Notes: a model not told the origin generated them from the sequence alone. Shown: positions 1-64,000, numbered from the stretch's first letter. The stretch: DNA of 64,000 nt from an uncultured Candidatus Saccharibacteria bacterium (GCA_964623775.1 CAZUVH010000003.1:5739-69738), one strand, 5' to 3'. Translations and numbers: made by a program.

Positions 1-2
1 AA

Positions 3-434
3 GTGGCTGCTGTTTCGCTCCAGATACACAGCATGCTCGGTGATGGCGCCGTGTCGGCCTATCGTGAATACGGTCGCACCCTCGGTTTTACCGATGATGG
101 AAAAGGCGCGCTGCTGCCGGAGTTGCGCAAATCGAAATCGACATTTCAGGAAGTCGAATTCGAGATTCCCGAGCCCGAAGCGTCTGTCGTGATTGACCGC
201 GTATCGCAGTTGCCGACTTGGGTAAAAAAGATCGCCCAGAAGATCATGGAGGGGGTCGATGCCGGAGATATTCCTGCGGCATGTAAGATCTCTGTCCAGC
301 GAATGAGCGGCATTATGAATCAGATATCATGTGCTGTCGGAATCATCCCCTCAGGTACTACAAACAAGGCAGCGAGGTGGAAGGCCGCCGAACAACGGCT
401 CCGCGCGCTCAACGCTTCAGATATTGAATTCTAA
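3..434 (+). CDS. hypothetical protein (possibly N-terminally incomplete at window edge)
   Basis: ORF reaching the window start; no recognisable motif in the translation. Confidence 0.3.
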   Translation: MAAVSLQIHSMLGDGAVSAYREYGRTLGFTDDGKGALLPELRKSKSTFQEVEFEIPEPEASVVIDRVSQLPTWVKKIAQKIMEGVDAGDIPAACKISVQRMSGIMNQISCAVGIIPSGTTNKAARWKAAEQRLRALNASDIEF

Positions 435-482
435 TATTGATCCCGGCAAAACTGCCGGGATCTTCCTTTTGAATAATCGAAA

Positions 483-2132
483 TCACGCGTGCGTGATCAT
501 GCTGCGCTCGATATCAGCGATTGTACCCCCTACTTTTTTGCCAGGATTCAATATATTGAGCGGATCAAATATCTTTTTCACCTCCGAAAATAGTTCCACC
601 ATCTTTTCTCCATACATAAGTGGAAGGTAGGGGGTGCGGACGATGCCGTCGTTGTGTTCACCGGTCGTCGAGCCATGGTATTTCGCGACGAGTGCGTAGA
701 TTTTTGGCTGGAGTTCAAGAATCTCTTTTCGCACCGACTCCTTGCTCAAGTCCATAAGCGGGATGATGTGAAAATTACCATCACCCACATGTCCGGCGAT
801 CGTATAGATGAGGTCGTGCGCATTGAGCATTGAGTTTATCTCGGGAATAAAACGCGGGTAATCATCGGGATGCACGACGATGTCATCGATAAAGGGCGCT
901 GCGTGGAGGCCGTGAAGATTCTTGCGCAAGAGTGAGAAACTCTCTCGGCGGATCGTCCAGTATTTTGCCGATTGCGTCTCGCTTCTCGCGATTTTGGTGC
1001 GCAGCGCAAGACCGTCGAGGCTCGCGCGAGCGGATTTTGCCTTTTCCCACGCCTCCTCTGCAGAATCCTCGGCGAATTCAGCCATGAGGACCAGCTTGGG
1101 GACACCGCCAGTCATCGCCATCCATACCTCCGGGATAAATGCGAAACCGAGTTTGATCATTTGTACGATTCCGAAGTGCCCGATGATTTGCGGGATGAAG
1201 CGGACGGCAAGCTTAAACGTCTGGTCGTCGTACGACTCGAATGATTCGGGAGCATGCTTGAGTACGCGGTGTACGATGTCGGGGAGAATTTCGAAGTCGG
1301 TAAGGAAAACGACGAGCATTGCGCGATGATCCTTGGTCTTCACGAGGCCGAGCTTCATCTTTGTGATGAGTGCGAGCGTACCCTGCGAGCCGGTGATGAG
1401 CTGCGAGAGGTCAAAGGTGCCGCGAGTTTTGTCGATGACATTCCAGAGCGCGTACCCGGCCGAATTCTTGGTCACGTTGGGGCGCGCGGCTTCTATCGCG
1501 GCGGCGTGCGTGTCGAGCAGGTCGTGCATCTCTCTATATATAGAGCCCTCCAGCGTCTGTTCCTTCTGTTTTTCTTCAAGTTCCTGCGCAGTCAGGGGCC
1601 GAAATGTGGCTTGAGAGCCATCAGAGAGTACGACGTCGAGTTCGCGCACGTAGCGATTGGTCTTGCCATACTGCAGCGTGAGTTCTCCGCCGGAATTATT
1701 GGAAACCATGCCGCCGATTGCGCAGAGATTGCGGGAAGCAGGGTAAGAGGGGATGATCTTGCCGCTTTTAGCGAGCGTCTCTTTTTCAAAATCGCGGTAG
1801 TACACACCCGGCTCGGCGATCGCGTAATCGCTGCCAACCTCGATGATGCGATTCATGTATTTCGTAAAAACGACTGAGACGCCGTTGGTGAGCGGTCCGC
1901 CGGTCATGTCGGTACCCGCTGAGCGCGCGGCGAGAGAGATGTCGGTACCGGATTGTTTTTCTACAGCGACCGCACGCACGACCGAGGACACGTCGTCTTT
2001 GTCCTTGGGAAAGACGACCATTGACGGTGTGCGCTCGAAAATACTCGTGTCGTGACTGTATTCCTTGAGTGTCTTCGCGTCATCAGTCACGTCGCCCTTT
2101 ATAAGCGTAGCAATCCGTTCGCGTAAATTCAT
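483..2132 (-). CDS. FAD-binding oxidoreductase, FAD-linked oxidase (GlcD / D-lactate dehydrogenase-like) family
   Basis: 549 aa. N-terminal PCMH-type FAD-binding pattern (…CAIGGMVSNNSGGELTLQYGKTNRYVRELDVVLSDG…) and C-terminal FAD-oxidase-C-like region ending …GEHNDGIVRTPYLP…FDPLNILNPGK. Confidence 0.8.
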   Translation of the reverse strand: MNLRERIATLIKGDVTDDAKTLKEYSHDTSIFERTPSMVVFPKDKDDVSSVVRAVAVEKQSGTDISLAARSAGTDMTGGPLTNGVSVVFTKYMNRIIEVGSDYAIAEPGVYYRDFEKETLAKSGKIIPSYPASRNLCAIGGMVSNNSGGELTLQYGKTNRYVRELDVVLSDGSQATFRPLTAQELEEKQKEQTLEGSIYREMHDLLDTHAAAIEAARPNVTKNSAGYALWNVIDKTRGTFDLSQLITGSQGTLALITKMKLGLVKTKDHRAMLVVFLTDFEILPDIVHRVLKHAPESFESYDDQTFKLAVRFIPQIIGHFGIVQMIKLGFAFIPEVWMAMTGGVPKLVLMAEFAEDSAEEAWEKAKSARASLDGLALRTKIARSETQSAKYWTIRRESFSLLRKNLHGLHAAPFIDDIVVHPDDYPRFIPEINSMLNAHDLIYTIAGHVGDGNFHIIPLMDLSKESVRKEILELQPKIYALVAKYHGSTTGEHNDGIVRTPYLPLMYGEKMVELFSEVKKIFDPLNILNPGKKVGGTIADIERSMITHA

Positions 2133-2160
2133 TCACAAAATTATAGCAGGGAAAAGAAAG

Positions 2161-2186
2161 AGGCCGCCCATATGCTCGGGCGGCCT
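2161..2186 (-). terminator. GC hairpin aggccgccc-atatgctc-gggcggcct, followed on the minus strand by CTTTCTTTTCCC
   Basis: Perfect 9-bp stem seen in sequence, immediately downstream of the minus-strand ORF 2206..2508. Confidence 0.55.
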
Positions 2187-2205
2187 TTAGTCTAAAGAGC
2201 AAAAA

Positions 2206-2508
2206 TCAAGGTTTGAGACCTGCCTCGATCATCAGAAGTCGGATTTCATCGACAGCAGCGCACGGAGAAATCTCGTCATCGTATCTACCCGTCATGTAAC
2301 TCGTGATTCCATCAATGATCGCATCGATCTCCTGTACCTTGAGATCGCTTCCTGTTGCGACCGTGCGCACCCATCCATCAATAAGGTCGCACACGTCCAC
2401 CTTGTTGCCATTCCAACTTTTCTCGAGTTGAATTTCGTACGTGTTGAGGGTGCGAGGCATGTGCCCAAGATACTTGTGGGGTGTTTCCAAGGTCGTGTCA
2501 TTGCTCAT
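2206..2508 (-). CDS. hypothetical protein
   Basis: 100-aa ORF with clean spacing to neighbours and a terminator downstream; no recognisable domain. Confidence 0.4.
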   Translation of the reverse strand: MSNDTTLETPHKYLGHMPRTLNTYEIQLEKSWNGNKVDVCDLIDGWVRTVATGSDLKVQEIDAIIDGITSYMTGRYDDEISPCAAVDEIRLLMIEAGLKP

Positions 2509-2565
2509 CGATACCTCCTTCTGGTGGAATCAAGGGGCCCGCGAAAATCTCGCGGGCCTCAAGAA

Positions 2566-3087
2566 CTAGTTGTGACTGTCGAGCGACATGCCGCGCGTAG
2601 CCGTGCGCGAATTGAGCTTGTTGGCGATCGGTGACTGGATGGCCGCCAAGAACAAAAGCATGGCGAATTCCGTCCTCGCGAAGAGAGCGAGTTGTGGGGT
2701 ACCTGCTACCCCGAGGGTAAACAAGATGATACCGACAATCAGGGTCCCGAGCATGAAGTTGCACTGGGTGGAGTTGTCGACACCAGGGTGGGTGACGCGC
2801 AGAAGTTCGGTCAGGAAGAGTGCGGCGGTTGCAGGATACAGAATATCGACTCCCGAAGCGACGAATGTTCCCGACGAGAAAATCTCACGTCGTAGATCGA
2901 CTTCAAAAAAAGCCAGACCCGCGTACAGAGCGATGAGGTATGCCGTGAAGGGCGTCCACTCCCGTGCTTTGCGGACGCAATACCAGCAACATCCGCCGAT
3001 AAATCCGCAGAAGCGCCGGAAACGCCCCTTCGTCGCGACCATCTCAGCTGCCACAACAGCTTCAGCCATCTGACCCTCACCAGGCAT
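2566..3087 (-). CDS. hypothetical membrane protein
   Basis: 173 aa with 3-4 hydrophobic helices (…LIALYAGLAFF…, …FMLGTLIVGIILFTLGVAG…). The overlapping plus-strand ORF is Arg/Lys-rich antisense-like. Confidence 0.35.
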   Translation of the reverse strand: MPGEGQMAEAVVAAEMVATKGRFRRFCGFIGGCCWYCVRKAREWTPFTAYLIALYAGLAFFEVDLRREIFSSGTFVASGVDILYPATAALFLTELLRVTHPGVDNSTQCNFMLGTLIVGIILFTLGVAGTPQLALFARTEFAMLLFLAAIQSPIANKLNSRTATRGMSLDSHN

Positions 3088-3159
3088 AGTAGACCTCCAA
3101 TGTTTGATTTACTCGCGCGATTTTGCATTGAAATCACCTCTAAGTCAAGCGCTCGATAT

Positions 3160-3188
3160 TTGTATTTTTATAGAAAGATGGTATAATC
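3160..3188 (+). promoter_or_regulatory. sigma70-like promoter: TTGTAT (-35), 16-17 bp spacer, extended -10 TGgTATAAT
   Basis: tgGTATAAT at 3179-3187, about 30 nt upstream of the AGAGGAG RBS and ATG 3217. Confidence 0.5.
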
Positions 3189-3216
3189 AATTCAGAAAAA
3201 CAGAGAGGAGCGACCA

Positions 3217-4020
3217 ATGCACTGGAAACGGTGGACGGTCACGCTTCTCGTGATCGTCGGAATCATTTTTGCAATCGATGTCGCGACTGATACGTATGCG
3301 ATCGGCGCGTCGTTTCAATTCGCGTGGCGAGTGACTCTCTTTGGGATTGCATGGATCACGCGGAGCGCCCTCGACATCCTTGCTCTCGTGCTCCGCAGGA
3401 GAGCGTGGCGTCTTGTCACGATGATTACACCGATCGGGTGGGGGTATCTCGGAAGTGTCTTTCTCTCGGAAGCGAGGCTCAAGCATGCAATCATCTGGCT
3501 CGATCATTGTCGCGGATTTCGTGAACATCTCCGCCTGTGGTGGCACCGCCTCCCGACGTGGAAGAAATTTGCGTTCGTCGCGTTTGTGATCACGATGCAA
3601 ATTATTCTTCTACCGACGATCTCGCAGTACATCATTCTTTTCCCTGTGAGCTTCATGGTGCCGGTCATTCGAGGTGCTGCACAGCGTCTCTATAGCTGGA
3701 TCACCGATATGTTTCTCGGAAAATTATATTGGAGTTACTGCGGCACTATGCACCGCCGGATCATGACGTGGGTACGCTCGCTGTGGCTTCTCAAGATCTG
3801 TCACGGCGCTATCCGTCTCGCGCGTCTTCAATATCTGACGGCGTGGAGACTGTGGATGTACGACGAGACATATCGCGACGAAGCCGGAGAATTGTGGATC
3901 AGCTTTCTGGAGCCGATACGGCTCTGGAGAAGCGGGTACCTCAATAAATACGTCGGCCGCCCGCTTTTTGCGGGACGCGCATCACACACTTCGGCGCCTA
4001 CTGCTCTTACAGCCACCTGA
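3217..4020 (+). CDS. hypothetical polytopic membrane protein
   Basis: 267 aa with multiple hydrophobic segments; good RBS (agaggag) 8 nt upstream; promoter upstream. Confidence 0.5.
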   Translation: MHWKRWTVTLLVIVGIIFAIDVATDTYAIGASFQFAWRVTLFGIAWITRSALDILALVLRRRAWRLVTMITPIGWGYLGSVFLSEARLKHAIIWLDHCRGFREHLRLWWHRLPTWKKFAFVAFVITMQIILLPTISQYIILFPVSFMVPVIRGAAQRLYSWITDMFLGKLYWSYCGTMHRRIMTWVRSLWLLKICHGAIRLARLQYLTAWRLWMYDETYRDEAGELWISFLEPIRLWRSGYLNKYVGRPLFAGRASHTSAPTALTAT

Positions 4021-4059
4021 TTCGAAGGAGTCGGGTGGTTTTCTTTAAATAAAATAAAA

Positions 4060-4079
4060 GAGCCGCATGTGCGCGGCTC
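4060..4079. terminator. bidirectional hairpin gagccgc-atgtgc-gcggctc between convergent genes, with an A-tract upstream and T-tract downstream
   Basis: aaataaaataaaa-GAGCCGCATGTGCGCGGCTC-ctttggg. The minus-strand reading gives the hairpin followed by TTTTATTTTATTT. Confidence 0.65.
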
Positions 4080-4087
4080 CTTTGGGA

Positions 4088-4642
4088 TTACAAAAGAACA
4101 AAACGATCCCTGATTTTAACTACGCCGTCGGTCAGTGCTTCGGCGCGAAGTCCTCCGATACCTGCAAAACGCTCCTTGAATCCTTTTCTCTTTGAGAGTG
4201 CAGATGGTCGATGGCAAGGATCGGCGAGTTCCACGCCACGGAACTGCACATCTCCGAATGAGAATCTTCTGCCGACAAGCTCGTTCAGATCCACCCCCCA
4301 CGTCACGAAGTTGCGACGCGTGTCTTTGCCGAGAAAAGGCGACAATTCTCCAGACCCGGTCATTGCTACGGCCACCGTCAAAATGGATTCGAACGCAATG
4401 AATGTTGCGTGCCGAATCTTCTCGGGCTTCACTTTTGAATACGCTCCAATTCCGAGCGCATATCGATCGCCAACAATTCCGACTCCGGCTTTCACTGTGA
4501 CTTCATGCTGACGGATCATCGGAGCACCAGCTTCGGGGCATGTGTAAATTTCACAGATACTTGGCGGAGTGGGTACGAGCTTAGGCATTCCACCTATCCT
4601 CATCCCGAGTGACATCGTTCCTTTTGAGGCAGACTTTTTCAT
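4088..4642 (-). CDS. MOSC domain-containing protein (YiiM-like)
   Basis: 184 aa. C-terminal …GVELADPCHRPS… resembles the conserved Pro-Cys motif of MOSC domains. …VGDRYALG… also fits the beta-barrel part. Confidence 0.55.
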   Translation of the reverse strand: MKKSASKGTMSLGMRIGGMPKLVPTPPSICEIYTCPEAGAPMIRQHEVTVKAGVGIVGDRYALGIGAYSKVKPEKIRHATFIAFESILTVAVAMTGSGELSPFLGKDTRRNFVTWGVDLNELVGRRFSFGDVQFRGVELADPCHRPSALSKRKGFKERFAGIGGLRAEALTDGVVKIRDRFVLL

Positions 4643-4710
4643 TTCGATCTCCTATCGTTCCTGAGAGTTTTTTATCACTTTTTGAAGCTGGTCACAATGA
4701 GCAGGTCAAA

Positions 4711-4745
4711 TCAACTTGACATATCCATGGATCGAACTAGCATAG
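4711..4745 (+). promoter_or_regulatory. promoter/operator of the XRE regulator gene: ACTTGACAT-ATCCATGGAT, TTGACA -35 plus an inverted repeat
   Basis: TTGACA at 4716-4721; ATCCATGGAT is a perfect palindrome. A near-identical ACTTGACAT-CCATG sits upstream of the thioredoxin gene (5353-5372). Confidence 0.4.
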
Positions 4746-4753
4746 CAGTAACC

Positions 4754-4966
4754 ATGATTGAATATGTTAAAAACTCTCTTCTGTCGTATCGAACGAAAAG
4801 CGGTATCACTCAGGAAGAGCTTGCAGAGCGTGTCGGCGTCAGTCGGCAGACGATCATTGCTATTGAAAAGGGGAATTACACCCCCTCGGTACTTCTCGCG
4901 CTCAAGATTGCACGCTGTTTCCGCGTGCCGTTAGAAGATATATTTAAAATATCGCATGAACGTTAA
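4754..4966 (+). CDS. XRE-family (Cro/C1-type HTH) transcriptional regulator
   Basis: …SGITQEELAERVGVSRQTIIAIEKGNYTPSVLLALKIARCF… is a classic HTH_3 signature. Start chosen at MIEYV (4754); the longer ORF from 4682 would overlap its own promoter. Confidence 0.75.
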   Translation: MIEYVKNSLLSYRTKSGITQEELAERVGVSRQTIIAIEKGNYTPSVLLALKIARCFRVPLEDIFKISHER

Positions 4967-5321
4967 CGTTACATTTCAAGTGATCAGTGCGCTCGCGCTC
5001 GTCGTGCTCGCGGTGCTCTTGGTGAATCCTTTTGCAATCTGGATGCCGACGATGATGCACATGCTGGTGCTCGGCATCGCGGTTGTCGTTTTCGGGATAT
5101 TTTGTGTATTTGCGCTTGCCGAGCGGACGGAAGACGAACGAGGGGAGACGCACAAAGCGCGTGCGGGCCGTGCAGCATTCTTGGCGGGCGGATCTGTTCT
5201 CATCGTTGGAATTATTCTACAGACGTTTGCCCATGCGCTTGATCCATGGCTCGTCGGCGCGCTCGTCGGGATGGTTGTGGCAAAAGTATTCTCTCGGCTC
5301 TACGATCATTGGTACTGCTAA
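4956..5321 (+). CDS. small membrane protein (2-3 TM), typical companion of XRE regulators
   Basis: 121 aa; hydrophobic helices; starts 11 nt before the XRE stop, suggesting a translationally coupled pair. Confidence 0.45.
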   Translation: MNVNVTFQVISALALVVLAVLLVNPFAIWMPTMMHMLVLGIAVVVFGIFCVFALAERTEDERGETHKARAGRAAFLAGGSVLIVGIILQTFAHALDPWLVGALVGMVVAKVFSRLYDHWYC

Positions 5322-5350
5322 GCACTTCGGTATCCACAGACGATGTAAAG

Positions 5351-5390
5351 TAGACTTGACATCCATGTCAGGTCTTTTAAACTTGATTCA
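5351..5390 (+). promoter_or_regulatory. promoter of the thioredoxin/DipZ operon with the same ACTTGACAT-CCATG motif as the XRE promoter
   Basis: TTGACA at 5356-5361, followed by GACATCCATGTC (inverted repeat GACAT..ATGTC) and an A/T-rich -10 region. Confidence 0.4.
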
Positions 5391-5410
5391 TTAGTTTAAA
5401 AAATTTCACT

Positions 5411-6013
5411 ATGAATTTGATTGCAATGGTACTTGGTCTGGTCGTTCTCCTCGGAGGCGGTTACTTTGTCGCACAAAAAAGCGGCGTTCTCTCCGGCGAC
5501 ACGATGCAGAAAGAATCAACGATCGGCGGGGCGATAGAAGATGCGATGGCAGCAAAAGACGCGATGATGAAAAAAAATGAAGCGACCGAAGCCGCGATGA
5601 TGCAAAAGGACGAGGGGATGACAGCAGGTGACGCCATGATGAAGGATGAGACGATGATGCAAAAGGACGACACAATGATGAAAGGCGAGGAGGGTGCAAT
5701 GATGAAATCTGGCTCGTACGAAACGTATTCACCGGAAAAAATGGCGGCAGCAAAGGGCAGGGTGCTTCTCTACTTCCACGCGGATTGGTGCCCGATCTGC
5801 CGCGGAATCGAAGCGGATATTAAAGCAAATCTCGGAAAGATCCCTGGCGACGTCACGATCCTCAAGGTCAATTACGACGCCGCGACTGATTTGAGACAGA
5901 AGTACGGTGTTACGTACCAGCACACGTTTGTACAAATAAATTCTGATGGGTCTCTCGTCAAAAAGTGGGGCGACAGTACGAGTCTCTCGGGAGCATTGAC
6001 CAAGGTACAATAA
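5411..6013 (+). CDS. membrane-anchored thioredoxin-like protein with a Met-rich repeat linker
   Basis: N-terminal TM helix. Six or more MMxK(D/E)-type repeats (AMMKKNEA, AMMQKDEG, AMMKDETMMQKDDTMMKGEEGAMMK). Trx fold with WCPIC active site (…YFHADWCPICRG…). Confidence 0.75.
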   Translation: MNLIAMVLGLVVLLGGGYFVAQKSGVLSGDTMQKESTIGGAIEDAMAAKDAMMKKNEATEAAMMQKDEGMTAGDAMMKDETMMQKDDTMMKGEEGAMMKSGSYETYSPEKMAAAKGRVLLYFHADWCPICRGIEADIKANLGKIPGDVTILKVNYDAATDLRQKYGVTYQHTFVQINSDGSLVKKWGDSTSLSGALTKVQ

Positions 6014-6097
6014 GAGTATGCAACTCTTTTTGCGTCTTCGCTCGGACAAAATGAATGCGAGCTTTCATTTTGAATCCTCGCTAGCCACAATAATTTC

Positions 6098-7936
6098 ATG
6101 ATCTTACTCCTGATTTCCTTCATTGCGGGCGTGCTCTCCGTCCTTGCGCCGTGCGTCCTGCCGCTTTTGCCGGTGATCGTGGGGCAATCGGTTACAGGTG
6201 AGCGGAGTCCGCGTCGTGCGATCGTAATCGTGGTCTCGCTCGGCCTCTCGATCGTTCTCTTCACACTGCTCCTCAAGGCGAGCACTGTGTTCATCAATGT
6301 TCCACCGAGCTTTTGGCTCTGGTTTTCCGGCGGTATTTTGATCACTTTTGGTATCGTGATGATGTTTCCGCGTCTCTGGGATTCTCTTGGAATCGTCGCT
6401 CTCGTCAATCGTAGTTCGAATCAGCTGCTCGCGACGGGATATCAGAAAAATTCTTTCTGGGGAGATGTCATTATGGGTGCGGCGCTTGGGCCTGTCTTTT
6501 CGAGTTGTAGCCCGACGTACTTCGTCGTACTTGCGACTGTTCTTCCCGCGTCATTTGCGATGGGGTTGCTCGATCTGATCGCATACGCAATTGGTCTTTC
6601 CGGATTTCTTCTCATTATCGCGCTCCTCGGGCAGCGGCTTGTCGACAAACTTGGGGTAACCATCGAGCCAACTGGATGGTTCCGCCGAGCGATTGGCATA
6701 CTATTTGTCGCGGTAGGTGTCGCTATACTGACCGGATTTGAGAAAAAGGCGGAAATATGGCTCCTCGATCATGGATTCGATATCACAAAAATTGAGCAAC
6801 GGCTCCTGGAAGCAAATCCTCCGAGAAACGAATCGCAAATGTGTGCAGCCGGTTTTTGCCCCGGCCAGGTAAGTGTCACAGAGCTTGCTACTACGACCGA
6901 GGAGATCATTGCCCCCGGGAAAGCTGTTGCCGACGCGAAAATCGCAATACAGGTCACAAAGAAAGCGGCGATGTACGCAAAGGCACCTGAGCTCGTCATG
7001 CCAAACGCTTATATAAATACAGACGGGAAACCAATCACGATTGGCGAATTTCTCGGCAAGAAAGTCGTGCTCATTGATATCTGGACATACAGCTGCATCA
7101 ACTGCCAGCGCACGCTCCCGTATCTCAAGGCATGGCATCAAAAGTACAAAGACCAAGGTCTCGTCATTATCGGCGTACACACACCAGAATTTGCATTCGA
7201 AAAGGTGCAGAAGAACGTGCAGGATGCGGCGATGGGTTTTGGACTCACATATCCGATCGTGCTCGACAATGAGTACAAGACCTGGAACGCATTTGGTAAC
7301 AATTACTGGCCGCGCAAATATCTTATCGATATCGACGGCTATATCGTGTATGACCACGCGGGAGAAGGGCAGTATGAGGAGGCGGAGGAGGCGATTCAGG
7401 CGGCGCTCGCCGAGCGTGCGAAGCGCCTCGGGGCCACTGATATGGCTGATGTAGGCATTACCGCACCGAGCGACGCTGTGGCCGTGCAGTACGGATTGGT
7501 CGGAAGTCCTGAGACGTACTTCGGCGCATGGCGGAATGATAATTTTGGAAACGGTACGCCAGGTCAAATAGGAATCCAGACGCTCACGCTTCCGCAATCA
7601 CTCGCACCCAATGCCTTTTATCTTGATGGTACCTGGAGTTTTGAGCGGGAATATGTGCAAAACGTCACACAGTCGGCGAAACTGCATTTCCGATACCAGT
7701 CAAAAGACGTGTACTTTGTCGCGAGCGCCGACAAGCCGGTCAGAATCAAAGTCACACGCGACGGCGGAAAATCGCTCGGTGCCGCACGAGGCGCGGATGT
7801 CGATCAAAATGGCTACGCGACGATCAATGAGGATCGACTTTACAAATTGATCGAAGATTCCGCGTATGGCGCGCACACGCTCGAGATAGAGGTGGAAGGG
7901 CAGGGGCTCAAAGCCTATACATTTACCTTTGGCTAA
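6098..7936 (+). CDS. DipZ-like thiol:disulfide interchange protein (CcdA/DsbD transmembrane domain fused to a TlpA/redoxin domain)
   Basis: 612 aa. N-terminal CcdA-like 6-TM domain with …LAPCVLPLLP… and a second Cys region (…FSSCSPT…). Then thioredoxin-like …IDIWTYSCINCQRTLPYL…GVHTPEF… and a C-terminal beta-rich domain. Confidence 0.85.
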   Translation: MILLLISFIAGVLSVLAPCVLPLLPVIVGQSVTGERSPRRAIVIVVSLGLSIVLFTLLLKASTVFINVPPSFWLWFSGGILITFGIVMMFPRLWDSLGIVALVNRSSNQLLATGYQKNSFWGDVIMGAALGPVFSSCSPTYFVVLATVLPASFAMGLLDLIAYAIGLSGFLLIIALLGQRLVDKLGVTIEPTGWFRRAIGILFVAVGVAILTGFEKKAEIWLLDHGFDITKIEQRLLEANPPRNESQMCAAGFCPGQVSVTELATTTEEIIAPGKAVADAKIAIQVTKKAAMYAKAPELVMPNAYINTDGKPITIGEFLGKKVVLIDIWTYSCINCQRTLPYLKAWHQKYKDQGLVIIGVHTPEFAFEKVQKNVQDAAMGFGLTYPIVLDNEYKTWNAFGNNYWPRKYLIDIDGYIVYDHAGEGQYEEAEEAIQAALAERAKRLGATDMADVGITAPSDAVAVQYGLVGSPETYFGAWRNDNFGNGTPGQIGIQTLTLPQSLAPNAFYLDGTWSFEREYVQNVTQSAKLHFRYQSKDVYFVASADKPVRIKVTRDGGKSLGAARGADVDQNGYATINEDRLYKLIEDSAYGAHTLEIEVEGQGLKAYTFTFG

Positions 7937-7941
7937 CAAAA

Positions 7942-7966
7942 AGCCGCCCGAGGATACGGGCGGCTC
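7942..7966. terminator. bidirectional terminator hairpin agccgcccg-aggatac-gggcggct
   Basis: aaaa-AGCCGCCCGAGGATACGGGCGGCT-caatatattttaaaaa between convergent genes. Confidence 0.65.
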
Positions 7967-8023
7967 AATATATTTTAAAAACAGTTGATTGGTGAGAAGG
8001 GGGTGAATGCCACCCCCTTCCAG

Positions 8024-8725
8024 CTACGGTTTCGAAAATTGTGAAACCGGGTTTTCAAGCGGATTGAATGCCACATATCCGATCACTGAATCACCCTCGA
8101 CCTTGAGTCGCTTGAGCACATGATGTCCCACGTTGAGGTCGCCACCGTGCTCGCCGAGCCAGGCGATGAATTCCCGGGCGAGAAGTTTGTGCACTTCTTT
8201 GCCCTCCTCGGTCGGCGGAATATTCAGCGACCCATCGAGGAGCTTGCGACCCTCTTTTGCAAACTCCTCGTCCTTAATGAGAACGAAAGACGGCAGCTTT
8301 GAGCTGCTGGCTGAATATGTCCGCAAAATGACGTACCGGAGGATGGAATCACCGTGCAGCGCCCTGATCTTGCCCAGATTCTTCGGGGACTGGACAGCAA
8401 TGCCGTACGCGTTGAGAGCTTCCTTGAGCTTGGCCACATATGCGGCCGACGGCTTGAAGCCGAGCGTGATCGGATTCTTGCGATCATTGTACGCCCGGTA
8501 GTGCAGCTCGAATTTCTCACGACATGTCGCGCAGGACCGCAGGTGATCGACTTTCGCAAGGAATTTTTCGTCGAATGCGGATTCATCCAGGCAGTTCATC
8601 GTTCTCTCGCCTGGAATCTGCTCTGGCAGCAGTCCGAGCTCCGCAGCGCGGTTTTCCATCGCGCGCTTTTCTTCTAGTGCGCGCATGGTCTGCGCGTCAG
8701 TCTTCGCTTTCCTTCGTCTGCTCAC
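8024..8725 (-). CDS. hypothetical protein (possible Cys-containing regulator)
   Basis: 233 aa; …HLRSCATCREKF… could be a small metal-binding motif; no clear family. Confidence 0.4.
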   Translation of the reverse strand: MSRRRKAKTDAQTMRALEEKRAMENRAAELGLLPEQIPGERTMNCLDESAFDEKFLAKVDHLRSCATCREKFELHYRAYNDRKNPITLGFKPSAAYVAKLKEALNAYGIAVQSPKNLGKIRALHGDSILRYVILRTYSASSSKLPSFVLIKDEEFAKEGRKLLDGSLNIPPTEEGKEVHKLLAREFIAWLGEHGGDLNVGHHVLKRLKVEGDSVIGYVAFNPLENPVSQFSKP

Positions 8726-8901
8726 AGTGGTCTCCTTTGAATGATCTGCGGTAAATAAACACGAATATCGGAAGAGTGCAATGTCTTTACTCTATATAAA
8801 AAATGTTGTCAAACGCGTATTTGGGTGGAAGAAAGATTAAAAAATTGCTAAATTGCGGCACTTTAGCTTTCATTAGTAATTCATTAATTTTTTGGGGTCC
8901 T

Positions 8902-11900
8902 ATGGATATATCTGTACCTAGAAGCGTTTCTCTTATTTTTAACAAATTGGCTGCAGGCACCGTTGTGCTCGCAATGGTCGTCAGCATGTTCCCAGCCGGT
9001 CTCACCGGTTTTAATTTTGCGTCGGCGGACGACAGTGGTTTTCTTTCACCCACGGTCAAGGATGTGAATCATGACGAATGGAGTAATGCAGACCGTGCAT
9101 TCAGTAGCAACAATAATTACTCAACGGAAACCGACGAGGATGATGACCAGAGCTTTGAAAGTTTCGGTTTCTCGGTGCCATCAGCATCGACAATCAATGG
9201 AGTCGAGGTGAGCATCGAGGGCTTCACTGCTGACCCTTCCGGTTGTCAGGCTGAGGTGCGAATGTGGTCAGACAGCGATAATGAGCATTCTGACTACCGC
9301 ACGCAGTCTGTCACGGACACTGAGGGGACGTATGTCCTCGGCGGGTCATCTGACTTGTGGGGTTCTACATGGATACCATCAGACTTCAGCAACGCGGACT
9401 TCCACGTGGAAATTCGATTTGATGATGTAGGAAGTGGTACCTGTGATGACATAGATGTTGAAAATGGTGGCATCGACATCAACCACAGCGGCAGTGTCAG
9501 CAGTTCTGATGATGGCTCCCTGGGCGGGAAGACCATAATTGACGGACGAGTTGATTGGGATAACAACGGTGTCGTAAATGGCAGCGATGATTCCTCTGCA
9601 AATGCGTTCCTTGGCAAAACGATCATCGATGGATGGGTAGACTTCAATGGCAGTGGAACGATTAGTGGTAGTGGAAGCAGTGACGACGGCGAGCTTGTGA
9701 ATAACACGTTCTCGCTCGATCACATCCAAGTGAAAGTCCATTACACTCCAGATGCATGCAATGATGTGTTCACGTACGAAAAGGAGAGCGACTACAGCGA
9801 TGCTCGCGTGGCCATCGACTTCCATGGCTTTGGTGGTAATGAAATTGACGTGTCGGCGCAAACTGGTTACGAAATTCAGGAAGTTTGGCTGGATGTCGAA
9901 GGTGATGGCGAATCAGGTTACTACCTCTATGCAACGGGCCCCGTAGACGACTTCAATCCACCAGGTGGCGAGATTGACGAAGCAAAAATCATAGTCAAAA
10001 AGACCTGCAACGGTGTATTGGAGGTGAAGAAAGTAATTGTCGGCGGTCATGATGGAGATGACGCAGAAGACTTCTCCTTCACGGTTGCGACAAATGACAG
10101 CGTTACGGTCCCGCAGAGTTTCGAAGCGGACGGCCAGAATGATCTCTCACTCGCTCCTGACACCTACACTGTCACAGAAACCGCAGCGGCGGGATGGGTC
10201 ACTACATACGAAAATTGCTCCGACGTTTCTCTCGCACTTGGTGAGACAGAGACCTGTACCATAACCAACACAAGACTCGGCTCGATCACAATTGTGAAGG
10301 AGACGGTGCCCGGCGAAGTAGATCAAGACTTCGTCTTCACGACGAGCGAAGGTCTCGCGGAGGGGAATCAGTTCACCCTCAATACATCCGAGGAAAGCCA
10401 GGTTACATTCAGCGGACTCGAGGCCGGTGAGTATTCGATTACGGAAACGGAAGTTCCCGGCTATGTTCTCACGAATGTGAGCTGTGTAGCAGATGGTGCG
10501 GAATACATTGTTGAAGACAATATGGTATCGATCGGTCTCAGTAACACCACTGATGTAGTGTGTACTTTCACCAATAAGCGACTTCCGATGCTGACGGTCT
10601 ACAAATATGCTTCTCCGCTCGACACGTCCTTCGACATTACGGTAGAGAATACTACGCTCGCGACGAGCAGCATCTTTACAGCTGATGTCGCAGGTGATGG
10701 TGAGGCAAACAGCGGTAATACGTATCATTACGTTGCGCTTGGCGACTACACTCTCACAGAAACACTTCCTGAGGGCTGGGGTGCAAATGGTACAGGCGGT
10801 GTCTCGAGCTCTGTCTGCTACAAGAATGGTGATGCGTCGGATATGGACGACACATCGATCAGCACATCTCTCGCGTATGGCGACGTAGTCAACTGTATCT
10901 TCAACAACACCCCGAATTCAATCCTTGCCGGAGACAAATTCGAGGATATGGATGGTAAGGGCGAAAGCACGGAAGGGGATGGTCTCAGCGGATGGACCAT
11001 TAGACTCTTTGAGTGGGATGGTGACAGTTGGGATTTTGAGGACGACACAACGACGGATGCAGGAGGCATGTTCAACTTCGGCAACATTCAGCCTGGCAAA
11101 TACCTCCTTTGCGAACAAGAACAGAGCAGTTGGTACCAATCAGTACCGTCTGACAGCACCACCCCGCCCGCAGGCGCTGTGGTCACGAGCTGCATCAATG
11201 ACGTGACTTGGGGTTCGGCCAAGGGTTACAGAATCGAAATCGTTGATGTGCCGGTCGCAACCACGACGGCAACTGTCGACGATCAGGAGGTGGTGATTGC
11301 AGAGCCGCTCGAGGGTGACGACGAATTTCCGGGCCAGGTATTCGATGGCTTCCGTTTTGGTAACTACCAGAAAGGATCCATCGGTGGCATAAAGTGGAAC
11401 GACGAAGACTCGAACGGTGTTCTCTGCACGGAGGAGATGGATGCAAATGATGAATGCACAGAAGAACAGGCTCCAGACAACAAGTGGTACATCGCTTACT
11501 CGGGTCCTTACAACAATGGCGGTGAATGGACCTCTGCAGGCACCTTCTCGTTCACCAATCTCGAGCCGGGCACATACACCTTGAGCGAATCCATGCAATC
11601 AGGGTGGGCACAGACGTACCCATACCTTTCGACGGGAAATCAGACGCATACCGTGGTCGTGCAATCAGGCGATCACAAGGTTCGCAATTTCGGCAACGTC
11701 GGTGACTCAACCATTTCAGGTGAGAAATGGAATGATGTCGACGGAGATGGGGTGAAAGACGAAGGCGAAACTACACCGGGCACTTCGTTCACATTCGAGC
11801 TGTACAAGATAGTCGGTGAGACATCAACACTGGTCACTACGCAGAGTGATAACGACGGATACACTTTCAGTGGCCTGCTCTCGGGTACCTACATGGTATG

Positions 11901-13299
11901 TGAGGTTGAAACTTCCGGCTGGGAACAGACATACCCCGCAGATGATGGTTGCCATACGGTGACCGTGGGTATTGATCAAGACTCGACCGACAATGACTTC
12001 GGCAACATTGAGGTGGTCGACATCTCTGGTATGAAGTACCACGACAAGAACAGAAACGGCGTCAAAGATGAAGGTGAGTTCGGCCTCTCGGGCTGGACCA
12101 TCACGGCGACTCCGATCGTAGATTCGTGCAACGACGGATGCTGGGAGGAGGACACAGACAATATGAAGACGACAACGACAGATAGTGACGGCAACTACGT
12201 CTTCCATATCAAAAACAGCGAGACAGGAACGTGGCGAATTGCGGAAGTAAATCAATCCGCATGGACACAGACCGCGCCCACAGATCCGAGCTACTACGAC
12301 ACTCAGGTCTCGATCGGTGATCCATCCACAGGAAATAACTTCGGCAATTGGAAGTGGCCGGTCATACAGGTATACAAGTGGACCGATCTCAACTCGAACG
12401 GCACTCAAGACGAGGGTGAGGGGCCAGTCGCTGGTTACCCGATCGCAGTTGGCCAGATCACAGGCAGTGAAGGAGGTGAGGAAGGCGCCGACGCTCTCAA
12501 TGTGGAAATTATCACCACTGAGCTCACCGGCTCCGATGGCTTTGCTAATATCGCTCTCAATCCCGCTTGGTTCGAGGACGGCCTCACGCAAAGTGAGTTG
12601 AACAATCTCGTTGTGTTTGAGGGTCAGCAGAGCAATTGGACGAAGACCTTCCCGAATTTCACGCACAATGACACGATCAATATCACCTGGCGCGACGGCC
12701 TCATTCCAATCACACTTCTCACAGACTCATTCTTCGATGTCTTCACAGAGGGCATATTCTCTGGCGGCGGCACTGCAACAGCAGGTCTTCAACACGACAC
12801 GTACTCACCTGAGACTTCACTCAAGTTTGGCAACCACTACACCGAGCCGGTGACGGAGACGCCGTCGACCCCGACGAATGGCGGTGGTGGGGGTGGCGGC
12901 AACGGCCCGATCGCGGGATCTCTCCCGGCTGGTCAGGTACTTGGCGCATTCGCAAGTTCGAATGGCCAAGTGCTCGGTGAATCTGCGTGCAGTGCAGTAC
13001 TCCTCACCGACTTCATGCGCCGCGGCAAGAAGAATGATCCAGAACAGGTGAAGCTCCTGCAGGAATTCCTCAACAAGGAAATGGGCCTCAACCTCCCAGT
13101 TACAGGCTTCTTTGGACCGTTGACCGAGAATGCGGTCAAGAGCTTCCAGATCAAGTACGCGGCTGACATCCTGACGCCATGGAATCTGTCGGAACCGACC
13201 GGATTCGTGTACCTCACGACGCTCCGCAAGATCAATCAGATCCACTGCGAAGCGCTCAATATCCCGATGCCTGAGCTCGTTCCATTCAGTGGCGAGTAA
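8902..13299 (+). CDS. giant secreted cell-surface protein with about five Cna-B / SdrD-B-like (prealbumin-fold) repeats and a C-terminal peptidoglycan-binding (PG_binding_1-like) domain
   Basis: Signal peptide MDISVPRSVSLIFNKLAAGTVVLAMVVSMFPAGLTGFNFASA|DD. Repeated (K/E)(F/W/Y)xDxDG/NxNGxxDxGE…G(W/F)T…(Y/W)xQTxP units (e.g. ISGEKWNDVDGDGVKDEGE…SGWEQTYPA). Poly-Gly linker GGGGGGG, then …VKLLQEFLNKEMGLNLPVTGFFGPLTENAVKSFQ… Start set at 8902; the ORF extends to 8803 without a signal-like sequence. Confidence 0.75.
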   Translation: MDISVPRSVSLIFNKLAAGTVVLAMVVSMFPAGLTGFNFASADDSGFLSPTVKDVNHDEWSNADRAFSSNNNYSTETDEDDDQSFESFGFSVPSASTINGVEVSIEGFTADPSGCQAEVRMWSDSDNEHSDYRTQSVTDTEGTYVLGGSSDLWGSTWIPSDFSNADFHVEIRFDDVGSGTCDDIDVENGGIDINHSGSVSSSDDGSLGGKTIIDGRVDWDNNGVVNGSDDSSANAFLGKTIIDGWVDFNGSGTISGSGSSDDGELVNNTFSLDHIQVKVHYTPDACNDVFTYEKESDYSDARVAIDFHGFGGNEIDVSAQTGYEIQEVWLDVEGDGESGYYLYATGPVDDFNPPGGEIDEAKIIVKKTCNGVLEVKKVIVGGHDGDDAEDFSFTVATNDSVTVPQSFEADGQNDLSLAPDTYTVTETAAAGWVTTYENCSDVSLALGETETCTITNTRLGSITIVKETVPGEVDQDFVFTTSEGLAEGNQFTLNTSEESQVTFSGLEAGEYSITETEVPGYVLTNVSCVADGAEYIVEDNMVSIGLSNTTDVVCTFTNKRLPMLTVYKYASPLDTSFDITVENTTLATSSIFTADVAGDGEANSGNTYHYVALGDYTLTETLPEGWGANGTGGVSSSVCYKNGDASDMDDTSISTSLAYGDVVNCIFNNTPNSILAGDKFEDMDGKGESTEGDGLSGWTIRLFEWDGDSWDFEDDTTTDAGGMFNFGNIQPGKYLLCEQEQSSWYQSVPSDSTTPPAGAVVTSCINDVTWGSAKGYRIEIVDVPVATTTATVDDQEVVIAEPLEGDDEFPGQVFDGFRFGNYQKGSIGGIKWNDEDSNGVLCTEEMDANDECTEEQAPDNKWYIAYSGPYNNGGEWTSAGTFSFTNLEPGTYTLSESMQSGWAQTYPYLSTGNQTHTVVVQSGDHKVRNFGNVGDSTISGEKWNDVDGDGVKDEGETTPGTSFTFELYKIVGETSTLVTTQSDNDGYTFSGLLSGTYMVCEVETSGWEQTYPADDGCHTVTVGIDQDSTDNDFGNIEVVDISGMKYHDKNRNGVKDEGEFGLSGWTITATPIVDSCNDGCWEEDTDNMKTTTTDSDGNYVFHIKNSETGTWRIAEVNQSAWTQTAPTDPSYYDTQVSIGDPSTGNNFGNWKWPVIQVYKWTDLNSNGTQDEGEGPVAGYPIAVGQITGSEGGEEGADALNVEIITTELTGSDGFANIALNPAWFEDGLTQSELNNLVVFEGQQSNWTKTFPNFTHNDTINITWRDGLIPITLLTDSFFDVFTEGIFSGGGTATAGLQHDTYSPETSLKFGNHYTEPVTETPSTPTNGGGGGGGNGPIAGSLPAGQVLGAFASSNGQVLGESACSAVLLTDFMRRGKKNDPEQVKLLQEFLNKEMGLNLPVTGFFGPLTENAVKSFQIKYAADILTPWNLSEPTGFVYLTTLRKINQIHCEALNIPMPELVPFSGE
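10925..12700 (+). repeat. about five tandem ~330-bp coding repeats (Cna-B/SdrD-B-like modules) inside the surface-protein gene
   Basis: Protein-level periodicity beginning DKFEDMDG…, GSIGGIKWNDEDSNG…, ISGEKWNDVDGDG…, ISGMKYHDKNRNG…, IQVYKWTDLNSNG…. Confidence 0.6.
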
Positions 13300-13320
13300 A
13301 TAAAGCCCGTTTACCAGAAG

Positions 13321-13346
13321 CAAACCCCGCCTCTTGGCGGGGTTTG
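13321..13346 (+). terminator. terminator hairpin caaaccccgcc-tctt-ggcggggtttg
   Basis: Perfect 11-bp stem 20 nt after the stop of the giant gene, followed by cgttataaaag. Confidence 0.6.
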
Positions 13347-13374
13347 CGTTATAAAAGTGTGCGAGAATGAATAC

Positions 13375-13773
13375 ATGCGTCCCGTAGCCACCGCTCTTGC
13401 ATCCGGGTTTATCCTCATAGCAATGAGCGTCACCCCTGCACTCGCTGACACCTCATTTTTCGTCGGTGACCGTGTCACCGTTACTTCCGGGCCTTTGAAT
13501 GTACGTATGTCGCCCTCGATATACGATGCCCCATACGGCACACAAAAAGAGGGGAATCGCGGCGTCATCTTCCAGGGTCCTGTCGAAAAGGATGGTTATA
13601 CCTGGTGGTTTATCGATTATGACAGCGGGGTGGATGGATGGAGCGTACAGAATTATCTGGGCAGCGCTCATGTGCAAAGTACGCAGACGGCTGCCGCGAA
13701 TACGCAGATTCAGGCACTCTACTGGCAGCTCAAAAATATCCTCATTGTGTTGCAGCAACTGAAAACGCAGTAA
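13375..13773 (+). CDS. secreted SH3b-like domain protein
   Basis: Signal peptide (…LIAMSVTPALA|DT). …GDRVTVTSGPLNVRMSPS…GTQKEGNRGVIFQGPVEKDGYTWWFIDYDSGVDGW resembles bacterial SH3 domains. Confidence 0.5.
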   Translation: MRPVATALASGFILIAMSVTPALADTSFFVGDRVTVTSGPLNVRMSPSIYDAPYGTQKEGNRGVIFQGPVEKDGYTWWFIDYDSGVDGWSVQNYLGSAHVQSTQTAAANTQIQALYWQLKNILIVLQQLKTQ

Positions 13774-13874
13774 GCATTTTGTGTACTTAAAACCACCTAT
13801 AGATAAAGATAGGTACAAATAGAAAGAGTTGAATAGTGGATAATTGACGGGAGATTTCGTGCGACAATGAATCC

Positions 13875-14876
13875 ATGAGTCGGAAGAGGGGCTTTTTTAG
13901 CAGCAAGAAAGTGAAGAGGGAATTCGAGCTGCTCGGGGGCGTATCGGCGACAGCGGCCTCGCTTCTCGTCGTTTCCATTTTTCTTCTCACGTCGCTCGAC
14001 AAGATCCTCATTACCTCCAATCAGTACGCATCCGTCATTGCGGCGGTCTTGGTAGATCTCACAAATGGCGATCGTAATGCGAGCAACATCCACGGTCTCA
14101 CGATCAATCCCGTACTCGTCGCGGTCGCGCAGGCCAAGGCGGATGACATGGCTGCAAAAGGCTATTTCTCGCACGTGTCGCCCGAGGGCAAAGACCCATG
14201 GCATTGGTTTAAGCTCGTCGGTTACAAATTCACGTACGCGGGAGAGAATCTCGCCGTTGACTTTTCGGACTCTGCTGATGTGCAGCGAGCATGGATGAAT
14301 TCGCCGACGCATCGCAAGAATCTGCTCGATCCGCGCTTTACCGAAATAGGGATCGCGACAGCTGCTGGCTTCTATCAGGGCCACCCCACCATCTTTGTCG
14401 TCCAGGCATTCGGCGCCCCTGCAGCATCAGCAAGCGAGCCAACCGTCGCATCCAATGTACCGGACGATCCGGGCACGCTTGCCGTGGCAGAAGTAATGCC
14501 CACGGCGCCCACACAAGTCTTGGGCGAAACAACCGACTCTAATGTGGTAAAGCCGACGATGGAAGTGCGACCAATTACAGCTGGGGAGGTGGTAGTTGTG
14601 CCCCAGCACTCGGCTTGGTACGACCGCCTCGCGTCCTCACCGCGCAATTTCGTGTACATCACATACTATGTCATCGCGGCGCTCATCATCCTCTCGCTCT
14701 TGATCGAGACGGGTCTCCAGATACGCCTGCATCATGAGAAAAAGGCAGTTACGGCGGGCCTCATGCTCGCGCTCGTCCTCGGTTTTGTCTTCGTGACCAA
14801 TGTGTACCTCTTCCCGCACCCTGTACTTGTCTCCGAAAACGCGGTGCAGATGGCAGCTGCTGCAGCCGCGCTCTAG
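13875..14876 (+). CDS. CAP (SCP/PR-1, YkwD-like) domain protein with an N-terminal TM anchor and a C-terminal membrane segment
   Basis: …GYFSHVSPEGKDPWHWF…AGENLAVDFSDSADVQRAWMNSPTHRKNLLDPRFTEIGIA… matches CAP-domain signatures. Confidence 0.75.
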   Translation: MSRKRGFFSSKKVKREFELLGGVSATAASLLVVSIFLLTSLDKILITSNQYASVIAAVLVDLTNGDRNASNIHGLTINPVLVAVAQAKADDMAAKGYFSHVSPEGKDPWHWFKLVGYKFTYAGENLAVDFSDSADVQRAWMNSPTHRKNLLDPRFTEIGIATAAGFYQGHPTIFVVQAFGAPAASASEPTVASNVPDDPGTLAVAEVMPTAPTQVLGETTDSNVVKPTMEVRPITAGEVVVVPQHSAWYDRLASSPRNFVYITYYVIAALIILSLLIETGLQIRLHHEKKAVTAGLMLALVLGFVFVTNVYLFPHPVLVSENAVQMAAAAAAL

Positions 14877-14892
14877 TATTGATGCACGCAAC

Positions 14893-14916
14893 AAAACCCC
14901 GCTTTCGCGGGGTTTT
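14893..14916. terminator. bidirectional terminator hairpin aaaaccccgc-tttc-gcggggtttt
   Basis: Perfect 10-bp stem with A/T tracts between convergent genes. Confidence 0.65.
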
Positions 14917-14931
14917 GTTACGCGAGTTTTT

Positions 14932-15438
14932 TTAATTGCCGAATTTGAATGCTCCGAAGATGCGTGCCCAGAAGCCAAGACCCTGAGATTTAGAAGTGCT
15001 CGCCGCTGCCGACGCGCTACCCTTGGCTGTCAGCTCGTTTCTGAGGTCACCAACAGTTGTAGAAGCGGGGAGTCCGAAGAAAAAGCTGAGGAATGAGCGG
15101 ATACCGCCTCTGCCCCATCCCTTACCTTCATCATCCGTCGTTGTCGACTTTTCGCCGCGGTTTTCTTTTTGTTTTGAATCCTGGCGGCGGTCGGCGTCCT
15201 CCCGCTTGTCTGCGACACTGTCATTATCGTCGTCTGAGTCGCGGTATTCGCCCTTAATTTGCTGAATTTTCACATCAAGCTTGCCATCGGCATCGATATC
15301 GCCGATCTGCGCGCGATGCTCGAGTGAAGCATCCGCACCCATTTCTACCCCCAATCCTCCGCGATTGTTATCTGCAAGCGCGAGTGTCGGAAGAGCTAAT
15401 AATGCGGTCATAAGACCAATAGTCACTTCTTTCTTCAT
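14932..15438 (-). CDS. secreted acidic low-complexity protein (hypothetical)
   Basis: Start taken at MKKEVTIGLMTALLALPTLALA (signal peptide). D/E/K-rich, then Ser/Ala-rich tail. Confidence 0.4.
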   Translation of the reverse strand: MKKEVTIGLMTALLALPTLALADNNRGGLGVEMGADASLEHRAQIGDIDADGKLDVKIQQIKGEYRDSDDDNDSVADKREDADRRQDSKQKENRGEKSTTTDDEGKGWGRGGIRSFLSFFFGLPASTTVGDLRNELTAKGSASAAASTSKSQGLGFWARIFGAFKFGN

Positions 15439-15687
15439 ATGTATTAGCGTAACACCAAAGTAGGGGAGTAATGTCAATACTGTTAATAGTGTGCTGCTGA
15501 CCCTCATACCCCAGCCGGTGCCGCTCTCATGAAGACGAGTTCAAAATGAGTTCCTTACAGTACTGATTTTAAGCCATATTTTACTGCTATAATCCACTTC
15601 ATGGTGACCGTAAGAATGATGAAGTACGGTCGTCTATATAAAGGGTCTGAAATTAATAGGTTATAAAAAAATTAACATTAGATATAT

Positions 15688-17352
15688 ATGACAGTATTTA
15701 AGAAAATGACCGCTGGAGTATTGGCGGCAGGCATTATGGTGCCGTCTCTCGCTTTTGCGCAGACGTCGACAAGTTCGACCCTCACGGCGCTTTTGGCGCA
15801 GATCAAAGCCTTAACGGCCCAGATTGAGGCTCTCAAACAGCAGCAGTCGACGTTGCAGGGCCAAATCAAGACGGTAAAAGAAGATGCGCGCGCGGCAGTG
15901 AAAGAACTTCGTGGCCAGATAAGGTGCGGAGCGAGCGGCGAAGATGTCGCGCTTCTCCAAACGATCCTCGCATCTGATCCGTCGATCTTCCCGGAAGGCA
16001 TAATCAATGGCTTCTACGGCAAAAAGACGAGCGAGGCAGTTAAGCGCTTCCAGCGCATGACCGGTCTCACGCCGACAGGCTGCGTCGGTCCGCAGACCAT
16101 GAACGCACTCAACAACTTCCTGAAGAAGCACCCGATCATAGTGCAAGACGGCACCGTCTGTGCGCTTGTATTGAATGGCGAAAAGCCGAAAGGCTGGGAG
16201 CGCAAGCTTGATCGTGAACGCGAGAAAATGGGTATGAGCTCCATCCCGACGTGCACGGGCGGCATTCCTCAGTCGATTCTCAATGCTTTCGGTATCAGTT
16301 CGACGACACCGTTTGTCCCGGGCAATACCGGTGTGACACAAGATGAAACGATTCCGGGAAGCGGCAAGATCACGATGTGCCACAAGCCAGGTCACAACAA
16401 AGTGACGATCTATGTCAGCTCGTCTGCTTTTGGCGCGCATATCGCGCATGGTGATCGCCTTGGTGCGTGCGATGGCAGTACTGCCACGACCACGACCGAC
16501 ACTATCGCGCCGACGATCAGTGGCGTGAGCTCGACCAACGTCACAACTACAGGTGTTACCGTTACCTGGACGACCAACGAGGCTGCCACCACGCAGGTTG
16601 AGTATGGCACTACGGCTTCGTACGGTTCGACGACTTCGCTCGATAGTACGAAGGTTACGAATCACAGCGCGGCGATCTCCGGACTCTCAAATGGTACGAC
16701 CTATCACTTCCGCGTGATTTCGAAAGACGCGGCAGGGAATACGGCAACTTCTGGCGATATGACATTCACGACAGGTACGGTCGACACGACCGCCCCGTCG
16801 CTCTCAGCGATCACATCGACCAACCTGACAATGACCGGCGCCACAATCACGTGGACGACCAATGAGAACTCAACGAGTCAGGTGGAATACGGCACGACGG
16901 CTTCGTATGGAAATACGACCACCCTCGACACTGCGCTCGTAACAGGGCACAGCGTCAACCTTACCGGCCTCACGACCGGTACCACATACCACTTCCGCGT
17001 CATTTCGAAAGACGCTGCGAACAATGTGGCGACCTCCGGCGACATGACGTTTGTGACGACAGCCGACACCACCGCGCCAGTTATCTCCGGCGTCTCGGTC
17101 TCGCCGATCAGTGCAAGCAGCGCGTCGATCTCGTGGACGACCAATGAATCAGCTACGACCAAGGTGTACTACGACACCGTAGCCATCACGTCTGGTTCGC
17201 AGTTTGCGGTTGCCGCAGGCGCAGGCACGTCGCACATGGTTGGTCTCACCGGCCTCAGTGCGTCGACGACGTACTACTATGTCCTCGAATCGAAAGACGA
17301 TCAGAACAACACCGCGACGACGACCCAGTCGAGCTTCGCGACGACCAACTAA
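15688..17352 (+). CDS. secreted protein: coiled-coil region, peptidoglycan-binding (PG_binding_1-like) domain, then three FN3-like repeats
   Basis: Signal peptide …PSLAFA|QT. …GASGEDVALLQTILAS…NGFYGKKTSEAVKRFQRMTGLTPTGCVGPQTMNAL… is PGBD-like. Three ~90-aa repeats TTAPxISxxSSTNxTxTGxTxTWTTNExxTxQVEYGTTASYG…TTYHFRVISKDAAxNxATSGDMTFxT. Confidence 0.7.
   Translation: MTVFKKMTAGVLAAGIMVPSLAFAQTSTSSTLTALLAQIKALTAQIEALKQQQSTLQGQIKTVKEDARAAVKELRGQIRCGASGEDVALLQTILASDPSIFPEGIINGFYGKKTSEAVKRFQRMTGLTPTGCVGPQTMNALNNFLKKHPIIVQDGTVCALVLNGEKPKGWERKLDREREKMGMSSIPTCTGGIPQSILNAFGISSTTPFVPGNTGVTQDETIPGSGKITMCHKPGHNKVTIYVSSSAFGAHIAHGDRLGACDGSTATTTTDTIAPTISGVSSTNVTTTGVTVTWTTNEAATTQVEYGTTASYGSTTSLDSTKVTNHSAAISGLSNGTTYHFRVISKDAAGNTATSGDMTFTTGTVDTTAPSLSAITSTNLTMTGATITWTTNENSTSQVEYGTTASYGNTTTLDTALVTGHSVNLTGLTTGTTYHFRVISKDAANNVATSGDMTFVTTADTTAPVISGVSVSPISASSASISWTTNESATTKVYYDTVAITSGSQFAVAAGAGTSHMVGLTGLSASTTYYYVLESKDDQNNTATTTQSSFATTN
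16496..17340 (+). repeat. three tandem ~280-bp DNA repeats encoding FN3-like modules
   Basis: Near-identical stretches (e.g. ggcacgacggcttcgtatgg…accacataccacttccgcgtcatttcgaaagacgc) recur with a period of about 280 bp. Confidence 0.7.
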
Positions 17353-17382
17353 CCTACAGAGTGATCACTGGAGGCTTATGCA

Positions 17383-17408
17383 AACACCCCGGCACATGCC
17401 GGGGTGTT
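17383..17408 (+). terminator. terminator hairpin aacaccccggc-acat-gccggggtgtt plus TTTT
   Basis: Perfect 11-bp stem directly after the 15688..17352 stop. Confidence 0.7.
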
Positions 17409-17429
17409 TTGCTGATATATAATGACGAT

Positions 17430-19004
17430 ATGAAAAATATTACCCACGTTCTGTTCGTGTTGTTTGTGTTTGCGATATTTTCCCTCCCCGCATCAGCGTA
17501 TGCAGTGTCTGCATCGATCCAAGAAATTTCTCCCGGGACGAGCGTACTGCCGAAAAATAAATTTACGTTCAAAATCGTTCCGTCTGGATTTATGGCGCAA
17601 TCGTACCAACTAACGGATTCGTTCCCCGGGACGACACTTACGGTCAACAACATCGACCAAGCTGGCCGCTTATTCTGGGTACCGCTCCCGAGTGATGTGG
17701 GGACGCACAATCTCACTATCACGGCGCAAGATTTCAACGGCAATAGCGCGATTGTCACACAGACCGTTACGATCTTGCCACCCCCCTCCGTCTCTATTCA
17801 GTCGGTTTCGCCTGACCTCAAAATCATGCCTGGTACGACGCTTACATTCCAAGTTGTTGCGACCGGTTTTACGAACCCGAGATTCACGGTGAGCGATTCT
17901 GTGAGCGGCTCGGGTATTGCCAATGTTACGATCGGCTCATCAGGCGCATTCTCATGGACGCCCGCTCCCGCTGACGACGGGGAGCACAGGATAACTGTCT
18001 ACGCCAATGATTCAAGCGGCAGCAGTGCTTCTGCAAGCATCGATGTCGTAGTCGGCACCGGTCCGAGCATTGTGATCAATGGGATGTCGCCGGGCCCTTC
18101 AGTGACGCTCGGTCAAACGCTCACGTTTACGGCATCGCCGGTGCAATTTTCTCCGAATGCATTTTCAGTGACTGACACATTTTCAGGGACAACTGTTTCC
18201 AACGGCAACATCAATATCTCGGGTCAGTTTTCCTGGACTCCGTCAGGGATCGACGCGGGGACGCATACGCTTACAGTGACGGGGACGGTCGGGTTCTATG
18301 GCAAAAGTGCATCGGTGAAACAGGTGGTACATGTCCTTCGGCCCGGCGAGACGGCGCCAATACAGACTGTTGCTGCCACAAGCACTGCGCCCACAACAGC
18401 AATTGCCGCAAGCGATACTGCCGTGACCGCTCTTCAAAAACAGATTGCCGAACTCACTGCAAAAATCGCCGCTCAAAAAGGCGCATCTGTCTCCACCCCC
18501 GCGGCGACACCCGCACCCGTATCTGCAAACGGCTCATTCACGACCTACCTCTATCAAGGTATGGAGGGGGAAGAGGTGACTCGGTTGCAGAAAGTGCTGG
18601 CGCAGCAGGGCTTTTTCAGCGCAGAACCAAATGGCACCTTTGGACCGCTCACGGTGGCCGCGGTGAAGAAATTCCAGGCAGCGCAGGGTCTCAGCACGCT
18701 TGGGGTCGTGGGTCCGGCCACTCGCGCAGCGCTCAATGCACTCTCGAATTCTTCGGCGACACCGAAGGGTGTTGAAAATTCTGCCAGCAAATATGTATTT
18801 GAAAAGTTCCTCTCACGGGGCGATGAGAATACGGATGTTACGGAGCTTCAGAAGCGCCTCAAGGCACTTGGCTTTTTCACGGGCGAAGCATCGGGGTACT
18901 TTGGTCCAGCCACCTACGCGGCAGTCATAAAATTCCAGGTGGCAAATGGTCTTGACCCGAAAGGACATGTAGGGCCTGGCACGCGCGCTGCGCTCAATAA
19001 GTAA
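17430..19004 (+). CDS. secreted protein with three Ig-like repeats and two C-terminal peptidoglycan-binding (PG_binding_1-like) domains
   Basis: Signal peptide MKNITHVLFVLFVFAIFSLPASAYA. Three ~95-aa repeats (…FSWTPxxxDxGxHxLTVTA/G…). Two PGBD-like segments (…VTRLQKVLAQQGFFSAEPNGTFGPLTVAAVKKFQAAQGL… and …VTELQKRLKALGFFTGEASGYFGPATYAAVIKFQVANGL…). Confidence 0.7.
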   Translation: MKNITHVLFVLFVFAIFSLPASAYAVSASIQEISPGTSVLPKNKFTFKIVPSGFMAQSYQLTDSFPGTTLTVNNIDQAGRLFWVPLPSDVGTHNLTITAQDFNGNSAIVTQTVTILPPPSVSIQSVSPDLKIMPGTTLTFQVVATGFTNPRFTVSDSVSGSGIANVTIGSSGAFSWTPAPADDGEHRITVYANDSSGSSASASIDVVVGTGPSIVINGMSPGPSVTLGQTLTFTASPVQFSPNAFSVTDTFSGTTVSNGNINISGQFSWTPSGIDAGTHTLTVTGTVGFYGKSASVKQVVHVLRPGETAPIQTVAATSTAPTTAIAASDTAVTALQKQIAELTAKIAAQKGASVSTPAATPAPVSANGSFTTYLYQGMEGEEVTRLQKVLAQQGFFSAEPNGTFGPLTVAAVKKFQAAQGLSTLGVVGPATRAALNALSNSSATPKGVENSASKYVFEKFLSRGDENTDVTELQKRLKALGFFTGEASGYFGPATYAAVIKFQVANGLDPKGHVGPGTRAALNK

Positions 19005-19072
19005 TCAGCGCGCCACGTGTCCACAAAAAAATCAATTTGACCGGAGGTGGGGAGTGCTACAATCCGGACACT

Positions 19073-19948
19073 ATGTTTAAGGAGGGGGCACTCGACACGA
19101 GAACGTCGGTTCTCATTGGCGGAGTTTTGGCTACTTCTGTATTTCTTGCGAATCCTAGTGTCTACAAAATCGGTACTACTCTTCCAAATTTCCATTTCTC
19201 GACCACCGCGTCGCACGAGAGCGCTGTCACGGTGCAGCTCGGGCCCTCGACGCTTCAAATCTCAGTCCCAGCTCCTCATGTATCGCAATCTCAAGTTGCA
19301 TCTGTCGCACTTCCAGCAGATGGGCCAATCATTTATGATCCTGCGTCTGCGTCGATTACAATGGCAACTCCGCAGCTGATCGAGACGACAATCGTTGGGG
19401 CATCCATGCAGAGCGCTTCGGACGTCGCCCCTATTTCAGCCAGCGTCGCAACTCCTGCGATCTCCGAGACAATCGCTCCGGCCGTACCCGAGACTCCTGT
19501 GCCGGCAATTTCAGTACCAGTCCCGATCGAATCGGTGCAGGTACAAGCGCCAGTTCAAGAAAGTGCCACGCCATCGGTACCAGCAGATACAGTAATCGAA
19601 AATACCGCAGTAGAAAGTGCCGTGTCCGCTCCTGCAGCCGCTGAACCGGTTGTTACCCCTGTCGCAGAATCTGTCCAAGAAGTAGAAACGCCCGCCGTGA
19701 CAACCCCTGTTGAAGAAATTCCAACCGCATCGGAGACTCCCGTAGAGGCACCAGCAGCTATTCCAGTACTTCCAGTCGAAGAATGCCACCCGAGCTATAT
19801 CCCGTGTTTGCGCATTGATGCGAGTGATTATGATTGCGAAGGAGGTACAGGAAACGGCCCATACTACACAGGTAAGGTGCAGGTAATCGGTCCCGACGTG
19901 TTCGGGCTTGATAAAAATGGCGACGGGTGGGGATGCGAGGCGAGCTAA
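19073..19948 (+). CDS. secreted/anchored protein with a Pro/Ala/Val/Glu-rich linker and a C-terminal Excalibur (extracellular Ca-binding) domain
   Basis: C-terminal …CLRIDASDYDCEGGTGNGPYYTGKVQVIGPDVFGLDKNGDGWGCE contains the DxDxDGxxCE Excalibur signature. N-terminal hydrophobic anchor. Confidence 0.6.
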   Translation: MFKEGALDTRTSVLIGGVLATSVFLANPSVYKIGTTLPNFHFSTTASHESAVTVQLGPSTLQISVPAPHVSQSQVASVALPADGPIIYDPASASITMATPQLIETTIVGASMQSASDVAPISASVATPAISETIAPAVPETPVPAISVPVPIESVQVQAPVQESATPSVPADTVIENTAVESAVSAPAAAEPVVTPVAESVQEVETPAVTTPVEEIPTASETPVEAPAAIPVLPVEECHPSYIPCLRIDASDYDCEGGTGNGPYYTGKVQVIGPDVFGLDKNGDGWGCEAS

Positions 19949-20697
19949 GAATTACAAATCTTCAGTAGCTCATCAAGGACGACGGATGTATCGGCGGGGC
20001 CCGTCACCATACGTGTCTTTACGCCGGTAGGGATCACGACGTAATCGTTGCCGCCCGGATAGAGCGCGTCACCGACGTAGAGCATCTCACCCGGTGCACA
20101 ATCGAATTTTTTTGCCATCCATTCCACGCCGTACGCTTTGTTGATGCCTTTGCGCGTGATGTCGATCGTTGTCATGCCACCGATCAAGACCTCGAATTCG
20201 GGCAGCTGCTTCTCGAGCATTTTTTTTAGCTTCGTCCGCTTGGTCTGGTCTGGATCCCATGCCTTTTTCTGCTCGAGCGGCGCATCGAGCCCGATAGCCG
20301 CGAAGGCGATCTGTGCCTCGCGATCGATAATGCGCCATTTGTACGCAGAATCTTCGCTCACGATGCTTTTTGCGTCTTTTTGGATCGCATCGGCGATCTG
20401 TAGGCGCTCCTCGTGTGTCAGGGCAAAGGTGTAGCCTCTTTGCCACGATTCTCCGTCCCAGGAGTAGCACTCGGCGGCGCTGTTGGGGAATACGTAGAAT
20501 CGCCATACGTTCTTCGATTTTTCTATTTCCGGCAGTATTTGCTCCTGCACACGCGCAAAACCGGCCGCGGTGATGATCGCGCACGGCATATAGTCGAGGA
20601 GGCGTCGTAATTTATCGAGCGTTTCCGGTTTTGGAGGTCGAAAACTCTCGGCAAGAGTATCATCGAGATCGAAGAGGGCGGCTTTCGGACAATTCAT
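19945..20697 (-). CDS. HAD-superfamily hydrolase, subfamily IIB-like (phosphomannomutase / sugar-phosphatase-like)
   Basis: N-terminal FDLDDTL (HAD motif I) and …LYVGDALYPGGNDY… (motif IV). Confidence 0.7.
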   Translation of the reverse strand: MNCPKAALFDLDDTLAESFRPPKPETLDKLRRLLDYMPCAIITAAGFARVQEQILPEIEKSKNVWRFYVFPNSAAECYSWDGESWQRGYTFALTHEERLQIADAIQKDAKSIVSEDSAYKWRIIDREAQIAFAAIGLDAPLEQKKAWDPDQTKRTKLKKMLEKQLPEFEVLIGGMTTIDITRKGINKAYGVEWMAKKFDCAPGEMLYVGDALYPGGNDYVVIPTGVKTRMVTGPADTSVVLDELLKICNS

Positions 20698-20828
20698 ATG
20701 AAAAGAGTACCATAGCGCGACAGAAATCCACTGTTTTTGTCAAACTATCATGCGTGGTGCGCGGAAATTGAGTGCTAAAATAATGTAGGGCTAACTCTGC
20801 CCCTACTTTTGATACGCACACTCACAGC

Positions 20829-22049
20829 ATGAAGACACGGATTTTGATGTTTGGTTGGGAATTTCCGCCGTTCCATAGCGGGGGTTTGGGTGTCGCCTGT
20901 CTCGGGCTTACGCGATCACTTTCCCGATTGGGGACGGAGGTGATTTTCGTCATGCCCAAGAAGCTCGATGTGCGATCTCCGTACGCCAAGATCGTCTTTG
21001 CCGACCGCGGTATCAAGGTAGTGACCCATGCAATCAATTCTCTGATTACCCCATACGTCACCGCCAAATCGTATTTGAAAAATCGCAGTGCTGCCGAGGC
21101 AATCTATGGCAAGGATCTCTACAGTGAGGTCATGCGCTATGCCGCGATGGGCGGCGTCATCGCCGAGGAAGAGGAATTTGATGTCATTTATGCACACGAC
21201 TGGCTCTCTTTTGGCGCTGGAATGGAAGCGAAGAAGGCGACTGGTAAGCCGCTCATCGTACATGTGCATGCTACTGAATTCGACCGCTGCGGCGGTGCCT
21301 GGGGGGTCAATCACGATGTATATGAGGTGGAAAAAGCGGGCATGGAAGCAGCCGATGTCGTGATCGCGGTATCGGAACTGACAAAAAATATCTTGGTCCA
21401 AAACTACGGAATTCCAGCGAGTAAAATTCGCGTTGTCTACAACGGTATCGACGAAACGACAGCCACTACGGAGGGGCAGGGCTTACCGCGACTGCGCCAG
21501 CTGAAAAATGCCGGCTTCAAACTCGTCTTGTTCCTCGGGCGTGTCACACTTCAGAAGGGTCCGGATTATTTCATTCGTGCCGCAAAGCGGGTGCTCGAAG
21601 TGAATCCCAAAGTCTTCTTTATCCTCTCCGGATCCGGTGATATGGAAAAAAGTGTGATGGAGCTCGCGGCACGCCTTGGCGTCTCCGATCGGATGTTCTT
21701 CACGGGGCATCTCGAGGGTGCAGAGAAACACGAGGTCTATAGGGTTGCCGATCTTTTCGTGATGCCCTCCGTCTCCGAGCCTTTTGGCATCACCCCGCTT
21801 GAGGCAATGAAGATTGGTACGCCTGTGCTCATCTCAAAACAATCTGGCGTATCGGAAGTCGTGAAAAATGCGCTCAAGGCTGATTTCTGGGACATCGATG
21901 ATATGGCCAACAAAATCCTCTCGGTCGTAAAATATCCAGGACTCGGTAGTGCGCTTTCTGAAAATGGCGCAGTGGAGGCCAATAAGCTCACGTGGAATCA
22001 GGCCGCCGAAAAGGTAGATAGTATCGTACAGACACTCGTGAAGACATAG
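20829..22049 (+). CDS. glycosyltransferase family 4 (glycogen/alpha-glucan synthase-like)
   Basis: 406 aa. N-terminal …FGWEFPPFHSGGLGVACLGL… and C-terminal GT-B Rossmann region (…FLGRVTLQKGPDYF…FVMPSVSEPFGITPLEAM…). Confidence 0.8.
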   Translation: MKTRILMFGWEFPPFHSGGLGVACLGLTRSLSRLGTEVIFVMPKKLDVRSPYAKIVFADRGIKVVTHAINSLITPYVTAKSYLKNRSAAEAIYGKDLYSEVMRYAAMGGVIAEEEEFDVIYAHDWLSFGAGMEAKKATGKPLIVHVHATEFDRCGGAWGVNHDVYEVEKAGMEAADVVIAVSELTKNILVQNYGIPASKIRVVYNGIDETTATTEGQGLPRLRQLKNAGFKLVLFLGRVTLQKGPDYFIRAAKRVLEVNPKVFFILSGSGDMEKSVMELAARLGVSDRMFFTGHLEGAEKHEVYRVADLFVMPSVSEPFGITPLEAMKIGTPVLISKQSGVSEVVKNALKADFWDIDDMANKILSVVKYPGLGSALSENGAVEANKLTWNQAAEKVDSIVQTLVKT

Positions 22050-22134
22050 AGGACTTTATCCACGTAATTGCTGAAGGAGGAAGTGTAAACATGCACTAGA
22101 ATAGAGGTACGTCGCAGTGCGGCGTTTTTCTGCC

Positions 22135-23355
22135 ATGAAATCGATCTGCTTTTATTTTCAAGTTCACCAACCGTATCGCGTCAAGCATTATCGTGTCTTT
22201 GATATCGGCAATGACCCCGAGTATTTCAATGACCGCGGCGAGCGCGATGTAAATAATAGACGCGTCATCGAGAAGGTGGCGCGCAAATCATACATTCCTG
22301 CGACCAAGCTCATTCTCCACCTTCTCAAAAAGCATCCAAGTTTCCGGGTCTCGTATTCATTTTCGGGTGTTGCTCTTGAACAAATGGAACAATACGTACC
22401 GGAAGTCATCGACCTTTTCAGGCAGGTGATCCAGACAGGGCAGGCAGAAGTCTTGGGCGAGACATACTACCATTCGCTCGCATTTTTCTATTCACCGGCA
22501 GAATTCGAGCGACAGGTCGCAAAGCATCGTGAAGTTGTTCGCAGGCTTTTTGGTGTGTGGCCACGCGTCTTCCGCAACACCGAGCTCTCGTACCGAAACG
22601 ATCTTGGCACTTGGGCCGATCAAAACGGCTACGCGGGTGTAATTGCGGAAGGTTGGGATCCGATACTTGGCTGGCGCAGTCCAAATTATGTCTACAAGCC
22701 AAAAGGCGCACAAAACGCGCGCCTCCTTCTCAAGAATTACAAGCTCTCCGATGACGTCGCGTTCCGCTTTTCCTCGAAGCAGTGGACGGAGTGGCCGCTC
22801 ACGACAGAAAAGTACGGCCAATGGCTCGGCGAAGCGGAGGGTGACACGGTGAATCTTTTTATGGACTACGAGACCTTCGGCGAACACCAGTGGGAAGACA
22901 CCGGCATTTTTCATTTCTTGGAGAAATTGCCTGAAGAAATGGCAAAAAATCCGGGGATCGATTTCAAGACACCTTCTGAAGTCATTGCAAACTACGATCC
23001 GCGCGATGAGGTGGACATCCCGCACATTCTCACGTGGGCAGATACCGACCGTGATCTCACTGCCTGGGTAGGGAATCCGATGCAAAATGCCGCGATTGAA
23101 AATATTTATGCGATGGAGAATGACATTCATCTTGTAAACGACGCGAAGCTCATGGAGGATTGGCGCAAATTGCAGACTTCCGACCACTTCTACTACATGT
23201 GTACGAAATGGTCCAACGACGGCGATGTCCACGCCTATTTCTCACCGTACGAATCTCCGTACGAAGCCTACATTGCTTACATGAACGCGCTCACGGACCT
23301 CAGATTGCGCGTCAACAAACGCCTTCCCGCTCCAGTACAGGTCGGGCAGGGCTGA
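22135..23355 (+). CDS. glycoside hydrolase family 57 (alpha-amylase / 4-alpha-glucanotransferase-like)
   Basis: N-terminal …ICFYFQVHQPYR (GH57 HQP motif); …GVWPRVFRNTELSY… (GxWxxE nucleophile region); 3' neighbour of GT4 as in archaeal and CPR glucan clusters. Confidence 0.8.
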   Translation: MKSICFYFQVHQPYRVKHYRVFDIGNDPEYFNDRGERDVNNRRVIEKVARKSYIPATKLILHLLKKHPSFRVSYSFSGVALEQMEQYVPEVIDLFRQVIQTGQAEVLGETYYHSLAFFYSPAEFERQVAKHREVVRRLFGVWPRVFRNTELSYRNDLGTWADQNGYAGVIAEGWDPILGWRSPNYVYKPKGAQNARLLLKNYKLSDDVAFRFSSKQWTEWPLTTEKYGQWLGEAEGDTVNLFMDYETFGEHQWEDTGIFHFLEKLPEEMAKNPGIDFKTPSEVIANYDPRDEVDIPHILTWADTDRDLTAWVGNPMQNAAIENIYAMENDIHLVNDAKLMEDWRKLQTSDHFYYMCTKWSNDGDVHAYFSPYESPYEAYIAYMNALTDLRLRVNKRLPAPVQVGQG

Positions 23356-23358
23356 TCT

Positions 23359-25344
23359 ATGTCACGTTCGATTGTTTTATCCAACGGCGAGCTCTGCGTC
23401 GCACTCGATCACCGCGCGGAAGTACGCGACATCTACTACCCGCACGTCGGATTGGAGGATCATGTGCGCGGTCACTACCTTCACCGCGTAGGAGTGTGGG
23501 TCGACGGCCGCATGTCGTGGTTTGACGAAGACAATGGATGGGAGATCAGCATTTCATGCAGCGACGAATCGCTCGAGAGTCGAATAGTGGCAAAACATCA
23601 GGGCATCGAGGTCGAACTCAATTTCAAAGACACTGTCTACAACGAACGCCCTGTATTTTTTAGGCAGATCACCGTAAAAAACAATGCGAATCGCGCGAGA
23701 GAGATCAAATTATACTTTGGTCATCAATTCGAGATCTATAAGTCACACGGCTCAGATACGGCGTACTACGACCCCGCGTCGCATTCGATGATTCATTACA
23801 AGGGAAGACGTGTCTTTGTCATCGGAGCAGTACTCGATGGTGAGTCGTTCAATGACTACACCGCCGGGCGCGCCAATTTTCAGGGTCACGAAGGGTCGCA
23901 TAGGGATGCGAGCGACGGTTCGCTCACGAAAAACCCAATCGAACACGGGCCGGCGGATTCGGCGATCGGCCTCTACGCCCAATATGAGTCGGGGCAGACG
24001 CGTACGTGTCACTACTGGATAGCTGCCGGACTTTCTATTCCAGAAGCGCAGGAGCTCAATCAGTACGTCATCAAGAAGACGCCGCAACATCTCGTGCAAA
24101 GCACCGCAGATTACTGGAAGGCGTGGGTCAATGCGTATCAGTGGGTTTTCACCGGGCTTCAGCCAGAGCATGTCGCGCTTTTTAAGCACTCACTCATGTA
24201 CGTACGCGCACATGTCGACAAAGAGGGTGGGGTGCTCGCCAGCCTCGATTCCGATATGTTGCAGCACGGCCTCGATACATACACGTACGTATGGCCGCGC
24301 GACGGTGCGTACGTCGCACTCGCACTCGATCTGGCGGGCGATGCCAATGTGTCGAAGCGCTTTTTCGAATTCTGCAATTCTGTCATTTCCAGCGATGGTT
24401 ATTTCATGCACAAATATCTTCCCGATAAATCACTCGGGAGTTCCTGGCATCCATGGGTAAAAGACGGCCAGATGCAGCTCCCGATCCAAGAGGACGAGAC
24501 GGCACTCGTCATTTATGCGCTCAGGCACCACTACGAGCACAGTCGCGATCTGGAATTTCTTGAGCAAATGTACAATCTACTCATTGAAAAAGCCGGCGAT
24601 TTTCTAGTGCATTATCGTGAACCAGACACAAAGCTCCCGAGACCTTCATATGATCTGTGGGAGGAAAAACGCGGCTGCTCGACCTATACGGCTGCATGCT
24701 GCTTTGGTGCCCTGACTGCCGCAGCAGATGTCGCGAAGATTCTCGGGAAAAGCGCCAACGAGACGCAGTTTCGTGATGCGGCACACGAGATTCAGGAAGC
24801 AATATTGAAGTACCTTTGGGATGAGAAAGAGGGGATTTTCGTAAAAATGGTCAACCGCAAGGGGCAGGAATTTATATACGACAAGACCGTGGATATTTCG
24901 AGCGTGTACGGCATCTTCGCTTTTGGGGTCTTGCCGCCCAACGACCCGCGACTTGCGCGTGCCTTCGATACGACGGTGCGCAAATTGAGCTACGGAATCT
25001 CGATCGGAGGCCTCGCGCGCTACGAAGGCGATGTATACTACAAGACCAATAAAGATGCAGCGGGGAATCCGTGGATCATAACGACACTCTGGTACGCAGA
25101 ATACCTGATCGCGAATGCGCACACCGAAGCGGATTTTGATCGCGTGCGAGAGATTTTCAGCTGGGTCGCGCGCCGCGCACTGCCTTCGGGAGTCCTCTCC
25201 GAACAAGTGCATCCGCAAACAGGCGTGCAACTCTCGGCGGCACCGCTCGCATGGAGTCATGCGGGGTACGTCTCGGCAGTCCTCAAATACCTCAACCGTC
25301 TTCAAGAGCTCGGCATAGGCACTGCCCTCAATCCAGCGCCGTAG
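23359..25344 (+). CDS. glycoside hydrolase family 15 (glucoamylase / glucodextranase-like)
   Basis: 661 aa with N-terminal beta-domain and (alpha/alpha)6 catalytic part; …PSYDLWEEKRGCSTYT… carries the GH15 catalytic DLWEE motif. Confidence 0.75.
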   Translation: MSRSIVLSNGELCVALDHRAEVRDIYYPHVGLEDHVRGHYLHRVGVWVDGRMSWFDEDNGWEISISCSDESLESRIVAKHQGIEVELNFKDTVYNERPVFFRQITVKNNANRAREIKLYFGHQFEIYKSHGSDTAYYDPASHSMIHYKGRRVFVIGAVLDGESFNDYTAGRANFQGHEGSHRDASDGSLTKNPIEHGPADSAIGLYAQYESGQTRTCHYWIAAGLSIPEAQELNQYVIKKTPQHLVQSTADYWKAWVNAYQWVFTGLQPEHVALFKHSLMYVRAHVDKEGGVLASLDSDMLQHGLDTYTYVWPRDGAYVALALDLAGDANVSKRFFEFCNSVISSDGYFMHKYLPDKSLGSSWHPWVKDGQMQLPIQEDETALVIYALRHHYEHSRDLEFLEQMYNLLIEKAGDFLVHYREPDTKLPRPSYDLWEEKRGCSTYTAACCFGALTAAADVAKILGKSANETQFRDAAHEIQEAILKYLWDEKEGIFVKMVNRKGQEFIYDKTVDISSVYGIFAFGVLPPNDPRLARAFDTTVRKLSYGISIGGLARYEGDVYYKTNKDAAGNPWIITTLWYAEYLIANAHTEADFDRVREIFSWVARRALPSGVLSEQVHPQTGVQLSAAPLAWSHAGYVSAVLKYLNRLQELGIGTALNPAP

Positions 25345-25467
25345 ACTGCCCCAGGACTCACCGTGTTCTAAATATGGCCCTAAACAAGGATTTTCTGAGC
25401 ATTGACTATACTACTAATTAATAGTATAATTGCACAAGTACATTCAACCGCTGCCTTGGAGGGCACG

Positions 25468-25911
25468 ATGACGATGTTTATTTCTTTCTCTAGACTCCCG
25501 GCGAACATATCTGTCGAGCACTATGCGGACATCCTCAGGCTTCTCACCGCACTCTACGGCAAGCTCGCGACGGTCCCGACAAAAGAGCAGGTCGAACAGA
25601 CTGCGGCGACTCACTTCGTCGCGATCGCGAAGGGTGACTTGCGGGGCGATATTGTCGGTATGGCCACGCTCGTTTTGAACCGGCAATTTGCCAAGGTGAT
25701 GGCGGTCGCAGAAGACGTCGTTGTCATGCCGGAGTTTCGAGGTCGCGGCGTCGGCAAGAGTCTTATGCAGATGATCGAATGCGCGGCTTCCAACGAGGGC
25801 GCGAAGACGGTCGATCTCGTGACGGATCTGGAGCGTCGTGCCGCCTGCGCTCTGTACGAAAAAAACGGCTACGTGAAGCGCGACAAGATCAACTACCGCA
25901 AGACCATCTGA
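25468..25911 (+). CDS. GNAT-family N-acetyltransferase
   Basis: …VVMPEFRGRGVGKSLMQMIE…LYEKNGY… (acetyl-CoA binding motif A, Q/RxxGxG/A). Confidence 0.7.
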   Translation: MTMFISFSRLPANISVEHYADILRLLTALYGKLATVPTKEQVEQTAATHFVAIAKGDLRGDIVGMATLVLNRQFAKVMAVAEDVVVMPEFRGRGVGKSLMQMIECAASNEGAKTVDLVTDLERRAACALYEKNGYVKRDKINYRKTI

Positions 25912-25920
25912 AGTCCTTTA

Positions 25921-25960
25921 GAAGCCTGTACTGGTCCAAACCCAGTCCAGGCTTCTTTTA
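25921..25960 (+). terminator. terminator hairpin gaagcctg…caggcttc plus TTTTATTT
   Basis: Seen directly after the GNAT stop. Confidence 0.5.
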
Positions 25961-25981
25961 TTTGATACAATAAGCTTCATT

Positions 25982-26953
25982 ATGGCAATGGAAGATACGA
26001 TCAGGCGGTTTGGCGAGCAGTTTTCGTGGAAGCCGATCGTGGAGCACAGCGAGTCGCTTCGCGAATACAAATACTACGTCGTCTGCGGTATGGGAGGCTC
26101 TCACCTTGGTGCATGGCTGATCAAGCGATATGGCGAGCACAACAACATTTTCATTCATCGCGGGTACGGGCTACCCGATCTCCCCAAGGATATTCTAGAG
26201 AATGCACTCATTATCCTCAGTTCATATTCCGGCACGACGGAGGAAGTATTGGATGCTGGCAAGACGGCAAAAGACAGAGGCCTTCCGGTCGCTGTGATCA
26301 CGAAGGGCGGCCCGCTTCTCCAGTTCGCAAAGGAGAGCGTCGTTTCGCACGTCGTCATTCCAGATACGGATCTCGAACCCCGCATGGCCATCGGTTTTAC
26401 CATGCTTGGTATCGCCGCGCTCATAAAGAACTCCAAACTTGAAGAGAGTATCCGCGCTGCGGGCGTAGCTACGAATCCGTCGGTCGGCGAGATGGAGGGC
26501 GCGCGTATCGGCGGCTTACTGCAGGGTAAGATCCCACTCATCTATTCATCGGCAGCAAATATCCCGCTTGCATACATCTGGAAAATCAAATTCAACGAGA
26601 CGTCCAAGATCCCGGCGTTTTGCAATTCATTCCCCGAGCTTTGTCACAATGAGCTTTCGGGGTTTGACGTGGCCGACTCGACGAAAGCACTCTCCGCTCA
26701 AATGCACGTGATCTTTTTCGATGACGAAAAAGATACGCAGCGTATCAAAGATCGCATGCGCGTTGCCTCTGAGGTGCTCTCCGAGCATGGCATTCCTGTC
26801 ACGCACGTCGCCCTCACCGCGTGGGGTTTTGAAAAGGCATTCGAAGCTGCGCTTCTTGCGGATTGGGTCTCGCTGCACCTCGCGAAGGGGTATAATGTGC
26901 CCAATCCTCAGACGCCGCTCATTGCGGATTTTAAAAAAAGAATTGGCCAATAA
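25982..26953 (+). CDS. bifunctional phosphoglucose/phosphomannose isomerase (archaeal-type PGI/PMI, SIS domain)
   Basis: 323 aa; …YVVCGMGGSHLGAWL… and …LSSYSGTTEEV… match the PGI/PMI family signature. Confidence 0.7.
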   Translation: MAMEDTIRRFGEQFSWKPIVEHSESLREYKYYVVCGMGGSHLGAWLIKRYGEHNNIFIHRGYGLPDLPKDILENALIILSSYSGTTEEVLDAGKTAKDRGLPVAVITKGGPLLQFAKESVVSHVVIPDTDLEPRMAIGFTMLGIAALIKNSKLEESIRAAGVATNPSVGEMEGARIGGLLQGKIPLIYSSAANIPLAYIWKIKFNETSKIPAFCNSFPELCHNELSGFDVADSTKALSAQMHVIFFDDEKDTQRIKDRMRVASEVLSEHGIPVTHVALTAWGFEKAFEAALLADWVSLHLAKGYNVPNPQTPLIADFKKRIGQ

Positions 26954-26959
26954 AATTGC

Positions 26960-27781
26960 ATGTACATAGTTGCTGACATCGGAGGTACGAAGACGCGGGT
27001 CGCCGCGAGCCATGATCTCGAGAAATTCGACGAGCCTGTCATTGTTGACACAATCCAAGAATACGACAAGGGGATAGCCCAACTCTCGGATGTTATCAGT
27101 CAGGTGGCTGGAGCAGAACACGTAGATGCAATCGCCGTCGCGATGGCGGGAGTGCTCTCGCATGACAAACGTATGGTGAGTGGTGCGCGGCACCTGCCGT
27201 TTTGGAGAAGCCACGACATCGTAGGCGATCTTGAGAAAACGTTTAGCACGGAAGTGCATATGGAAAACGACACTGCGCAGGTAGGCCTCGGTGAAGCGGT
27301 ATACGGCGCGGGGAAGGGCGCTGAGATCGTCGTTTACGTCACCGTCTCTACAGGAGTGAATGGGGTACGGATCGTCGGCGGCAAAATCGAGCCCGCTGCG
27401 CTCGGATTTGAGATCGGCGGACAGTATCTCATCATGGGAGACACTCCTCGGGATCTTGAGGATTTGATCTCTGGTAAGGCGATCAGCGAAAAATATGCCG
27501 TCGCTTCACCGAAGATGATTGCCAAAGATTCTCCTATATGGGAAGAGCTTGCCGAATACTGCGCCTACGGTGTGCACAACACAATCCTGCACTGGTCGCC
27601 GCACCGTGTCGTTCTCGGTGGGTCCATGTTTAATGAGATCGGCATCAAGGTCGATCGCGTGCACCATCACGTACAGCGGCTCATGAACAAACTCCCTGAA
27701 GTGCCGGAAATCGTGCACTCAAGCCTGGGCGACCTCGGTGGCCTCTGGGGCGGCATGGCCATCCTAAAAATACATCGTTAG
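26960..27781 (+). CDS. ROK / BadF-type sugar kinase (glucokinase-like)
   Basis: N-terminal …IVADIGGTKTRVA… ATPase motif of the ASKHA sugar-kinase fold; size 273 aa. Confidence 0.65.
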   Translation: MYIVADIGGTKTRVAASHDLEKFDEPVIVDTIQEYDKGIAQLSDVISQVAGAEHVDAIAVAMAGVLSHDKRMVSGARHLPFWRSHDIVGDLEKTFSTEVHMENDTAQVGLGEAVYGAGKGAEIVVYVTVSTGVNGVRIVGGKIEPAALGFEIGGQYLIMGDTPRDLEDLISGKAISEKYAVASPKMIAKDSPIWEELAEYCAYGVHNTILHWSPHRVVLGGSMFNEIGIKVDRVHHHVQRLMNKLPEVPEIVHSSLGDLGGLWGGMAILKIHR

Positions 27782-27800
27782 CCACTGCGCAGTGCGTATA

Positions 27801-28424
27801 TTACGCACTCGGTAAGTCCTTGGTCTCAGGAACCTCCTTGAAGCGTCGATACATGTCGATAAAAATAGGGATCGAGGTGACGCCAATGATGCCCAATATG
27901 ATGTACGAAAGGTAGTGCTCTACAGCTGGGAATCGTGAGCCGAGGTAATATCCCGCAAAAGTGACCCCCGCTCCCCAAATAACTGCTCCAAGAACATTGT
28001 ATGTAATGAACGTGCGATATTTCATACCCACGACACCGGCTACTATCGGCGCAAAGGTGCGCACAATCGGTATGAAGCGTGCAAGGAATATGGCGCGCGA
28101 GCCGTACTTGTCATAAAAATCCTTCGCTCGCTCGAGATGTTCGTGGCGGAAAAATCGAGAGTTTGGACGGAGGAACAATTTGATACCTATCTTATTGCCA
28201 AACCAGTATCCGGTGTTGTCGCCGAGAATAGCTGCGATGGTCACGCCGGGTATGAGAATCCATGGATTGAAAAAGCCTTGTGAAGCGAGCAGCCCGGCAG
28301 TGAAAAGCATCGAGGCGCCTGGTAGGAAAAAACCGAAGAAAACGCCCGATTCTAGGAAGACGGCCGCAAAAAGGCCCGGGTATCCCACAAACTGAATCAA
28401 TGTCGTCAGAGTGTATTCGGGCAT
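27801..28424 (-). CDS. DedA / VTT-domain membrane protein
   Basis: …YPGLFAAVFLESGVFFGFFLPGASMLFTAG… and …AIFLARFIPIVRTFAPIVAGV… are DedA hallmarks. Confidence 0.8.
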   Translation of the reverse strand: MPEYTLTTLIQFVGYPGLFAAVFLESGVFFGFFLPGASMLFTAGLLASQGFFNPWILIPGVTIAAILGDNTGYWFGNKIGIKLFLRPNSRFFRHEHLERAKDFYDKYGSRAIFLARFIPIVRTFAPIVAGVVGMKYRTFITYNVLGAVIWGAGVTFAGYYLGSRFPAVEHYLSYIILGIIGVTSIPIFIDMYRRFKEVPETKDLPSA

Positions 28425-28459
28425 AGGTCGAGCAATTATACAGTGTTTCGGGAAAAAAG

Positions 28460-28489
28460 AATCCCGCTCCTTCTTGAGAAGGGGCGGGA
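28460..28489 (-). terminator. hairpin aatcccgc(t)cc…gg(g)gcgggatt, followed on the minus strand by CTTTTTTCC
   Basis: Immediately downstream of the NUDIX gene stop. Confidence 0.55.
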
Positions 28490-28891
28490 TTAATCAATCA
28501 GATTTCTCTCTGCAAACCAGGCGAGGATCTCACGGCCCATCGGGGTTGTGCGGTGGCCGTCTGCGCTGGTAAACCAGTCGAGCTCTGCAATCTCGCTCGA
28601 AGCCATCGGTTCACGGTCACCAACTGCGTCAAAGCATATCAATTTGACGTCGATGTCGGGTGCGACTACGGACGGCCCGATAAAAGTATGCCAGTGCCGA
28701 ATGGTCGACGGATCGAGTCTGACGCCTGTCTCTTCAAAAATTTCACGCAAGAGTGCCTGTTCGTCCGTTTCGCCCTTTTCGCGCTTGCCGCCAGGGCAGT
28801 AGAAAAGTTCCTGGCCGTGGGACCGTGCAAACAGAATCTTGCGGTCCCGCACGGGAATCCACGAGAGTTTGTCTATTATTTTTTTCATCAT
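28490..28891 (-). CDS. NUDIX hydrolase
   Basis: Nudix box GGKREKGETDEQALLREIFEETGV. Confidence 0.8.
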   Translation of the reverse strand: MMKKIIDKLSWIPVRDRKILFARSHGQELFYCPGGKREKGETDEQALLREIFEETGVRLDPSTIRHWHTFIGPSVVAPDIDVKLICFDAVGDREPMASSEIAELDWFTSADGHRTTPMGREILAWFAERNLID

Positions 28892-28922
28892 CTCACTCCT
28901 TATCTGCAGACACTATAGCAAA

Positions 28923-30194
28923 TCAGACGAACGATTCGGGGATCGGGAATCTCTTGCAGAGACGGCGGATTTCTTCGCGAATTTCTTTGTGGCGCTTCTT
29001 GTCGCCCTTGTTCTTGATGGTCTCCACCATGAGCTCAGCGACGCGGGCGCACTCCTTTTCCTTGAATTTGCGCGTCGTGATTGCGGGGGTGCCAAAGCGG
29101 ATACCGGAGGGGTCCATTGGTTTACGGGTGTCGTCGGCGATCGCGTTTTTGTTGAGTGTGATGCCCACGCTATCGAGGAGCGTCTCTGCTTCGTGGCCGG
29201 TGATACCAAGCGACCCGAACACATCCGCAAGGATCAGGTGATTGGATGTGCCGCCCGTGATGAGACGGATGTTGTTTTTCAGGAATACTTTTTCCATCGC
29301 TTTCGCATTCTTCAAAACTTGCTTCGCATATGTACGGAACGATGGCTTCAGTGCTTCGCCAAAAGCGACCGCCTTTGCGGCTATATTGTTCATATGCGGA
29401 CCGCCTTGGAGGCCGGGGAAGACCATCTTGTCGATCTTTTTTGCGATCTCTTCGCTCTCGCGCGTGAGGATCAGGCCGCCGCGGGGGCCGCGGAGCGTCT
29501 TGTGCGTCGTCGAGGTCATGACATCAAAACCGAAGTCGAACGGATTTTTTACTGCCTTGCCGGCAATAAGGCCTGCGATGTGGGCGATATCCATGACGGC
29601 ATACGCGCCGACTTCGCGGGCGATCGAGACGAATTTTGCGTAGTCGAGCTCGCGCGGATAGGCGGAGAAGCCCGCGAGTACTATTTTGGGCTTGGTCTGG
29701 ATCGCCGTGCGGCGCATTGCGTCGTAATCGATCTCTCCCGTATTCGGATTTTTCATCTTGTAGCGGACAAAATTGAAGATCTTGGTGAGGTAGGTCACCG
29801 GATGTCCGTGGGTGAGGTGGCCGCCATGGGAGAGATCCATCCCGAGGACTGTCTCGCCCGGTTGCAGGAGTGCAAAATACATCGCGATATTCGCATTGGC
29901 GCCGCCCAAGGTCTGGACGTTGGCATATTTGGCACCAAAGAGTTTCTTCGCGCGCTCGATCGCGATATTTTCTACGATGTCCGTGTATTTCTGACCGCCA
30001 TAGTAGCGGCGTCCCGGGTAGCCCTCGGAATATTTATTCGTGAGTGATGATGCATTGGCCTCGCGCACCGCAGCTGAGACGTAATTTTCTGAGGGGATCA
30101 GTTCGAGGCCGTCTGCTTCGCGCGTATCTTCGCCGATCAGGGCCTCAAATACCTGCTTGTCCTGCTTTTTTATGTGAGTGTAGACATTTTTCAT
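28923..30194 (-). CDS. glyA: serine hydroxymethyltransferase
   Basis: …LELIPSENYVS…NKYSEGYPGRRYYGG…TTHKTLRGPRGG… (PLP-lysine region). Confidence 0.9.
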   Translation of the reverse strand: MKNVYTHIKKQDKQVFEALIGEDTREADGLELIPSENYVSAAVREANASSLTNKYSEGYPGRRYYGGQKYTDIVENIAIERAKKLFGAKYANVQTLGGANANIAMYFALLQPGETVLGMDLSHGGHLTHGHPVTYLTKIFNFVRYKMKNPNTGEIDYDAMRRTAIQTKPKIVLAGFSAYPRELDYAKFVSIAREVGAYAVMDIAHIAGLIAGKAVKNPFDFGFDVMTSTTHKTLRGPRGGLILTRESEEIAKKIDKMVFPGLQGGPHMNNIAAKAVAFGEALKPSFRTYAKQVLKNAKAMEKVFLKNNIRLITGGTSNHLILADVFGSLGITGHEAETLLDSVGITLNKNAIADDTRKPMDPSGIRFGTPAITTRKFKEKECARVAELMVETIKNKGDKKRHKEIREEIRRLCKRFPIPESFV

Positions 30195-30263
30195 GAGAGT
30201 TGAGTTAGTGATAGTTCGTCCGTGAGAGCCTTAAATCATGGGGGACATAATATCACAAAGAAA

Positions 30264-30284
30264 AATCCCGCCAGAGGCGGGATT
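30264..30284 (-). terminator. hairpin aatcccgcc-agag-gcgggatt with a flanking T-tract, abutting the tmk stop
   Basis: aaaaAATCCCGCCAGAGGCGGGATTtta. Confidence 0.55.
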
Positions 30285-30917
30285 TTATGCTGCGATGAGC
30301 TGGCGCACAAGATCGAGGGTCTTTTTTTGTACATGTTCCAAGGGTGGTTCGGCATCGATTATCGAGTGGGAAATCGGCGTATGTTCGTTGGTGAAGAACC
30401 GTGAGTAACCTGCGCGTACGCGTTCGTGGAATGCGATGTCGCGTTCATCGAAGTGAGTCAATTTTTCCTGACGGCTCTTGGCCCGTGAAAGTCCGGTCCT
30501 CGTGTCGATGTCATAGAGGATGTAGTGATCCGGCCGATGCACAAGCTCTTTGCGACGTTCCCAAAAGACGGGCTCCAAATGCCGATTTTCTTGGCCGTAG
30601 ATCTGGTACGTGAAGGTCGAGCCATCAAATCTGTCGCAGAGTGCTATTGCGCCACGCGCAATTGCCGGCAAGATAACGCTTCGCATATGGTCGCGCCGCG
30701 CATCCCAGAAAAAATCGAACAATGTTTCTACGGGGGTGAATTTCGCATCTGGGTGCAGAATAACCTCGCGAATCTTCTCCGCATAAGGCGATCCGCCGGG
30801 TTCGCGCGTCAAAACGACGTCGCGCCCCTCGGCCTTGAGTTGCTCATACACAAATTTTGCCTTGGTGGATTTACCGGAGCCTTCCCCGCCTTCAAAAGCA
30901 ATGAATATACCGCGCAT
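30285..30917 (-). CDS. tmk: thymidylate kinase
   Basis: …FIAFEGGEGSGKST… P-loop and …LTREPGGS… motifs. Confidence 0.85.
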   Translation of the reverse strand: MRGIFIAFEGGEGSGKSTKAKFVYEQLKAEGRDVVLTREPGGSPYAEKIREVILHPDAKFTPVETLFDFFWDARRDHMRSVILPAIARGAIALCDRFDGSTFTYQIYGQENRHLEPVFWERRKELVHRPDHYILYDIDTRTGLSRAKSRQEKLTHFDERDIAFHERVRAGYSRFFTNEHTPISHSIIDAEPPLEHVQKKTLDLVRQLIAA

Positions 30918-31042
30918 AGTTGCTCCTTATACTACTTCGCTGACTGTAGGAGAAAATAGCACGCTGTACACAACAAGCTGTGGATAAACTCCAAAAAAGA
31001 GATGCTACACTGCGCGGGTTATAATCAATATGCGCATGACAT

Positions 31043-31726
31043 ATGGCTCTATCTGACCGGAAAATTTTGCACGCAATAGACGAAGGCTCGATTGTCATCG
31101 AGCCGTTCGACCGCAAAAACTTGGCGACGTCAAGCTATGATGTCACCCTCGGCGAGTTTTTTTACACAGAAGCGCACCCGAAACATTTTGAAAATATTTA
31201 CAATATTTACGACAAGGCACACGTAGATCGCGTGTGGGGCACGGAGCCCAAGGTCGCCAAATCGGCTTCGCATGTGCTCCGCCATTACAATTTTGATTTC
31301 AGGGGTATCCAACCCGAAGAGAAAATAATCTTGCTAGCCCCCGGCGAGACGGTACTCGGACATACACAAGAATTTATCGGTGGTCGCGACCACATTACGA
31401 CCATGATGAAAGCGCGCAGCAGTTTGGGACGCAGTTTTATAGAAGTCTGCAAATGCGCCGGGTGGGGTGATGTGGGCTACATCAATCGCTGGACCATGGA
31501 GATCACCAACAACTCTTCTCATTACTACATCCCGCTCGTTGTGGGTCGGCGTATCGCGCAGATCGTTTTCTTCGAGACGGGGCCGATCATTGCGAGCGAT
31601 TATGCACAGGTCGGCAAATACCAGACGTCTGGGAGTCTGTCACAATTGAAGAAGAGCTGGAAGCCGGAAATGATGCTTCCGAGGTTGTTTACCGATCGCG
31701 ACATCAAGAAGCCGAGGAGAAAGTAA
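31043..31726 (+). CDS. dcd: dCTP deaminase family protein (unusually long, 227 aa)
   Basis: N-terminal MALSDRKILHAIDEGSIVIEPF…SSYDVTLG matches the Dcd/dUTPase-fold N-terminus; about 35 aa longer than E. coli Dcd. Confidence 0.7.
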   Translation: MALSDRKILHAIDEGSIVIEPFDRKNLATSSYDVTLGEFFYTEAHPKHFENIYNIYDKAHVDRVWGTEPKVAKSASHVLRHYNFDFRGIQPEEKIILLAPGETVLGHTQEFIGGRDHITTMMKARSSLGRSFIEVCKCAGWGDVGYINRWTMEITNNSSHYYIPLVVGRRIAQIVFFETGPIIASDYAQVGKYQTSGSLSQLKKSWKPEMMLPRLFTDRDIKKPRRK

Positions 31727-31727
31727 T

Positions 31728-32567
31728 ATGAAAACATACAACGACATACTGCGCCGCATCATGGATGAGGGCGTTGATCGTCAGGGCCGCAATGCCATGA
31801 CGCGATCGCTTTTTGCCCTGCAGATGCGCTTCGACATGGCCGATGGTTTTCCCGCCGTTACCACCAAGAAATTGGCATTCAAGGCGGTCAAAAGCGAGCT
31901 TCTTTGGTTCCTCGCCATGAAGGGCAAGGAGCGAGCGAGCGACGAGCACTTGAAGGAGCTCAACCAGAGCGAGCGAACGATCTGGACGGACAATGCGGAG
32001 GCGGACTATTGGACGCCGAAATCGAAATTCAAAGGTGACCTCGGTCGCGTCTACGGCATCCAGTGGCGCAGTTGGACGGCCCCCGATGGTCGCGTGATCG
32101 ACCAAGTGGCCGATCTCATTGAGCGGATCAAGAAGACCCCGACCGATCGCAGGCTCATCGTGACCGCATGGAATCCCGGCGAGTTGCACGATATGGCGCT
32201 GCCACCGTGCCACATGCTCTTTCAGTGTTATGTCGCCAATGACAGACTTTCACTCCATATGACACAGCGCAGCTGCGATATGTTCCTCGGCGTGCCGTTC
32301 AACATCGCTTCCTATGCGCTCCTCCTTGCCATGCTCGCGCAGGTGACCGACCTCGAGCCCGGAGAATGCATCCTCACGCTCCAGGATGCGCACGTCTATC
32401 ATGATCATTTTGACGCGGTGAAGGAGCAGCTGTCGAGGGAGCCGATGAAGCCTCCGACGCTCTGGCTCAATCCCGAGAGGAAGAATATCGACGATTTCAC
32501 CATGGACGACATCCGGCTCGATAATTACGTAAGTCACCCAGGGATTAAGGCAAAGATGATAGTTTGA
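31728..32567 (+). CDS. thyA: thymidylate synthase
   Basis: …TAWNPGELHDMALPPCHMLFQCYV…LSLHMTQRSCDMFLGVPFNIASYALL… canonical ThyA active-site region. Confidence 0.9.
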   Translation: MKTYNDILRRIMDEGVDRQGRNAMTRSLFALQMRFDMADGFPAVTTKKLAFKAVKSELLWFLAMKGKERASDEHLKELNQSERTIWTDNAEADYWTPKSKFKGDLGRVYGIQWRSWTAPDGRVIDQVADLIERIKKTPTDRRLIVTAWNPGELHDMALPPCHMLFQCYVANDRLSLHMTQRSCDMFLGVPFNIASYALLLAMLAQVTDLEPGECILTLQDAHVYHDHFDAVKEQLSREPMKPPTLWLNPERKNIDDFTMDDIRLDNYVSHPGIKAKMIV

Positions 32568-32632
32568 CAGACACTGTATTTTGTTATATCGTGTGGCCAG
32601 ATTGAAATAGTCCCATTTACCAGGAGGTTTCA

Positions 32633-32914
32633 ATGTGGACACGGACTGTCTGTAGGAAAGCAATGAAGATGGCCATTCTGGTTCTTTTTTTTCTACCGAT
32701 GTTCGTCATCTTTGTTGCTGCGGAGACGTACATGGTTCTTATGTTTCCGTGGATGATCTTGAGCGGAATTTCGAACTCTGCACAAGTCGACCATGTATTC
32801 CTGTGGATATGGGGCGTCCTGATCGCGCTTACCTGCGTTGTTGGGGTCGGAGTCGCACTTGGTCCTCTTCGGGACGAGACGCTCAAAACATTCCGATCAT
32901 TCATCCACTCGTGA
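32633..32914 (+). CDS. small hypothetical membrane protein
   Basis: 93 aa, two hydrophobic helices, sits in the thyA-folA gap. Confidence 0.3.
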   Translation: MWTRTVCRKAMKMAILVLFFLPMFVIFVAAETYMVLMFPWMILSGISNSAQVDHVFLWIWGVLIALTCVVGVGVALGPLRDETLKTFRSFIHS

Positions 32915-32992
32915 ACTTGTTCGCATTAAGAGGGCACGACGCGAACATTGTTACAATAAGCGAGTCATCCGAAAGGGTGGCTCGTTCTTTTT

Positions 32993-33559
32993 TTGAGAGG
33001 TTATAATCGCATGATGACGACCCATCTGACCACTATCAGCATGATTGCTTCTCTTGGGAAGAATCGCGAGCTAGGGAAGGATAATGAGCTTCTGTGGCCC
33101 ATCCCCGACGATTTGAAGCGATTTCGCTCGATCACGACCGGACACCCGGTCATCATGGGTCGCAAGACATTTGAATCGATCTTCGCGATGATCGGCAAGC
33201 CGCTCCCAAACCGCACCAATATCGTCGTCACGCGCGATGCCGATTGGAAAGCGCCAAGCGAAGAGGTGATCAAGGCGAATTCGATGTACGACGCGGTCGT
33301 GCGGGCAAAAAATATCGATCCGGTGGAGATATGCATCATCGGTGGCGCGCAGATATACGAAGAGGGGATCAAGTTTGCCAACAAGCTATACCTCACACTC
33401 GTTGATGCCGAAGCCGAAGCTGACACATTTTTCCCGCCTTACGAAGCTGAGTTCACCAAAAAAGTATTTGAGGAGGTACGAGATTGGAATGGGCTCAAAT
33501 ACACGTGGGTGGATTTGGAGCGCTCCGTACAGTATCCTGGCGAAAGCAAAGAGGTGTAA
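32993..33559 (+). CDS. folA: dihydrofolate reductase
   Basis: …MIASLGKNRELGKDNELLWPIPDDLKRFRSITTGHPVIMGRKTFESI… DHFR signature; true start may be the internal Met (MIASLG…). Confidence 0.85.
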   Translation: MRGYNRMMTTHLTTISMIASLGKNRELGKDNELLWPIPDDLKRFRSITTGHPVIMGRKTFESIFAMIGKPLPNRTNIVVTRDADWKAPSEEVIKANSMYDAVVRAKNIDPVEICIIGGAQIYEEGIKFANKLYLTLVDAEAEADTFFPPYEAEFTKKVFEEVRDWNGLKYTWVDLERSVQYPGESKEV

Positions 33560-33562
33560 GTA

Positions 33563-34666
33563 ATGGCCAGCAATTATTCCGACTACGTACAGATCGATAA
33601 GGCGAATCTATTTAAGCGGGAAGCGCAAGCTGAAGCTCTGCGGTCAACTGCCGACATAGGCAGACTTGGGCTTAAGGATGCATCGTGGACAATCGGTGAG
33701 AGTGTACATCTCATCGAGGACAAAAGCGCGTTTTGGGCGCATGTGAACGAAGGTCTTGGCACCAAGAACCTGGTGGCCGACGAAATGTTTTGGTGCACCG
33801 ACCGCTCCTTTGATGCCAATGTGGCCAAGGATACTGTTGCTATGATCGTCAACGATGGAGCGCCGCTCGGCGCTGTGCCCGTTACTGTTGCGATGCATGC
33901 GGCAGCTGGATCAACGCATTGGTTTAATTCCGCTGTGCGCCGCAAACAATTTCTATTGGGATGGCGCGAGGCCTGCGACGAGGCGCGTTGCTTGTACCGA
34001 GGCGGAGAAACTCCGATTGTCCGCGACATGGTAAAAAGCGACAGCGCGCTTCTCTCGGGCTCGATGATTGGCATTATTCGGCCGAAATCGCGACTCATTC
34101 GCCGTAATATCCGTCACGGTGATGGAATCGTTATTCTCACGAGTTCTGGGGTTCATGCCAATGGCCTGACGCTTGCCCGCAAGATAGCCGAGGGTTTACG
34201 CGAGGGCTACCGTACTAAAATTTCCGATGGACGAATGTACGGCGAAGCGCTCCTTGATCCGACGCATATCTATGTTGGATTTGTCGAGGATTGTCTCAAT
34301 GCGGGCGTTAAGATCCACTATGGCGTGAACATCACGGGACACGGGTGGCGCAAATTCATGCGTGCGCCCGAGCCGTTTACGTACGTGATCGAGCAAATAC
34401 CTACGCCGCAACCCGTGTTTGACTTCATTGCGCAGAAGGGCAACGTGTCGCTTCGCGATATGTATGCCGACTACAATATGGGAGCAGGTTTTGCGCTCTA
34501 TGTACCACCGGGCCAGGTATCCAAAGTGATCAGGCTCTGGCAGAAGGGTAATTATCCGTTCCAGGTCTTCGGGGCGGGACACATCGAGAAGAGTAAGAAG
34601 CGTCGTGTTGTCATCGAACGGAGTGGTTTTGAACCATTCGAAGAAGATGAGCTACAGGTTCGTTAA
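33563..34666 (+). CDS. PurM-like (AIR synthase-related) protein, closely resembling phosphoribosylformylglycinamidine cyclo-ligase
   Basis: …EGLGTKNLVAD…, …VAMIVNDGAPLGAVPV…, …GGETPIV…, …HGDGIVILTSSGVHANGLTLARKI…, …ITGHGW…, …YNMGAGFALYVP… align motif-by-motif with PurM N- and C-domains. Confidence 0.6.
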   Translation: MASNYSDYVQIDKANLFKREAQAEALRSTADIGRLGLKDASWTIGESVHLIEDKSAFWAHVNEGLGTKNLVADEMFWCTDRSFDANVAKDTVAMIVNDGAPLGAVPVTVAMHAAAGSTHWFNSAVRRKQFLLGWREACDEARCLYRGGETPIVRDMVKSDSALLSGSMIGIIRPKSRLIRRNIRHGDGIVILTSSGVHANGLTLARKIAEGLREGYRTKISDGRMYGEALLDPTHIYVGFVEDCLNAGVKIHYGVNITGHGWRKFMRAPEPFTYVIEQIPTPQPVFDFIAQKGNVSLRDMYADYNMGAGFALYVPPGQVSKVIRLWQKGNYPFQVFGAGHIEKSKKRRVVIERSGFEPFEEDELQVR

Positions 34667-34670
34667 AACA

Positions 34671-34697
34671 AAGGCCTCGCATATGCGAGGCCTTTTT
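34671..34697. terminator. bidirectional hairpin aaggcctcgc-atat-gcgaggcctt plus TTTT
   Basis: Between convergent genes (PurM-like and ABC permease). Confidence 0.65.
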
Positions 34698-34698
34698 G

Positions 34699-35481
34699 TT
34701 ATTGCCGCAATCCCAGGCCCGTGCGGATCAAATACCAATTGATAGCCACGAGCGCTACGATCATTGTCGCAAGGACGATAAGTGGAATGAAAAGTGGTAT
34801 ATCGGAAATGCCGAGGAATCCATAACGGAAGCCGTTGATGAGATAGAAGATCGGATTCACGTATGTCACGTACTGCGCCAATTGCGGCAGTGCGTGTACG
34901 GAGTAGAAGACGCCACCGAGGTAGACGAGCGGCGTGAGCACGAAAGTCGGGACGAGGTTTATGCCGTCGATCGTTTTTGCGTAGACGCCGTTGACGAGTC
35001 CCGCGAGAGAAAAGACGATAGCGGTGAGGACGCCAAACCCGAGAATGATGAGGAGATTGTGCGTGTCGAGGTGGAGCCCGGTGAAAAAGAGCGACACAAA
35101 CATGACAAGTGTCCCGACGAGCACGCCGCGAATGACACCGCCTGCAACGAAGCCGGAGATAATGAGCCACGGCGGCATTGGGGAGACGAGCATTTCATCG
35201 ATTGAGCGCGCAAAGAATTTTGACTGGAAAAAGGTGAAGGAAGAATTGGCGTAGGAAGAGGTGACGATCGCGAGCATCACGAGACCTGGCACGACGAAGC
35301 TCATGTAATCGACACCCTGCATTTCACCGATTCGAGACCCGAGGACGGTGCCAAATACGAGAAAGTACAGCACCGACGTAATAACACTCGGAAGAAATGT
35401 CTGTACCCAAATACGAAATATACGCGTCACGTCTTTGCGCAACATCGTATAAAAGGCGATCCATTTACGACGATTATCCAT
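34699..35481 (-). CDS. ABC-2 type transporter permease
   Basis: 6-TM ABC-2 permease pattern. Start at MDNRRKW directly after the ATPase stop (1-nt gap). Confidence 0.75.
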   Translation of the reverse strand: MDNRRKWIAFYTMLRKDVTRIFRIWVQTFLPSVITSVLYFLVFGTVLGSRIGEMQGVDYMSFVVPGLVMLAIVTSSYANSSFTFFQSKFFARSIDEMLVSPMPPWLIISGFVAGGVIRGVLVGTLVMFVSLFFTGLHLDTHNLLIILGFGVLTAIVFSLAGLVNGVYAKTIDGINLVPTFVLTPLVYLGGVFYSVHALPQLAQYVTYVNPIFYLINGFRYGFLGISDIPLFIPLIVLATMIVALVAINWYLIRTGLGLRQ

Positions 35482-35482
35482 A

Positions 35483-36259
35483 TTATTTATCAGAGGTAAG
35501 TTTAAGGAATACTTCTTCGAGCCTGCCGCCACGGTAGCCGTCTTGTGGCTTGCCTGAATCATCGTGCATAGCGAGGATCTCACTCATCGTGCCGTTGGCG
35601 ACAATCTGCCCTTTGTTGATGATCGCCACGTGTTTTGCGAGTTGCTCGGCTTCTTCAAGATAGTGCGTGGTGAGAAGAATCGTGAGACCGTCTGCGGTCA
35701 ATTTTTTCAGATAATCCCACATGCCTCGGCGCAATTCGACATCGACACCTGCGGTAGGCTCATCGAGAATAAGGAACTGCGGTTTGTGGATGAGTGCACG
35801 GGCGATCATGAGGCGGCGCTTCATACCGCCCGAGAGCTGCATGCCGGTGCCATACATTTTTTCGCCAAGTCCAAGATCACTGAGGAGTTGCTTGGCACGC
35901 GGGATCGCTTCCGAACGGGGGATGCCGTAGTAGCCGCCCTGATTGATCACTGTGTCGATCGGTCTTTCAAACGGATTGAAATTGATCTCTTGGCCGACGA
36001 GGCCGATGTACGTCTTTGCTTTCTCGGTCTCTTTGTCTGTATTGTGACCAAATACTTCCACAGTGCCGCTCGTTTTATTCACGAGCCCTGCAGTGATGCC
36101 GATGATGGTCGTCTTGCCGGCGCCGTTGGGTCCGAGGAGGGCGAAGAAATCGCCACGCGGAATATCAAGTGAGATACCTTTGAGAGCCTGGACACCATTG
36201 CTGTAGGTTTTGGTGACGTCTCTAATTGAGAGTGCGCTTATGTCCTTATTTTCGGCCAT
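35483..36259 (-). CDS. ABC transporter ATP-binding protein
   Basis: Walker A GPNGAGKTT, signature LSGGMKRRL, Walker B ILDEPT. Confidence 0.85.
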   Translation of the reverse strand: MAENKDISALSIRDVTKTYSNGVQALKGISLDIPRGDFFALLGPNGAGKTTIIGITAGLVNKTSGTVEVFGHNTDKETEKAKTYIGLVGQEINFNPFERPIDTVINQGGYYGIPRSEAIPRAKQLLSDLGLGEKMYGTGMQLSGGMKRRLMIARALIHKPQFLILDEPTAGVDVELRRGMWDYLKKLTADGLTILLTTHYLEEAEQLAKHVAIINKGQIVANGTMSEILAMHDDSGKPQDGYRGGRLEEVFLKLTSDK

Positions 36260-36366
36260 ATAACGAAGAAGTGTATCACAAAAGATGAAGATTCCGCTGA
36301 ATTGACTTCACTATGTATAAGTGGTTAAGTGTGCACAGAATCGATGTTTGTAAATAGGAGTGGAAA

Positions 36367-37269
36367 ATGAGCACGGAAGATCGGAGTACGGAATTCATCG
36401 ACGAGATGAATCCTCATCGGGCACTGCGGTTCTTGCTCAAGGAATTGGGTGCACCCAAGTCGGTGAGGGATGCTAAAAGACAGATCCACAAAGCCGTGGA
36501 CGCGATCTCGGATCGTCTGTCGACCGGAAAAGGCCGACTCATTTATGTCGGTGCAGGTACGTCTGGCCGCCTCGGTGTGCAGGACGGTGCGGAACTTTGG
36601 CCGACCTTTGGTTGGCCGAAAGAGCGGTTTGCGTATCTTATTGCCGGCGGCGACAAGGCGCTTACTCAGTCGGTGGAAAGGGCTGAGGACGATATCACGG
36701 ACGCCTTCCTGCGTGTCCGCGATCTGGAAATCGGAAAAAACGACATTGTGATCGCGCTTGCCGCAAGCGGCAGCACGCTCTTTACGCGCAAGGCAGTCAA
36801 TGAGGCAAAAAGTTGCGGCGCTCTCACCATCGGGATCGCGAACAATGGGGGCAGCCCACTTCTCGAAGAGTGTGATCATCCCATTTTTCTTGATACAGGA
36901 GCGGAACCGATCGCCGGATCGACGCGTATGAAAGCGGGGACGTCGCAGTGTGTCGTCCTCAAGATTCTTTCGACGCTCGTAATGGTACGGCTCGGGTACG
37001 TGTACAAGGGAATGATGGTCAATGTACGCGCCGTAAATGACAAATTGAAAAGGCGCGCGGTCGCTATGGTACAAACGATTACCCGATGTGATAAGGAATG
37101 GGCCGAGCAGGCGCTTCTGCAAGCCGATTGGGAAGTGGGTGTGGCCGTCGTTATGCACGGCGGTACCGCGCTCCCGTGCGCGCAAAATCAGTTTCTCGAT
37201 ATATATGAGAGGAATTTGCGCGAATACTTTATCGGGGAAAAAATCATACAAGCGACGCGAATGAAATAA
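36367..37269 (+). CDS. murQ: N-acetylmuramic acid 6-phosphate etherase
   Basis: SIS domain with …YVGAGTSGRLG… and …GSTRMKAGTSQ… MurQ signatures. Confidence 0.8.
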   Translation: MSTEDRSTEFIDEMNPHRALRFLLKELGAPKSVRDAKRQIHKAVDAISDRLSTGKGRLIYVGAGTSGRLGVQDGAELWPTFGWPKERFAYLIAGGDKALTQSVERAEDDITDAFLRVRDLEIGKNDIVIALAASGSTLFTRKAVNEAKSCGALTIGIANNGGSPLLEECDHPIFLDTGAEPIAGSTRMKAGTSQCVVLKILSTLVMVRLGYVYKGMMVNVRAVNDKLKRRAVAMVQTITRCDKEWAEQALLQADWEVGVAVVMHGGTALPCAQNQFLDIYERNLREYFIGEKIIQATRMK

Positions 37270-37271
37270 CA

Positions 37272-37299
37272 AAAAGCGGGATCACACTGGTCCCGCTTT
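37272..37299. terminator. bidirectional hairpin aaagcggg-atcacactg-gtcccgcttt plus TTCTTTTT
   Basis: Between convergent murQ and the phosphohexomutase gene. Confidence 0.65.
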
Positions 37300-37313
37300 T
37301 CTTTTTGCCTTTC

Positions 37314-38702
37314 TCAGGAGCGGATGAGCGCAAGGATCTCGTCGCGCTTTTTTTCCATAAGCTCTTTGTATGTGGCTTCAACGATGAGGCGAATCAGGGG
37401 CTCGGTATTGGAGAGGCGTACGCTAAACCAGTAGTCATTGTACGTGATCGAAAGTCCGTCGATCTGTGAGAGCGCACCATCCCTGTATTTTTCCTGGATC
37501 TGTTTCAATTTCTCGAGACCCTTTTCTCGACTTTCGAGCTTTGTATTGATCTCCCCCGAATTGAAATAGCGCTTATATGGCTTTACGATTTCTGAAAACG
37601 GCTTATCCTTTGCGGTGAGAAAATGGAGAAGCTTCGAGAGGAGCATAAAAGGCGCCTCAAACGTGCCGTAGGGGAGTTTGTAAAAAAAGTGCCCGGAAGA
37701 TTCTCCACCGAAGATCGCCTTTTCCTTGATCATGATCTCTTTTATGATCGAGTGCCCAACGGGGGAGCGGATCGCTCGACCGCCCGCGTCGTCGATCATG
37801 TCGCGCGTGATCTTGCCGGGGCGCACATCGTATACCACTGTGGCACCGATGTGCGTGAAAAGTTCGATCTGCGCAAGAATGCCACGCAATATTTCTTGCG
37901 GGACCAGCTCGCCTTTTTCGTCGAAGAAAAAGTAGCGGTCGCCATCGCCATCAGAGGAGATGCCGAGATCGCAGTGTTCCTCGACGATCTTTTTACGCAG
38001 GTCGGCGGTGTTCTCCTCCTTCATGGGGTCTGCTGGATGCGCAGGGAAGGTGCCGTCGGGCGTATCGTTCATCCATACGACTGTGCACGGCAATTTTGCA
38101 AAAAAAGCCTTCATGTCGGGACCGCCCATGCCGTTTGCCCCATCGATCGCGATCTTGAACGGTTTGATCTTGGCAAAATCTTTGCCGATTTCCTCCATTT
38201 GTTCGTTGAGAATTGTGTCGAGGACGCCGGGTCGCTGCTGCAAAATGCCACGATCCTTTTCAGCTACCAGCGGCGCGTACTGGTCGTTTTCGATCGTCTT
38301 TTTTACCTCTTCAATTCCGCTCGTGTAGCTGACGGGCGTTGCATGGCGGCCGACAAATTTGAATCCGTTCCAGTCCTTGGGATTATGCGAGGCCGAGACC
38401 TGTGCGCCGGCATCGTAGCCGTAATATGCGACGGCAAAATAAAAAGTCGGCGTGGAGAGCATGCCGATGTCGTCGACTGCGATACCACTATCGAGCAGAC
38501 CTCGGATGAATTGCTGCTTGAGCTCGGGCGTCGAAAGACGCATGTCTCCCGCCACCGCGACACGCATCGTCTCGCGGGGCATTTTTTTGAGGAGGAACGT
38601 CGCATAGCTTCGCCCGATCGCATACGCGACATCTGTATTGATCTGAGAGGGGTAGAGGCCGCGGACATCGTAGGCTTTAAATATGGATGCTTCAACTTTC
38701 AC
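37314..38702 (-). CDS. phosphoglucomutase/phosphomannomutase family protein
   Basis: 462 aa; …GAQVSASHNPKDWNGFKF… contains the SASHNP phosphoserine-loop motif; apparently GTG start. Confidence 0.8.
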   Translation of the reverse strand: MKVEASIFKAYDVRGLYPSQINTDVAYAIGRSYATFLLKKMPRETMRVAVAGDMRLSTPELKQQFIRGLLDSGIAVDDIGMLSTPTFYFAVAYYGYDAGAQVSASHNPKDWNGFKFVGRHATPVSYTSGIEEVKKTIENDQYAPLVAEKDRGILQQRPGVLDTILNEQMEEIGKDFAKIKPFKIAIDGANGMGGPDMKAFFAKLPCTVVWMNDTPDGTFPAHPADPMKEENTADLRKKIVEEHCDLGISSDGDGDRYFFFDEKGELVPQEILRGILAQIELFTHIGATVVYDVRPGKITRDMIDDAGGRAIRSPVGHSIIKEIMIKEKAIFGGESSGHFFYKLPYGTFEAPFMLLSKLLHFLTAKDKPFSEIVKPYKRYFNSGEINTKLESREKGLEKLKQIQEKYRDGALSQIDGLSITYNDYWFSVRLSNTEPLIRLIVEATYKELMEKKRDEILALIRS

Positions 38703-38713
38703 CTAAAAAGTAT

Positions 38714-38819
38714 ACCACCACACCAATAGTGGTAAGTCAGACTCCATCCTCAAAAACAAAATATATATATGCATTTGACTCCGGTGCGCAATATTTTCAG
38801 CTATTGGTGTGGTGGTGTA
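38714..38819. promoter_or_regulatory. about 105-bp palindromic element: 17-nt arms TACCACCACACCAATAG / CTATTGGTGTGGTGGTGTA flanking an AT-rich 70-bp core
   Basis: Perfect complementarity of arms seen in sequence. The same CAGCTATTGGTGTG(A/G)TGGTA arm recurs at 50349-50369. Confidence 0.45.
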
Positions 38820-38838
38820 GCATGTGATGCTATCAAAA

Positions 38839-40032
38839 TCAGGATACGTCGCCTGAGTAGTCCACAAGTATTTCACTCACAGTACTGACCTGCTCTCTTC
38901 CGGTGGCCTCAGTACTTTTGGACGCACTCGGCAAGAGTACTGATACGGTTGTACCGCTTCCCACCTCGCTTCTCACGGTAATCTTGCCGCGGTGCATGCG
39001 CACAAGCTCGGAGACAATCGTGAGGCCAAGGCCAGAGCCGCCCTGTATACGCGAACGCGAAGGATCGCCACGATAAAATGGTTCGAAAATGCGAAAGAGG
39101 TCTTTGCGGGCGATACCCACACCCGTGTCGCGCACGGTGAGTTCGACCTGCCCGCTTGCAGTTTGCCATGTCGTCAGGATCACAGAGCCGCCACGCGGAG
39201 TGTGGGTGATCGCGTTCTTGATGAGATTGCTCAGTATTTGCTGCAACGCTGTCATGTTGCCATATACATACACGTCGGTGCTTTTGCGCACGGTAATCTG
39301 CACGTTGCAGCGCGCCGCAAGACCAGCGTGCTTCGCCACAGCTTCACTCGCGAGTGCCGAAATATCGATCGAGCTGAACTCCATCTGCTCGGGACGGGTG
39401 AGACTCGAGAGCGAGAGGAGGTTGTTGATAATCTCTGATATGCGGTCGAGTTCCTCTACATTGCTCGTAATTGCCTCCTTGATGTCTGGCGTGATGGACG
39501 AATCAAAAAGCATGATCTCGCTGTTGGTCTTTATGACCGAAAGTGGCGTGCGCAGTTCGTGCGCGATATTGCCAATAAATTGCTTTTGCGCGGCGAGCGC
39601 GCTACGGGCAGGGGAGAGTGTTATGCGCGATATGATGTATCCGAAGACCATTGTGGCGACGACAATAAAAATCCCCATGAGGCCGACGTTCTGTAGGCGC
39701 AGCTGTTTCGTCTCTGCAATTATTCCAGGGGCGACCACACTTGCCGCATTGTGAGAAATTGATTCGCTGATCGTCGAGAAGATGATGGCCGCCACATCGT
39801 GCGAGAGCGTGTTGAAGACGACGAGAATCACGCCGATGATGAGCGACGCGAAAATCACCTGGAGTCCCAAGACGCGAATCTCCACCCGGAAGAACGGGTC
39901 GTCCTCGTATCTATTGAGCCAATCGGTAACCAATGCCGCGAACCGTTTCAAGGAGGTCGCGACCGTTTCCTTCACTGAGTTTGCGTCGGAGGTTTTTGAC
40001 ATGGACATCGACGACGTTACTGAATCCCACAT
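38839..40032 (-). CDS. sensor histidine kinase (2 TM, HisKA + HATPase_c)
   Basis: …IAHELRTPLSV… H-box; …GGSGLGLTIV… G2 box. N-terminal 40 codons overlap the upstream RR gene, so the start is uncertain. Confidence 0.8.
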   Translation of the reverse strand: MWDSVTSSMSMSKTSDANSVKETVATSLKRFAALVTDWLNRYEDDPFFRVEIRVLGLQVIFASLIIGVILVVFNTLSHDVAAIIFSTISESISHNAASVVAPGIIAETKQLRLQNVGLMGIFIVVATMVFGYIISRITLSPARSALAAQKQFIGNIAHELRTPLSVIKTNSEIMLFDSSITPDIKEAITSNVEELDRISEIINNLLSLSSLTRPEQMEFSSIDISALASEAVAKHAGLAARCNVQITVRKSTDVYVYGNMTALQQILSNLIKNAITHTPRGGSVILTTWQTASGQVELTVRDTGVGIARKDLFRIFEPFYRGDPSRSRIQGGSGLGLTIVSELVRMHRGKITVRSEVGSGTTVSVLLPSASKSTEATGREQVSTVSEILVDYSGDVS

Positions 40033-40585
40033 AATTGAAATCCCATAGATGATTAAGAAGGTCTTCGCGGTTTACGACTTGATTCGGGTGTCTCATGAAG
40101 TACTCGAGGAGCCCAAACTCCTTAAGCGTGAGCGAGATCTCCTTTCCTTCGCGTGTGACCTTGCGGCTACTAGGATTCAACTCTATCTCATCGAACTTGA
40201 GTTTCTCGGGAAGGGACTCCGTAGGGCGTCGCAAGAGCGCACGAGCTCTCGCCACTAATTCTGCAAATGAGAACGGCTTGACCAGGTAATCATCGGCGCC
40301 GGACGAGAGGAGCTTGACCTTGGTGTCTGTCTCGGCGCGGGCAGTGAGGATAAGGATGGGGACCGTGATATTCCATTCGCGAACCTGCTTACAGATCTCG
40401 AGGCCGTCCATCGACGGGAGCATGAGGTCGAGAATAATGAGGTCATAATCGCTTCGATGGAGGGAAATGCGCGTGAGCGCCTTCTTGCCGTCGGGGATCA
40501 CGTCGACCGTGTACCCCTCAAGAGCGAGTCCTTTGGAGAGGGCTGAAGATAATTTCTGTTCATCTTCAACGAGTAAAATTTTCAT
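39911..40585 (-). CDS. OmpR-family response regulator
   Basis: MKILLVEDE…DLIILDLMLP… receiver domain plus winged-helix C-terminus (…RGIGYRL…). Confidence 0.85.
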   Translation of the reverse strand: MKILLVEDEQKLSSALSKGLALEGYTVDVIPDGKKALTRISLHRSDYDLIILDLMLPSMDGLEICKQVREWNITVPILILTARAETDTKVKLLSSGADDYLVKPFSFAELVARARALLRRPTESLPEKLKFDEIELNPSSRKVTREGKEISLTLKEFGLLEYFMRHPNQVVNREDLLNHLWDFNYVGFSNVVDVHVKNLRRKLSEGNGRDLLETVRGIGYRLAQ

Positions 40586-40803
40586 ACGTATCTTTTTGAT
40601 ATTGGCTAACGATTAAGAGCCCGAAATTGGCTTTAAACATATATACAACAGTGAATATGAAGGATTCATGATCCACTCTCTACCTCGCACTTTACTTGCC
40701 AAACTGGCAAACACAGGGTGTGCTTGCCACACGCTTTCTACAATACAAAGCGCCCTTGACGCAAGGGCATTTTATATGTCCATTACTTCATGAAGTTGCA
40801 GCG

Positions 40804-41676
40804 TTAGAGCTGCAATCCCTTCAGGAAATCCTTGAAATCACTGCCAATATCTCCGTGTTTGAGGCCAAATTCAACGACTGCCTTCATGTAGTCTAATTTA
40901 TTTCCCGTATCGTAGTATTTTCCATTCTGAATCTCGACGGCATGGATGTCCGTCTCTTTGGCAAGTGCGGTGATCGCATCGACGAGCCAGATTTCACCGC
41001 CCTTGCCGGGTTTTACTTGCTCGAGGAGGTCAAAAAGTCGCGGTGGCATGATGTAGGCGCCGTGCGTCGCGAGATCCGAGGGAGCCTCTTCCATTTTGGG
41101 CTTTTCGACGATCTTATTAATCTTGAAGACATTTTTCTCCACAGGAGAAATGTCGGCAATGCCGTACTTGCTCACGGCCGTCTTAGGTACGCGTACTGCA
41201 GAAATATTCGGTTTCTCATATTTCTCCCATGCGTCGATCATTTGCTTGAGACGCGGGGGGTCGGAATAAATAAACTCATCGCCCCAGAGAATTGCAAACG
41301 GCTCGTCGCCGATCACTGATCGGCAATTCATGACCGGTGTACCGTTGCCATACGATCCTTTTTGGCGCACGTATATAAAATTCGCCATCTCCGCAATCTT
41401 GGTGACCTCTTTTGCTTGCTCCTCTTTGCCGTTCTCTCTGAGATAGCGGGAGAGTGCAAAAGGGAAGTCGAAATGATCTTCGATCGAGCGTTTGTTCCAG
41501 CCGGTGACGATCACGATGTCGCGGATGCCTGCGGCGATCGCTTCTTCGACGACGATCTGGATGATGGGCTTGTCGACGATCGGGAGCATCTCTTTGGGCA
41601 TCGCCTTCGTGGCAGGCAAAAAGCGCGTGCCATATCCTGCTGCCGGAATAATCGCCTTCCTAATTTTCTGTGCCAT
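40804..41676 (-). CDS. galU: UTP-glucose-1-phosphate uridylyltransferase
   Basis: MAQKIRKAIIPAAGYGTRFLPATKAMPKEMLPIVDKP… canonical GalU N-terminus; start at the internal Met of the longer ORF. Confidence 0.85.
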   Translation of the reverse strand: MAQKIRKAIIPAAGYGTRFLPATKAMPKEMLPIVDKPIIQIVVEEAIAAGIRDIVIVTGWNKRSIEDHFDFPFALSRYLRENGKEEQAKEVTKIAEMANFIYVRQKGSYGNGTPVMNCRSVIGDEPFAILWGDEFIYSDPPRLKQMIDAWEKYEKPNISAVRVPKTAVSKYGIADISPVEKNVFKINKIVEKPKMEEAPSDLATHGAYIMPPRLFDLLEQVKPGKGGEIWLVDAITALAKETDIHAVEIQNGKYYDTGNKLDYMKAVVEFGLKHGDIGSDFKDFLKGLQL

Positions 41677-41933
41677 GCCCCTCACACGAAAAGGCATTGC
41701 TGCTTTGCAGCAGAACAATACCTGTTCGTTACTAGTGAATAAGCCGCACGATGTGAAGAATCAGTGGGTGTTGAAACTAACAATACCTTTTCGTGTGTTG
41801 GGGCCATGCCGAGCATTGTAGCAAACGAATGGAGATGAGTGCAGTGCCCAGCGCCAGTAGGCGGCGGGTGCAAGACCAAATTTGCGCGCTACGCCCGCCG
41901 TGCGCAAAAAATGCATTTTTCTGTGGACAATGA

Positions 41934-42818
41934 TCAGATGAGCTCCGCGTGGAAACTTTGGAATTGGACATCCATGAAGTCGGTGCGGATGCCGATGTGG
42001 CCTTCGCCGATTATCGGTGTGTTGCCGAATCGCTTACCGTCGTCGAGTGCCGAGAGAATCTCGTGCCACGTGCCTTTCTCGTCGGTCAAATACATCCGAA
42101 TTGTGACGGTGCCGTCTCGTTGCGTGATGGTCTGTGCGCGCAGACCAAGCCATGTGTCGTGGGGGAGCAGATTTATGTCCTCGACACGCGAATAGTGTCC
42201 GGGAAATATTTTTTGCTGCGCCATCGTGTAATACACCCCTTGATACTTTTTCTTGATGACCGCGGTCCCGTCGACGCGGATGCCCGCGTAGTAGAGCGTC
42301 TCGCCCGTAGGGCTACGACCGAGGGTGTCGCCGTCTTGATAGCGACTCATGAGGAGGACGCCGTTGGATTCATTGCGATTTTTGCTCCGACTGAAATTAT
42401 CGGCTGTTATTTTGAAGAAAAATTCTTGTTGGACATTGCTCCAGAGGCTTTTGGATACGAGACGGAAGATATTTTGCGGATGGAATCCGTTGTCGGTGTC
42501 CACCGGATTGGTGATCGCGTAGGCGAGGCGCCAGTGATCGAGAATCGCGAGACGTCCTTGCACGGTACCGCCGTATGAGCCGTTGTCGAACATCTTGCCG
42601 CCGGAATCGAGCCACCAGTATGGGCTCGAACTGTGTTCCGTAGAGTCGGACTCATAGAGAATTTCAGGCACGTTGAATACGTAGGTGAATGATGACGGGC
42701 GAAGCGGCTGCTCCTCAGCTGGCGGCGCACTGCGCTGTGAAATTATGTGCATGGCCGCAAGAATCGCGATGGTCGCGAAAATAACGAGGGTAATCCTGAG
42801 GCGATTCTGTAGCCACAT
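41934..42818 (-). CDS. hypothetical membrane-anchored (periplasmic) protein
   Basis: Start at MWLQNRLRITLVIFATIAILAA (TM anchor), 4 nt after the upstream gene stop; no recognisable domain. Confidence 0.45.
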   Translation of the reverse strand: MWLQNRLRITLVIFATIAILAAMHIISQRSAPPAEEQPLRPSSFTYVFNVPEILYESDSTEHSSSPYWWLDSGGKMFDNGSYGGTVQGRLAILDHWRLAYAITNPVDTDNGFHPQNIFRLVSKSLWSNVQQEFFFKITADNFSRSKNRNESNGVLLMSRYQDGDTLGRSPTGETLYYAGIRVDGTAVIKKKYQGVYYTMAQQKIFPGHYSRVEDINLLPHDTWLGLRAQTITQRDGTVTIRMYLTDEKGTWHEILSALDDGKRFGNTPIIGEGHIGIRTDFMDVQFQSFHAELI

Positions 42819-42820
42819 GG

Positions 42821-44389
42821 CTAGGGGAGTGCTCGTACGGAGAGATCTGCAAAGGTGCTCTTGGCGACGCCAAAGCGCGCATCCCACACTTTGACACCAA
42901 TGCCGCCAGTCGAGAGGTCGTTGAAAGCGGCACTCACTACCGCACTACCATCGACAAAACACTGTACCGACTGCCCCTCGACGCGCATCCCGAGCAAGAG
43001 GGGGCCATGCAATGTAGTGCGCGGCACGAACGCAAGGCGGATCACTTCCTCTCCACGCTGCTCGTCGACGGCGACGCCGTTTCGTAGGACCGAGCAGGCG
43101 ACGTTGCGCGTATCGTCGGTATTGCGAGCGATAAGCGCCACGTTCTCGCCGGCGATCCACACCACGCTCGCGGTGAATTCGTAATCGCGCCACCACCCCG
43201 AGCCGTTCAAAAAGCCCGATGATCCGGTCGAATCGCTCCGCGCAGCGAGGGTAATCGTGCCGTTTTCTTTTTCGATATCTCCCCAGATGCCCACCCATTC
43301 GTCGCCGATACGTGCCGAAGTGTAGGGAAGAGGCTTCGCGTACCCGGCTTCGAGCGCCCGCATAAGATCTTGCCCATCCCAATTGAGCGGAGGCTCGATG
43401 CGCTTGATCGCAAACACGTCTTTGTCTGGGTAATTAAATGAGTCACCGTTGGCGCTCCAGTGCTGGTAGAAGGCAAATGTATATATGGATGGCACGACTC
43501 GCGCGATAATCTCGGTGGAGCCGGAGAAATTCACTGTGCTTTCTCCGAAATCATTGAACGGATAGGCAAAGGAGTGGACGGTATGGCCGAATGTCTTTTC
43601 GAGTCTTTGGCGTGCCTCGATGAGGTCGGTCCGTATACGCGTCGCAAATTCCTCGTCGGTCTCGAAGCGGTTGGCCGCATCGTTCCAGAATTTATTGCTC
43701 AAGAAATTGCCCTGCACTGTCTGCGCATCCTGCGAGAGGTCGGTCGTGCTCTGAACGTTGTATTTGAAGTGGTCTCTGTGTCCGTGCGACTGCAATTCCC
43801 ACCGCCCCGTCTCCAGCATGAAGTCGAGCTCCTTCTTAGTGAGGTAAAAGTCGGCGGGCTTGCCTTTGTCGGGCATCGAGAATCCCGTGACGACAAACAT
43901 GACGCTGTGGAACCCCATGTCATCGAGTATCGGATCGAATGGATAGAAAGTGTCGCGGCGGCCGTCGTCGAATGTGAGGAGGAATGATTTGTCGGGGAGC
44001 TGTTTGCCGTTTTTCATAAAATCATGAAACTCGGTCATGGCGATCGTGCGCCAACCGTTCTTCTTGAGTGCTCGCATTTGGTCGACGAAGAGCGAGACAG
44101 GTGTATTGCCTTTGGACGCACTTTCGCCGTGGTAGAGCAAGACGGGGATGGACTTGGCGGGAATGGTCGAAGTCGCTTGAGCATACGCGGAGACGTCGCT
44201 CTGCGGATATTTGTAGAATACCCAGTAATACGTCGTGGCTCGTATACGCGAAATGAGCGATGAACTGCTTAGTGTAAATCCAGAAACGGCGTCAAAAAGT
44301 AAAAATACACCGATGCCGGTCGCTATGAGTACTAAAGCGACTGTGATCGGAAACACTTTCTCTTTGGTGGCTTGGATATACGCTGACAT
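42821..44389 (-). CDS. polysaccharide deacetylase (NodB-homology) family protein with N-terminal TM and an extra C-terminal domain
   Basis: …FLLTFDDGRRDTFYP… (TFDDG motif 1), …HSVMFVVTG…, …ELQSHGHRDH… (His motifs). Confidence 0.7.
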   Translation of the reverse strand: MSAYIQATKEKVFPITVALVLIATGIGVFLLFDAVSGFTLSSSSLISRIRATTYYWVFYKYPQSDVSAYAQATSTIPAKSIPVLLYHGESASKGNTPVSLFVDQMRALKKNGWRTIAMTEFHDFMKNGKQLPDKSFLLTFDDGRRDTFYPFDPILDDMGFHSVMFVVTGFSMPDKGKPADFYLTKKELDFMLETGRWELQSHGHRDHFKYNVQSTTDLSQDAQTVQGNFLSNKFWNDAANRFETDEEFATRIRTDLIEARQRLEKTFGHTVHSFAYPFNDFGESTVNFSGSTEIIARVVPSIYTFAFYQHWSANGDSFNYPDKDVFAIKRIEPPLNWDGQDLMRALEAGYAKPLPYTSARIGDEWVGIWGDIEKENGTITLAARSDSTGSSGFLNGSGWWRDYEFTASVVWIAGENVALIARNTDDTRNVACSVLRNGVAVDEQRGEEVIRLAFVPRTTLHGPLLLGMRVEGQSVQCFVDGSAVVSAAFNDLSTGGIGVKVWDARFGVAKSTFADLSVRALP

Positions 44390-44476
44390 AAAATTTACAA
44401 TTTACAATTTTCAATCAATTTCCAATGATAAATTTTCATTTGAAAATTAAAAATTGAGAATTGAAAATTCATATTT
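44390..44476. repeat. 87-bp strongly AT-rich repetitive intergenic island (ACAATTT / TTGAAAATT-type direct repeats) inside the GC-rich EPS operon
   Basis: aaatttacaatttacaattttcaatcaatttccaatgataaattttcatttgaaaattaaaaattgagaattgaaaattcat. Confidence 0.6.
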
Positions 44477-45793
44477 CTATCGGGTGCCCCACTTGGTGTC
44501 CGCGATCGTGATCACCGCCCACGGGAGCTGCCACATGAGGACGACGGTGTAAAACCAGAACGTCGCAACGGGCCAAAGCCATGGCTCGCCCCTGCGGTGT
44601 GCGCGGTAGTAGAGGCCGTGGAGTGCGAGCATGATGAAAAGTCCGAAGAGATAGACGAACGGCATGATGCCGGAGAGAAATGGATTCCATACCATCGCAT
44701 GGAGAAAGACAATCGGGGAGGAAAATGCGAGGAAGAGGTATATGTAAAAGAAAAGCGCGGCAAACTTGTTCTTCCTCCAGATAAATGTCGCCGCGATCAT
44801 GGTCTCGCGCACCCACGATTTTTTCCACCGCTGCTGTTGGCGCATATATTTGCCGAATGTGTCGGGCACGACCGTGACGGCTTTTGCGTCGGGATTGTAG
44901 GTGGCGTCGTATTTACGAAGCATGTAATTGGTGAGCGAGCGATCGTCGCCGAAGGTGCATTCGCGTCCCAAGAATTTCTGATGGAGCCATTCGTCGATGA
45001 ATTCGAGGAGATATTCGCGGCGATATGCAGAACAGCAACCGGGGCAGCACGTCACAATCCCAAAGATCGATTCTGCCGCTTTGTAGACCCTGAATGACAC
45101 GTAGTAGCGCAGCGTCTGCATCTGTGTGAGTAGATTTGTATCTTTATTGTGGACATCAGTGTGGCCGGAGACGGCACCGATCTGCGGCTGTACAAAATAC
45201 TTTACGAGCTCACGGACGCAGTCTTTCTCCACGAAACTGTCCGAATCGATAAAAATAATGATGTCATTTCGCGCGCGCTTAACGCCCTCGGCCATGCCGT
45301 GGCGTTTACCGAGATTTACCTCGAAATTCACGACCTCGACGCGTGCTATTGTGGTCCTGATCGATTCCGCCGCCTGCAGCATCATCTCGTAGGTGCGATC
45401 GGTCGATCCATCGTTGATCGCAATGACCTCGATTTTCTTGAGCGGATAATTTACCTCCGCGAATCTTTGAATAGTTTCGTAGATATTGTCCTCCTCATTC
45501 TTTGCGGGCACCACGAAGCTGATTGTCGGCTCATACGAGGGGTCGGCATAGACCGGCGCATGAAAATACGAGAGGAGAAATCTGGATAACACGTAGAACG
45601 TGATCGCGATCGAGTAGATACCAAAGAAAAGACCGTCATTGATGTAATTTCCACCCATGACTTTGATGAGGACAATGACATAGAGGACGACAAAAAATGC
45701 AAACCACCACCCCGACCACCAGGAGGCAAGACGCGTCTCAGAATTTCGCTCAAGCGTCGGTTGAGCGATCACACTGTCCACAGCATTATTCAT
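44477..45793 (-). CDS. processive family-2 glycosyltransferase (HasA / NodC / PgaC-like polysaccharide synthase)
   Basis: N- and C-terminal TM clusters; …FVVPAKNEEDNI…IEVIAINDGSTDRT… (DxD/DGS region); …MRQQQRWKKSW… is the QxxRW motif of processive beta-glycosyltransferases. Confidence 0.75.
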   Translation of the reverse strand: MNNAVDSVIAQPTLERNSETRLASWWSGWWFAFFVVLYVIVLIKVMGGNYINDGLFFGIYSIAITFYVLSRFLLSYFHAPVYADPSYEPTISFVVPAKNEEDNIYETIQRFAEVNYPLKKIEVIAINDGSTDRTYEMMLQAAESIRTTIARVEVVNFEVNLGKRHGMAEGVKRARNDIIIFIDSDSFVEKDCVRELVKYFVQPQIGAVSGHTDVHNKDTNLLTQMQTLRYYVSFRVYKAAESIFGIVTCCPGCCSAYRREYLLEFIDEWLHQKFLGRECTFGDDRSLTNYMLRKYDATYNPDAKAVTVVPDTFGKYMRQQQRWKKSWVRETMIAATFIWRKNKFAALFFYIYLFLAFSSPIVFLHAMVWNPFLSGIMPFVYLFGLFIMLALHGLYYRAHRRGEPWLWPVATFWFYTVVLMWQLPWAVITIADTKWGTR

Positions 45794-45795
45794 AT

Positions 45796-47226
45796 TTAGC
45801 GGCGACCGATTCCGCGGTACGTGATGGATGAACCGGCAAAAGAATCTTTGTCGAGACAATTGCGTCCGTCGACAACGATCGAAATGCCGAATTTTTCAAA
45901 ATCTTCAGGTGTAAGGTCGCGAAATGCGGCGTGATCGGTAGCGATCACGACCGCGTCAGCGCCATCGAGCGCTTCTTCAAGACTTTTTGCGCTCGACTCG
46001 CGCGGAATGTACGGATCCCACGTGCGTACAGTGGCGCCGCCCTCGATCAATCCTTTTTTTATAGCGAGCGCGGGACTTTCGCGTACGTCCGGGACGTCAC
46101 GCTTGTATGCGAGGCCCAAGAGCGCAACCTTCGAACCCTGGAGACCCATGTCGCGTTTCTCAAGCGCGTCCTCAAGTACATTTACTGTATAGAGCGGCAT
46201 ATTGTTGTTGATGCGCCGAGCAGTCATGAGGAAGCGGTGCGCAAAGCCATTCTCTTCGCCATAACGAATCAGATAATACGGATCGACCGGGATGCAGTGT
46301 CCACCGACGCCACAACCGGGATAATGCGGCATAAAACCAAAAGGTTTGGTGGAAGCGCCCTTGATGACGTTGACCACATCTATACCGGCACGATCAAACG
46401 CCATCGCGAGTTCGTTGACGAAGGCGATGTTGATATCGCGGAAGGAGTTCTCCACCATCTTTACCGCCTCTGCTTCTTTGATCGAATCCATCGGGACGAT
46501 CTCGGCATCGACGAGTGTGCGGTAGACGCGCGATGCGAGGCGAAGACTCTCATAATTGAGTCCGCCGACGACGCGGGGGATCGTGCGCACGTCCCATGTG
46601 GCATCGCCAGGATTGATACGTTCGGGGCAGTGCGCAAAATAAAATTGGTCGCGGGAGAGTCCGGATTCTTTCTCAATGATCGGAAGCGAGACCTCTTCGC
46701 AGGCGCCGGGATTGACCGTGGACTCGATGATGACAAGTGCGCCCTCTGTAATATTCTGACCGACTATTTTGGAGGCATCCTCAAGTGGACGAAGATCAGG
46801 GAGGTGGTCTTCGTGTACGGGCGTGGGGACGCACACGATAAATGTGTCCGCACCTTTCAATTTCGATTGATCTGCTGTGACGGTGAGGGATCGTGCCCGC
46901 TTGAATTGACCCGACTCCTCTTCGTTGAGGAAATTTGCTTCACGCTTTTCAAGCTGCGCGACCTTCACTTCGTCGATATCGAATCCAATGACCTTGAATC
47001 CGCGCGTTGCGGCGAGTATGGCGAGCGGCAATCCGACGTAGCCGAGGCCCACAATCGCAATCGTAGACGTTGTGGTCTGGTCGCTTTGCCCTGCGTCGGA
47101 TCTTGTGACGATGTCATTAAAATCAGAAGAAGACTTTCTCCCCGATGTTTTTGTTTTCCGTGTTTGTGAAATTTCAGCGATCTGTTCTGGTGACATAAAA
47201 AATTTGACGCTACTACCTTTGGGCAA
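45796..47226 (-). CDS. ugd: UDP-glucose 6-dehydrogenase (nucleotide-sugar dehydrogenase family)
   Basis: …IAIVGLGYVGLPLA… NAD-binding motif; …GGHCIPVDP… catalytic Cys region. N-terminal ~60-aa low-complexity extension, so the start is uncertain. Confidence 0.8.
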   Translation of the reverse strand: MPKGSSVKFFMSPEQIAEISQTRKTKTSGRKSSSDFNDIVTRSDAGQSDQTTTSTIAIVGLGYVGLPLAILAATRGFKVIGFDIDEVKVAQLEKREANFLNEEESGQFKRARSLTVTADQSKLKGADTFIVCVPTPVHEDHLPDLRPLEDASKIVGQNITEGALVIIESTVNPGACEEVSLPIIEKESGLSRDQFYFAHCPERINPGDATWDVRTIPRVVGGLNYESLRLASRVYRTLVDAEIVPMDSIKEAEAVKMVENSFRDINIAFVNELAMAFDRAGIDVVNVIKGASTKPFGFMPHYPGCGVGGHCIPVDPYYLIRYGEENGFAHRFLMTARRINNNMPLYTVNVLEDALEKRDMGLQGSKVALLGLAYKRDVPDVRESPALAIKKGLIEGGATVRTWDPYIPRESSAKSLEEALDGADAVVIATDHAAFRDLTPEDFEKFGISIVVDGRNCLDKDSFAGSSITYRGIGRR

Positions 47227-47665
47227 TTACGAATGCGTTCATGTTTTGTTCATCTTTTCTGCATCCGTTGTGCGACGCCGTGATGATGGGTCCGTGTACA
47301 CGCCGGGGCGGTCGCAAAAAGTGGCGGCCGCCCCGAGCAGTACGTTACGTAGTTCGGAAGAACCCGCGCGGGAGAACCTCCTCCTAGGTTGTGGAGATTC
47401 TCCTGCATGTGCTCTAAGGAGCTAGACTAAGGGAGATTTTATACAAGGGGGGTGAAGTGAAGATGAAGAGGGGGGTGTCCTCGACCGAGCGTGCCGCATA
47501 CTCTCTCCGAAACCGGAATTTTCTGCTAAAAATTCCTCAGTCCTCGGGCCAAGCCCTGCGGGGATTCTCCGAGAGCGCGCGGCACCCTCGGTCGAGGGTT
47601 TGGAGGAAGAAGCTGAGAAGTGCAAATACGCGTTCATTAGTTCAGCCACCTCATGAAGATCTTCA

Positions 47666-48250
47666 TTGAAATCCACGAGGCCTCTTGTAGAATGCCCGCG
47701 CATGTCTGTCGTTAACCGTCCCACGATCAAGGGAGCATACATCCTCAGCCATATACAGGCTCTTCTCGATGAGCGTGGCGGCGGGGCAGTCGAGGAATTG
47801 AGAAAGCGATATGGTAAGTCTCTCGACTTCAAAAGCGACGAATACGTACCTGTTAGAACAGAAGTGGAAGTATTGGAACATATCGTCGATATTTCCACAC
47901 CGAAAAAACTCTCTCCGGATGAGCGCGCACTCCTTGCGGGGCGGCTCGCTTTTAAGAATTTCACCTCCTCGCTGCTGTGGAGAGCACTCATGCCGCTTGT
48001 CCACACGAATCCCAAGGCAGCGCTCATGCGCGCTCATCACATTGCGAGCCAGGTTTTTCAAGGTGTTGTTTTTACACCCGAGGATGCGGGTGTATCGACG
48101 GTGAATATGAAGCTTGAGAACAACGATTATCCGCTCGCGTATTTCCAAGGATTCTTTGAGGAAGGGCTCGTGGTCGCGCATCTGACTGGTGCAGTAGAAG
48201 CCGATACAGACTCCCGCGGGGCCTACGTGTACACCATCACCTGGAAATAA
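47666..48250 (+). CDS. hypothetical protein
   Basis: 194-aa ORF, no recognisable motif. Confidence 0.4.
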   Translation: MKSTRPLVECPRMSVVNRPTIKGAYILSHIQALLDERGGGAVEELRKRYGKSLDFKSDEYVPVRTEVEVLEHIVDISTPKKLSPDERALLAGRLAFKNFTSSLLWRALMPLVHTNPKAALMRAHHIASQVFQGVVFTPEDAGVSTVNMKLENNDYPLAYFQGFFEEGLVVAHLTGAVEADTDSRGAYVYTITWK

Positions 48251-48254
48251 TCAC

Positions 48255-48683
48255 TTACGCCCAAAATCCGAGGACGATTCCCATCGCAAGGAGCAAGACG
48301 AGATAGTAGCTCGCGTTGATGACCCAGAGCATCCAGGGCTTGCCGTCCCACAAGACGGTACCGATCGTCACTGGTGCAATAAATCCGAGCCAGCTCCAAA
48401 ACGCCGCTTGTAAACCAGCAGAGACACCGGTCACATTGAGGAACGCGCCGGCAAATACGATCGAGTGCGCGAGTACGTACGCCATGACGAGTGCACCGAC
48501 GAAGGTGATCGCATATGCGGGGCGCGCCTTTTTCTGCATCTCGGCCATTTTTTCAGGCGTCATAGGGCCCCATCCCATTAATTCTGACCACTTTTTCCCA
48601 AAAAGCGGACCGTACCAGAGAAATCCGATAACCATCGCGACGATAGCGGAAAGCAATACTGCCAAATAATTAATTGGAACCAT
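48255..48683 (-). CDS. DUF1761-like small membrane protein
   Basis: 142 aa, 4 TM; …VIGFLWYGPLFGKKW… resembles the DUF1761 family. Confidence 0.45.
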   Translation of the reverse strand: MVPINYLAVLLSAIVAMVIGFLWYGPLFGKKWSELMGWGPMTPEKMAEMQKKARPAYAITFVGALVMAYVLAHSIVFAGAFLNVTGVSAGLQAAFWSWLGFIAPVTIGTVLWDGKPWMLWVINASYYLVLLLAMGIVLGFWA

Positions 48684-48757
48684 AAGAGAAGTTTTACCCC
48701 GATAATATGGTAAGGATGTGAGGTATTACATGTATTGTCAATAATGAAAAGAAAAAG

Positions 48758-48786
48758 GTCCGACGTGCATACGCACACGCCGGACC
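48758..48786 (-). terminator. hairpin ggtccg-acgtgcatacgcacacg-ccggacc, followed on the minus strand by TTTTTCTTTTC
   Basis: Directly downstream of the Gfo/Idh/MocA gene. Confidence 0.6.
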
Positions 48787-48793
48787 GATTTTG

Positions 48794-49753
48794 TTAGCAA
48801 CGAACATTGATGCGCCGTACACCTTCGTTCTGGAGGATAATACCAGCTTCGGTATTCATAAGCATTTCAGCACGTGATAGATAGCCAGCTTGTTCCCAAG
48901 TGATCTGGCAATCACCGAAGTCAGCATTAACCTTCTTGAGTCGGCCGTCGTAATCGATCGCGAGATCGGATTTGATGTAGGTCTGCTTCTGATCGTGGTT
49001 CTTGTAGTATGCCTGACCATGCATCATGTCGAGTTCGACTTCGCCTCGCTCAAACCGCACACGACACCACTCGGGGTACACGTGATTCTTCAATCGGCGC
49101 GTGCCGCGGAAGTGGAAAGTGATGCCGTCGTCGCGCTTGCCAGCCACCTCGTAACGATCAAAGCTGTCGTGGAGTTTCCACGCATTGAGCCCCTTGATGC
49201 CAAACAGACAGTTCATGAGATCGATCTCGTGATTGAGATGATCGAGCAGCAGACTGCGCGCATGCTTCCACTCATTGGAAGGGGCGTGATAAGAAAAGTC
49301 GAAATCAAAACTGATCACCTTACCGAAATCAAGAAAGATTCCGGAATGAGCCAGTTCGTGCCTGAGCCATTCGATCGGCCTGTCGTACCTTCGCGGATGG
49401 CACGACGTGAGGACGAGCTTTTTCTTGGCCGCGAGATCGAACGCTGCCTCGAGCATTGCAATATCTTCGCCAGGTACCATGAGCGGCTTTTCGCAGAACA
49501 CGTGTTTGCCGGCATTGAGCGCCAATTCGATCTGCTTGAGATGAAACTGTTCAGGCGAACAGATCATGACAGCCTGGACTTCCTCTTCGGCGAGCATTTC
49601 CTCGAGCGTGTTCCACTTGAGAGCACTGGGAAAGTTCTCCAGCACGGTCTTGTCGGGGTCCCATGCGCTATGGGCAAAGAGGTGACCGTCGAGATTGTCG
49701 ACATGATGCCTCGCGTGTCTGCCGCAGCCAATGATTCCGAGGGGGATCGGCAT
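48794..49753 (-). CDS. Gfo/Idh/MocA-family NAD(P)-dependent oxidoreductase
   Basis: N-terminal …LGIIGCGRHARHH… Rossmann motif; …EKPL… and C-terminal alpha/beta domain. Confidence 0.75.
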   Translation of the reverse strand: MPIPLGIIGCGRHARHHVDNLDGHLFAHSAWDPDKTVLENFPSALKWNTLEEMLAEEEVQAVMICSPEQFHLKQIELALNAGKHVFCEKPLMVPGEDIAMLEAAFDLAAKKKLVLTSCHPRRYDRPIEWLRHELAHSGIFLDFGKVISFDFDFSYHAPSNEWKHARSLLLDHLNHEIDLMNCLFGIKGLNAWKLHDSFDRYEVAGKRDDGITFHFRGTRRLKNHVYPEWCRVRFERGEVELDMMHGQAYYKNHDQKQTYIKSDLAIDYDGRLKKVNADFGDCQITWEQAGYLSRAEMLMNTEAGIILQNEGVRRINVRC

Positions 49754-49941
49754 CTCGCATCCTTTCGATGAGTGTCAGTGCTGTATAAACCGATGAGATT
49801 TTACATCAAAAACACATTATGTCAATAGTGGATATCGGGTAGCGTCCACCTGTACGGGTGTCATACTTGCGGGGTAAGCAAAAAGCTTCCTGCAAAGGCA
49901 GGGGTCGAAATTAAAAGAAATAATCAATCAATGTTTTTATT

Positions 49942-50184
49942 ATGAAATGGATGCATATGGTTACCTGGATACTCGTCATAGTGGGCGGCGTCAATTGGGG
50001 ACTCGTGGGCTTGGGCGCCTTCATGATGAAAGACTGGAATCTCGTTCACATGATCTTGGGCTCAATGCCGCAGGTCGAGTGGGCAGTCTACGTGCTCGTC
50101 GGTCTCGCAGCAGTCTACGAGATCGTCATGCACAAGAAGATCTGCAAGGATTGCGGCGTTTCCGCAGCTCCTTCGACGATGTAG
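49942..50184 (+). CDS. DUF378 family small membrane protein
   Basis: …ILVIVGGVNWGLVGLGAF… hallmark of DUF378. Confidence 0.65.
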   Translation: MKWMHMVTWILVIVGGVNWGLVGLGAFMMKDWNLVHMILGSMPQVEWAVYVLVGLAAVYEIVMHKKICKDCGVSAAPSTM

Positions 50185-50205
50185 TGCGATTTGTAGAAAG
50201 AAGGC

Positions 50206-50229
50206 AAAACCGCCCGAAAGGGCGGTTTT
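50206..50229 (+). terminator. terminator hairpin aaaaccgccc-gaaa-gggcggtttt
   Basis: Perfect 10-bp stem after the DUF378 stop. Confidence 0.65.
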
Positions 50230-50255
50230 GTGTACCTACACCCGCTCTTCACGAG

Positions 50256-50371
50256 GTGTGGTACACCATGACACCAATAGAGTCGGATTTGGATGTCTGG
50301 ATGCGCGTCACAACTATTTGCACGTTTTCCAGTCTATCTCGAATTCGACAGCTATTGGTGTGATGGTACAC
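50256..50371. promoter_or_regulatory. second copy of the palindromic element: arms GTGTGGTACACCATGACACCAATAG / CTATTGGTGTGATGGTACAC about 70 bp apart, upstream of a TATAAT box
   Basis: The right arm CAGCTATTGGTGTGATGGTACAC is near-identical to 38798-38819. TATAAT at 50380-50385; ATG at 50409. Confidence 0.45.
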
Positions 50372-50408
50372 TCTTTTTCTATAATCAATCTTTTAAATCA
50401 CTCATCGT

Positions 50409-50906
50409 ATGAAAACACTTATTTGGATCACAGTTGCACTTATTATCCTCGCGGGAGCGTGGTGGTATTTTGGAATGTCGGTCGCGACAGCACCAATACC
50501 GACACCCACGACTGACACTGTTTCACCGAACCCCGCTACGACAACCGACAACGCGACGACTACAGGCACAACTACAGATACTGGCGCCAGTGCCGCGCCC
50601 ATGAGCGTTACGGTCGTGTACGGTTCGCAGGGTTTTACCCCGGCGACGGTCACGATCGCGAAGGGCGGCTCAGTCAAATGGGTCAATGAGAGCGGTTCGT
50701 CGATGTGGGTAGCAACTGATGAGCACCCCTCGCACATCGTGTACGCCGGCACTACGCGTCAGCAGCACTGTCCTGATGCAAGCGGCGAGGCTTTCGATCA
50801 GTGCGCGCCGGGCAATGACTACTCGTTTACCTTCAGCAAGACGGGGTTATGGCAGTATCATGATCACATGAACGCTGCTCGTGGCGGTACTGTCGTCGTA
50901 CAATAG
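50409..50906 (+). CDS. membrane-anchored secreted protein, possibly a cupredoxin-like metal-binding domain
   Basis: N-terminal TM, Thr/Pro-rich linker, ~100-aa beta-rich domain with …DEHPSH…QHCPD…DQCAPG…YHDHM… (His/Cys/Met cluster). Family assignment tentative. Confidence 0.35.
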   Translation: MKTLIWITVALIILAGAWWYFGMSVATAPIPTPTTDTVSPNPATTTDNATTTGTTTDTGASAAPMSVTVVYGSQGFTPATVTIAKGGSVKWVNESGSSMWVATDEHPSHIVYAGTTRQQHCPDASGEAFDQCAPGNDYSFTFSKTGLWQYHDHMNAARGGTVVVQ

Positions 50907-50976
50907 AGCCTTTTTAGAGTTTTTTCGAAAAACATATACACACCGCAATCTTCAGTTTGCCTCGCTGTGCGCTACT

Positions 50977-51897
50977 ATGAATGCAATGCAACGCTTCGGA
51001 AAGGGGCTTATGTTTGTGAGCGCATTCCTATGGATAGTTGCCGGCGCTGTCGTTTTTTCTTCGAATACGTCGGGGGATCCGCCTCGCTTCGCTCATAATG
51101 TCGGCGCACCTGCGCAGGTCGCTGGTGCTGAAGCAGCGCTCACCTATGGCAGTAATTTCACGGCATCCACCGTTGTACAGGCTGTAAATAGCGTGATATC
51201 CGATCGATCTGCTTCCGTGCCATGGGAGGGGCCATACTACGTCGAATATCACGGAGATGCCCCGGTCGTCCAGCAAGAAGTGATAATAGACGAAAAGAAG
51301 CCGTGGTACGTCCAGGTGTTTGGGGGTTTGGGTACGATGGTTCACAATCTCATCCCCGGCAATACCTCGTCTGCATACAGTGTGTCTGCCCCTCAGGCTT
51401 CAAGAGCCGCGAAGCCGATGCCCCCCGCATGCACCATATCGATCATTCCTAATTCCGTACCGTATGGCGGCTCAGCCACTGTCACATGGACATCCCGCAA
51501 CGCCGACCACATTGTTTTCCAGGGAGTAGGCGAAGTGGCTCCGAGTGGCTCGCTTCCGGTCACGAAGATTACATCAACACGCGCACTCGCACTCGCCGTC
51601 GTTGGCGTGGGTGGTCTGAGTAGTTCATGCTACACCGTCGTCAACGTGGAGCCGGTGATTGTCGAGCAACCCTCATGTGTTATCTCTGCGCTCCCAGCTA
51701 CGATCCACGAAGGAGAGGTAATAAAGCTCTCGTGGGGTTCACAGAATGCCGCACAAGCCCTACTTGAAGGGCAAGGCATAGTATCGACGATGGGCGGCAT
51801 GGAGCTTACGCCGTCGAAGACCACAACTTACGTCCTCAATGTGGATTCTGAATTCGGCGATACCTTCACCTGCGAGACGACGGTCACGGTCGAGTAA
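50977..51897 (+). CDS. secreted hypothetical protein with two Ig-like beta-sandwich repeats
   Basis: Start at MNAMQRFGKGLMFVSAFLWIVAGAVVFS (signal/anchor). Two C-terminal ~90-aa repeats with conserved Cys (…ACTISIIPNSVPYGGSATVTWTS… / …SCVISALPATIHEGEVIKLSWGS…). Confidence 0.45.
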   Translation: MNAMQRFGKGLMFVSAFLWIVAGAVVFSSNTSGDPPRFAHNVGAPAQVAGAEAALTYGSNFTASTVVQAVNSVISDRSASVPWEGPYYVEYHGDAPVVQQEVIIDEKKPWYVQVFGGLGTMVHNLIPGNTSSAYSVSAPQASRAAKPMPPACTISIIPNSVPYGGSATVTWTSRNADHIVFQGVGEVAPSGSLPVTKITSTRALALAVVGVGGLSSSCYTVVNVEPVIVEQPSCVISALPATIHEGEVIKLSWGSQNAAQALLEGQGIVSTMGGMELTPSKTTTYVLNVDSEFGDTFTCETTVTVE

Positions 51898-52145
51898 CAC
51901 ATCTCAGCACTCCTGTACCAACTAGTTTCTATTTTAAGGCTGTAATTAAGGTTTTTTTAGGTTTTGGAAAAAACCGCTTATTTTTTTTGCTTTTTTTACG
52001 CACAATAAAGCATTACTGAGTAGAGATGGGGGATTTGAGGGGTTTTGGGGCCGCTATGAGTTGTCCACCATGGCAATAGCGTGAATGCAGAGGGTAGGGT
52101 AGAGTGTAGGGACTATAAGAATTAAATAAGTAAACCAATTTACGT

Positions 52146-52403
52146 ATGGTACGAAAAATGAATCCTGCATTGCTCAAGCCCCTCAACCTCTCGGCAGATC
52201 TCGAGGCCGTTGTGGGCAAGGGTCCGAAGCCTCGCTCTGAGGTAGTGAAGGGTCTCTGGGCATATATCAAGAAGAACGATCTCCAGAATCCGAAGAACAA
52301 GCGCAATATCTTGGCTGACGACAAGCTCGTGAAGGTATTCGGGGGCAAGAAGGAAGTCAACATGTTCGAGATGACGAAGCTCGTCTCGGCACACATGAAA
52401 TAA
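52146..52403 (+). CDS. SWIB/MDM2 domain protein
   Basis: …LSADLEAVVGKGPKPRSEVVKGLWAYIKKNDLQNPKNKRNILADDKLVKVFGGKKEVNMFEMTKLVSAHM matches the SWIB/MDM2 domain essentially end-to-end. Confidence 0.75.
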   Translation: MVRKMNPALLKPLNLSADLEAVVGKGPKPRSEVVKGLWAYIKKNDLQNPKNKRNILADDKLVKVFGGKKEVNMFEMTKLVSAHMK

Positions 52404-52417
52404 TCTTTCCGAAATAA

Positions 52418-52459
52418 AAACCAAGAGGCCGCCCCCACAAGGGGCGGCCTCTTGGTTTG
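52418..52459. terminator. long bidirectional hairpin aaaccaagaggccgcccc-caca-aggggcggcctcttggttt
   Basis: Perfect 18-bp stem between convergent genes. Confidence 0.7.
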
Positions 52460-52467
52460 GGCACTGA

Positions 52468-53301
52468 TCAAACGGTGAGGAGCGCGATTCCTATCGCTAC
52501 GAGGACAAAGAGGGTTGCCTTGAGTGCGAATTGTCTCTCATGGAAGTAGAAGCGACCCGAAATAACGGAAAAGAGAACTGAAAAGGCACGAAGAGCGGCG
52601 GTAATGACCGACGCGGGAGCAAAGAGGAGCGCATATGCACCGGATATGCTCGCAAGTCCCATCGAAGCACTTTGGAGGACAAACACAGGTCTGGCGAGGA
52701 AGGAAAATGGATTCTCTTTGGCGACAAAGACAGCGAGGAGGATGAAGTAAAGCAGCAGTACGACAGTGACTATACCTTGCTCCGTCTCGACGGCATTGAA
52801 ATGCGTGATGTTGTATTTGTAGAGGGAGATCGTCGCCACCGCATTAATAGCAGATGCAAAAAGGAGCCATCGTGCCTTGGTGTGAAAATGCTCGAAATAA
52901 AGAAGGATGATTATTGCGGCGAAGATAAGTGCCATCCCCATAATCTGGAGCGGAAAGATCACATACCCAAGCGCAAGATCAACGAAGAGAAGAAGAGGTA
53001 CGGTGACACTGCGTATGAGTCCGAAATCGCCGCGATCCGATTTCACAAGGGCCTTGATGGAGATGTGGGCCTGGAAGATTTCGAGACAAAGGCGTGGCAA
53101 AAACGTGGGTAGCGATGCGAGCGAAAACACAAAACTTTGCTTGTAGATGCTTATTGCAGCAAAGAAAATAACTGAGGAGAGCAAACTGAGGACCCCAAGG
53201 GTGTAATAGCTCTCGGCGCGCTTACGCACTTCGTATTTTCCGATCGATTCCGACAATTCAGCGAGTCCACTCGCGACTGCCGCAAGAATAATGCCAAACA
53301 T
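52468..53301 (-). CDS. DMT-superfamily (EamA-like) transporter
   Basis: About 10 TM helices in two similar halves; start placed at MFGIILAAV to avoid overlap with the upstream gene. Confidence 0.5.
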   Translation of the reverse strand: MFGIILAAVASGLAELSESIGKYEVRKRAESYYTLGVLSLLSSVIFFAAISIYKQSFVFSLASLPTFLPRLCLEIFQAHISIKALVKSDRGDFGLIRSVTVPLLLFVDLALGYVIFPLQIMGMALIFAAIIILLYFEHFHTKARWLLFASAINAVATISLYKYNITHFNAVETEQGIVTVVLLLYFILLAVFVAKENPFSFLARPVFVLQSASMGLASISGAYALLFAPASVITAALRAFSVLFSVISGRFYFHERQFALKATLFVLVAIGIALLTV

Positions 53302-53353
53302 TCCTTCATCGTAGCAAACAAAAAGCCCGCCGAGGCGGGCTTGAGTAAAAAGA

Positions 53354-53977
53354 TTACAATTGAAGGAACTTCTCCGCGGCCTCGACGGCTGTTTGGAAGT
53401 CGTCCTCATTCTCTAGATAGACGGGATTATTCCGGACAATGTTGAGCCAGTCGCGGACGTCATACTGCGCCGTGAAGTCCTTACGGTACCTCATCGTCAT
53501 TTGAATCTGATGGAGGCGCGCATTCAGTACAATTCGCGAGGCACGAGCCCTATCGGATTCTGATGTTGTTGATGCGTTCGCGATGTCCTCGGCCTTAGCG
53601 GCGACGCCACCTGAATTTCCGAGGGCGATCTCCCATTTGCCGAGCTCCGGCAGGATAAGACCGGCGATGTTCATCTCGGCAAAAAGTCTGCCGAGTGGAT
53701 CACCTGCTTTGTCCGCTTCTTCCGCCGACCGTTCAGCAAGTTGCTGGGAATCCTCGAGATGTTCAGTGCGCGCCGCACCTTCGTTTTCCATCGCGATCTG
53801 GTACTTTCCCATGTGGTATTCGTACGAAATCTTACTGCGCACTCCCCATGTCTTTTTTGATCCATCGTCAGGAAGTATCTGGCGGAGAAGACCATCGAGC
53901 GGAATCATTATTCCATACTGCTTCGCACGGCGCGCCGATTCGAATGCAGCGAGTAGGTCGTTGATAAGCTTGTCCAT
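53354..53977 (-). CDS. hypothetical protein
   Basis: 207-aa acidic, helical ORF; no recognisable motif. Confidence 0.4.
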   Translation of the reverse strand: MDKLINDLLAAFESARRAKQYGIMIPLDGLLRQILPDDGSKKTWGVRSKISYEYHMGKYQIAMENEGAARTEHLEDSQQLAERSAEEADKAGDPLGRLFAEMNIAGLILPELGKWEIALGNSGGVAAKAEDIANASTTSESDRARASRIVLNARLHQIQMTMRYRKDFTAQYDVRDWLNIVRNNPVYLENEDDFQTAVEAAEKFLQL

Positions 53978-54059
53978 TTACCACTCCCAGGCAGGGTTAA
54001 TTATCGTCCGGGCAGTATTTAATCACAAAAACGAGAAAAATCAAGTAAAACTGTAAAAC

Positions 54060-54839
54060 TTAGAGCTGCAGCGTTGTACCGACCGCGAGATGGTCTGAGA
54101 CGCGGTGGGGGAAAGTGCGGTAGTCGCTCATCGTGAGGTGCGGTGAAGTCATGATCCAATCGATACGGCGTGTCGGGCGGATTGCCGGGAAGGTGTGGAG
54201 GCTCCTGTCGCTCTCACCGAATTTATGAGTGGAGACGCCGAGCTTGGACATGAGAGATTTGATGTGTGGGGAGCGCATCGATCCATTGAGATCGCCACCG
54301 ATAACGAGAGGACCTTTTTCTTTGAGTGAATGGGAGAGCTGCTCGATCTGTACGTGGCGCGATCGTGTTTTCAATATATCGAACGAGACAAGGTGTACAG
54401 ATGCCACGGTGAGCGTGACACCCGGAGACACCGTGAGCGTCGCACTCAAGAAGCCTTTGCGCGGCGTGGGGAATGAGAGCTCGAATTTTACATTCTCCAC
54501 ATCGGTCATTGGATAGCGCGAGATGATGCCGCAGCCAGCGGAATAGATCAGCCGGTCGCGACGGTGGAGTTCGCTCGAGGCGCCATATGCCGAGTACTGA
54601 TGGCCGATCTTGGATTGGATATAGGAGAGCTGATCAATCTTGCGTGTGAGTGGGGAGGTGCGATCGACTTCCTGTAAGAGCACGACGTCGGCATCGTATG
54701 AGCCAATGAGGTCTACTATTCTGTCGAGATTTTCTATCGCCATTCTTTCGGGGATATAGACGCGGGGGAGCGTATGGCCCGCATTCCACCCGTGTTGGAT
54801 GTTGAGAGAGATGATACGCACATCTTCCTTCGGGCGCAT
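54060..54839 (-). CDS. endonuclease/exonuclease/phosphatase (EEP) family protein
   Basis: …IISLNIQHG…, …VVLLQEVD…, …GGDLNGS…, …IDWIMTS…SDHLAV… EEP catalytic motifs. Confidence 0.7.
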   Translation of the reverse strand: MRPKEDVRIISLNIQHGWNAGHTLPRVYIPERMAIENLDRIVDLIGSYDADVVLLQEVDRTSPLTRKIDQLSYIQSKIGHQYSAYGASSELHRRDRLIYSAGCGIISRYPMTDVENVKFELSFPTPRKGFLSATLTVSPGVTLTVASVHLVSFDILKTRSRHVQIEQLSHSLKEKGPLVIGGDLNGSMRSPHIKSLMSKLGVSTHKFGESDRSLHTFPAIRPTRRIDWIMTSPHLTMSDYRTFPHRVSDHLAVGTTLQL

Positions 54840-54949
54840 GTGTGCAGTATACCGTGCGAGAAGTGTGGAGATGAAGAAGGCGCTTGCATAGAATGCTCTA
54901 CAGTGCTGTACTAGCTACAGTTTCATAAGGCTTCAGAGAGGAGGGTGTC

Positions 54950-55606
54950 GTGCAGAGTGTTTTTGTATACGCAGTAGCAGCGATTCTGCTCCTCGTGACG
55001 CCCTTTACGGCGTCTGCGCAAGGGCAATCGCGATCAGAGCTCGTGACGGGCGACACTGTTCCTGCCCTCGGTGGCTGGAATGTCTATTGTCGGGATTATG
55101 TGTATATGTGCGCAGTTGAGCGTACGGGCAAAGCGGTCGTTGCTCTGACTGAAGAGTCTCGGCGCGTGATCGAAGATGTGAACAACGAGGTCAACGCACG
55201 TATCCACTATTTGCCCGACATTGATCATTGGGGCAGCGATATTCGCCGATATGTCTATTCCAACGGCGACACCGACAAGTGGGATCACGCAGAAGATGGG
55301 TACGGGGATTGCGAAGATTTCGCGCTGCTGAAACAAAAGTTGTTGATCGAGAAAGGTTTCCCGCGATCGGCAGTCTTGTTGACCCGAGTCGAAGGCGAGC
55401 AGCCCGACGCGACGGGCATCGGACACTTGATCCTTATGGTGAGAACAGACCAAGGGGATTTTCTTTTGGACGACGCAACAATGAAAAGGCCGCTCTTTCG
55501 TTGGTGGGAAAGCTCTTATAGATTCCTGTCACGGCAGTCAGAGGAGCACCCCAATGTGTGGGTCGCGCTCCATAAGCCGGCGCTCATAAGCGAGCAGAAC
55601 AACTGA
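54950..55606 (+). CDS. periplasmic transglutaminase-like cysteine protease (BTLCP / LapG-like, peptidase C93), copy 1
   Basis: Signal peptide …TPFTASA|QG. …DKWDHAEDGYGDCEDFALLKQ… (catalytic Cys), …GHLILMV… (His), …LLDDATM… (Asp) form the C-H-D triad layout of the BTLCP family. GTG start with AGGAGG RBS. Confidence 0.65.
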   Translation: MQSVFVYAVAAILLLVTPFTASAQGQSRSELVTGDTVPALGGWNVYCRDYVYMCAVERTGKAVVALTEESRRVIEDVNNEVNARIHYLPDIDHWGSDIRRYVYSNGDTDKWDHAEDGYGDCEDFALLKQKLLIEKGFPRSAVLLTRVEGEQPDATGIGHLILMVRTDQGDFLLDDATMKRPLFRWWESSYRFLSRQSEEHPNVWVALHKPALISEQNN

Positions 55607-55756
55607 TCCCGCCCTTTCTACGGAAAGAGCGGGATTTTCTTTTGGATAATTACATCTTCATACGGATGTGAGACACTTATTCGGGAACTTGCAAATTATA
55701 CTGTATGTGGTATAATACAAATCTGTTCTTTTCATAGCCAGACATAGGAGGCAGGA

Positions 55757-56389
55757 GTGCGGAAAGTGATCAAGTGTCTTGGGGTGGCATTCGTGCTGCT
55801 CTTCGCGTCGGTCGCTTCTGCGCAGCAGATCCGGCCAAGTCCAGAAATCATAGTCGGCGAAGTCACCACGACACCTGTCGGGTGGAATAGGTTCTGCGTG
55901 GACTACAAGTCCGAGTGCGACGTGCAGCCGATGGAAGATCGGAAGGTGGTCCTCGATGCGAAAGTATGGAGGAATCTGCAGGCCGTCAATACGATGGTCA
56001 ATCGGCAGATCAAGCCAAAGCCCGACCTCGAGCATTGGGGGACGTCTCTCAAGCCGTACGTGTATCGCGGCTTGGTCGAGAAGTGGGACTTTGCCGAGGA
56101 TGGTTACGGCGATTGTGACGAGTATGTCCTCGTCAAACGCCGAGAACTTCTGCGGCAGGGCTGGCCGCGTTCGTCACTTCTCGTGACGGTCGTAAAGAGG
56201 CCCGATGGAGAAATCCATGCGGTCCTCACGGTCCGGACCACCCATGGCGACCTCGTCCTCGACAACATGGCCAATGAAATCAAAGGATGGTGGCAGACGC
56301 CATACGATTACATCAAGAGGCAGTCTGCCGAGGATCCCAACAAATGGCTTGCTCTGCGCAAGCCTGGGGTCATGAGTGTCAGACAATAA
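55757..56389 (+). CDS. periplasmic transglutaminase-like cysteine protease (BTLCP / LapG-like), copy 2 (tandem paralog)
   Basis: Signal peptide …LFASVASA|QQ. …EKWDFAEDGYGDCDEYVLVKR…, …HAVLTVRT…, …VLDNMAN… Same architecture as copy 1. Confidence 0.65.
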   Translation: MRKVIKCLGVAFVLLFASVASAQQIRPSPEIIVGEVTTTPVGWNRFCVDYKSECDVQPMEDRKVVLDAKVWRNLQAVNTMVNRQIKPKPDLEHWGTSLKPYVYRGLVEKWDFAEDGYGDCDEYVLVKRRELLRQGWPRSSLLVTVVKRPDGEIHAVLTVRTTHGDLVLDNMANEIKGWWQTPYDYIKRQSAEDPNKWLALRKPGVMSVRQ

Positions 56390-56472
56390 TTATGAGGCTC
56401 CGCATGCTGCGGAGCCTTTTCTTTTTATCGAAATTTCATCTTGATCACATACATGAACGCTACAGTAGCTTC

Positions 56473-57024
56473 ATGATGTATTCGTGGCGTCTCCCTCGGG
56501 CCGACTTTTTTCGGCCATATCTCCACGGGACATTCGACGCACGTTCGCGATCCGGCATTTTTGCTGCTTTAGCGGTATCCATTTCACTTACGTTTTTAAT
56601 AGCAACGATCGTCCAGGGCTATCAGGACACTTCGGCCGACACTCTCCCCGGCATCCCAAAAACAGGGGAAGTGCTTCGCGTCACCGATAGGGTCGTGGCG
56701 ACCACGAGCGCTCCTGTAGCGGTAAGGAGTCATCCTATGCGCGAGGTGCACGTGGCCAACAACGGCGCGGTGTATCTGCGCGGTGCGCGAATCACCGCGA
56801 TTAGTTCATCATCGATCACCGTATCTTCCGGATGGGGATCGATGGATTTTTCGTGGGACGTGGTCACAGGGATCGGCACACGGTATATCAATGCAAAAGG
56901 TGAAGCGATTAAGCGAAGCAGTCTCAAGGTGGGTACCATCGTCGCAGTGACGGGCGTGCTTGATGAAAGCGCACACTCAGCCTCTATGCGCGGACAATAC
57001 ATCCGCGTGAGTAAATCAAATTAG
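56473..57024 (+). CDS. hypothetical membrane-anchored secreted protein
   Basis: TM anchor IFAALAVSISLTFLIATIV then a ~140-aa beta-rich domain; start uncertain (alternative Met at 56392). Confidence 0.4.
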   Translation: MMYSWRLPRADFFRPYLHGTFDARSRSGIFAALAVSISLTFLIATIVQGYQDTSADTLPGIPKTGEVLRVTDRVVATTSAPVAVRSHPMREVHVANNGAVYLRGARITAISSSSITVSSGWGSMDFSWDVVTGIGTRYINAKGEAIKRSSLKVGTIVAVTGVLDESAHSASMRGQYIRVSKSN

Positions 57025-59141
57025 ATGCGGCTCTGTTTGTTGGGGCCGGGCGCTTCCGCCTTGAGTCTTTGCCTCTTTGAGGCTTCTTTCGGGGTGACAT
57101 TCATTATTTTGACGACTTCGGCGATGCTCACTGGTTTGGTGAGGAAGAAGTCAAAGCCCGCATCGCGCGCTTTTCTTTTATGATCATCGTGCCCATAACC
57201 ACTGAGCGCGATCAGAATCGAGGCATGGCCGGCTTCTCGCATCCTTCGTGCCACTTCGTATCCGTCGATATCGGGAAGTCCGATGTCGAGGATGACTCCG
57301 TGCGGTTGTAGTACACGCGCTTTGTCGAGCGCTTCTTGGCCGGTGTAGGCGACCTCCGTCTCGTGGCCGTGCAATTCCAAAAGCTTGCCCATGCCTCGCG
57401 CTGCGTCCACATTGTCATCAACGACCAATATTTTTGAAGATTCAGCCGTAGGTTTGGGCGCTGGCTCCGGCGCGATTTTTACCGGCGGAGTCCCGATTTT
57501 TGCGGGCAATCGCACGATAAATTCACTCCCTCTTCCAAGGCCGTCGCTTTGTACCTCGATCGAGCCCCCGTGCATCTCGACGAGATTTTTAGCGAGCGTG
57601 AGGCCAAGACCCACTCCTCCCATGAGGGATTGTTTCGGGTTGATCTGCATGAAGGGCTCGAAGATCTTTTCCTGCTCCTCTTCGGTGAGTCCGACGCCCG
57701 TGTCGCGGACGCGTATGACGAGGTGTTCGCCTTCATAGGTGGCTTTGCAATCGATCAGGCCGCCCGACGGGGTATATTTTGCGGCATTGTAGAGGAGGTT
57801 TGTGACGACCTGTTCTATGCGCACAGGGTCGGCCTCGATGAGTACGGTTTTGTCGGGGTAGGTGACCGTAAATTGATGCCCGTTCTTTCGCATGTACGCC
57901 TCCACCGATTCGACCGCGGAGCGCAAGACCGTGCGCGCGCGCAGGATCTCTTTTTTGAGTTTGAGTTTTCTTTGGGTGATGCGCGAGATGTCGAAGATGT
58001 CGTCCAGGAGTCGTGCCATCGATCGGATGCGGTCTTCCATGCTCTCAAGAAGTCTCTCGCGCTGAGCCTCATCTTTTTTTGCGACCTTCATGAGTTCGAC
58101 AGAGCTCAGTATCGCGGCGAGCGGATTGCGGATCTCGTGTCCCAACGTGGCGATGAATTCATTCTTTGCCTCCTCATTCATTTCTTTTTCGGTCAGCGAG
58201 GACTTGAGGTTCTCGGTATACTTGGCCAATTCTCTGACCGCCGCTCTACGACGCTCCTCAATCGCGCAGAGTGTGTAATAAAAGAGAGCCATAAAGATAA
58301 ATAAAATCTGTGTGCTGTATATCCGATCGGGAATCGGACGCATATTGGCGGCTGTCGGTTCGTGTACGCCTAGAAAAAGTCCACTGAACGTGATTACACA
58401 TGTCATGAGCATCGCGAGGGTGACGAAGCGTGACCCTGCGCGCAAAGCGATCCACAAGAGGAGTAAGAAGTATGGAATTGCGATCGAGACTCCGTATATG
58501 ACACTGTTGGGAGTATAGGAAGCAATGTAGTTCGTGATTGCAAAGAGGGAGAGAATTGATACGATCTCGATCCAATCTCCGATAGTCCTTTTCCTGAGAG
58601 GGACTGTCCATCTGAGGATAAACGGCGTGAGGATGACACAACTGAGAAGGACCCCCGCCCAGATGTGCATCCAAGAAAAGGTCGCCGTGGAGCCAATGTA
58701 GGTGTTAAATGCCATTCTCGTTACCACACTCGTTGTTGGCGCGATGGTAGAGATGAGACTTGTGACGCCCAGAAATACCATAAAATCCCGCGTGTTTTCG
58801 AGCGAACGCTTGAAATTGAGTTTATTGAGGAAAAAGAGCGCGAGCGCAGGCTGGGCGACCGCTGCCAGTATGTTTGGTATGACGATCAGAAGAGGGGACC
58901 CGTTTATAAATCCGGAGACCATCGACGCGAGCGCGACCGGAAGTGCTGCACTGTACCCAAGCATAATAAATGCGGCGAGCGCTATGCCGTGGGCCGTAAA
59001 GAGTACCGCGGGAGCCGTACCCACGTGTCTATAGAGATACGTTGAAAAGAGGATCGCCCCCAGCTGTGCGGCAAACGTCAAAAGGAGCCACAACCAGTTG
59101 CGCCTGACTTCCTCCGTAAATTTTGACAAAAAATTGTTCAT
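57021..59141 (-). CDS. hybrid sensor histidine kinase / response regulator with a multi-TM (MASE1-like) N-terminal sensor
   Basis: About 8 TM helices; …LGHEIRNPLAAI… H-box; …GGVGLGLTLAK… ATPase; C-terminal receiver …ILVVDDNVDAA…ILDIGLPDIDGYEV…. Confidence 0.8.
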   Translation of the reverse strand: MNNFLSKFTEEVRRNWLWLLLTFAAQLGAILFSTYLYRHVGTAPAVLFTAHGIALAAFIMLGYSAALPVALASMVSGFINGSPLLIVIPNILAAVAQPALALFFLNKLNFKRSLENTRDFMVFLGVTSLISTIAPTTSVVTRMAFNTYIGSTATFSWMHIWAGVLLSCVILTPFILRWTVPLRKRTIGDWIEIVSILSLFAITNYIASYTPNSVIYGVSIAIPYFLLLLWIALRAGSRFVTLAMLMTCVITFSGLFLGVHEPTAANMRPIPDRIYSTQILFIFMALFYYTLCAIEERRRAAVRELAKYTENLKSSLTEKEMNEEAKNEFIATLGHEIRNPLAAILSSVELMKVAKKDEAQRERLLESMEDRIRSMARLLDDIFDISRITQRKLKLKKEILRARTVLRSAVESVEAYMRKNGHQFTVTYPDKTVLIEADPVRIEQVVTNLLYNAAKYTPSGGLIDCKATYEGEHLVIRVRDTGVGLTEEEQEKIFEPFMQINPKQSLMGGVGLGLTLAKNLVEMHGGSIEVQSDGLGRGSEFIVRLPAKIGTPPVKIAPEPAPKPTAESSKILVVDDNVDAARGMGKLLELHGHETEVAYTGQEALDKARVLQPHGVILDIGLPDIDGYEVARRMREAGHASILIALSGYGHDDHKRKARDAGFDFFLTKPVSIAEVVKIMNVTPKEASKRQRLKAEAPGPNKQSRI

Positions 59142-59218
59142 ATCGTGTCGACTGCGGGATGCTACATCTTACTTGGGGAAAACTCAAGGTGTCGCTTCCG
59201 CAAAATTTCATATTGGAT

Positions 59219-61264
59219 TCAAGTGTTGATCTTATCCAGTACGTTTGTAAGGTCTCGGATGCCAACGGGCTTGGTGAGGTGGTAGGCAAAGCCACTGTCT
59301 CTAGCCCGCAGTTTGTCGGTACTTTGCCCATATCCGGTGACGGCGACGAGTGCGGGCCCGCCGCTCAAAAGCCGTACCTTTTGCGCCACCTCATAACCAC
59401 TCATGCCCGGGAGCCCGATATCCAATACGGCGACTGAGGGGCGGAATTTTTCTATTGCCTGGAGCGCTTCCGTGCCATCGTACGCGAGTGCGGTCTCGTA
59501 GCCAAAATGCCGTAGAAGCTTCGCGAGTCCATCTGCGGCCGGCTTATTGTCGTCGACGACGAGCACTCGATGTTTTTGTTTTGACGGCGCAATCTCTTTC
59601 AATTTTTCCACCGGAGCCGCTTTTTCTACGGTCGTCGGGAGCGTGATGATAAATTCGCTCCCGAGATTCTTGCCGCCACTGTGCATGGAGATCGTGCCGC
59701 CGTGCAGCTCCACAAGGCGTTTCGTGAGTGAGAGGCCAAGGCCAAGGCCCGGTGTCTCGCGCTGATGATCTGAGGCGCGACGGAACGGTTCGAATATATA
59801 TTGACTCGCCTCCTCATCGATGCCGATGCCGTTGTCGCGGATGATGATGGAGACGGCGCCTTCTTGCGGAACGACCGAAATATAAATCTTACCGTTTGGC
59901 GGGGTGAATTTTGCAGCGTTGTTGAGAACGTTTGCGATTATCTGTTCGAGGCGTACCGGATCTGCGTTCAAATGCACAGGTGACTCCGGCAGTGACACAC
60001 TGATCGTGTGATTGCGCGCGCGTATCGCTGGAGCGCTCATATTCACAGCGTGCGTGATGACTGATCCGAGCTCGATCACCGAGCGCTCGAGACGATATTT
60101 TTTGTTGTTGATACGGGAGATATCGAGGAGATCGTCGAGAAGGCGCGAAACACTCTTGATGTGGTGGCGAATACTCTCGACCGATTTGAGCACTTCTGCG
60201 TTTGCCCCCACCGTCTCGAGCTGCATGAATTCGAGCGTGCTCAAGACTGGCGCAAGCGGATTGCGCAACTCGTGCGCAAGGATTGCGATGAATTCGCTTT
60301 TTGCACGGTCCTCGCCGGAAATGCGCTTGAGCGCAGCCTCGAGTTTCGTGAGATTCGAAGCCATCGCTCTTTGGTCCGCTTTTCGTTCGCGCGCGATTGT
60401 CGCGAGGATTAGAAATCCCGCTGCTGATACACCGATAAACAACTGCGTCCACAAGAGTGCGGTGTCTTGCCCGTAGCTGTAAAAGACGCCCCTGCCGAAA
60501 AGTGCACCTGTCTCAGCGAGAATTGCGAGCAAGAATATACAGAGCGTCGTCGAGCGTAGGCCAGTGCGGATCGCCGTCCAGGCAAGCGGAATAAAGATGG
60601 GATAAAGAAATGGCGGGAGTGTGACTGACGATGCCATCCAGAATATAAAAAACGCGGTTGCGGTCGTTACTGTGATAGCAGCGACCCGCTCAATTTCCTC
60701 TGCGACTGTCTTTTTATAAAACTGAGGTGCAATCCACGAGAGTACGAACGGTACGAGGATGAGGGCGCCGAGCATGTCGCCAATCCACCACGGAATCCAC
60801 GTGAGCAAGAATTGGGATGATGGAATCGATCCTCCGAGGACGAGAGTACTGACGCCGAGCGTCGCGCTGACGATCGGGGCGGTGACCGCGACGAGTATGA
60901 AGCCCATCGTGTCGCGTAGGCGCGGGAAGACACGGTCGACCCCAAGTCTGTTCAAAAAATAGAGTGCGAGCGTTGCCTCCAGTGTATTTCCGATAGCAAT
61001 GCCGAGCGCTTCCGGAATGCTCGCGCCGATTGAGAAGTTTGCAAAAAAAGCGCCGAGCATCACGCCTGGCCATAGATTTCTCCCAAAGAGGAGTAGGACT
61101 ACAATCGCGATGCCTGATGGAGGCCAGATAAGAGCGGCAAACTCATTGACTGCCTGAAGGGAAAGGCCAAGACGTGCGGCAATAAAATACGCGAGAGCGA
61201 GTATGGCTATATATGCGATCCGCCGTGAAGAGGCATCGAGCACCATGTGCCATATTAGACACAA
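59219..61264 (-). CDS. hybrid sensor histidine kinase / response regulator with a multi-TM (MASE1-like) sensor (tandem paralog)
   Basis: Same architecture: …LAHELRNPLAPV…, …PGLGLGLSLTK…, C-terminal receiver …VLVVDDNKPAAD…LDIGLPGMSGYEV…. Confidence 0.8.
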   Translation of the reverse strand: MCLIWHMVLDASSRRIAYIAILALAYFIAARLGLSLQAVNEFAALIWPPSGIAIVVLLLFGRNLWPGVMLGAFFANFSIGASIPEALGIAIGNTLEATLALYFLNRLGVDRVFPRLRDTMGFILVAVTAPIVSATLGVSTLVLGGSIPSSQFLLTWIPWWIGDMLGALILVPFVLSWIAPQFYKKTVAEEIERVAAITVTTATAFFIFWMASSVTLPPFLYPIFIPLAWTAIRTGLRSTTLCIFLLAILAETGALFGRGVFYSYGQDTALLWTQLFIGVSAAGFLILATIARERKADQRAMASNLTKLEAALKRISGEDRAKSEFIAILAHELRNPLAPVLSTLEFMQLETVGANAEVLKSVESIRHHIKSVSRLLDDLLDISRINNKKYRLERSVIELGSVITHAVNMSAPAIRARNHTISVSLPESPVHLNADPVRLEQIIANVLNNAAKFTPPNGKIYISVVPQEGAVSIIIRDNGIGIDEEASQYIFEPFRRASDHQRETPGLGLGLSLTKRLVELHGGTISMHSGGKNLGSEFIITLPTTVEKAAPVEKLKEIAPSKQKHRVLVVDDNKPAADGLAKLLRHFGYETALAYDGTEALQAIEKFRPSVAVLDIGLPGMSGYEVAQKVRLLSGGPALVAVTGYGQSTDKLRARDSGFAYHLTKPVGIRDLTNVLDKINT

Positions 61265-61342
61265 ATGATCATGATTTAATCATGAAGACGGTCTTCATCT
61301 TCCGATATGTCATTTAAATGGCTTTACATAAGGATAATCGAG

Positions 61343-61371
61343 AGGCCGTCAGCCCGGGGGCTGACGGCCTC
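61343..61371 (-). terminator. GC hairpin gaggccgtcagcc-cgggg-gctgacggcctc downstream of the 61396..62598 gene
   Basis: Perfect 12-bp stem; weak T-tract, so it may act as a stabiliser or attenuator rather than a pure intrinsic terminator. Confidence 0.4.
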
Positions 61372-61395
61372 ATCTCGTGCTGAGCTTCTGAGAAT

Positions 61396-62598
61396 CTAGT
61401 ACTGCTGCATGCCACGCAGCTGCATGAATCTCATCCAACCTGTATTTTGTTGCGGTGTTAATTCTGCGTAGGCACCACGGCGATCTGAATAGCTTACGCC
61501 ACCGTATTGTTGGGCAGGGTTTTGATTGCGTAGGTTGTGCCACCAGCTTCTGTACCAATCATTCTGTCCGTAGTTTTGCTGTGGCTGTTGATACTGCGGC
61601 TGTGGCTGCGGCGGTGTGTACGATTGCGGCTGTTGAGTTGGTTGCTGCGGCGCCTGTTGCTGAGGTGCCTGTTGCTGCGCTTGATACCATTGCGGCTGAG
61701 TTTGCGTCACGTTGACGTTGGTCGTACACCACGATGAGCCTTGCGGCCCCCACACACTGAGCCGGTAGACGGTTGATTGTGTCGGAGACACACTACGAGA
61801 ACCTTGTACCGGTACTGGACCGATGCCGTGGTCGAGCGATGCAGATGTGGAATTCACCGAGTTCCACGAGAGCGTCGCCACTTGTCCGGGATAGATCGTG
61901 TTGTCGTCGGCCATCAGATTACAATCTGGTGCCGGTGATGGCTCCACTTGTACTGTCGTTTGGCACGTGGCCGTCCCGCCAGGCCCAGATACAGTCATCG
62001 TGTATGTGGTCGTGACCGAAGGGAAGACGGAGTAGGTTCCGTTCACCGTTACTGGTCCAATCCCTTGATCGATTGATGCTGAGGTGGCGTTTTGCCAGGT
62101 CCACGAGAGTATCGGGTCTTGGTTGACGTAGATAAGTGATGGTTCAGCTTTGATGGTACAACTCGGTCGTGGTGCCGGTGGAGGTGGTGTAACGCACCTA
62201 CCACCGCCATATCTATCTGATCCCGGGGGACACAAGGGGGTAGGTGGGGGCGGGGGATTGAAGAAAACAAATCCTCCACCTGCATCGCCGACGCCCGATC
62301 CGGAGCTGTCGCCGCCGCAGCACCCTGCACCCGCATCTCCCGGGGCTCCGCTGCTATCTCCGCCGCAACAGCCTGCATCACCAACGCCTCCGCCACCACC
62401 GTCACCTGCGGCTCCGCCGGAGTCGCCACCTCCGCCGCCGTCATCGGCGTGCGCTATTGAGAAGTTGATACGCGAGAAATGATCACCTTGAGCTTGATTG
62501 GTAAAGTACACTGGAAGAAAAAGCACGACCGCGGTCGAAATACTTATAGCGAGAAGTAATCCGATCCAAGAGCGTACTCGAAAATGGGGTAAATTCAT
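61396..62598 (-). CDS. secreted low-complexity protein: Gly/Cys-rich (GDAGCCGGDSSG x2) and Pro-rich segments, two Ig-like repeats, Gln/Pro-rich C-terminus
   Basis: Signal/anchor …LLLAISISTAVVLFLPVYF…; …GDAGCCGGDSSGAPGDAGAGCCGGDSSGSG…; PPPPPTP / PPPPAPRP; repeats …SWTWQNATSASIDQGIGPV… / …SWNSVNSTSASLDHGIGPV…; C-terminal QQAPQQQAPQQPTQQPQ…. Confidence 0.5.
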   Translation of the reverse strand: MNLPHFRVRSWIGLLLAISISTAVVLFLPVYFTNQAQGDHFSRINFSIAHADDGGGGGDSGGAAGDGGGGGVGDAGCCGGDSSGAPGDAGAGCCGGDSSGSGVGDAGGGFVFFNPPPPPTPLCPPGSDRYGGGRCVTPPPPAPRPSCTIKAEPSLIYVNQDPILSWTWQNATSASIDQGIGPVTVNGTYSVFPSVTTTYTMTVSGPGGTATCQTTVQVEPSPAPDCNLMADDNTIYPGQVATLSWNSVNSTSASLDHGIGPVPVQGSRSVSPTQSTVYRLSVWGPQGSSWCTTNVNVTQTQPQWYQAQQQAPQQQAPQQPTQQPQSYTPPQPQPQYQQPQQNYGQNDWYRSWWHNLRNQNPAQQYGGVSYSDRRGAYAELTPQQNTGWMRFMQLRGMQQY

Positions 62599-62794
62599 AT
62601 TAATGAATGGGTGTTACTGATAACAATCTGCCCGCACAGTATTTACTAACGGCAGTGTGGCTACAGTGAATCACCAAAACATAATGAACTTGTTCGAGTC
62701 GGACTTCACATAAAATTCCTACCGTCCCGCTACTATTGTCCCGTTCGTGGCCTATGGCACGACGCAACGAAAACAGACAAAAGGAGGGTCTGAT

Positions 62795-63079
62795 GTGATA
62801 CGAGTTCTTTTTGCAGCTCTGGCGCTTCTTGTGGCCTCGGTGCAATTTGCCGAAGCTGGCTGCAAGCGTGTCTGCATATCCGAAAGCCGTTGGAATTACA
62901 TCGTGTCGACGACGAGAGGAGGTATTCCGTATTGGTATGCGGGGATACGATGGAGCGACGGATGTGGTGTGCGCAAGTGCCTGAGTTCGCCGCATTTTCA
63001 TGGCAGATGCGGCACCGTGTGCGGCCCCGCGGGATCAATCGCATGTTATGACCCCGAGGGGATCAGAGTTCCGCTCTAA
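62795..63079 (+). CDS. small secreted cysteine-rich protein (8 Cys in a ~73-aa mature part)
   Basis: GTG start 7 nt after AAGGAGG; signal peptide MIRVLFAALALLVASVQFAEA|GC; mature GCKRVCISESRWNYIVSTTRGGIPYWYAGIRWSDGCGVRKCLSSPHFHGRCGTVCGPAGSIACYDPEG…. Confidence 0.45.
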   Translation: MIRVLFAALALLVASVQFAEAGCKRVCISESRWNYIVSTTRGGIPYWYAGIRWSDGCGVRKCLSSPHFHGRCGTVCGPAGSIACYDPEGIRVPL

Positions 63080-63159
63080 GTGCGAGAGTACGAACATGAC
63101 ATGGGCCTAAGAAAAGCCCCCACACCAAGTATTTGGCGTGGGGGCATATTTTTTGTCGG

Positions 63160-63456
63160 TCAATTGAGATGGAGCATCCCGTTGACCAACCGAATCTCAG
63201 CGGGCCTGATGAGTCGCGAGTGCGCAACACGGACTGAATGCAGCGGACCATCGAGTTTGAGCTCCCAGAAATGCAAGAACTCGCTCAGCCGAGGAAATTT
63301 CGGATACATATCGTATTCCTGCCAGACGTACGTCTGGAGAATCGATTGGTGATCGGGCATGCGGTACAAAATTTCAGCGGTCGTCAGGCCGTATCCCGCG
63401 ACCTGTTTCAAGAAGTCGTCGGACACTCTGGACATACAGACCTCCCTCAAATCCAC
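63160..63456 (-). CDS. small cytoplasmic protein, possibly Usg-like family
   Basis: 98 aa; …GYGLTTAEILYRMPDHQSILQTYVWQEYDMYPKFPRLSEFLHFWELKLDGPLHSV… resembles my recollection of Usg-like proteins; unverified. Confidence 0.3.
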   Translation of the reverse strand: MDLREVCMSRVSDDFLKQVAGYGLTTAEILYRMPDHQSILQTYVWQEYDMYPKFPRLSEFLHFWELKLDGPLHSVRVAHSRLIRPAEIRLVNGMLHLN

Positions 63457-63558
63457 TCTCTTTACACTAGCGCTACCGGCCGTTCGGTCAAGGTGTTTTC
63501 AACGGTATCATCGGCGAGACGATTGACGGGTGGTGCGGCCCGAAGTACGGTTATTCAA

Positions 63559-64000
63559 ATGGATAAAATTCCTCAATGCGTTGGCATTATTCTCGATGGC
63601 AACCGAAGGTGGGCGAAAGAGCAGGGGATGCCCACCTTTGAAGGGCATCGCCGAGGCATGGACAATGTGGAGACTATCACCCTCGCGGCGCGAGATCTTG
63701 GCATTAAACATCTCGTCGTGTATGCGTTCTCGACCGAGAATTGGAAACGGACGACCGAAGAGGTGTCCTATCTTATGGGGATTTTCGAGGAGATGGCCAA
63801 GAGATCGATGGCGCGGCTTGCCGAAGAGGGCGTAGCGGTGCGCTTCATCGGACAGCGTGAGCGATTCTCCGAAAGTTTGCGCGCCGCCATGGACGAAGCA
63901 GAAGAGCGTAGTCCGAAAGATCCTGCGATCACGCTTTGGGTCTGTCTTTCATACGGCGGCCGTGCCGAGATCGTAAGCGCCGCGCGATCCCTTGTCGAAA
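63559..64000 (+). CDS. uppS: isoprenyl transferase / undecaprenyl-diphosphate synthase (3'-truncated by the window end)
   Basis: MDKIPQCVGIILDGNRRWAKEQG…HRRG…LVVYAFSTENWKRTTEEV… canonical cis-prenyltransferase motifs. This frame is not in the supplied ORF track because it runs off the window. Confidence 0.85.
   Translation, partial: MDKIPQCVGIILDGNRRWAKEQGMPTFEGHRRGMDNVETITLAARDLGIKHLVVYAFSTENWKRTTEEVSYLMGIFEEMAKRSMARLAEEGVAVRFIGQRERFSESLRAAMDEAEERSPKDPAITLWVCLSYGGRAEIVSAARSLVE

Follow-up and report, generated by a model that had tools for sequence, protein, structure and literature searches.

The window analysed here, the whole stretch of 64,000 nucleotides, carries a real polysaccharide-synthesis operon that is conserved across the tiny-genome Paceibacteria/Kaiserbacteria of the candidate phyla radiation (CPR). 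Judging from the sequences, we lean towards an acidic surface polymer of the chitin/hyaluronan kind, partly de-acetylated, as its product; this would consist of GlcNAc and probably GlcNAc-uronic acid and be de-N-acetylated outside the cell.

RESULTS

Organization of the locus

Five ORFs, all on the minus strand, occupy positions 40804–41718, 41934–42887, 42821–44389, 44477–45859 and 45796–47226 of the window. The gene calls of three public contigs encoding identical proteins have shorter starts and show no overlaps. The features of the region are as follows.

45796–47196, minus strand: NAD-dependent nucleotide-sugar 6-dehydrogenase, TviB/WbpA-like, 466 aa, with three UDPG_MGDP_dh domains
44477–45793, minus strand: processive, membrane-embedded GT2 synthase of the class-I hyaluronan synthase/NodC/chitin synthase type, 438 aa
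44390–44476, minus strand: spacer of 87 nt, mostly A+T, between the GT2 and deacetylase genes (read from the sequence)
42821–44389, minus strand: deacetylase, whole gene call (public contigs with identical proteins)
43340–44389, minus strand: N-terminal part of the deacetylase, with TM anchor and long helix (aa 1–70) and CE4 de-N-acetylase domain of the PgaB/IcaB type (aa ~80–350)
42821–43312, minus strand: C-terminal β-sandwich of the deacetylase (aa ~360–522), CBM66/concanavalin-like fold, stop codon included
41934–42818, minus strand: conserved 294-aa protein, with N-terminal TM anchor and extracytoplasmic CBM66/concanavalin-like β-sandwich
40804–41697, minus strand: GalU (UTP-glucose-1-phosphate uridylyltransferase), 297 aa (TIGR01099)
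40751–40769, minus strand: terminator-like GC hairpin (8 pairs, 5 GC) with a T-rich tail behind it, downstream of galU
39911–40585, minus strand: OmpR-family response regulator (Pfam Response_reg and Trans_reg_C)
38839–39951, minus strand: histidine kinase (Pfam HisKA and HATPase_c)

The start of the GT2 gene lies 2 nt from the stop of the dehydrogenase gene, and the same distance separates the deacetylase stop from the start of the gene for the 294-aa protein (~295 aa in the family); in one relative, the dehydrogenase and GT2 genes overlap by 4 nt. A hairpin scan found no terminator-like site inside the block running from the dehydrogenase to the ~295-aa protein. The GT2/deacetylase spacer, which measures 87 nt here as compared with 5–26 nt in relatives, sits in one of only three islands of the 64-kb window with a G+C content below ~22%, and may possibly represent an internal promoter or a regulatory spacer.

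GalU narrowly exceeds the cut-off of TIGR01099 (327.6 versus 326.8 bits). It is separated from the cluster by a 236-nt gap upstream of galU, containing TGCTACAAT; among relatives, galU is found next to the cluster at just 1 of 58 loci. GalU is thus a lineage-specific local neighbour outside the conserved module, and probably forms its own transcription unit. A phosphoglucomutase-family gene is found just downstream, near GalU, in the window genome, and an ABC-2 permease/ATPase pair is located at 34699–36259, ~5 kb from the cluster.

Conservation of the module

The relatives compared comprise 59 species-level genomes. The order of the conserved core is GT2 synthase, CE4 deacetylase, ~295-aa protein: the deacetylase adjoins the GT2 in 50 of 51 loci, and the ~295-aa protein is adjacent in 42 of 45, with two further cases at greater distance. 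The sugar-nucleotide dehydrogenase is encoded directly upstream of the GT2 in 36 of 46 loci (78%). Since the four-gene block is kept across ~50 species, chance association is ruled out. The GT2s of the 10 loci without an adjacent dehydrogenase are scattered among the dehydrogenase-positive ones, and no GT2 residue tracking the presence or absence of the dehydrogenase was found. The dehydrogenase may therefore be dispensable, or encoded elsewhere. In 23 of 58 loci, the compared span, which reaches at most 7 kb to each side of the GT2, includes an orthologue of the response regulator (identity of 50% or more), in many cases directly upstream of the dehydrogenase gene. The OmpR-family response regulator and the histidine kinase, for which linkage to the module is frequent among relatives, are candidate regulators.

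The synthase

The GT2 matches the Pfam families Glycos_transf_2 and Chitin_synth_2 (98 bits for the latter). Its top NCBIfam model is NodC (TIGR04242; 184.8 bits, cut-off 550), and the PgaC/IcaA model TIGR03937 gave 133.1 bits against 422.3. In pairwise comparison, HasA (197 bits) ranked before NodC (154 bits) and PgaC (111 bits). The best PDB matches in phmmer searches were XlHAS1 (5.5e-31) and CvHAS (1.3e-29). Residues 180–460, in the numbering of the longer 460-aa ORF (158–438 of the called protein), align with CvHAS 173–458 and XlHAS1 247–506, membrane part included, whereas the NodC match is limited to the GT domain, the C-terminal membrane half aligning with HAS and not with NodC. Identity to Bacillus cereus HasA is 33% over 410 aa, that is, over the full length, and both proteins end in WGTR. 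Across 24 family members, the motifs D183xD185, G282DDR285, Q319QQRW323 and W435GTR438 show no variation, and D128 is invariant as well; the DxD, GDDR, QxxRW and C-terminal WGTR motifs align with those of B. cereus HasA. Hydropathy places TM segments at 30–48, 55–73, 346–364 and 373–391 and, together with the phmmer alignment, indicates a HasA-type topology of two N-terminal TM helices, a cytosolic GT-A domain and C-terminal TM/interface helices. To judge from these features, the GT2 is a minimal enzyme of the class-I hyaluronan synthase/NodC/chitin synthase type with every catalytic motif. An identity of 33% to HasA is too low for transferring the alternating UDP-GlcA/UDP-GlcNAc specificity to the GT2. 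Homologues are labelled 'hyaluronan synthase' in the JGI annotation.

The dehydrogenase

By its scores in four independent comparisons, the dehydrogenase falls among the UDP-HexNAc dehydrogenases, TviB-annotated enzymes being its nearest relatives, and UDP-glucose dehydrogenases rank lowest in every one. Among the NCBIfam models, the archaeal UDP-ManNAc dehydrogenase (archaeal WecC) gave 341 bits (cut-off 750), TviB (NF011729) 265 (cut-off 592) and WecC 254, as compared with 195 for AglM (cut-off 670), 161 for TuaD (700) and 51 for Ugd (757) in the UDP-glucose group. The PDB comparison yielded 288 bits for 4r16, an archaeal WecC-type enzyme, 237 for Cap5O and at most 149 for UDP-glucose dehydrogenases; CalS8, a TDP-glucose dehydrogenase of the same clade, scored 201. 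The top of 1159 plasmid hits consisted of TviB/WbpA-annotated proteins (38–43% identity, 260–293 bits), and blastp gave 42% identity and 276 bits for a TviB-annotated enzyme, 33% and 209 for WecC, 29% and 145 for B. cereus HasB and 69 bits for E. coli Ugd. A HasB/Ugd-like UDP-glucose 6-dehydrogenase is not supported: the superfamily is the same, but the scores to UDP-N-acetylhexosamine dehydrogenases are far better. As the enzyme falls short of every equivalog cut-off, UDP-GlcNAc, UDP-ManNAc and UDP-GalNAc are all conceivable substrates; the predicted reaction is that of UDP-GlcNAc to UDP-GlcNAcA.

The deacetylase and the CBM66-like protein

The CE4 domain of the deacetylase has the Asp-His-His metal triad, the catalytic Asp and the N-terminal His, and its active-site residues are conserved and align with those of PgaB. 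Its structural neighbours are exopolysaccharide deacetylases, with PgaB, IcaB and BpsB as the best matches in both sequence and structure; the score against the PgaB model TIGR03938 is 71.9 bits (cut-off 321.9). The GH153 domain of PgaB is absent from the deacetylase, its C-terminal domain being a CBM66-like β-sandwich. This domain and the ~295-aa protein share one list of structural neighbours, with CBM66 at the top, and the CBM66/concanavalin-like assignment rests on the β-sandwich fold and on occurrence appended to carbohydrate-active enzymes. No Pfam match was obtained for the 294-aa protein. Like the deacetylase, it has one N-terminal TM helix preceded by basic residues. The β-sandwich of the deacetylase is predicted to be a polymer-binding module, and the 294-aa protein a polymer-binding, possibly polymer-processing, partner; an enzymatic role of the latter may be kept in view, since the ~295-aa family has many invariant charged residues.

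Elsewhere, the ~295-aa-protein domain is fused to a heparinase II/III-like lyase plus CE4, to GH5 or to GH6, beside related synthases. A variant cluster in three contigs consists of a dehydrogenase (55–57% identical), a GT2 and a protein combining heparinase II/III, CE4 and the ~295-aa-protein domain; the GT2 of these lyase-fusion clusters is only ~30% identical to that of the window. In another contig, the GT2 is followed by a GH5 domain flanked on both sides by the ~295-aa domain. Lyase or epimerase domains of the heparinase II/III family act on uronic acids.

DISCUSSION

The original prediction of an exopolysaccharide locus around a processive HasA/NodC-type GT2 agrees with the motifs and HAS alignments, and its placement by comparison with HasA, NodC and PgaC gave the descending series reported above. 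The order and coordinates of five co-directional minus-strand genes were borne out by the ORFs and the public-contig gene calls, as were the galU label (TIGR01099), the multi-TM nature of the GT2 with its invariant QQQRW motif and the membrane-anchored unknown, which is the 294-aa protein with its N-terminal TM helix; no terminator-like site splits the block from the dehydrogenase to this protein. Domain searches and structural neighbours likewise support a NodB-type deacetylase with an extra C-terminal domain, and the catalytic residues its PgaB/IcaB type. The idea of a single five-gene unit did not survive: the dehydrogenase, GT2, deacetylase and ~295-aa protein are kept together in relatives, but GalU, 236 nt away, is not. 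Nor can we retain the HasB-like UDP-glucose 6-dehydrogenase (145 bits to HasB versus 276 to TviB) or, with it and GalU, the hasABC gene set. The dehydrogenase being TviB/WbpA-like and not HasB-like, and GalU lying outside the module, N-acetylglucosaminuronic acid would be a more likely acid sugar than the glucuronic acid suggested previously.

In the pathway that we propose, the dehydrogenase would, from its family placement, convert UDP-GlcNAc of the peptidoglycan precursor pool into UDP-N-acetylglucosaminuronic acid in the cytoplasm. The GT2, given its fold, motifs and topology, would polymerise UDP-GlcNAc and, probably, the uronic acid donor along with it, and the β-linked chain would pass through the enzyme's own membrane channel, like the products of hyaluronan, chitin and cellulose synthases; in a single-membrane cell, a separate exporter would be unnecessary. 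Beyond the membrane, the TM-anchored CE4 enzyme of the PgaB/IcaB type may, as its residues and fold suggest, strip some of the N-acetyl groups while its own CBM66-like domain keeps it on the chain, and the polymer would bear both amines and carboxylates. The fold, conservation and fusions of the TM-anchored CBM66-like protein are consistent with binding of the same polymer, either for surface retention or for presentation for trimming. Finally, the operon may be under the control of the OmpR-type two-component pair that is frequently linked to it.

Alternatively, the GT2 may use UDP-GlcNAc only and the CE4 enzyme convert part of it to glucosamine, giving a chitin/chitosan-like homopolymer, with the dehydrogenase product destined for another glycan or serving as a minor or primer sugar. 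Indeed, the invariant core consists of the GT2, the deacetylase and the ~295-aa protein, the dehydrogenase is missing beside 10 of 46 GT2 genes, and no GT2 residue correlates with its presence. The Chitin_synth_2 match (98 bits), the NodC model at the top of NCBIfam, the GH5/GH6 fusions, which suit a β-1,4 backbone, and the GH18 enzyme, of a family requiring N-acetyl groups, that ends the Paenibacillus cluster described below would also fit. We nevertheless consider this explanation rather unlikely: the dehydrogenase gene stops 2 nt short of the GT2 gene in the window, the two overlap by 4 nt in one relative, and they are neighbours in 78% of loci and again in the Paenibacillus and giant-virus versions; moreover, orthologues of the dehydrogenase head the variant clusters whose processing protein has a heparinase II/III-like, uronic-acid-acting domain. 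A partly de-N-acetylated, hyaluronan-like GlcA–GlcNAc polymer following the hasABC logic, in which GalU would feed a UDP-glucose 6-dehydrogenase, seems improbable to us. It is rendered so by the scores of the dehydrogenase against HasB (145 bits) and Ugd (69) as compared with TviB (276), a ranking repeated in NCBIfam, PDB and the 1159 plasmid records, by the rarity of GalU beside the module (1 of 58 loci, and 236 nt away here), and by the 33% identity of the GT2 to HasA, NodC-type and viral enzymes being about equally distant. It would, on the other hand, account for the GT2 having hyaluronan synthases as its nearest solved and characterised relatives, for the JGI label of the homologues, for GalU and the phosphoglucomutase-family gene just downstream in the window genome, and for the presence of at least one glucose-nucleotide dehydrogenase, CalS8, in the dehydrogenase clade.

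The resemblance of the CE4 domain to PgaB, IcaB and BpsB, in sequence and structure, and the 133 bits of the GT2 against the PgaC/IcaA model bring to mind a PNAG-like β-1,6-GlcNAc biofilm adhesin, with the CE4 enzyme as the PgaB/IcaB equivalent. Such a product is very improbable, as the GT2 is clearly nearer to HasA and NodC than to PgaC and shares GDDR and WGTR with the HAS/chitin-synthase branch, the gene calls show nothing small and PgaD/IcaD-like between the GT2 and deacetylase genes, and the deacetylase is without GH153. A short chito-oligosaccharide signal instead of a polymer is hardly to be expected: a synthase beside a deacetylase does recall nodBC, and NodC is the top NCBIfam model, but its 185 bits do not reach the cut-off (550); the gene calls of the cluster include no nodA-like acyltransferase, the C-terminal membrane half of the GT2 aligns with HAS and not with NodC, and two membrane-anchored CBM-like modules suit a retained polymer. 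A de-N-acetylated polymer of GlcNAc and probably GlcNAc-uronic acid is the reading that we favour.

Comparison with known systems

The hasABC operon of Streptococcus and the pXO1-type hasACB of Bacillus cereus/anthracis share with the CPR module the minimal synthase architecture, the motifs, the WGTR end, 33% full-length identity and a direct synthase–dehydrogenase linkage, but the window dehydrogenase is of the UDP-HexNAc type, GalU is no conserved member of the module, and the has operon is without a deacetylase and without CBM-like proteins. With pgaABCD/icaADBC, the module shares the synthase-dependent logic and an extracytoplasmic CE4 of the PgaB/IcaB subtype, catalytic residues aligned; the synthase, however, is from another GT2 branch, neither PgaD/IcaD nor an outer-membrane porin appears among the gene calls of the cluster, and a CBM66-like β-sandwich replaces the GH153 of PgaB. 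The closest annotated relatives of the dehydrogenase are the UDP-GlcNAc 6-dehydrogenases TviB, of the Vi antigen, and Pseudomonas WbpA. Their pathways involve GT4 or Wzy-type assembly and further epimerases, whereas the window dehydrogenase is paired with a processive GT2, in a cluster that has no epimerase gene.

Among GT2s from outside the CPR, the nearest one found (39% identity, 299 bits) is encoded in an uncharacterised locus of a Paenibacillus cellulositrophicus plasmid (NZ_CP045296.1), in the order CE4, TviB-like dehydrogenase, PilZ-GT2, CE4, GH18. The dehydrogenase, 41% identical to the window enzyme, lies immediately upstream of the GT2, and CE4 deacetylases, one of which matches the CE4 domain twice, flank the pair. 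Unlike the window GT2, the Paenibacillus enzyme carries at its N-terminus a PilZ domain, whose family is known to bind c-di-GMP, and GH18 takes the place of the CBM66-like protein.

The original remark that this is not a described system holds in part. In the literature searched, no account of the trio in CPR bacteria was found, but the trio of UDP-GlcNAc 6-dehydrogenase, hyaluronan/chitin-synthase-like GT2 and polysaccharide deacetylase has been recorded from the genomes of fungi and algal viruses, in reports that assign no product to it (PMC4059230, PMC5122149, PMC7053769). There, it is a cluster named UNGD–CHS8 ('CV class')–CDA1 in fungi, and occurs also in chloroviruses and phaeoviruses (PMC4059230, PMC5122149, PMC7053769). 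This UNGD–CHS-like–CDA cluster of three adjacent genes matches the CPR module in gene content (PMC4059230, PMC5122149), and giant-virus contigs likewise carry a gene for a TviB-type dehydrogenase beside one for a HAS-like GT2. The viral GT2s are ~30% identical to the window GT2 and no nearer to it than to HasA or NodC; the likeness put forward is one of gene content. The CPR module differs from the fungal and viral clusters in the CBM66-like domain on the deacetylase and in the fourth conserved gene, neither of which is mentioned in the accessible text of those reports. Tentatively, and as a possibility that we would not yet call probable, the module might make a β-linked GlcNAc/GlcN–GlcNAcA (hexosaminuronic) chain, a zwitterionic 'amino-hyaluronan' undescribed in any organism. 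This would be a lineage-wide coat of the Paceibacteria, held and processed by a new CBM66-like module family, and the same chemistry may then operate in the orphan dehydrogenase–synthase–deacetylase clusters of Paenibacillus, giant viruses and fungi (CHS8/CDA1).

Organization and conservation of the operon

The five co-directional minus-strand open reading frames (ORFs) of the original prediction are present in the window where it had placed them, and their likely true starts were taken from three public contigs that encode identical proteins.

Features of the polysaccharide locus
45796-47196, minus strand: nucleotide-sugar dehydrogenase (DH), 466 aa
44477-45793, minus strand: GT2 synthase (GT2), 438 aa
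44390-44476, minus strand: GT2/DA spacer, 87 nt, mostly A+T, with repeated AATTTTCAA / AAATTGTAAATTGTAAATT motifs
42821-44389, minus strand: CE4 deacetylase (DA), 522 aa
41934-42818, minus strand: protein without Pfam match (UNK), 294 aa
40804-41697, minus strand: GalU, 297 aa

The genes are separated by only 2 nt at the DH/GT2 and DA/UNK junctions, by 87 nt at GT2/DA and by 236 nt at UNK/GalU. The only clear terminator-like hairpin on the minus strand lies downstream of galU, and a hairpin scan detected no such site within the DH-UNK block. A sigma-70 scan, which is poorly informative for bacteria of the candidate phyla radiation (CPR), gave no promoter on the minus strand here, and an Rfam scan of the entire window found no structured RNA family. 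The GT2/DA spacer falls in one of only three islands with a G+C content below about 22% in the 64-kb window, and the corresponding gap in relatives is just 5-26 nt; it may act as an internal promoter, or be an insertion with a regulatory role. Since G+C is even across the window (about 0.50-0.56) and the neighbourhood consists of housekeeping genes, the DH-GT2-DA-UNK locus is chromosomal and native. By its homologues, the organism belongs to Candidatus Kaiserbacteria/Paceibacterota within the CPR.

With one genome taken per species, 59 loci with a GT2 relative were collected, nearly all labelled Paceibacterota, Kaiserbacteria, Adlerbacteria, Harrisonbacteria or Patescibacteria. To count neighbours, the loci were searched by tblastn with the window proteins, the denominators being loci with enough flanking sequence; a DH was counted from 50% identity upwards, and the DH count was corrected by hand. 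DA, with both of its domains, lies directly downstream of GT2 in 50 of 51 loci, UNK follows within 3.2 kb downstream of GT2 in 42 of 45 (and further off in two more), and a DH directly precedes GT2 in 36 of 46. Four long contigs with independent gene calls show the identical DH-GT2-DA-UNK order amid unrelated surroundings, and GalU occurs anywhere in the locus in only 1 of 58 cases. The operon is therefore real and strongly conserved, its module proper being GT2-DA-UNK, usually headed by DH, with GalU as a local neighbour. A polymer-independent role for GalU follows from a block of glucose/α-glucan metabolism genes at 20829-27781 (GT4/GT5 starch-synthase-like, GH57, GH15, phosphoglucose isomerase and ROK kinase) together with a phosphoglucomutase/phosphomannomutase-family gene. 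The latter belongs to a group at 34699-38702, beyond the two-component genes, which also encodes an ABC-2 permease, an ABC ATPase (the type of pair serving glycan or teichoic acid export) and a 315-aa protein without Pfam match. None of this group is linked to the module in relatives, except that 2 of 59 loci show weak matches of the phosphoglucomutase type.

An OmpR-type response regulator and a histidine kinase are encoded at 38839-40585. The orthologous regulator, 54-90% identical, occurs within 7 kb on either side of GT2 in 23 of 58 loci (L013-L020, L035, L062 and others), often with its kinase immediately upstream of DH; this recurrent linkage suggests dedicated regulation of the module. 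Elsewhere in the window, 57021-61264 encodes a tandem pair of paralogous hybrid histidine kinases, both of which combine a MASE1 membrane sensor with HisKA, HATPase and receiver domains. A series of large surface proteins is encoded at 8803-19004. It comprises one of 1498 aa with SpaA/SdrD repeats and a peptidoglycan-binding domain, one with a CAP domain, and a further two, each about 550 aa long, in which peptidoglycan-binding domains are combined with fibronectin/Ig-like ones.

Modules 48-71% identical to that of the window carry odd taxon labels in some public MAGs (L042, L056 and L059, Woesearchaeota; L050, Gammaproteobacteria), and many public MAGs with the module are labelled 'uncultured Candidatus Saccharibacteria', at odds with the remaining set. 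Mis-binning or wrong automatic labelling, not true transfer, is the probable cause of these ill-fitting labels.

The synthase and the dehydrogenase

The synthase matches the Pfam families Glycos_transf_2 and Chitin_synth_2. Of the NCBIfam models, NodC (185 bits, cut-off 550) and PgaC/IcaA (133 bits, cut-off 422) fit it best, but both scores fall short, so that it is a member of neither. The best matches among solved structures are hyaluronan synthases (HAS), namely Xenopus HAS1 (5.5e-31) and Chlorella virus HAS (1.3e-29), and the alignment spans the membrane region up to the terminal WGTR, with which B. cereus HasA ends in exactly the same way.

Pairwise comparisons of the window GT2
Paenibacillus plasmid GT2: 39% identity, 299 bits, 387 aa
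B. cereus HasA: 33% identity, 197 bits, full length (410 aa)
S. meliloti NodC: 33% identity, 154 bits, GT domain only
E. coli PgaC: 28% identity, 111 bits, 275 aa

Across 24 family members D128, DxD (183-185), GDDR (282-285), QQQRW (319-323) and WGTR (435-438) are invariant, and hydropathy indicates TM segments at both ends, two at the N-terminus and at least two at the C-terminus. These motifs and segments, together with the HAS alignment, bear out the processive type originally proposed and speak against a non-processive GT2. The protein is thus an enzyme of the HAS/NodC/chitin-synthase type. It forms a subfamily of its own, to which HasA, NodC and the HAS-like enzymes of viruses are about equally distant (about 30%).

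The dehydrogenase scores highest with the NCBIfam models for archaeal UDP-ManNAc DH (341 bits), TviB (265) and WecC (254), followed by AglM (195), TuaD (161) and Ugd (51), but remains below the cut-off of every model compared. Matches among PDB entries follow the same order of preference: 4r16 (288 bits), Cap5O (237), 3g79 (231) and CalS8 (201) precede the UDP-Glc DHs (at most 149). In a set of 1159 plasmid records, the top places went to genes annotated as TviB or, without a gene name, as 'nucleotide sugar dehydrogenase' (38-43% identity, 260-293 bits), then to WecC (31-33%, about 208 bits) and HasB/YwqF-type enzymes (27-30%, 122-161 bits); likewise, blastp gave Leisingera TviB 42% and 276 bits, E. 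coli WecC 33% and 209, B. cereus HasB 29% and 145, and E. coli Ugd 69 bits. No epimerase-family match was found among the cluster genes and their immediate neighbours, which makes UDP-GlcNAc the most economical predicted substrate and UDP-GlcNAcA (UDP-N-acetylglucosaminuronic acid) the likely product. A Ser/Thr/Lys-rich extension of about 45 residues (residues 1-45, window 47062-47196) lies ahead of the Rossmann fold, and the protein is 466 aa long as against 446-453 in four orthologues on long contigs.

The deacetylase and the accessory domain family

In the AlphaFold model of DA, which is confident (pLDDT 91.4), a TM helix at the N-terminus is followed by a CE4 domain and, at the C-terminus, a β-sandwich. 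Its D141, D142, H202 and H207 align with D114, D115, H184 and H189 of E. coli PgaB (catalytic Asp and metal triad), and these residues together with H87 are invariant or nearly so in the family, which makes DA, by its active site, an exopolysaccharide-type de-N-acetylase and not a peptidoglycan deacetylase. DA is not PgaB itself: its score of 72 bits is well short of the cut-off (322), and it has no GH153 domain.

Pfam, NCBIfam and PDB sequence searches with UNK all returned no match, and each named protein among its 1740 homologues is hypothetical. Its model (pLDDT 88.6) shows a TM anchor and a concanavalin-like β-sandwich, and its residues E56, D107, R181, D183, K189-K191, R278 and D280 are invariant. 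Homology to the DA C-terminal domain was rejected (nothing by BLASTP, hhalign probability 2.8%); the two have only a common fold and a common list of structural neighbours. Profile-based searching of 1.84 billion representative proteins retrieved 687 clusters, many of them multi-domain. The UNK domain is appended to heparinase II/III-like N and C domains plus CE4, to GH6 with a peptidoglycan-binding domain (proteins P0378 and P0411) or a CAP domain (P0409), to GH5 (with two UNK copies), to CE4 plus PKD, and to BACON.

Some of these fusions occur within related loci.

UNK-domain fusions next to a GT2
L085 8001-12119, L086 3436-7554, L087 1952-5443: heparinase II/III-like lyase + CE4 + UNK domain
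L088 3431-6691: UNK-GH5-UNK protein

The first three proteins (1163-1372 aa), which make up a fused form of the module, directly follow a DH (55-57% identical to the window DH) and a GT2 (about 30% identical), and the fourth stands in the order GT2 (39% identical), small ORF, UNK-GH5-UNK. Gene fusion thus ties DA to UNK. In its behaviour UNK resembles a carbohydrate-binding module; it accompanies this synthase family and would be specific for its polymer. The 687 cluster representatives, for which there is no Pfam model, constitute a newly defined and hitherto undescribed accessory family.

Proposed mechanism and alternative products

We propose, with slightly more confidence than doubt for the scheme as a whole, that DH would supply UDP-GlcNAcA and that GT2 would polymerise UDP-GlcNAc, probably with UDP-GlcNAcA, the β-linked chain leaving through the channel of the synthase itself. 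The membrane-anchored CE4 enzyme, tethered to the chain by its CBM66-like domain, would then strip some acetyl groups outside the cell, UNK, judged by its fold and fusions, may bind, retain or present the chain, and a candidate for the regulator is the linked pair of OmpR-type protein and histidine kinase. No hydrolase or lyase is recognisable in the module as it stands in the window. The operon is a new variant among synthase-dependent exopolysaccharide systems, and its predicted product is an acidic, partly de-N-acetylated HexNAc polymer.

A chitin- or chitosan-like homopolymer is a serious option. About a fifth of the loci have no adjacent DH and show no matching change in GT2; these loci are scattered phylogenetically, and no GT2 residues tracking DH presence were found. 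The Paenibacillus relative, moreover, includes a GH18 gene. In favour of the acidic polymer, the lyase of the L085-L087 fusions occupies the same slot after the DH-GT2 pair, and its heparinase II/III-like lyase/epimerase fold is specific for uronic acid, which argues that the DH product is incorporated in the polymer. True hyaluronan, the product closest to the original hasABC reading, is suggested by the structural matches of GT2 but is unlikely because the DH is of the wrong type and GalU is not conserved. The original description of the parts was largely right, but its hasABC framing, rejected for DH and GalU after comparing families and synteny, and the glucuronic acid that it predicted are unsupported. 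PNAG and a Nod-factor-like product, to which the PgaC and NodC similarities might point, are likewise unlikely, since the placement of GT2 disagrees with both.

Members of the Paceibacteria have genomes below 1 Mb and are thought to live on other cells; to our knowledge, almost nothing is known of CPR surface glycans. The four-gene module is kept in about 50 species-level genomes, and its retention in such a lineage makes it likely to be central to the envelope or to host attachment. With only four small genes, its product is directly testable. Should both GlcNAcA and GlcN be present in it, a new material resembling glycosaminoglycans would result, one that might be of interest to biotechnology.

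Comparison with known clusters

For CPR bacteria, our literature search found the module nowhere described and traced it only to a one-line mention of a 'hyaluronan synthase' annotation in soil Parcubacteria MAGs; nor did it find a characterised product of the fungal or viral clusters. A viral-contig scan with family-specific peptides gave nothing; a broader pattern recovered ten viral loci, whose GT2s are no closer to the window GT2 than to HasA or NodC. A direct link or orthology of the CPR module to the viral and fungal clusters, as judged from such similarities, is unproven.

Excerpts of published work describe clusters of a UDP-GlcNAc 6-dehydrogenase and a chitin/hyaluronan-synthase-like GT2, in part with a polysaccharide deacetylase, in several fungi, chloroviruses and a phaeovirus (PMC4059230, PMC5122149, PMC7053769). 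In the same excerpts, chs8 is strongly induced during Trichoderma mycoparasitism (PMC4059230, PMC5122149, PMC7053769), Trichoderma cda1 knockouts are severely compromised in mycoparasitism and disruption of Fgchs8 in Fusarium impairs virulence (PMC7053769). Two IMG/VR giant-virus MAG contigs with a G+C content of 23-29% (L078 4109-7110, L079 154-3121), in which a TviB-type DH adjoins a HAS/NodC-like GT2, recall the chlorovirus cluster as these excerpts present it.

Among bacteria, the Paenibacillus cellulositrophicus plasmid NZ_CP045296.1 (L067) carries at 3505-11171 the order double-CE4 protein, TviB-like DH, PilZ-GT2, CE4 and GH18, its DH gene being absent from the PLSDB gene table; the PilZ domain on the synthase suggests c-di-GMP control. 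The gene logic of the CPR operon is like that of this cluster and of the fungal and viral ones, to which it adds two CBM66-like modules. It is tempting to see in all of them one new GlcNAcA-containing polysaccharide, a possibility that we nevertheless hold to be somewhat less likely than not. The CPR module offers a compact, intron-free bacterial version of the trio of fungi and algal viruses.
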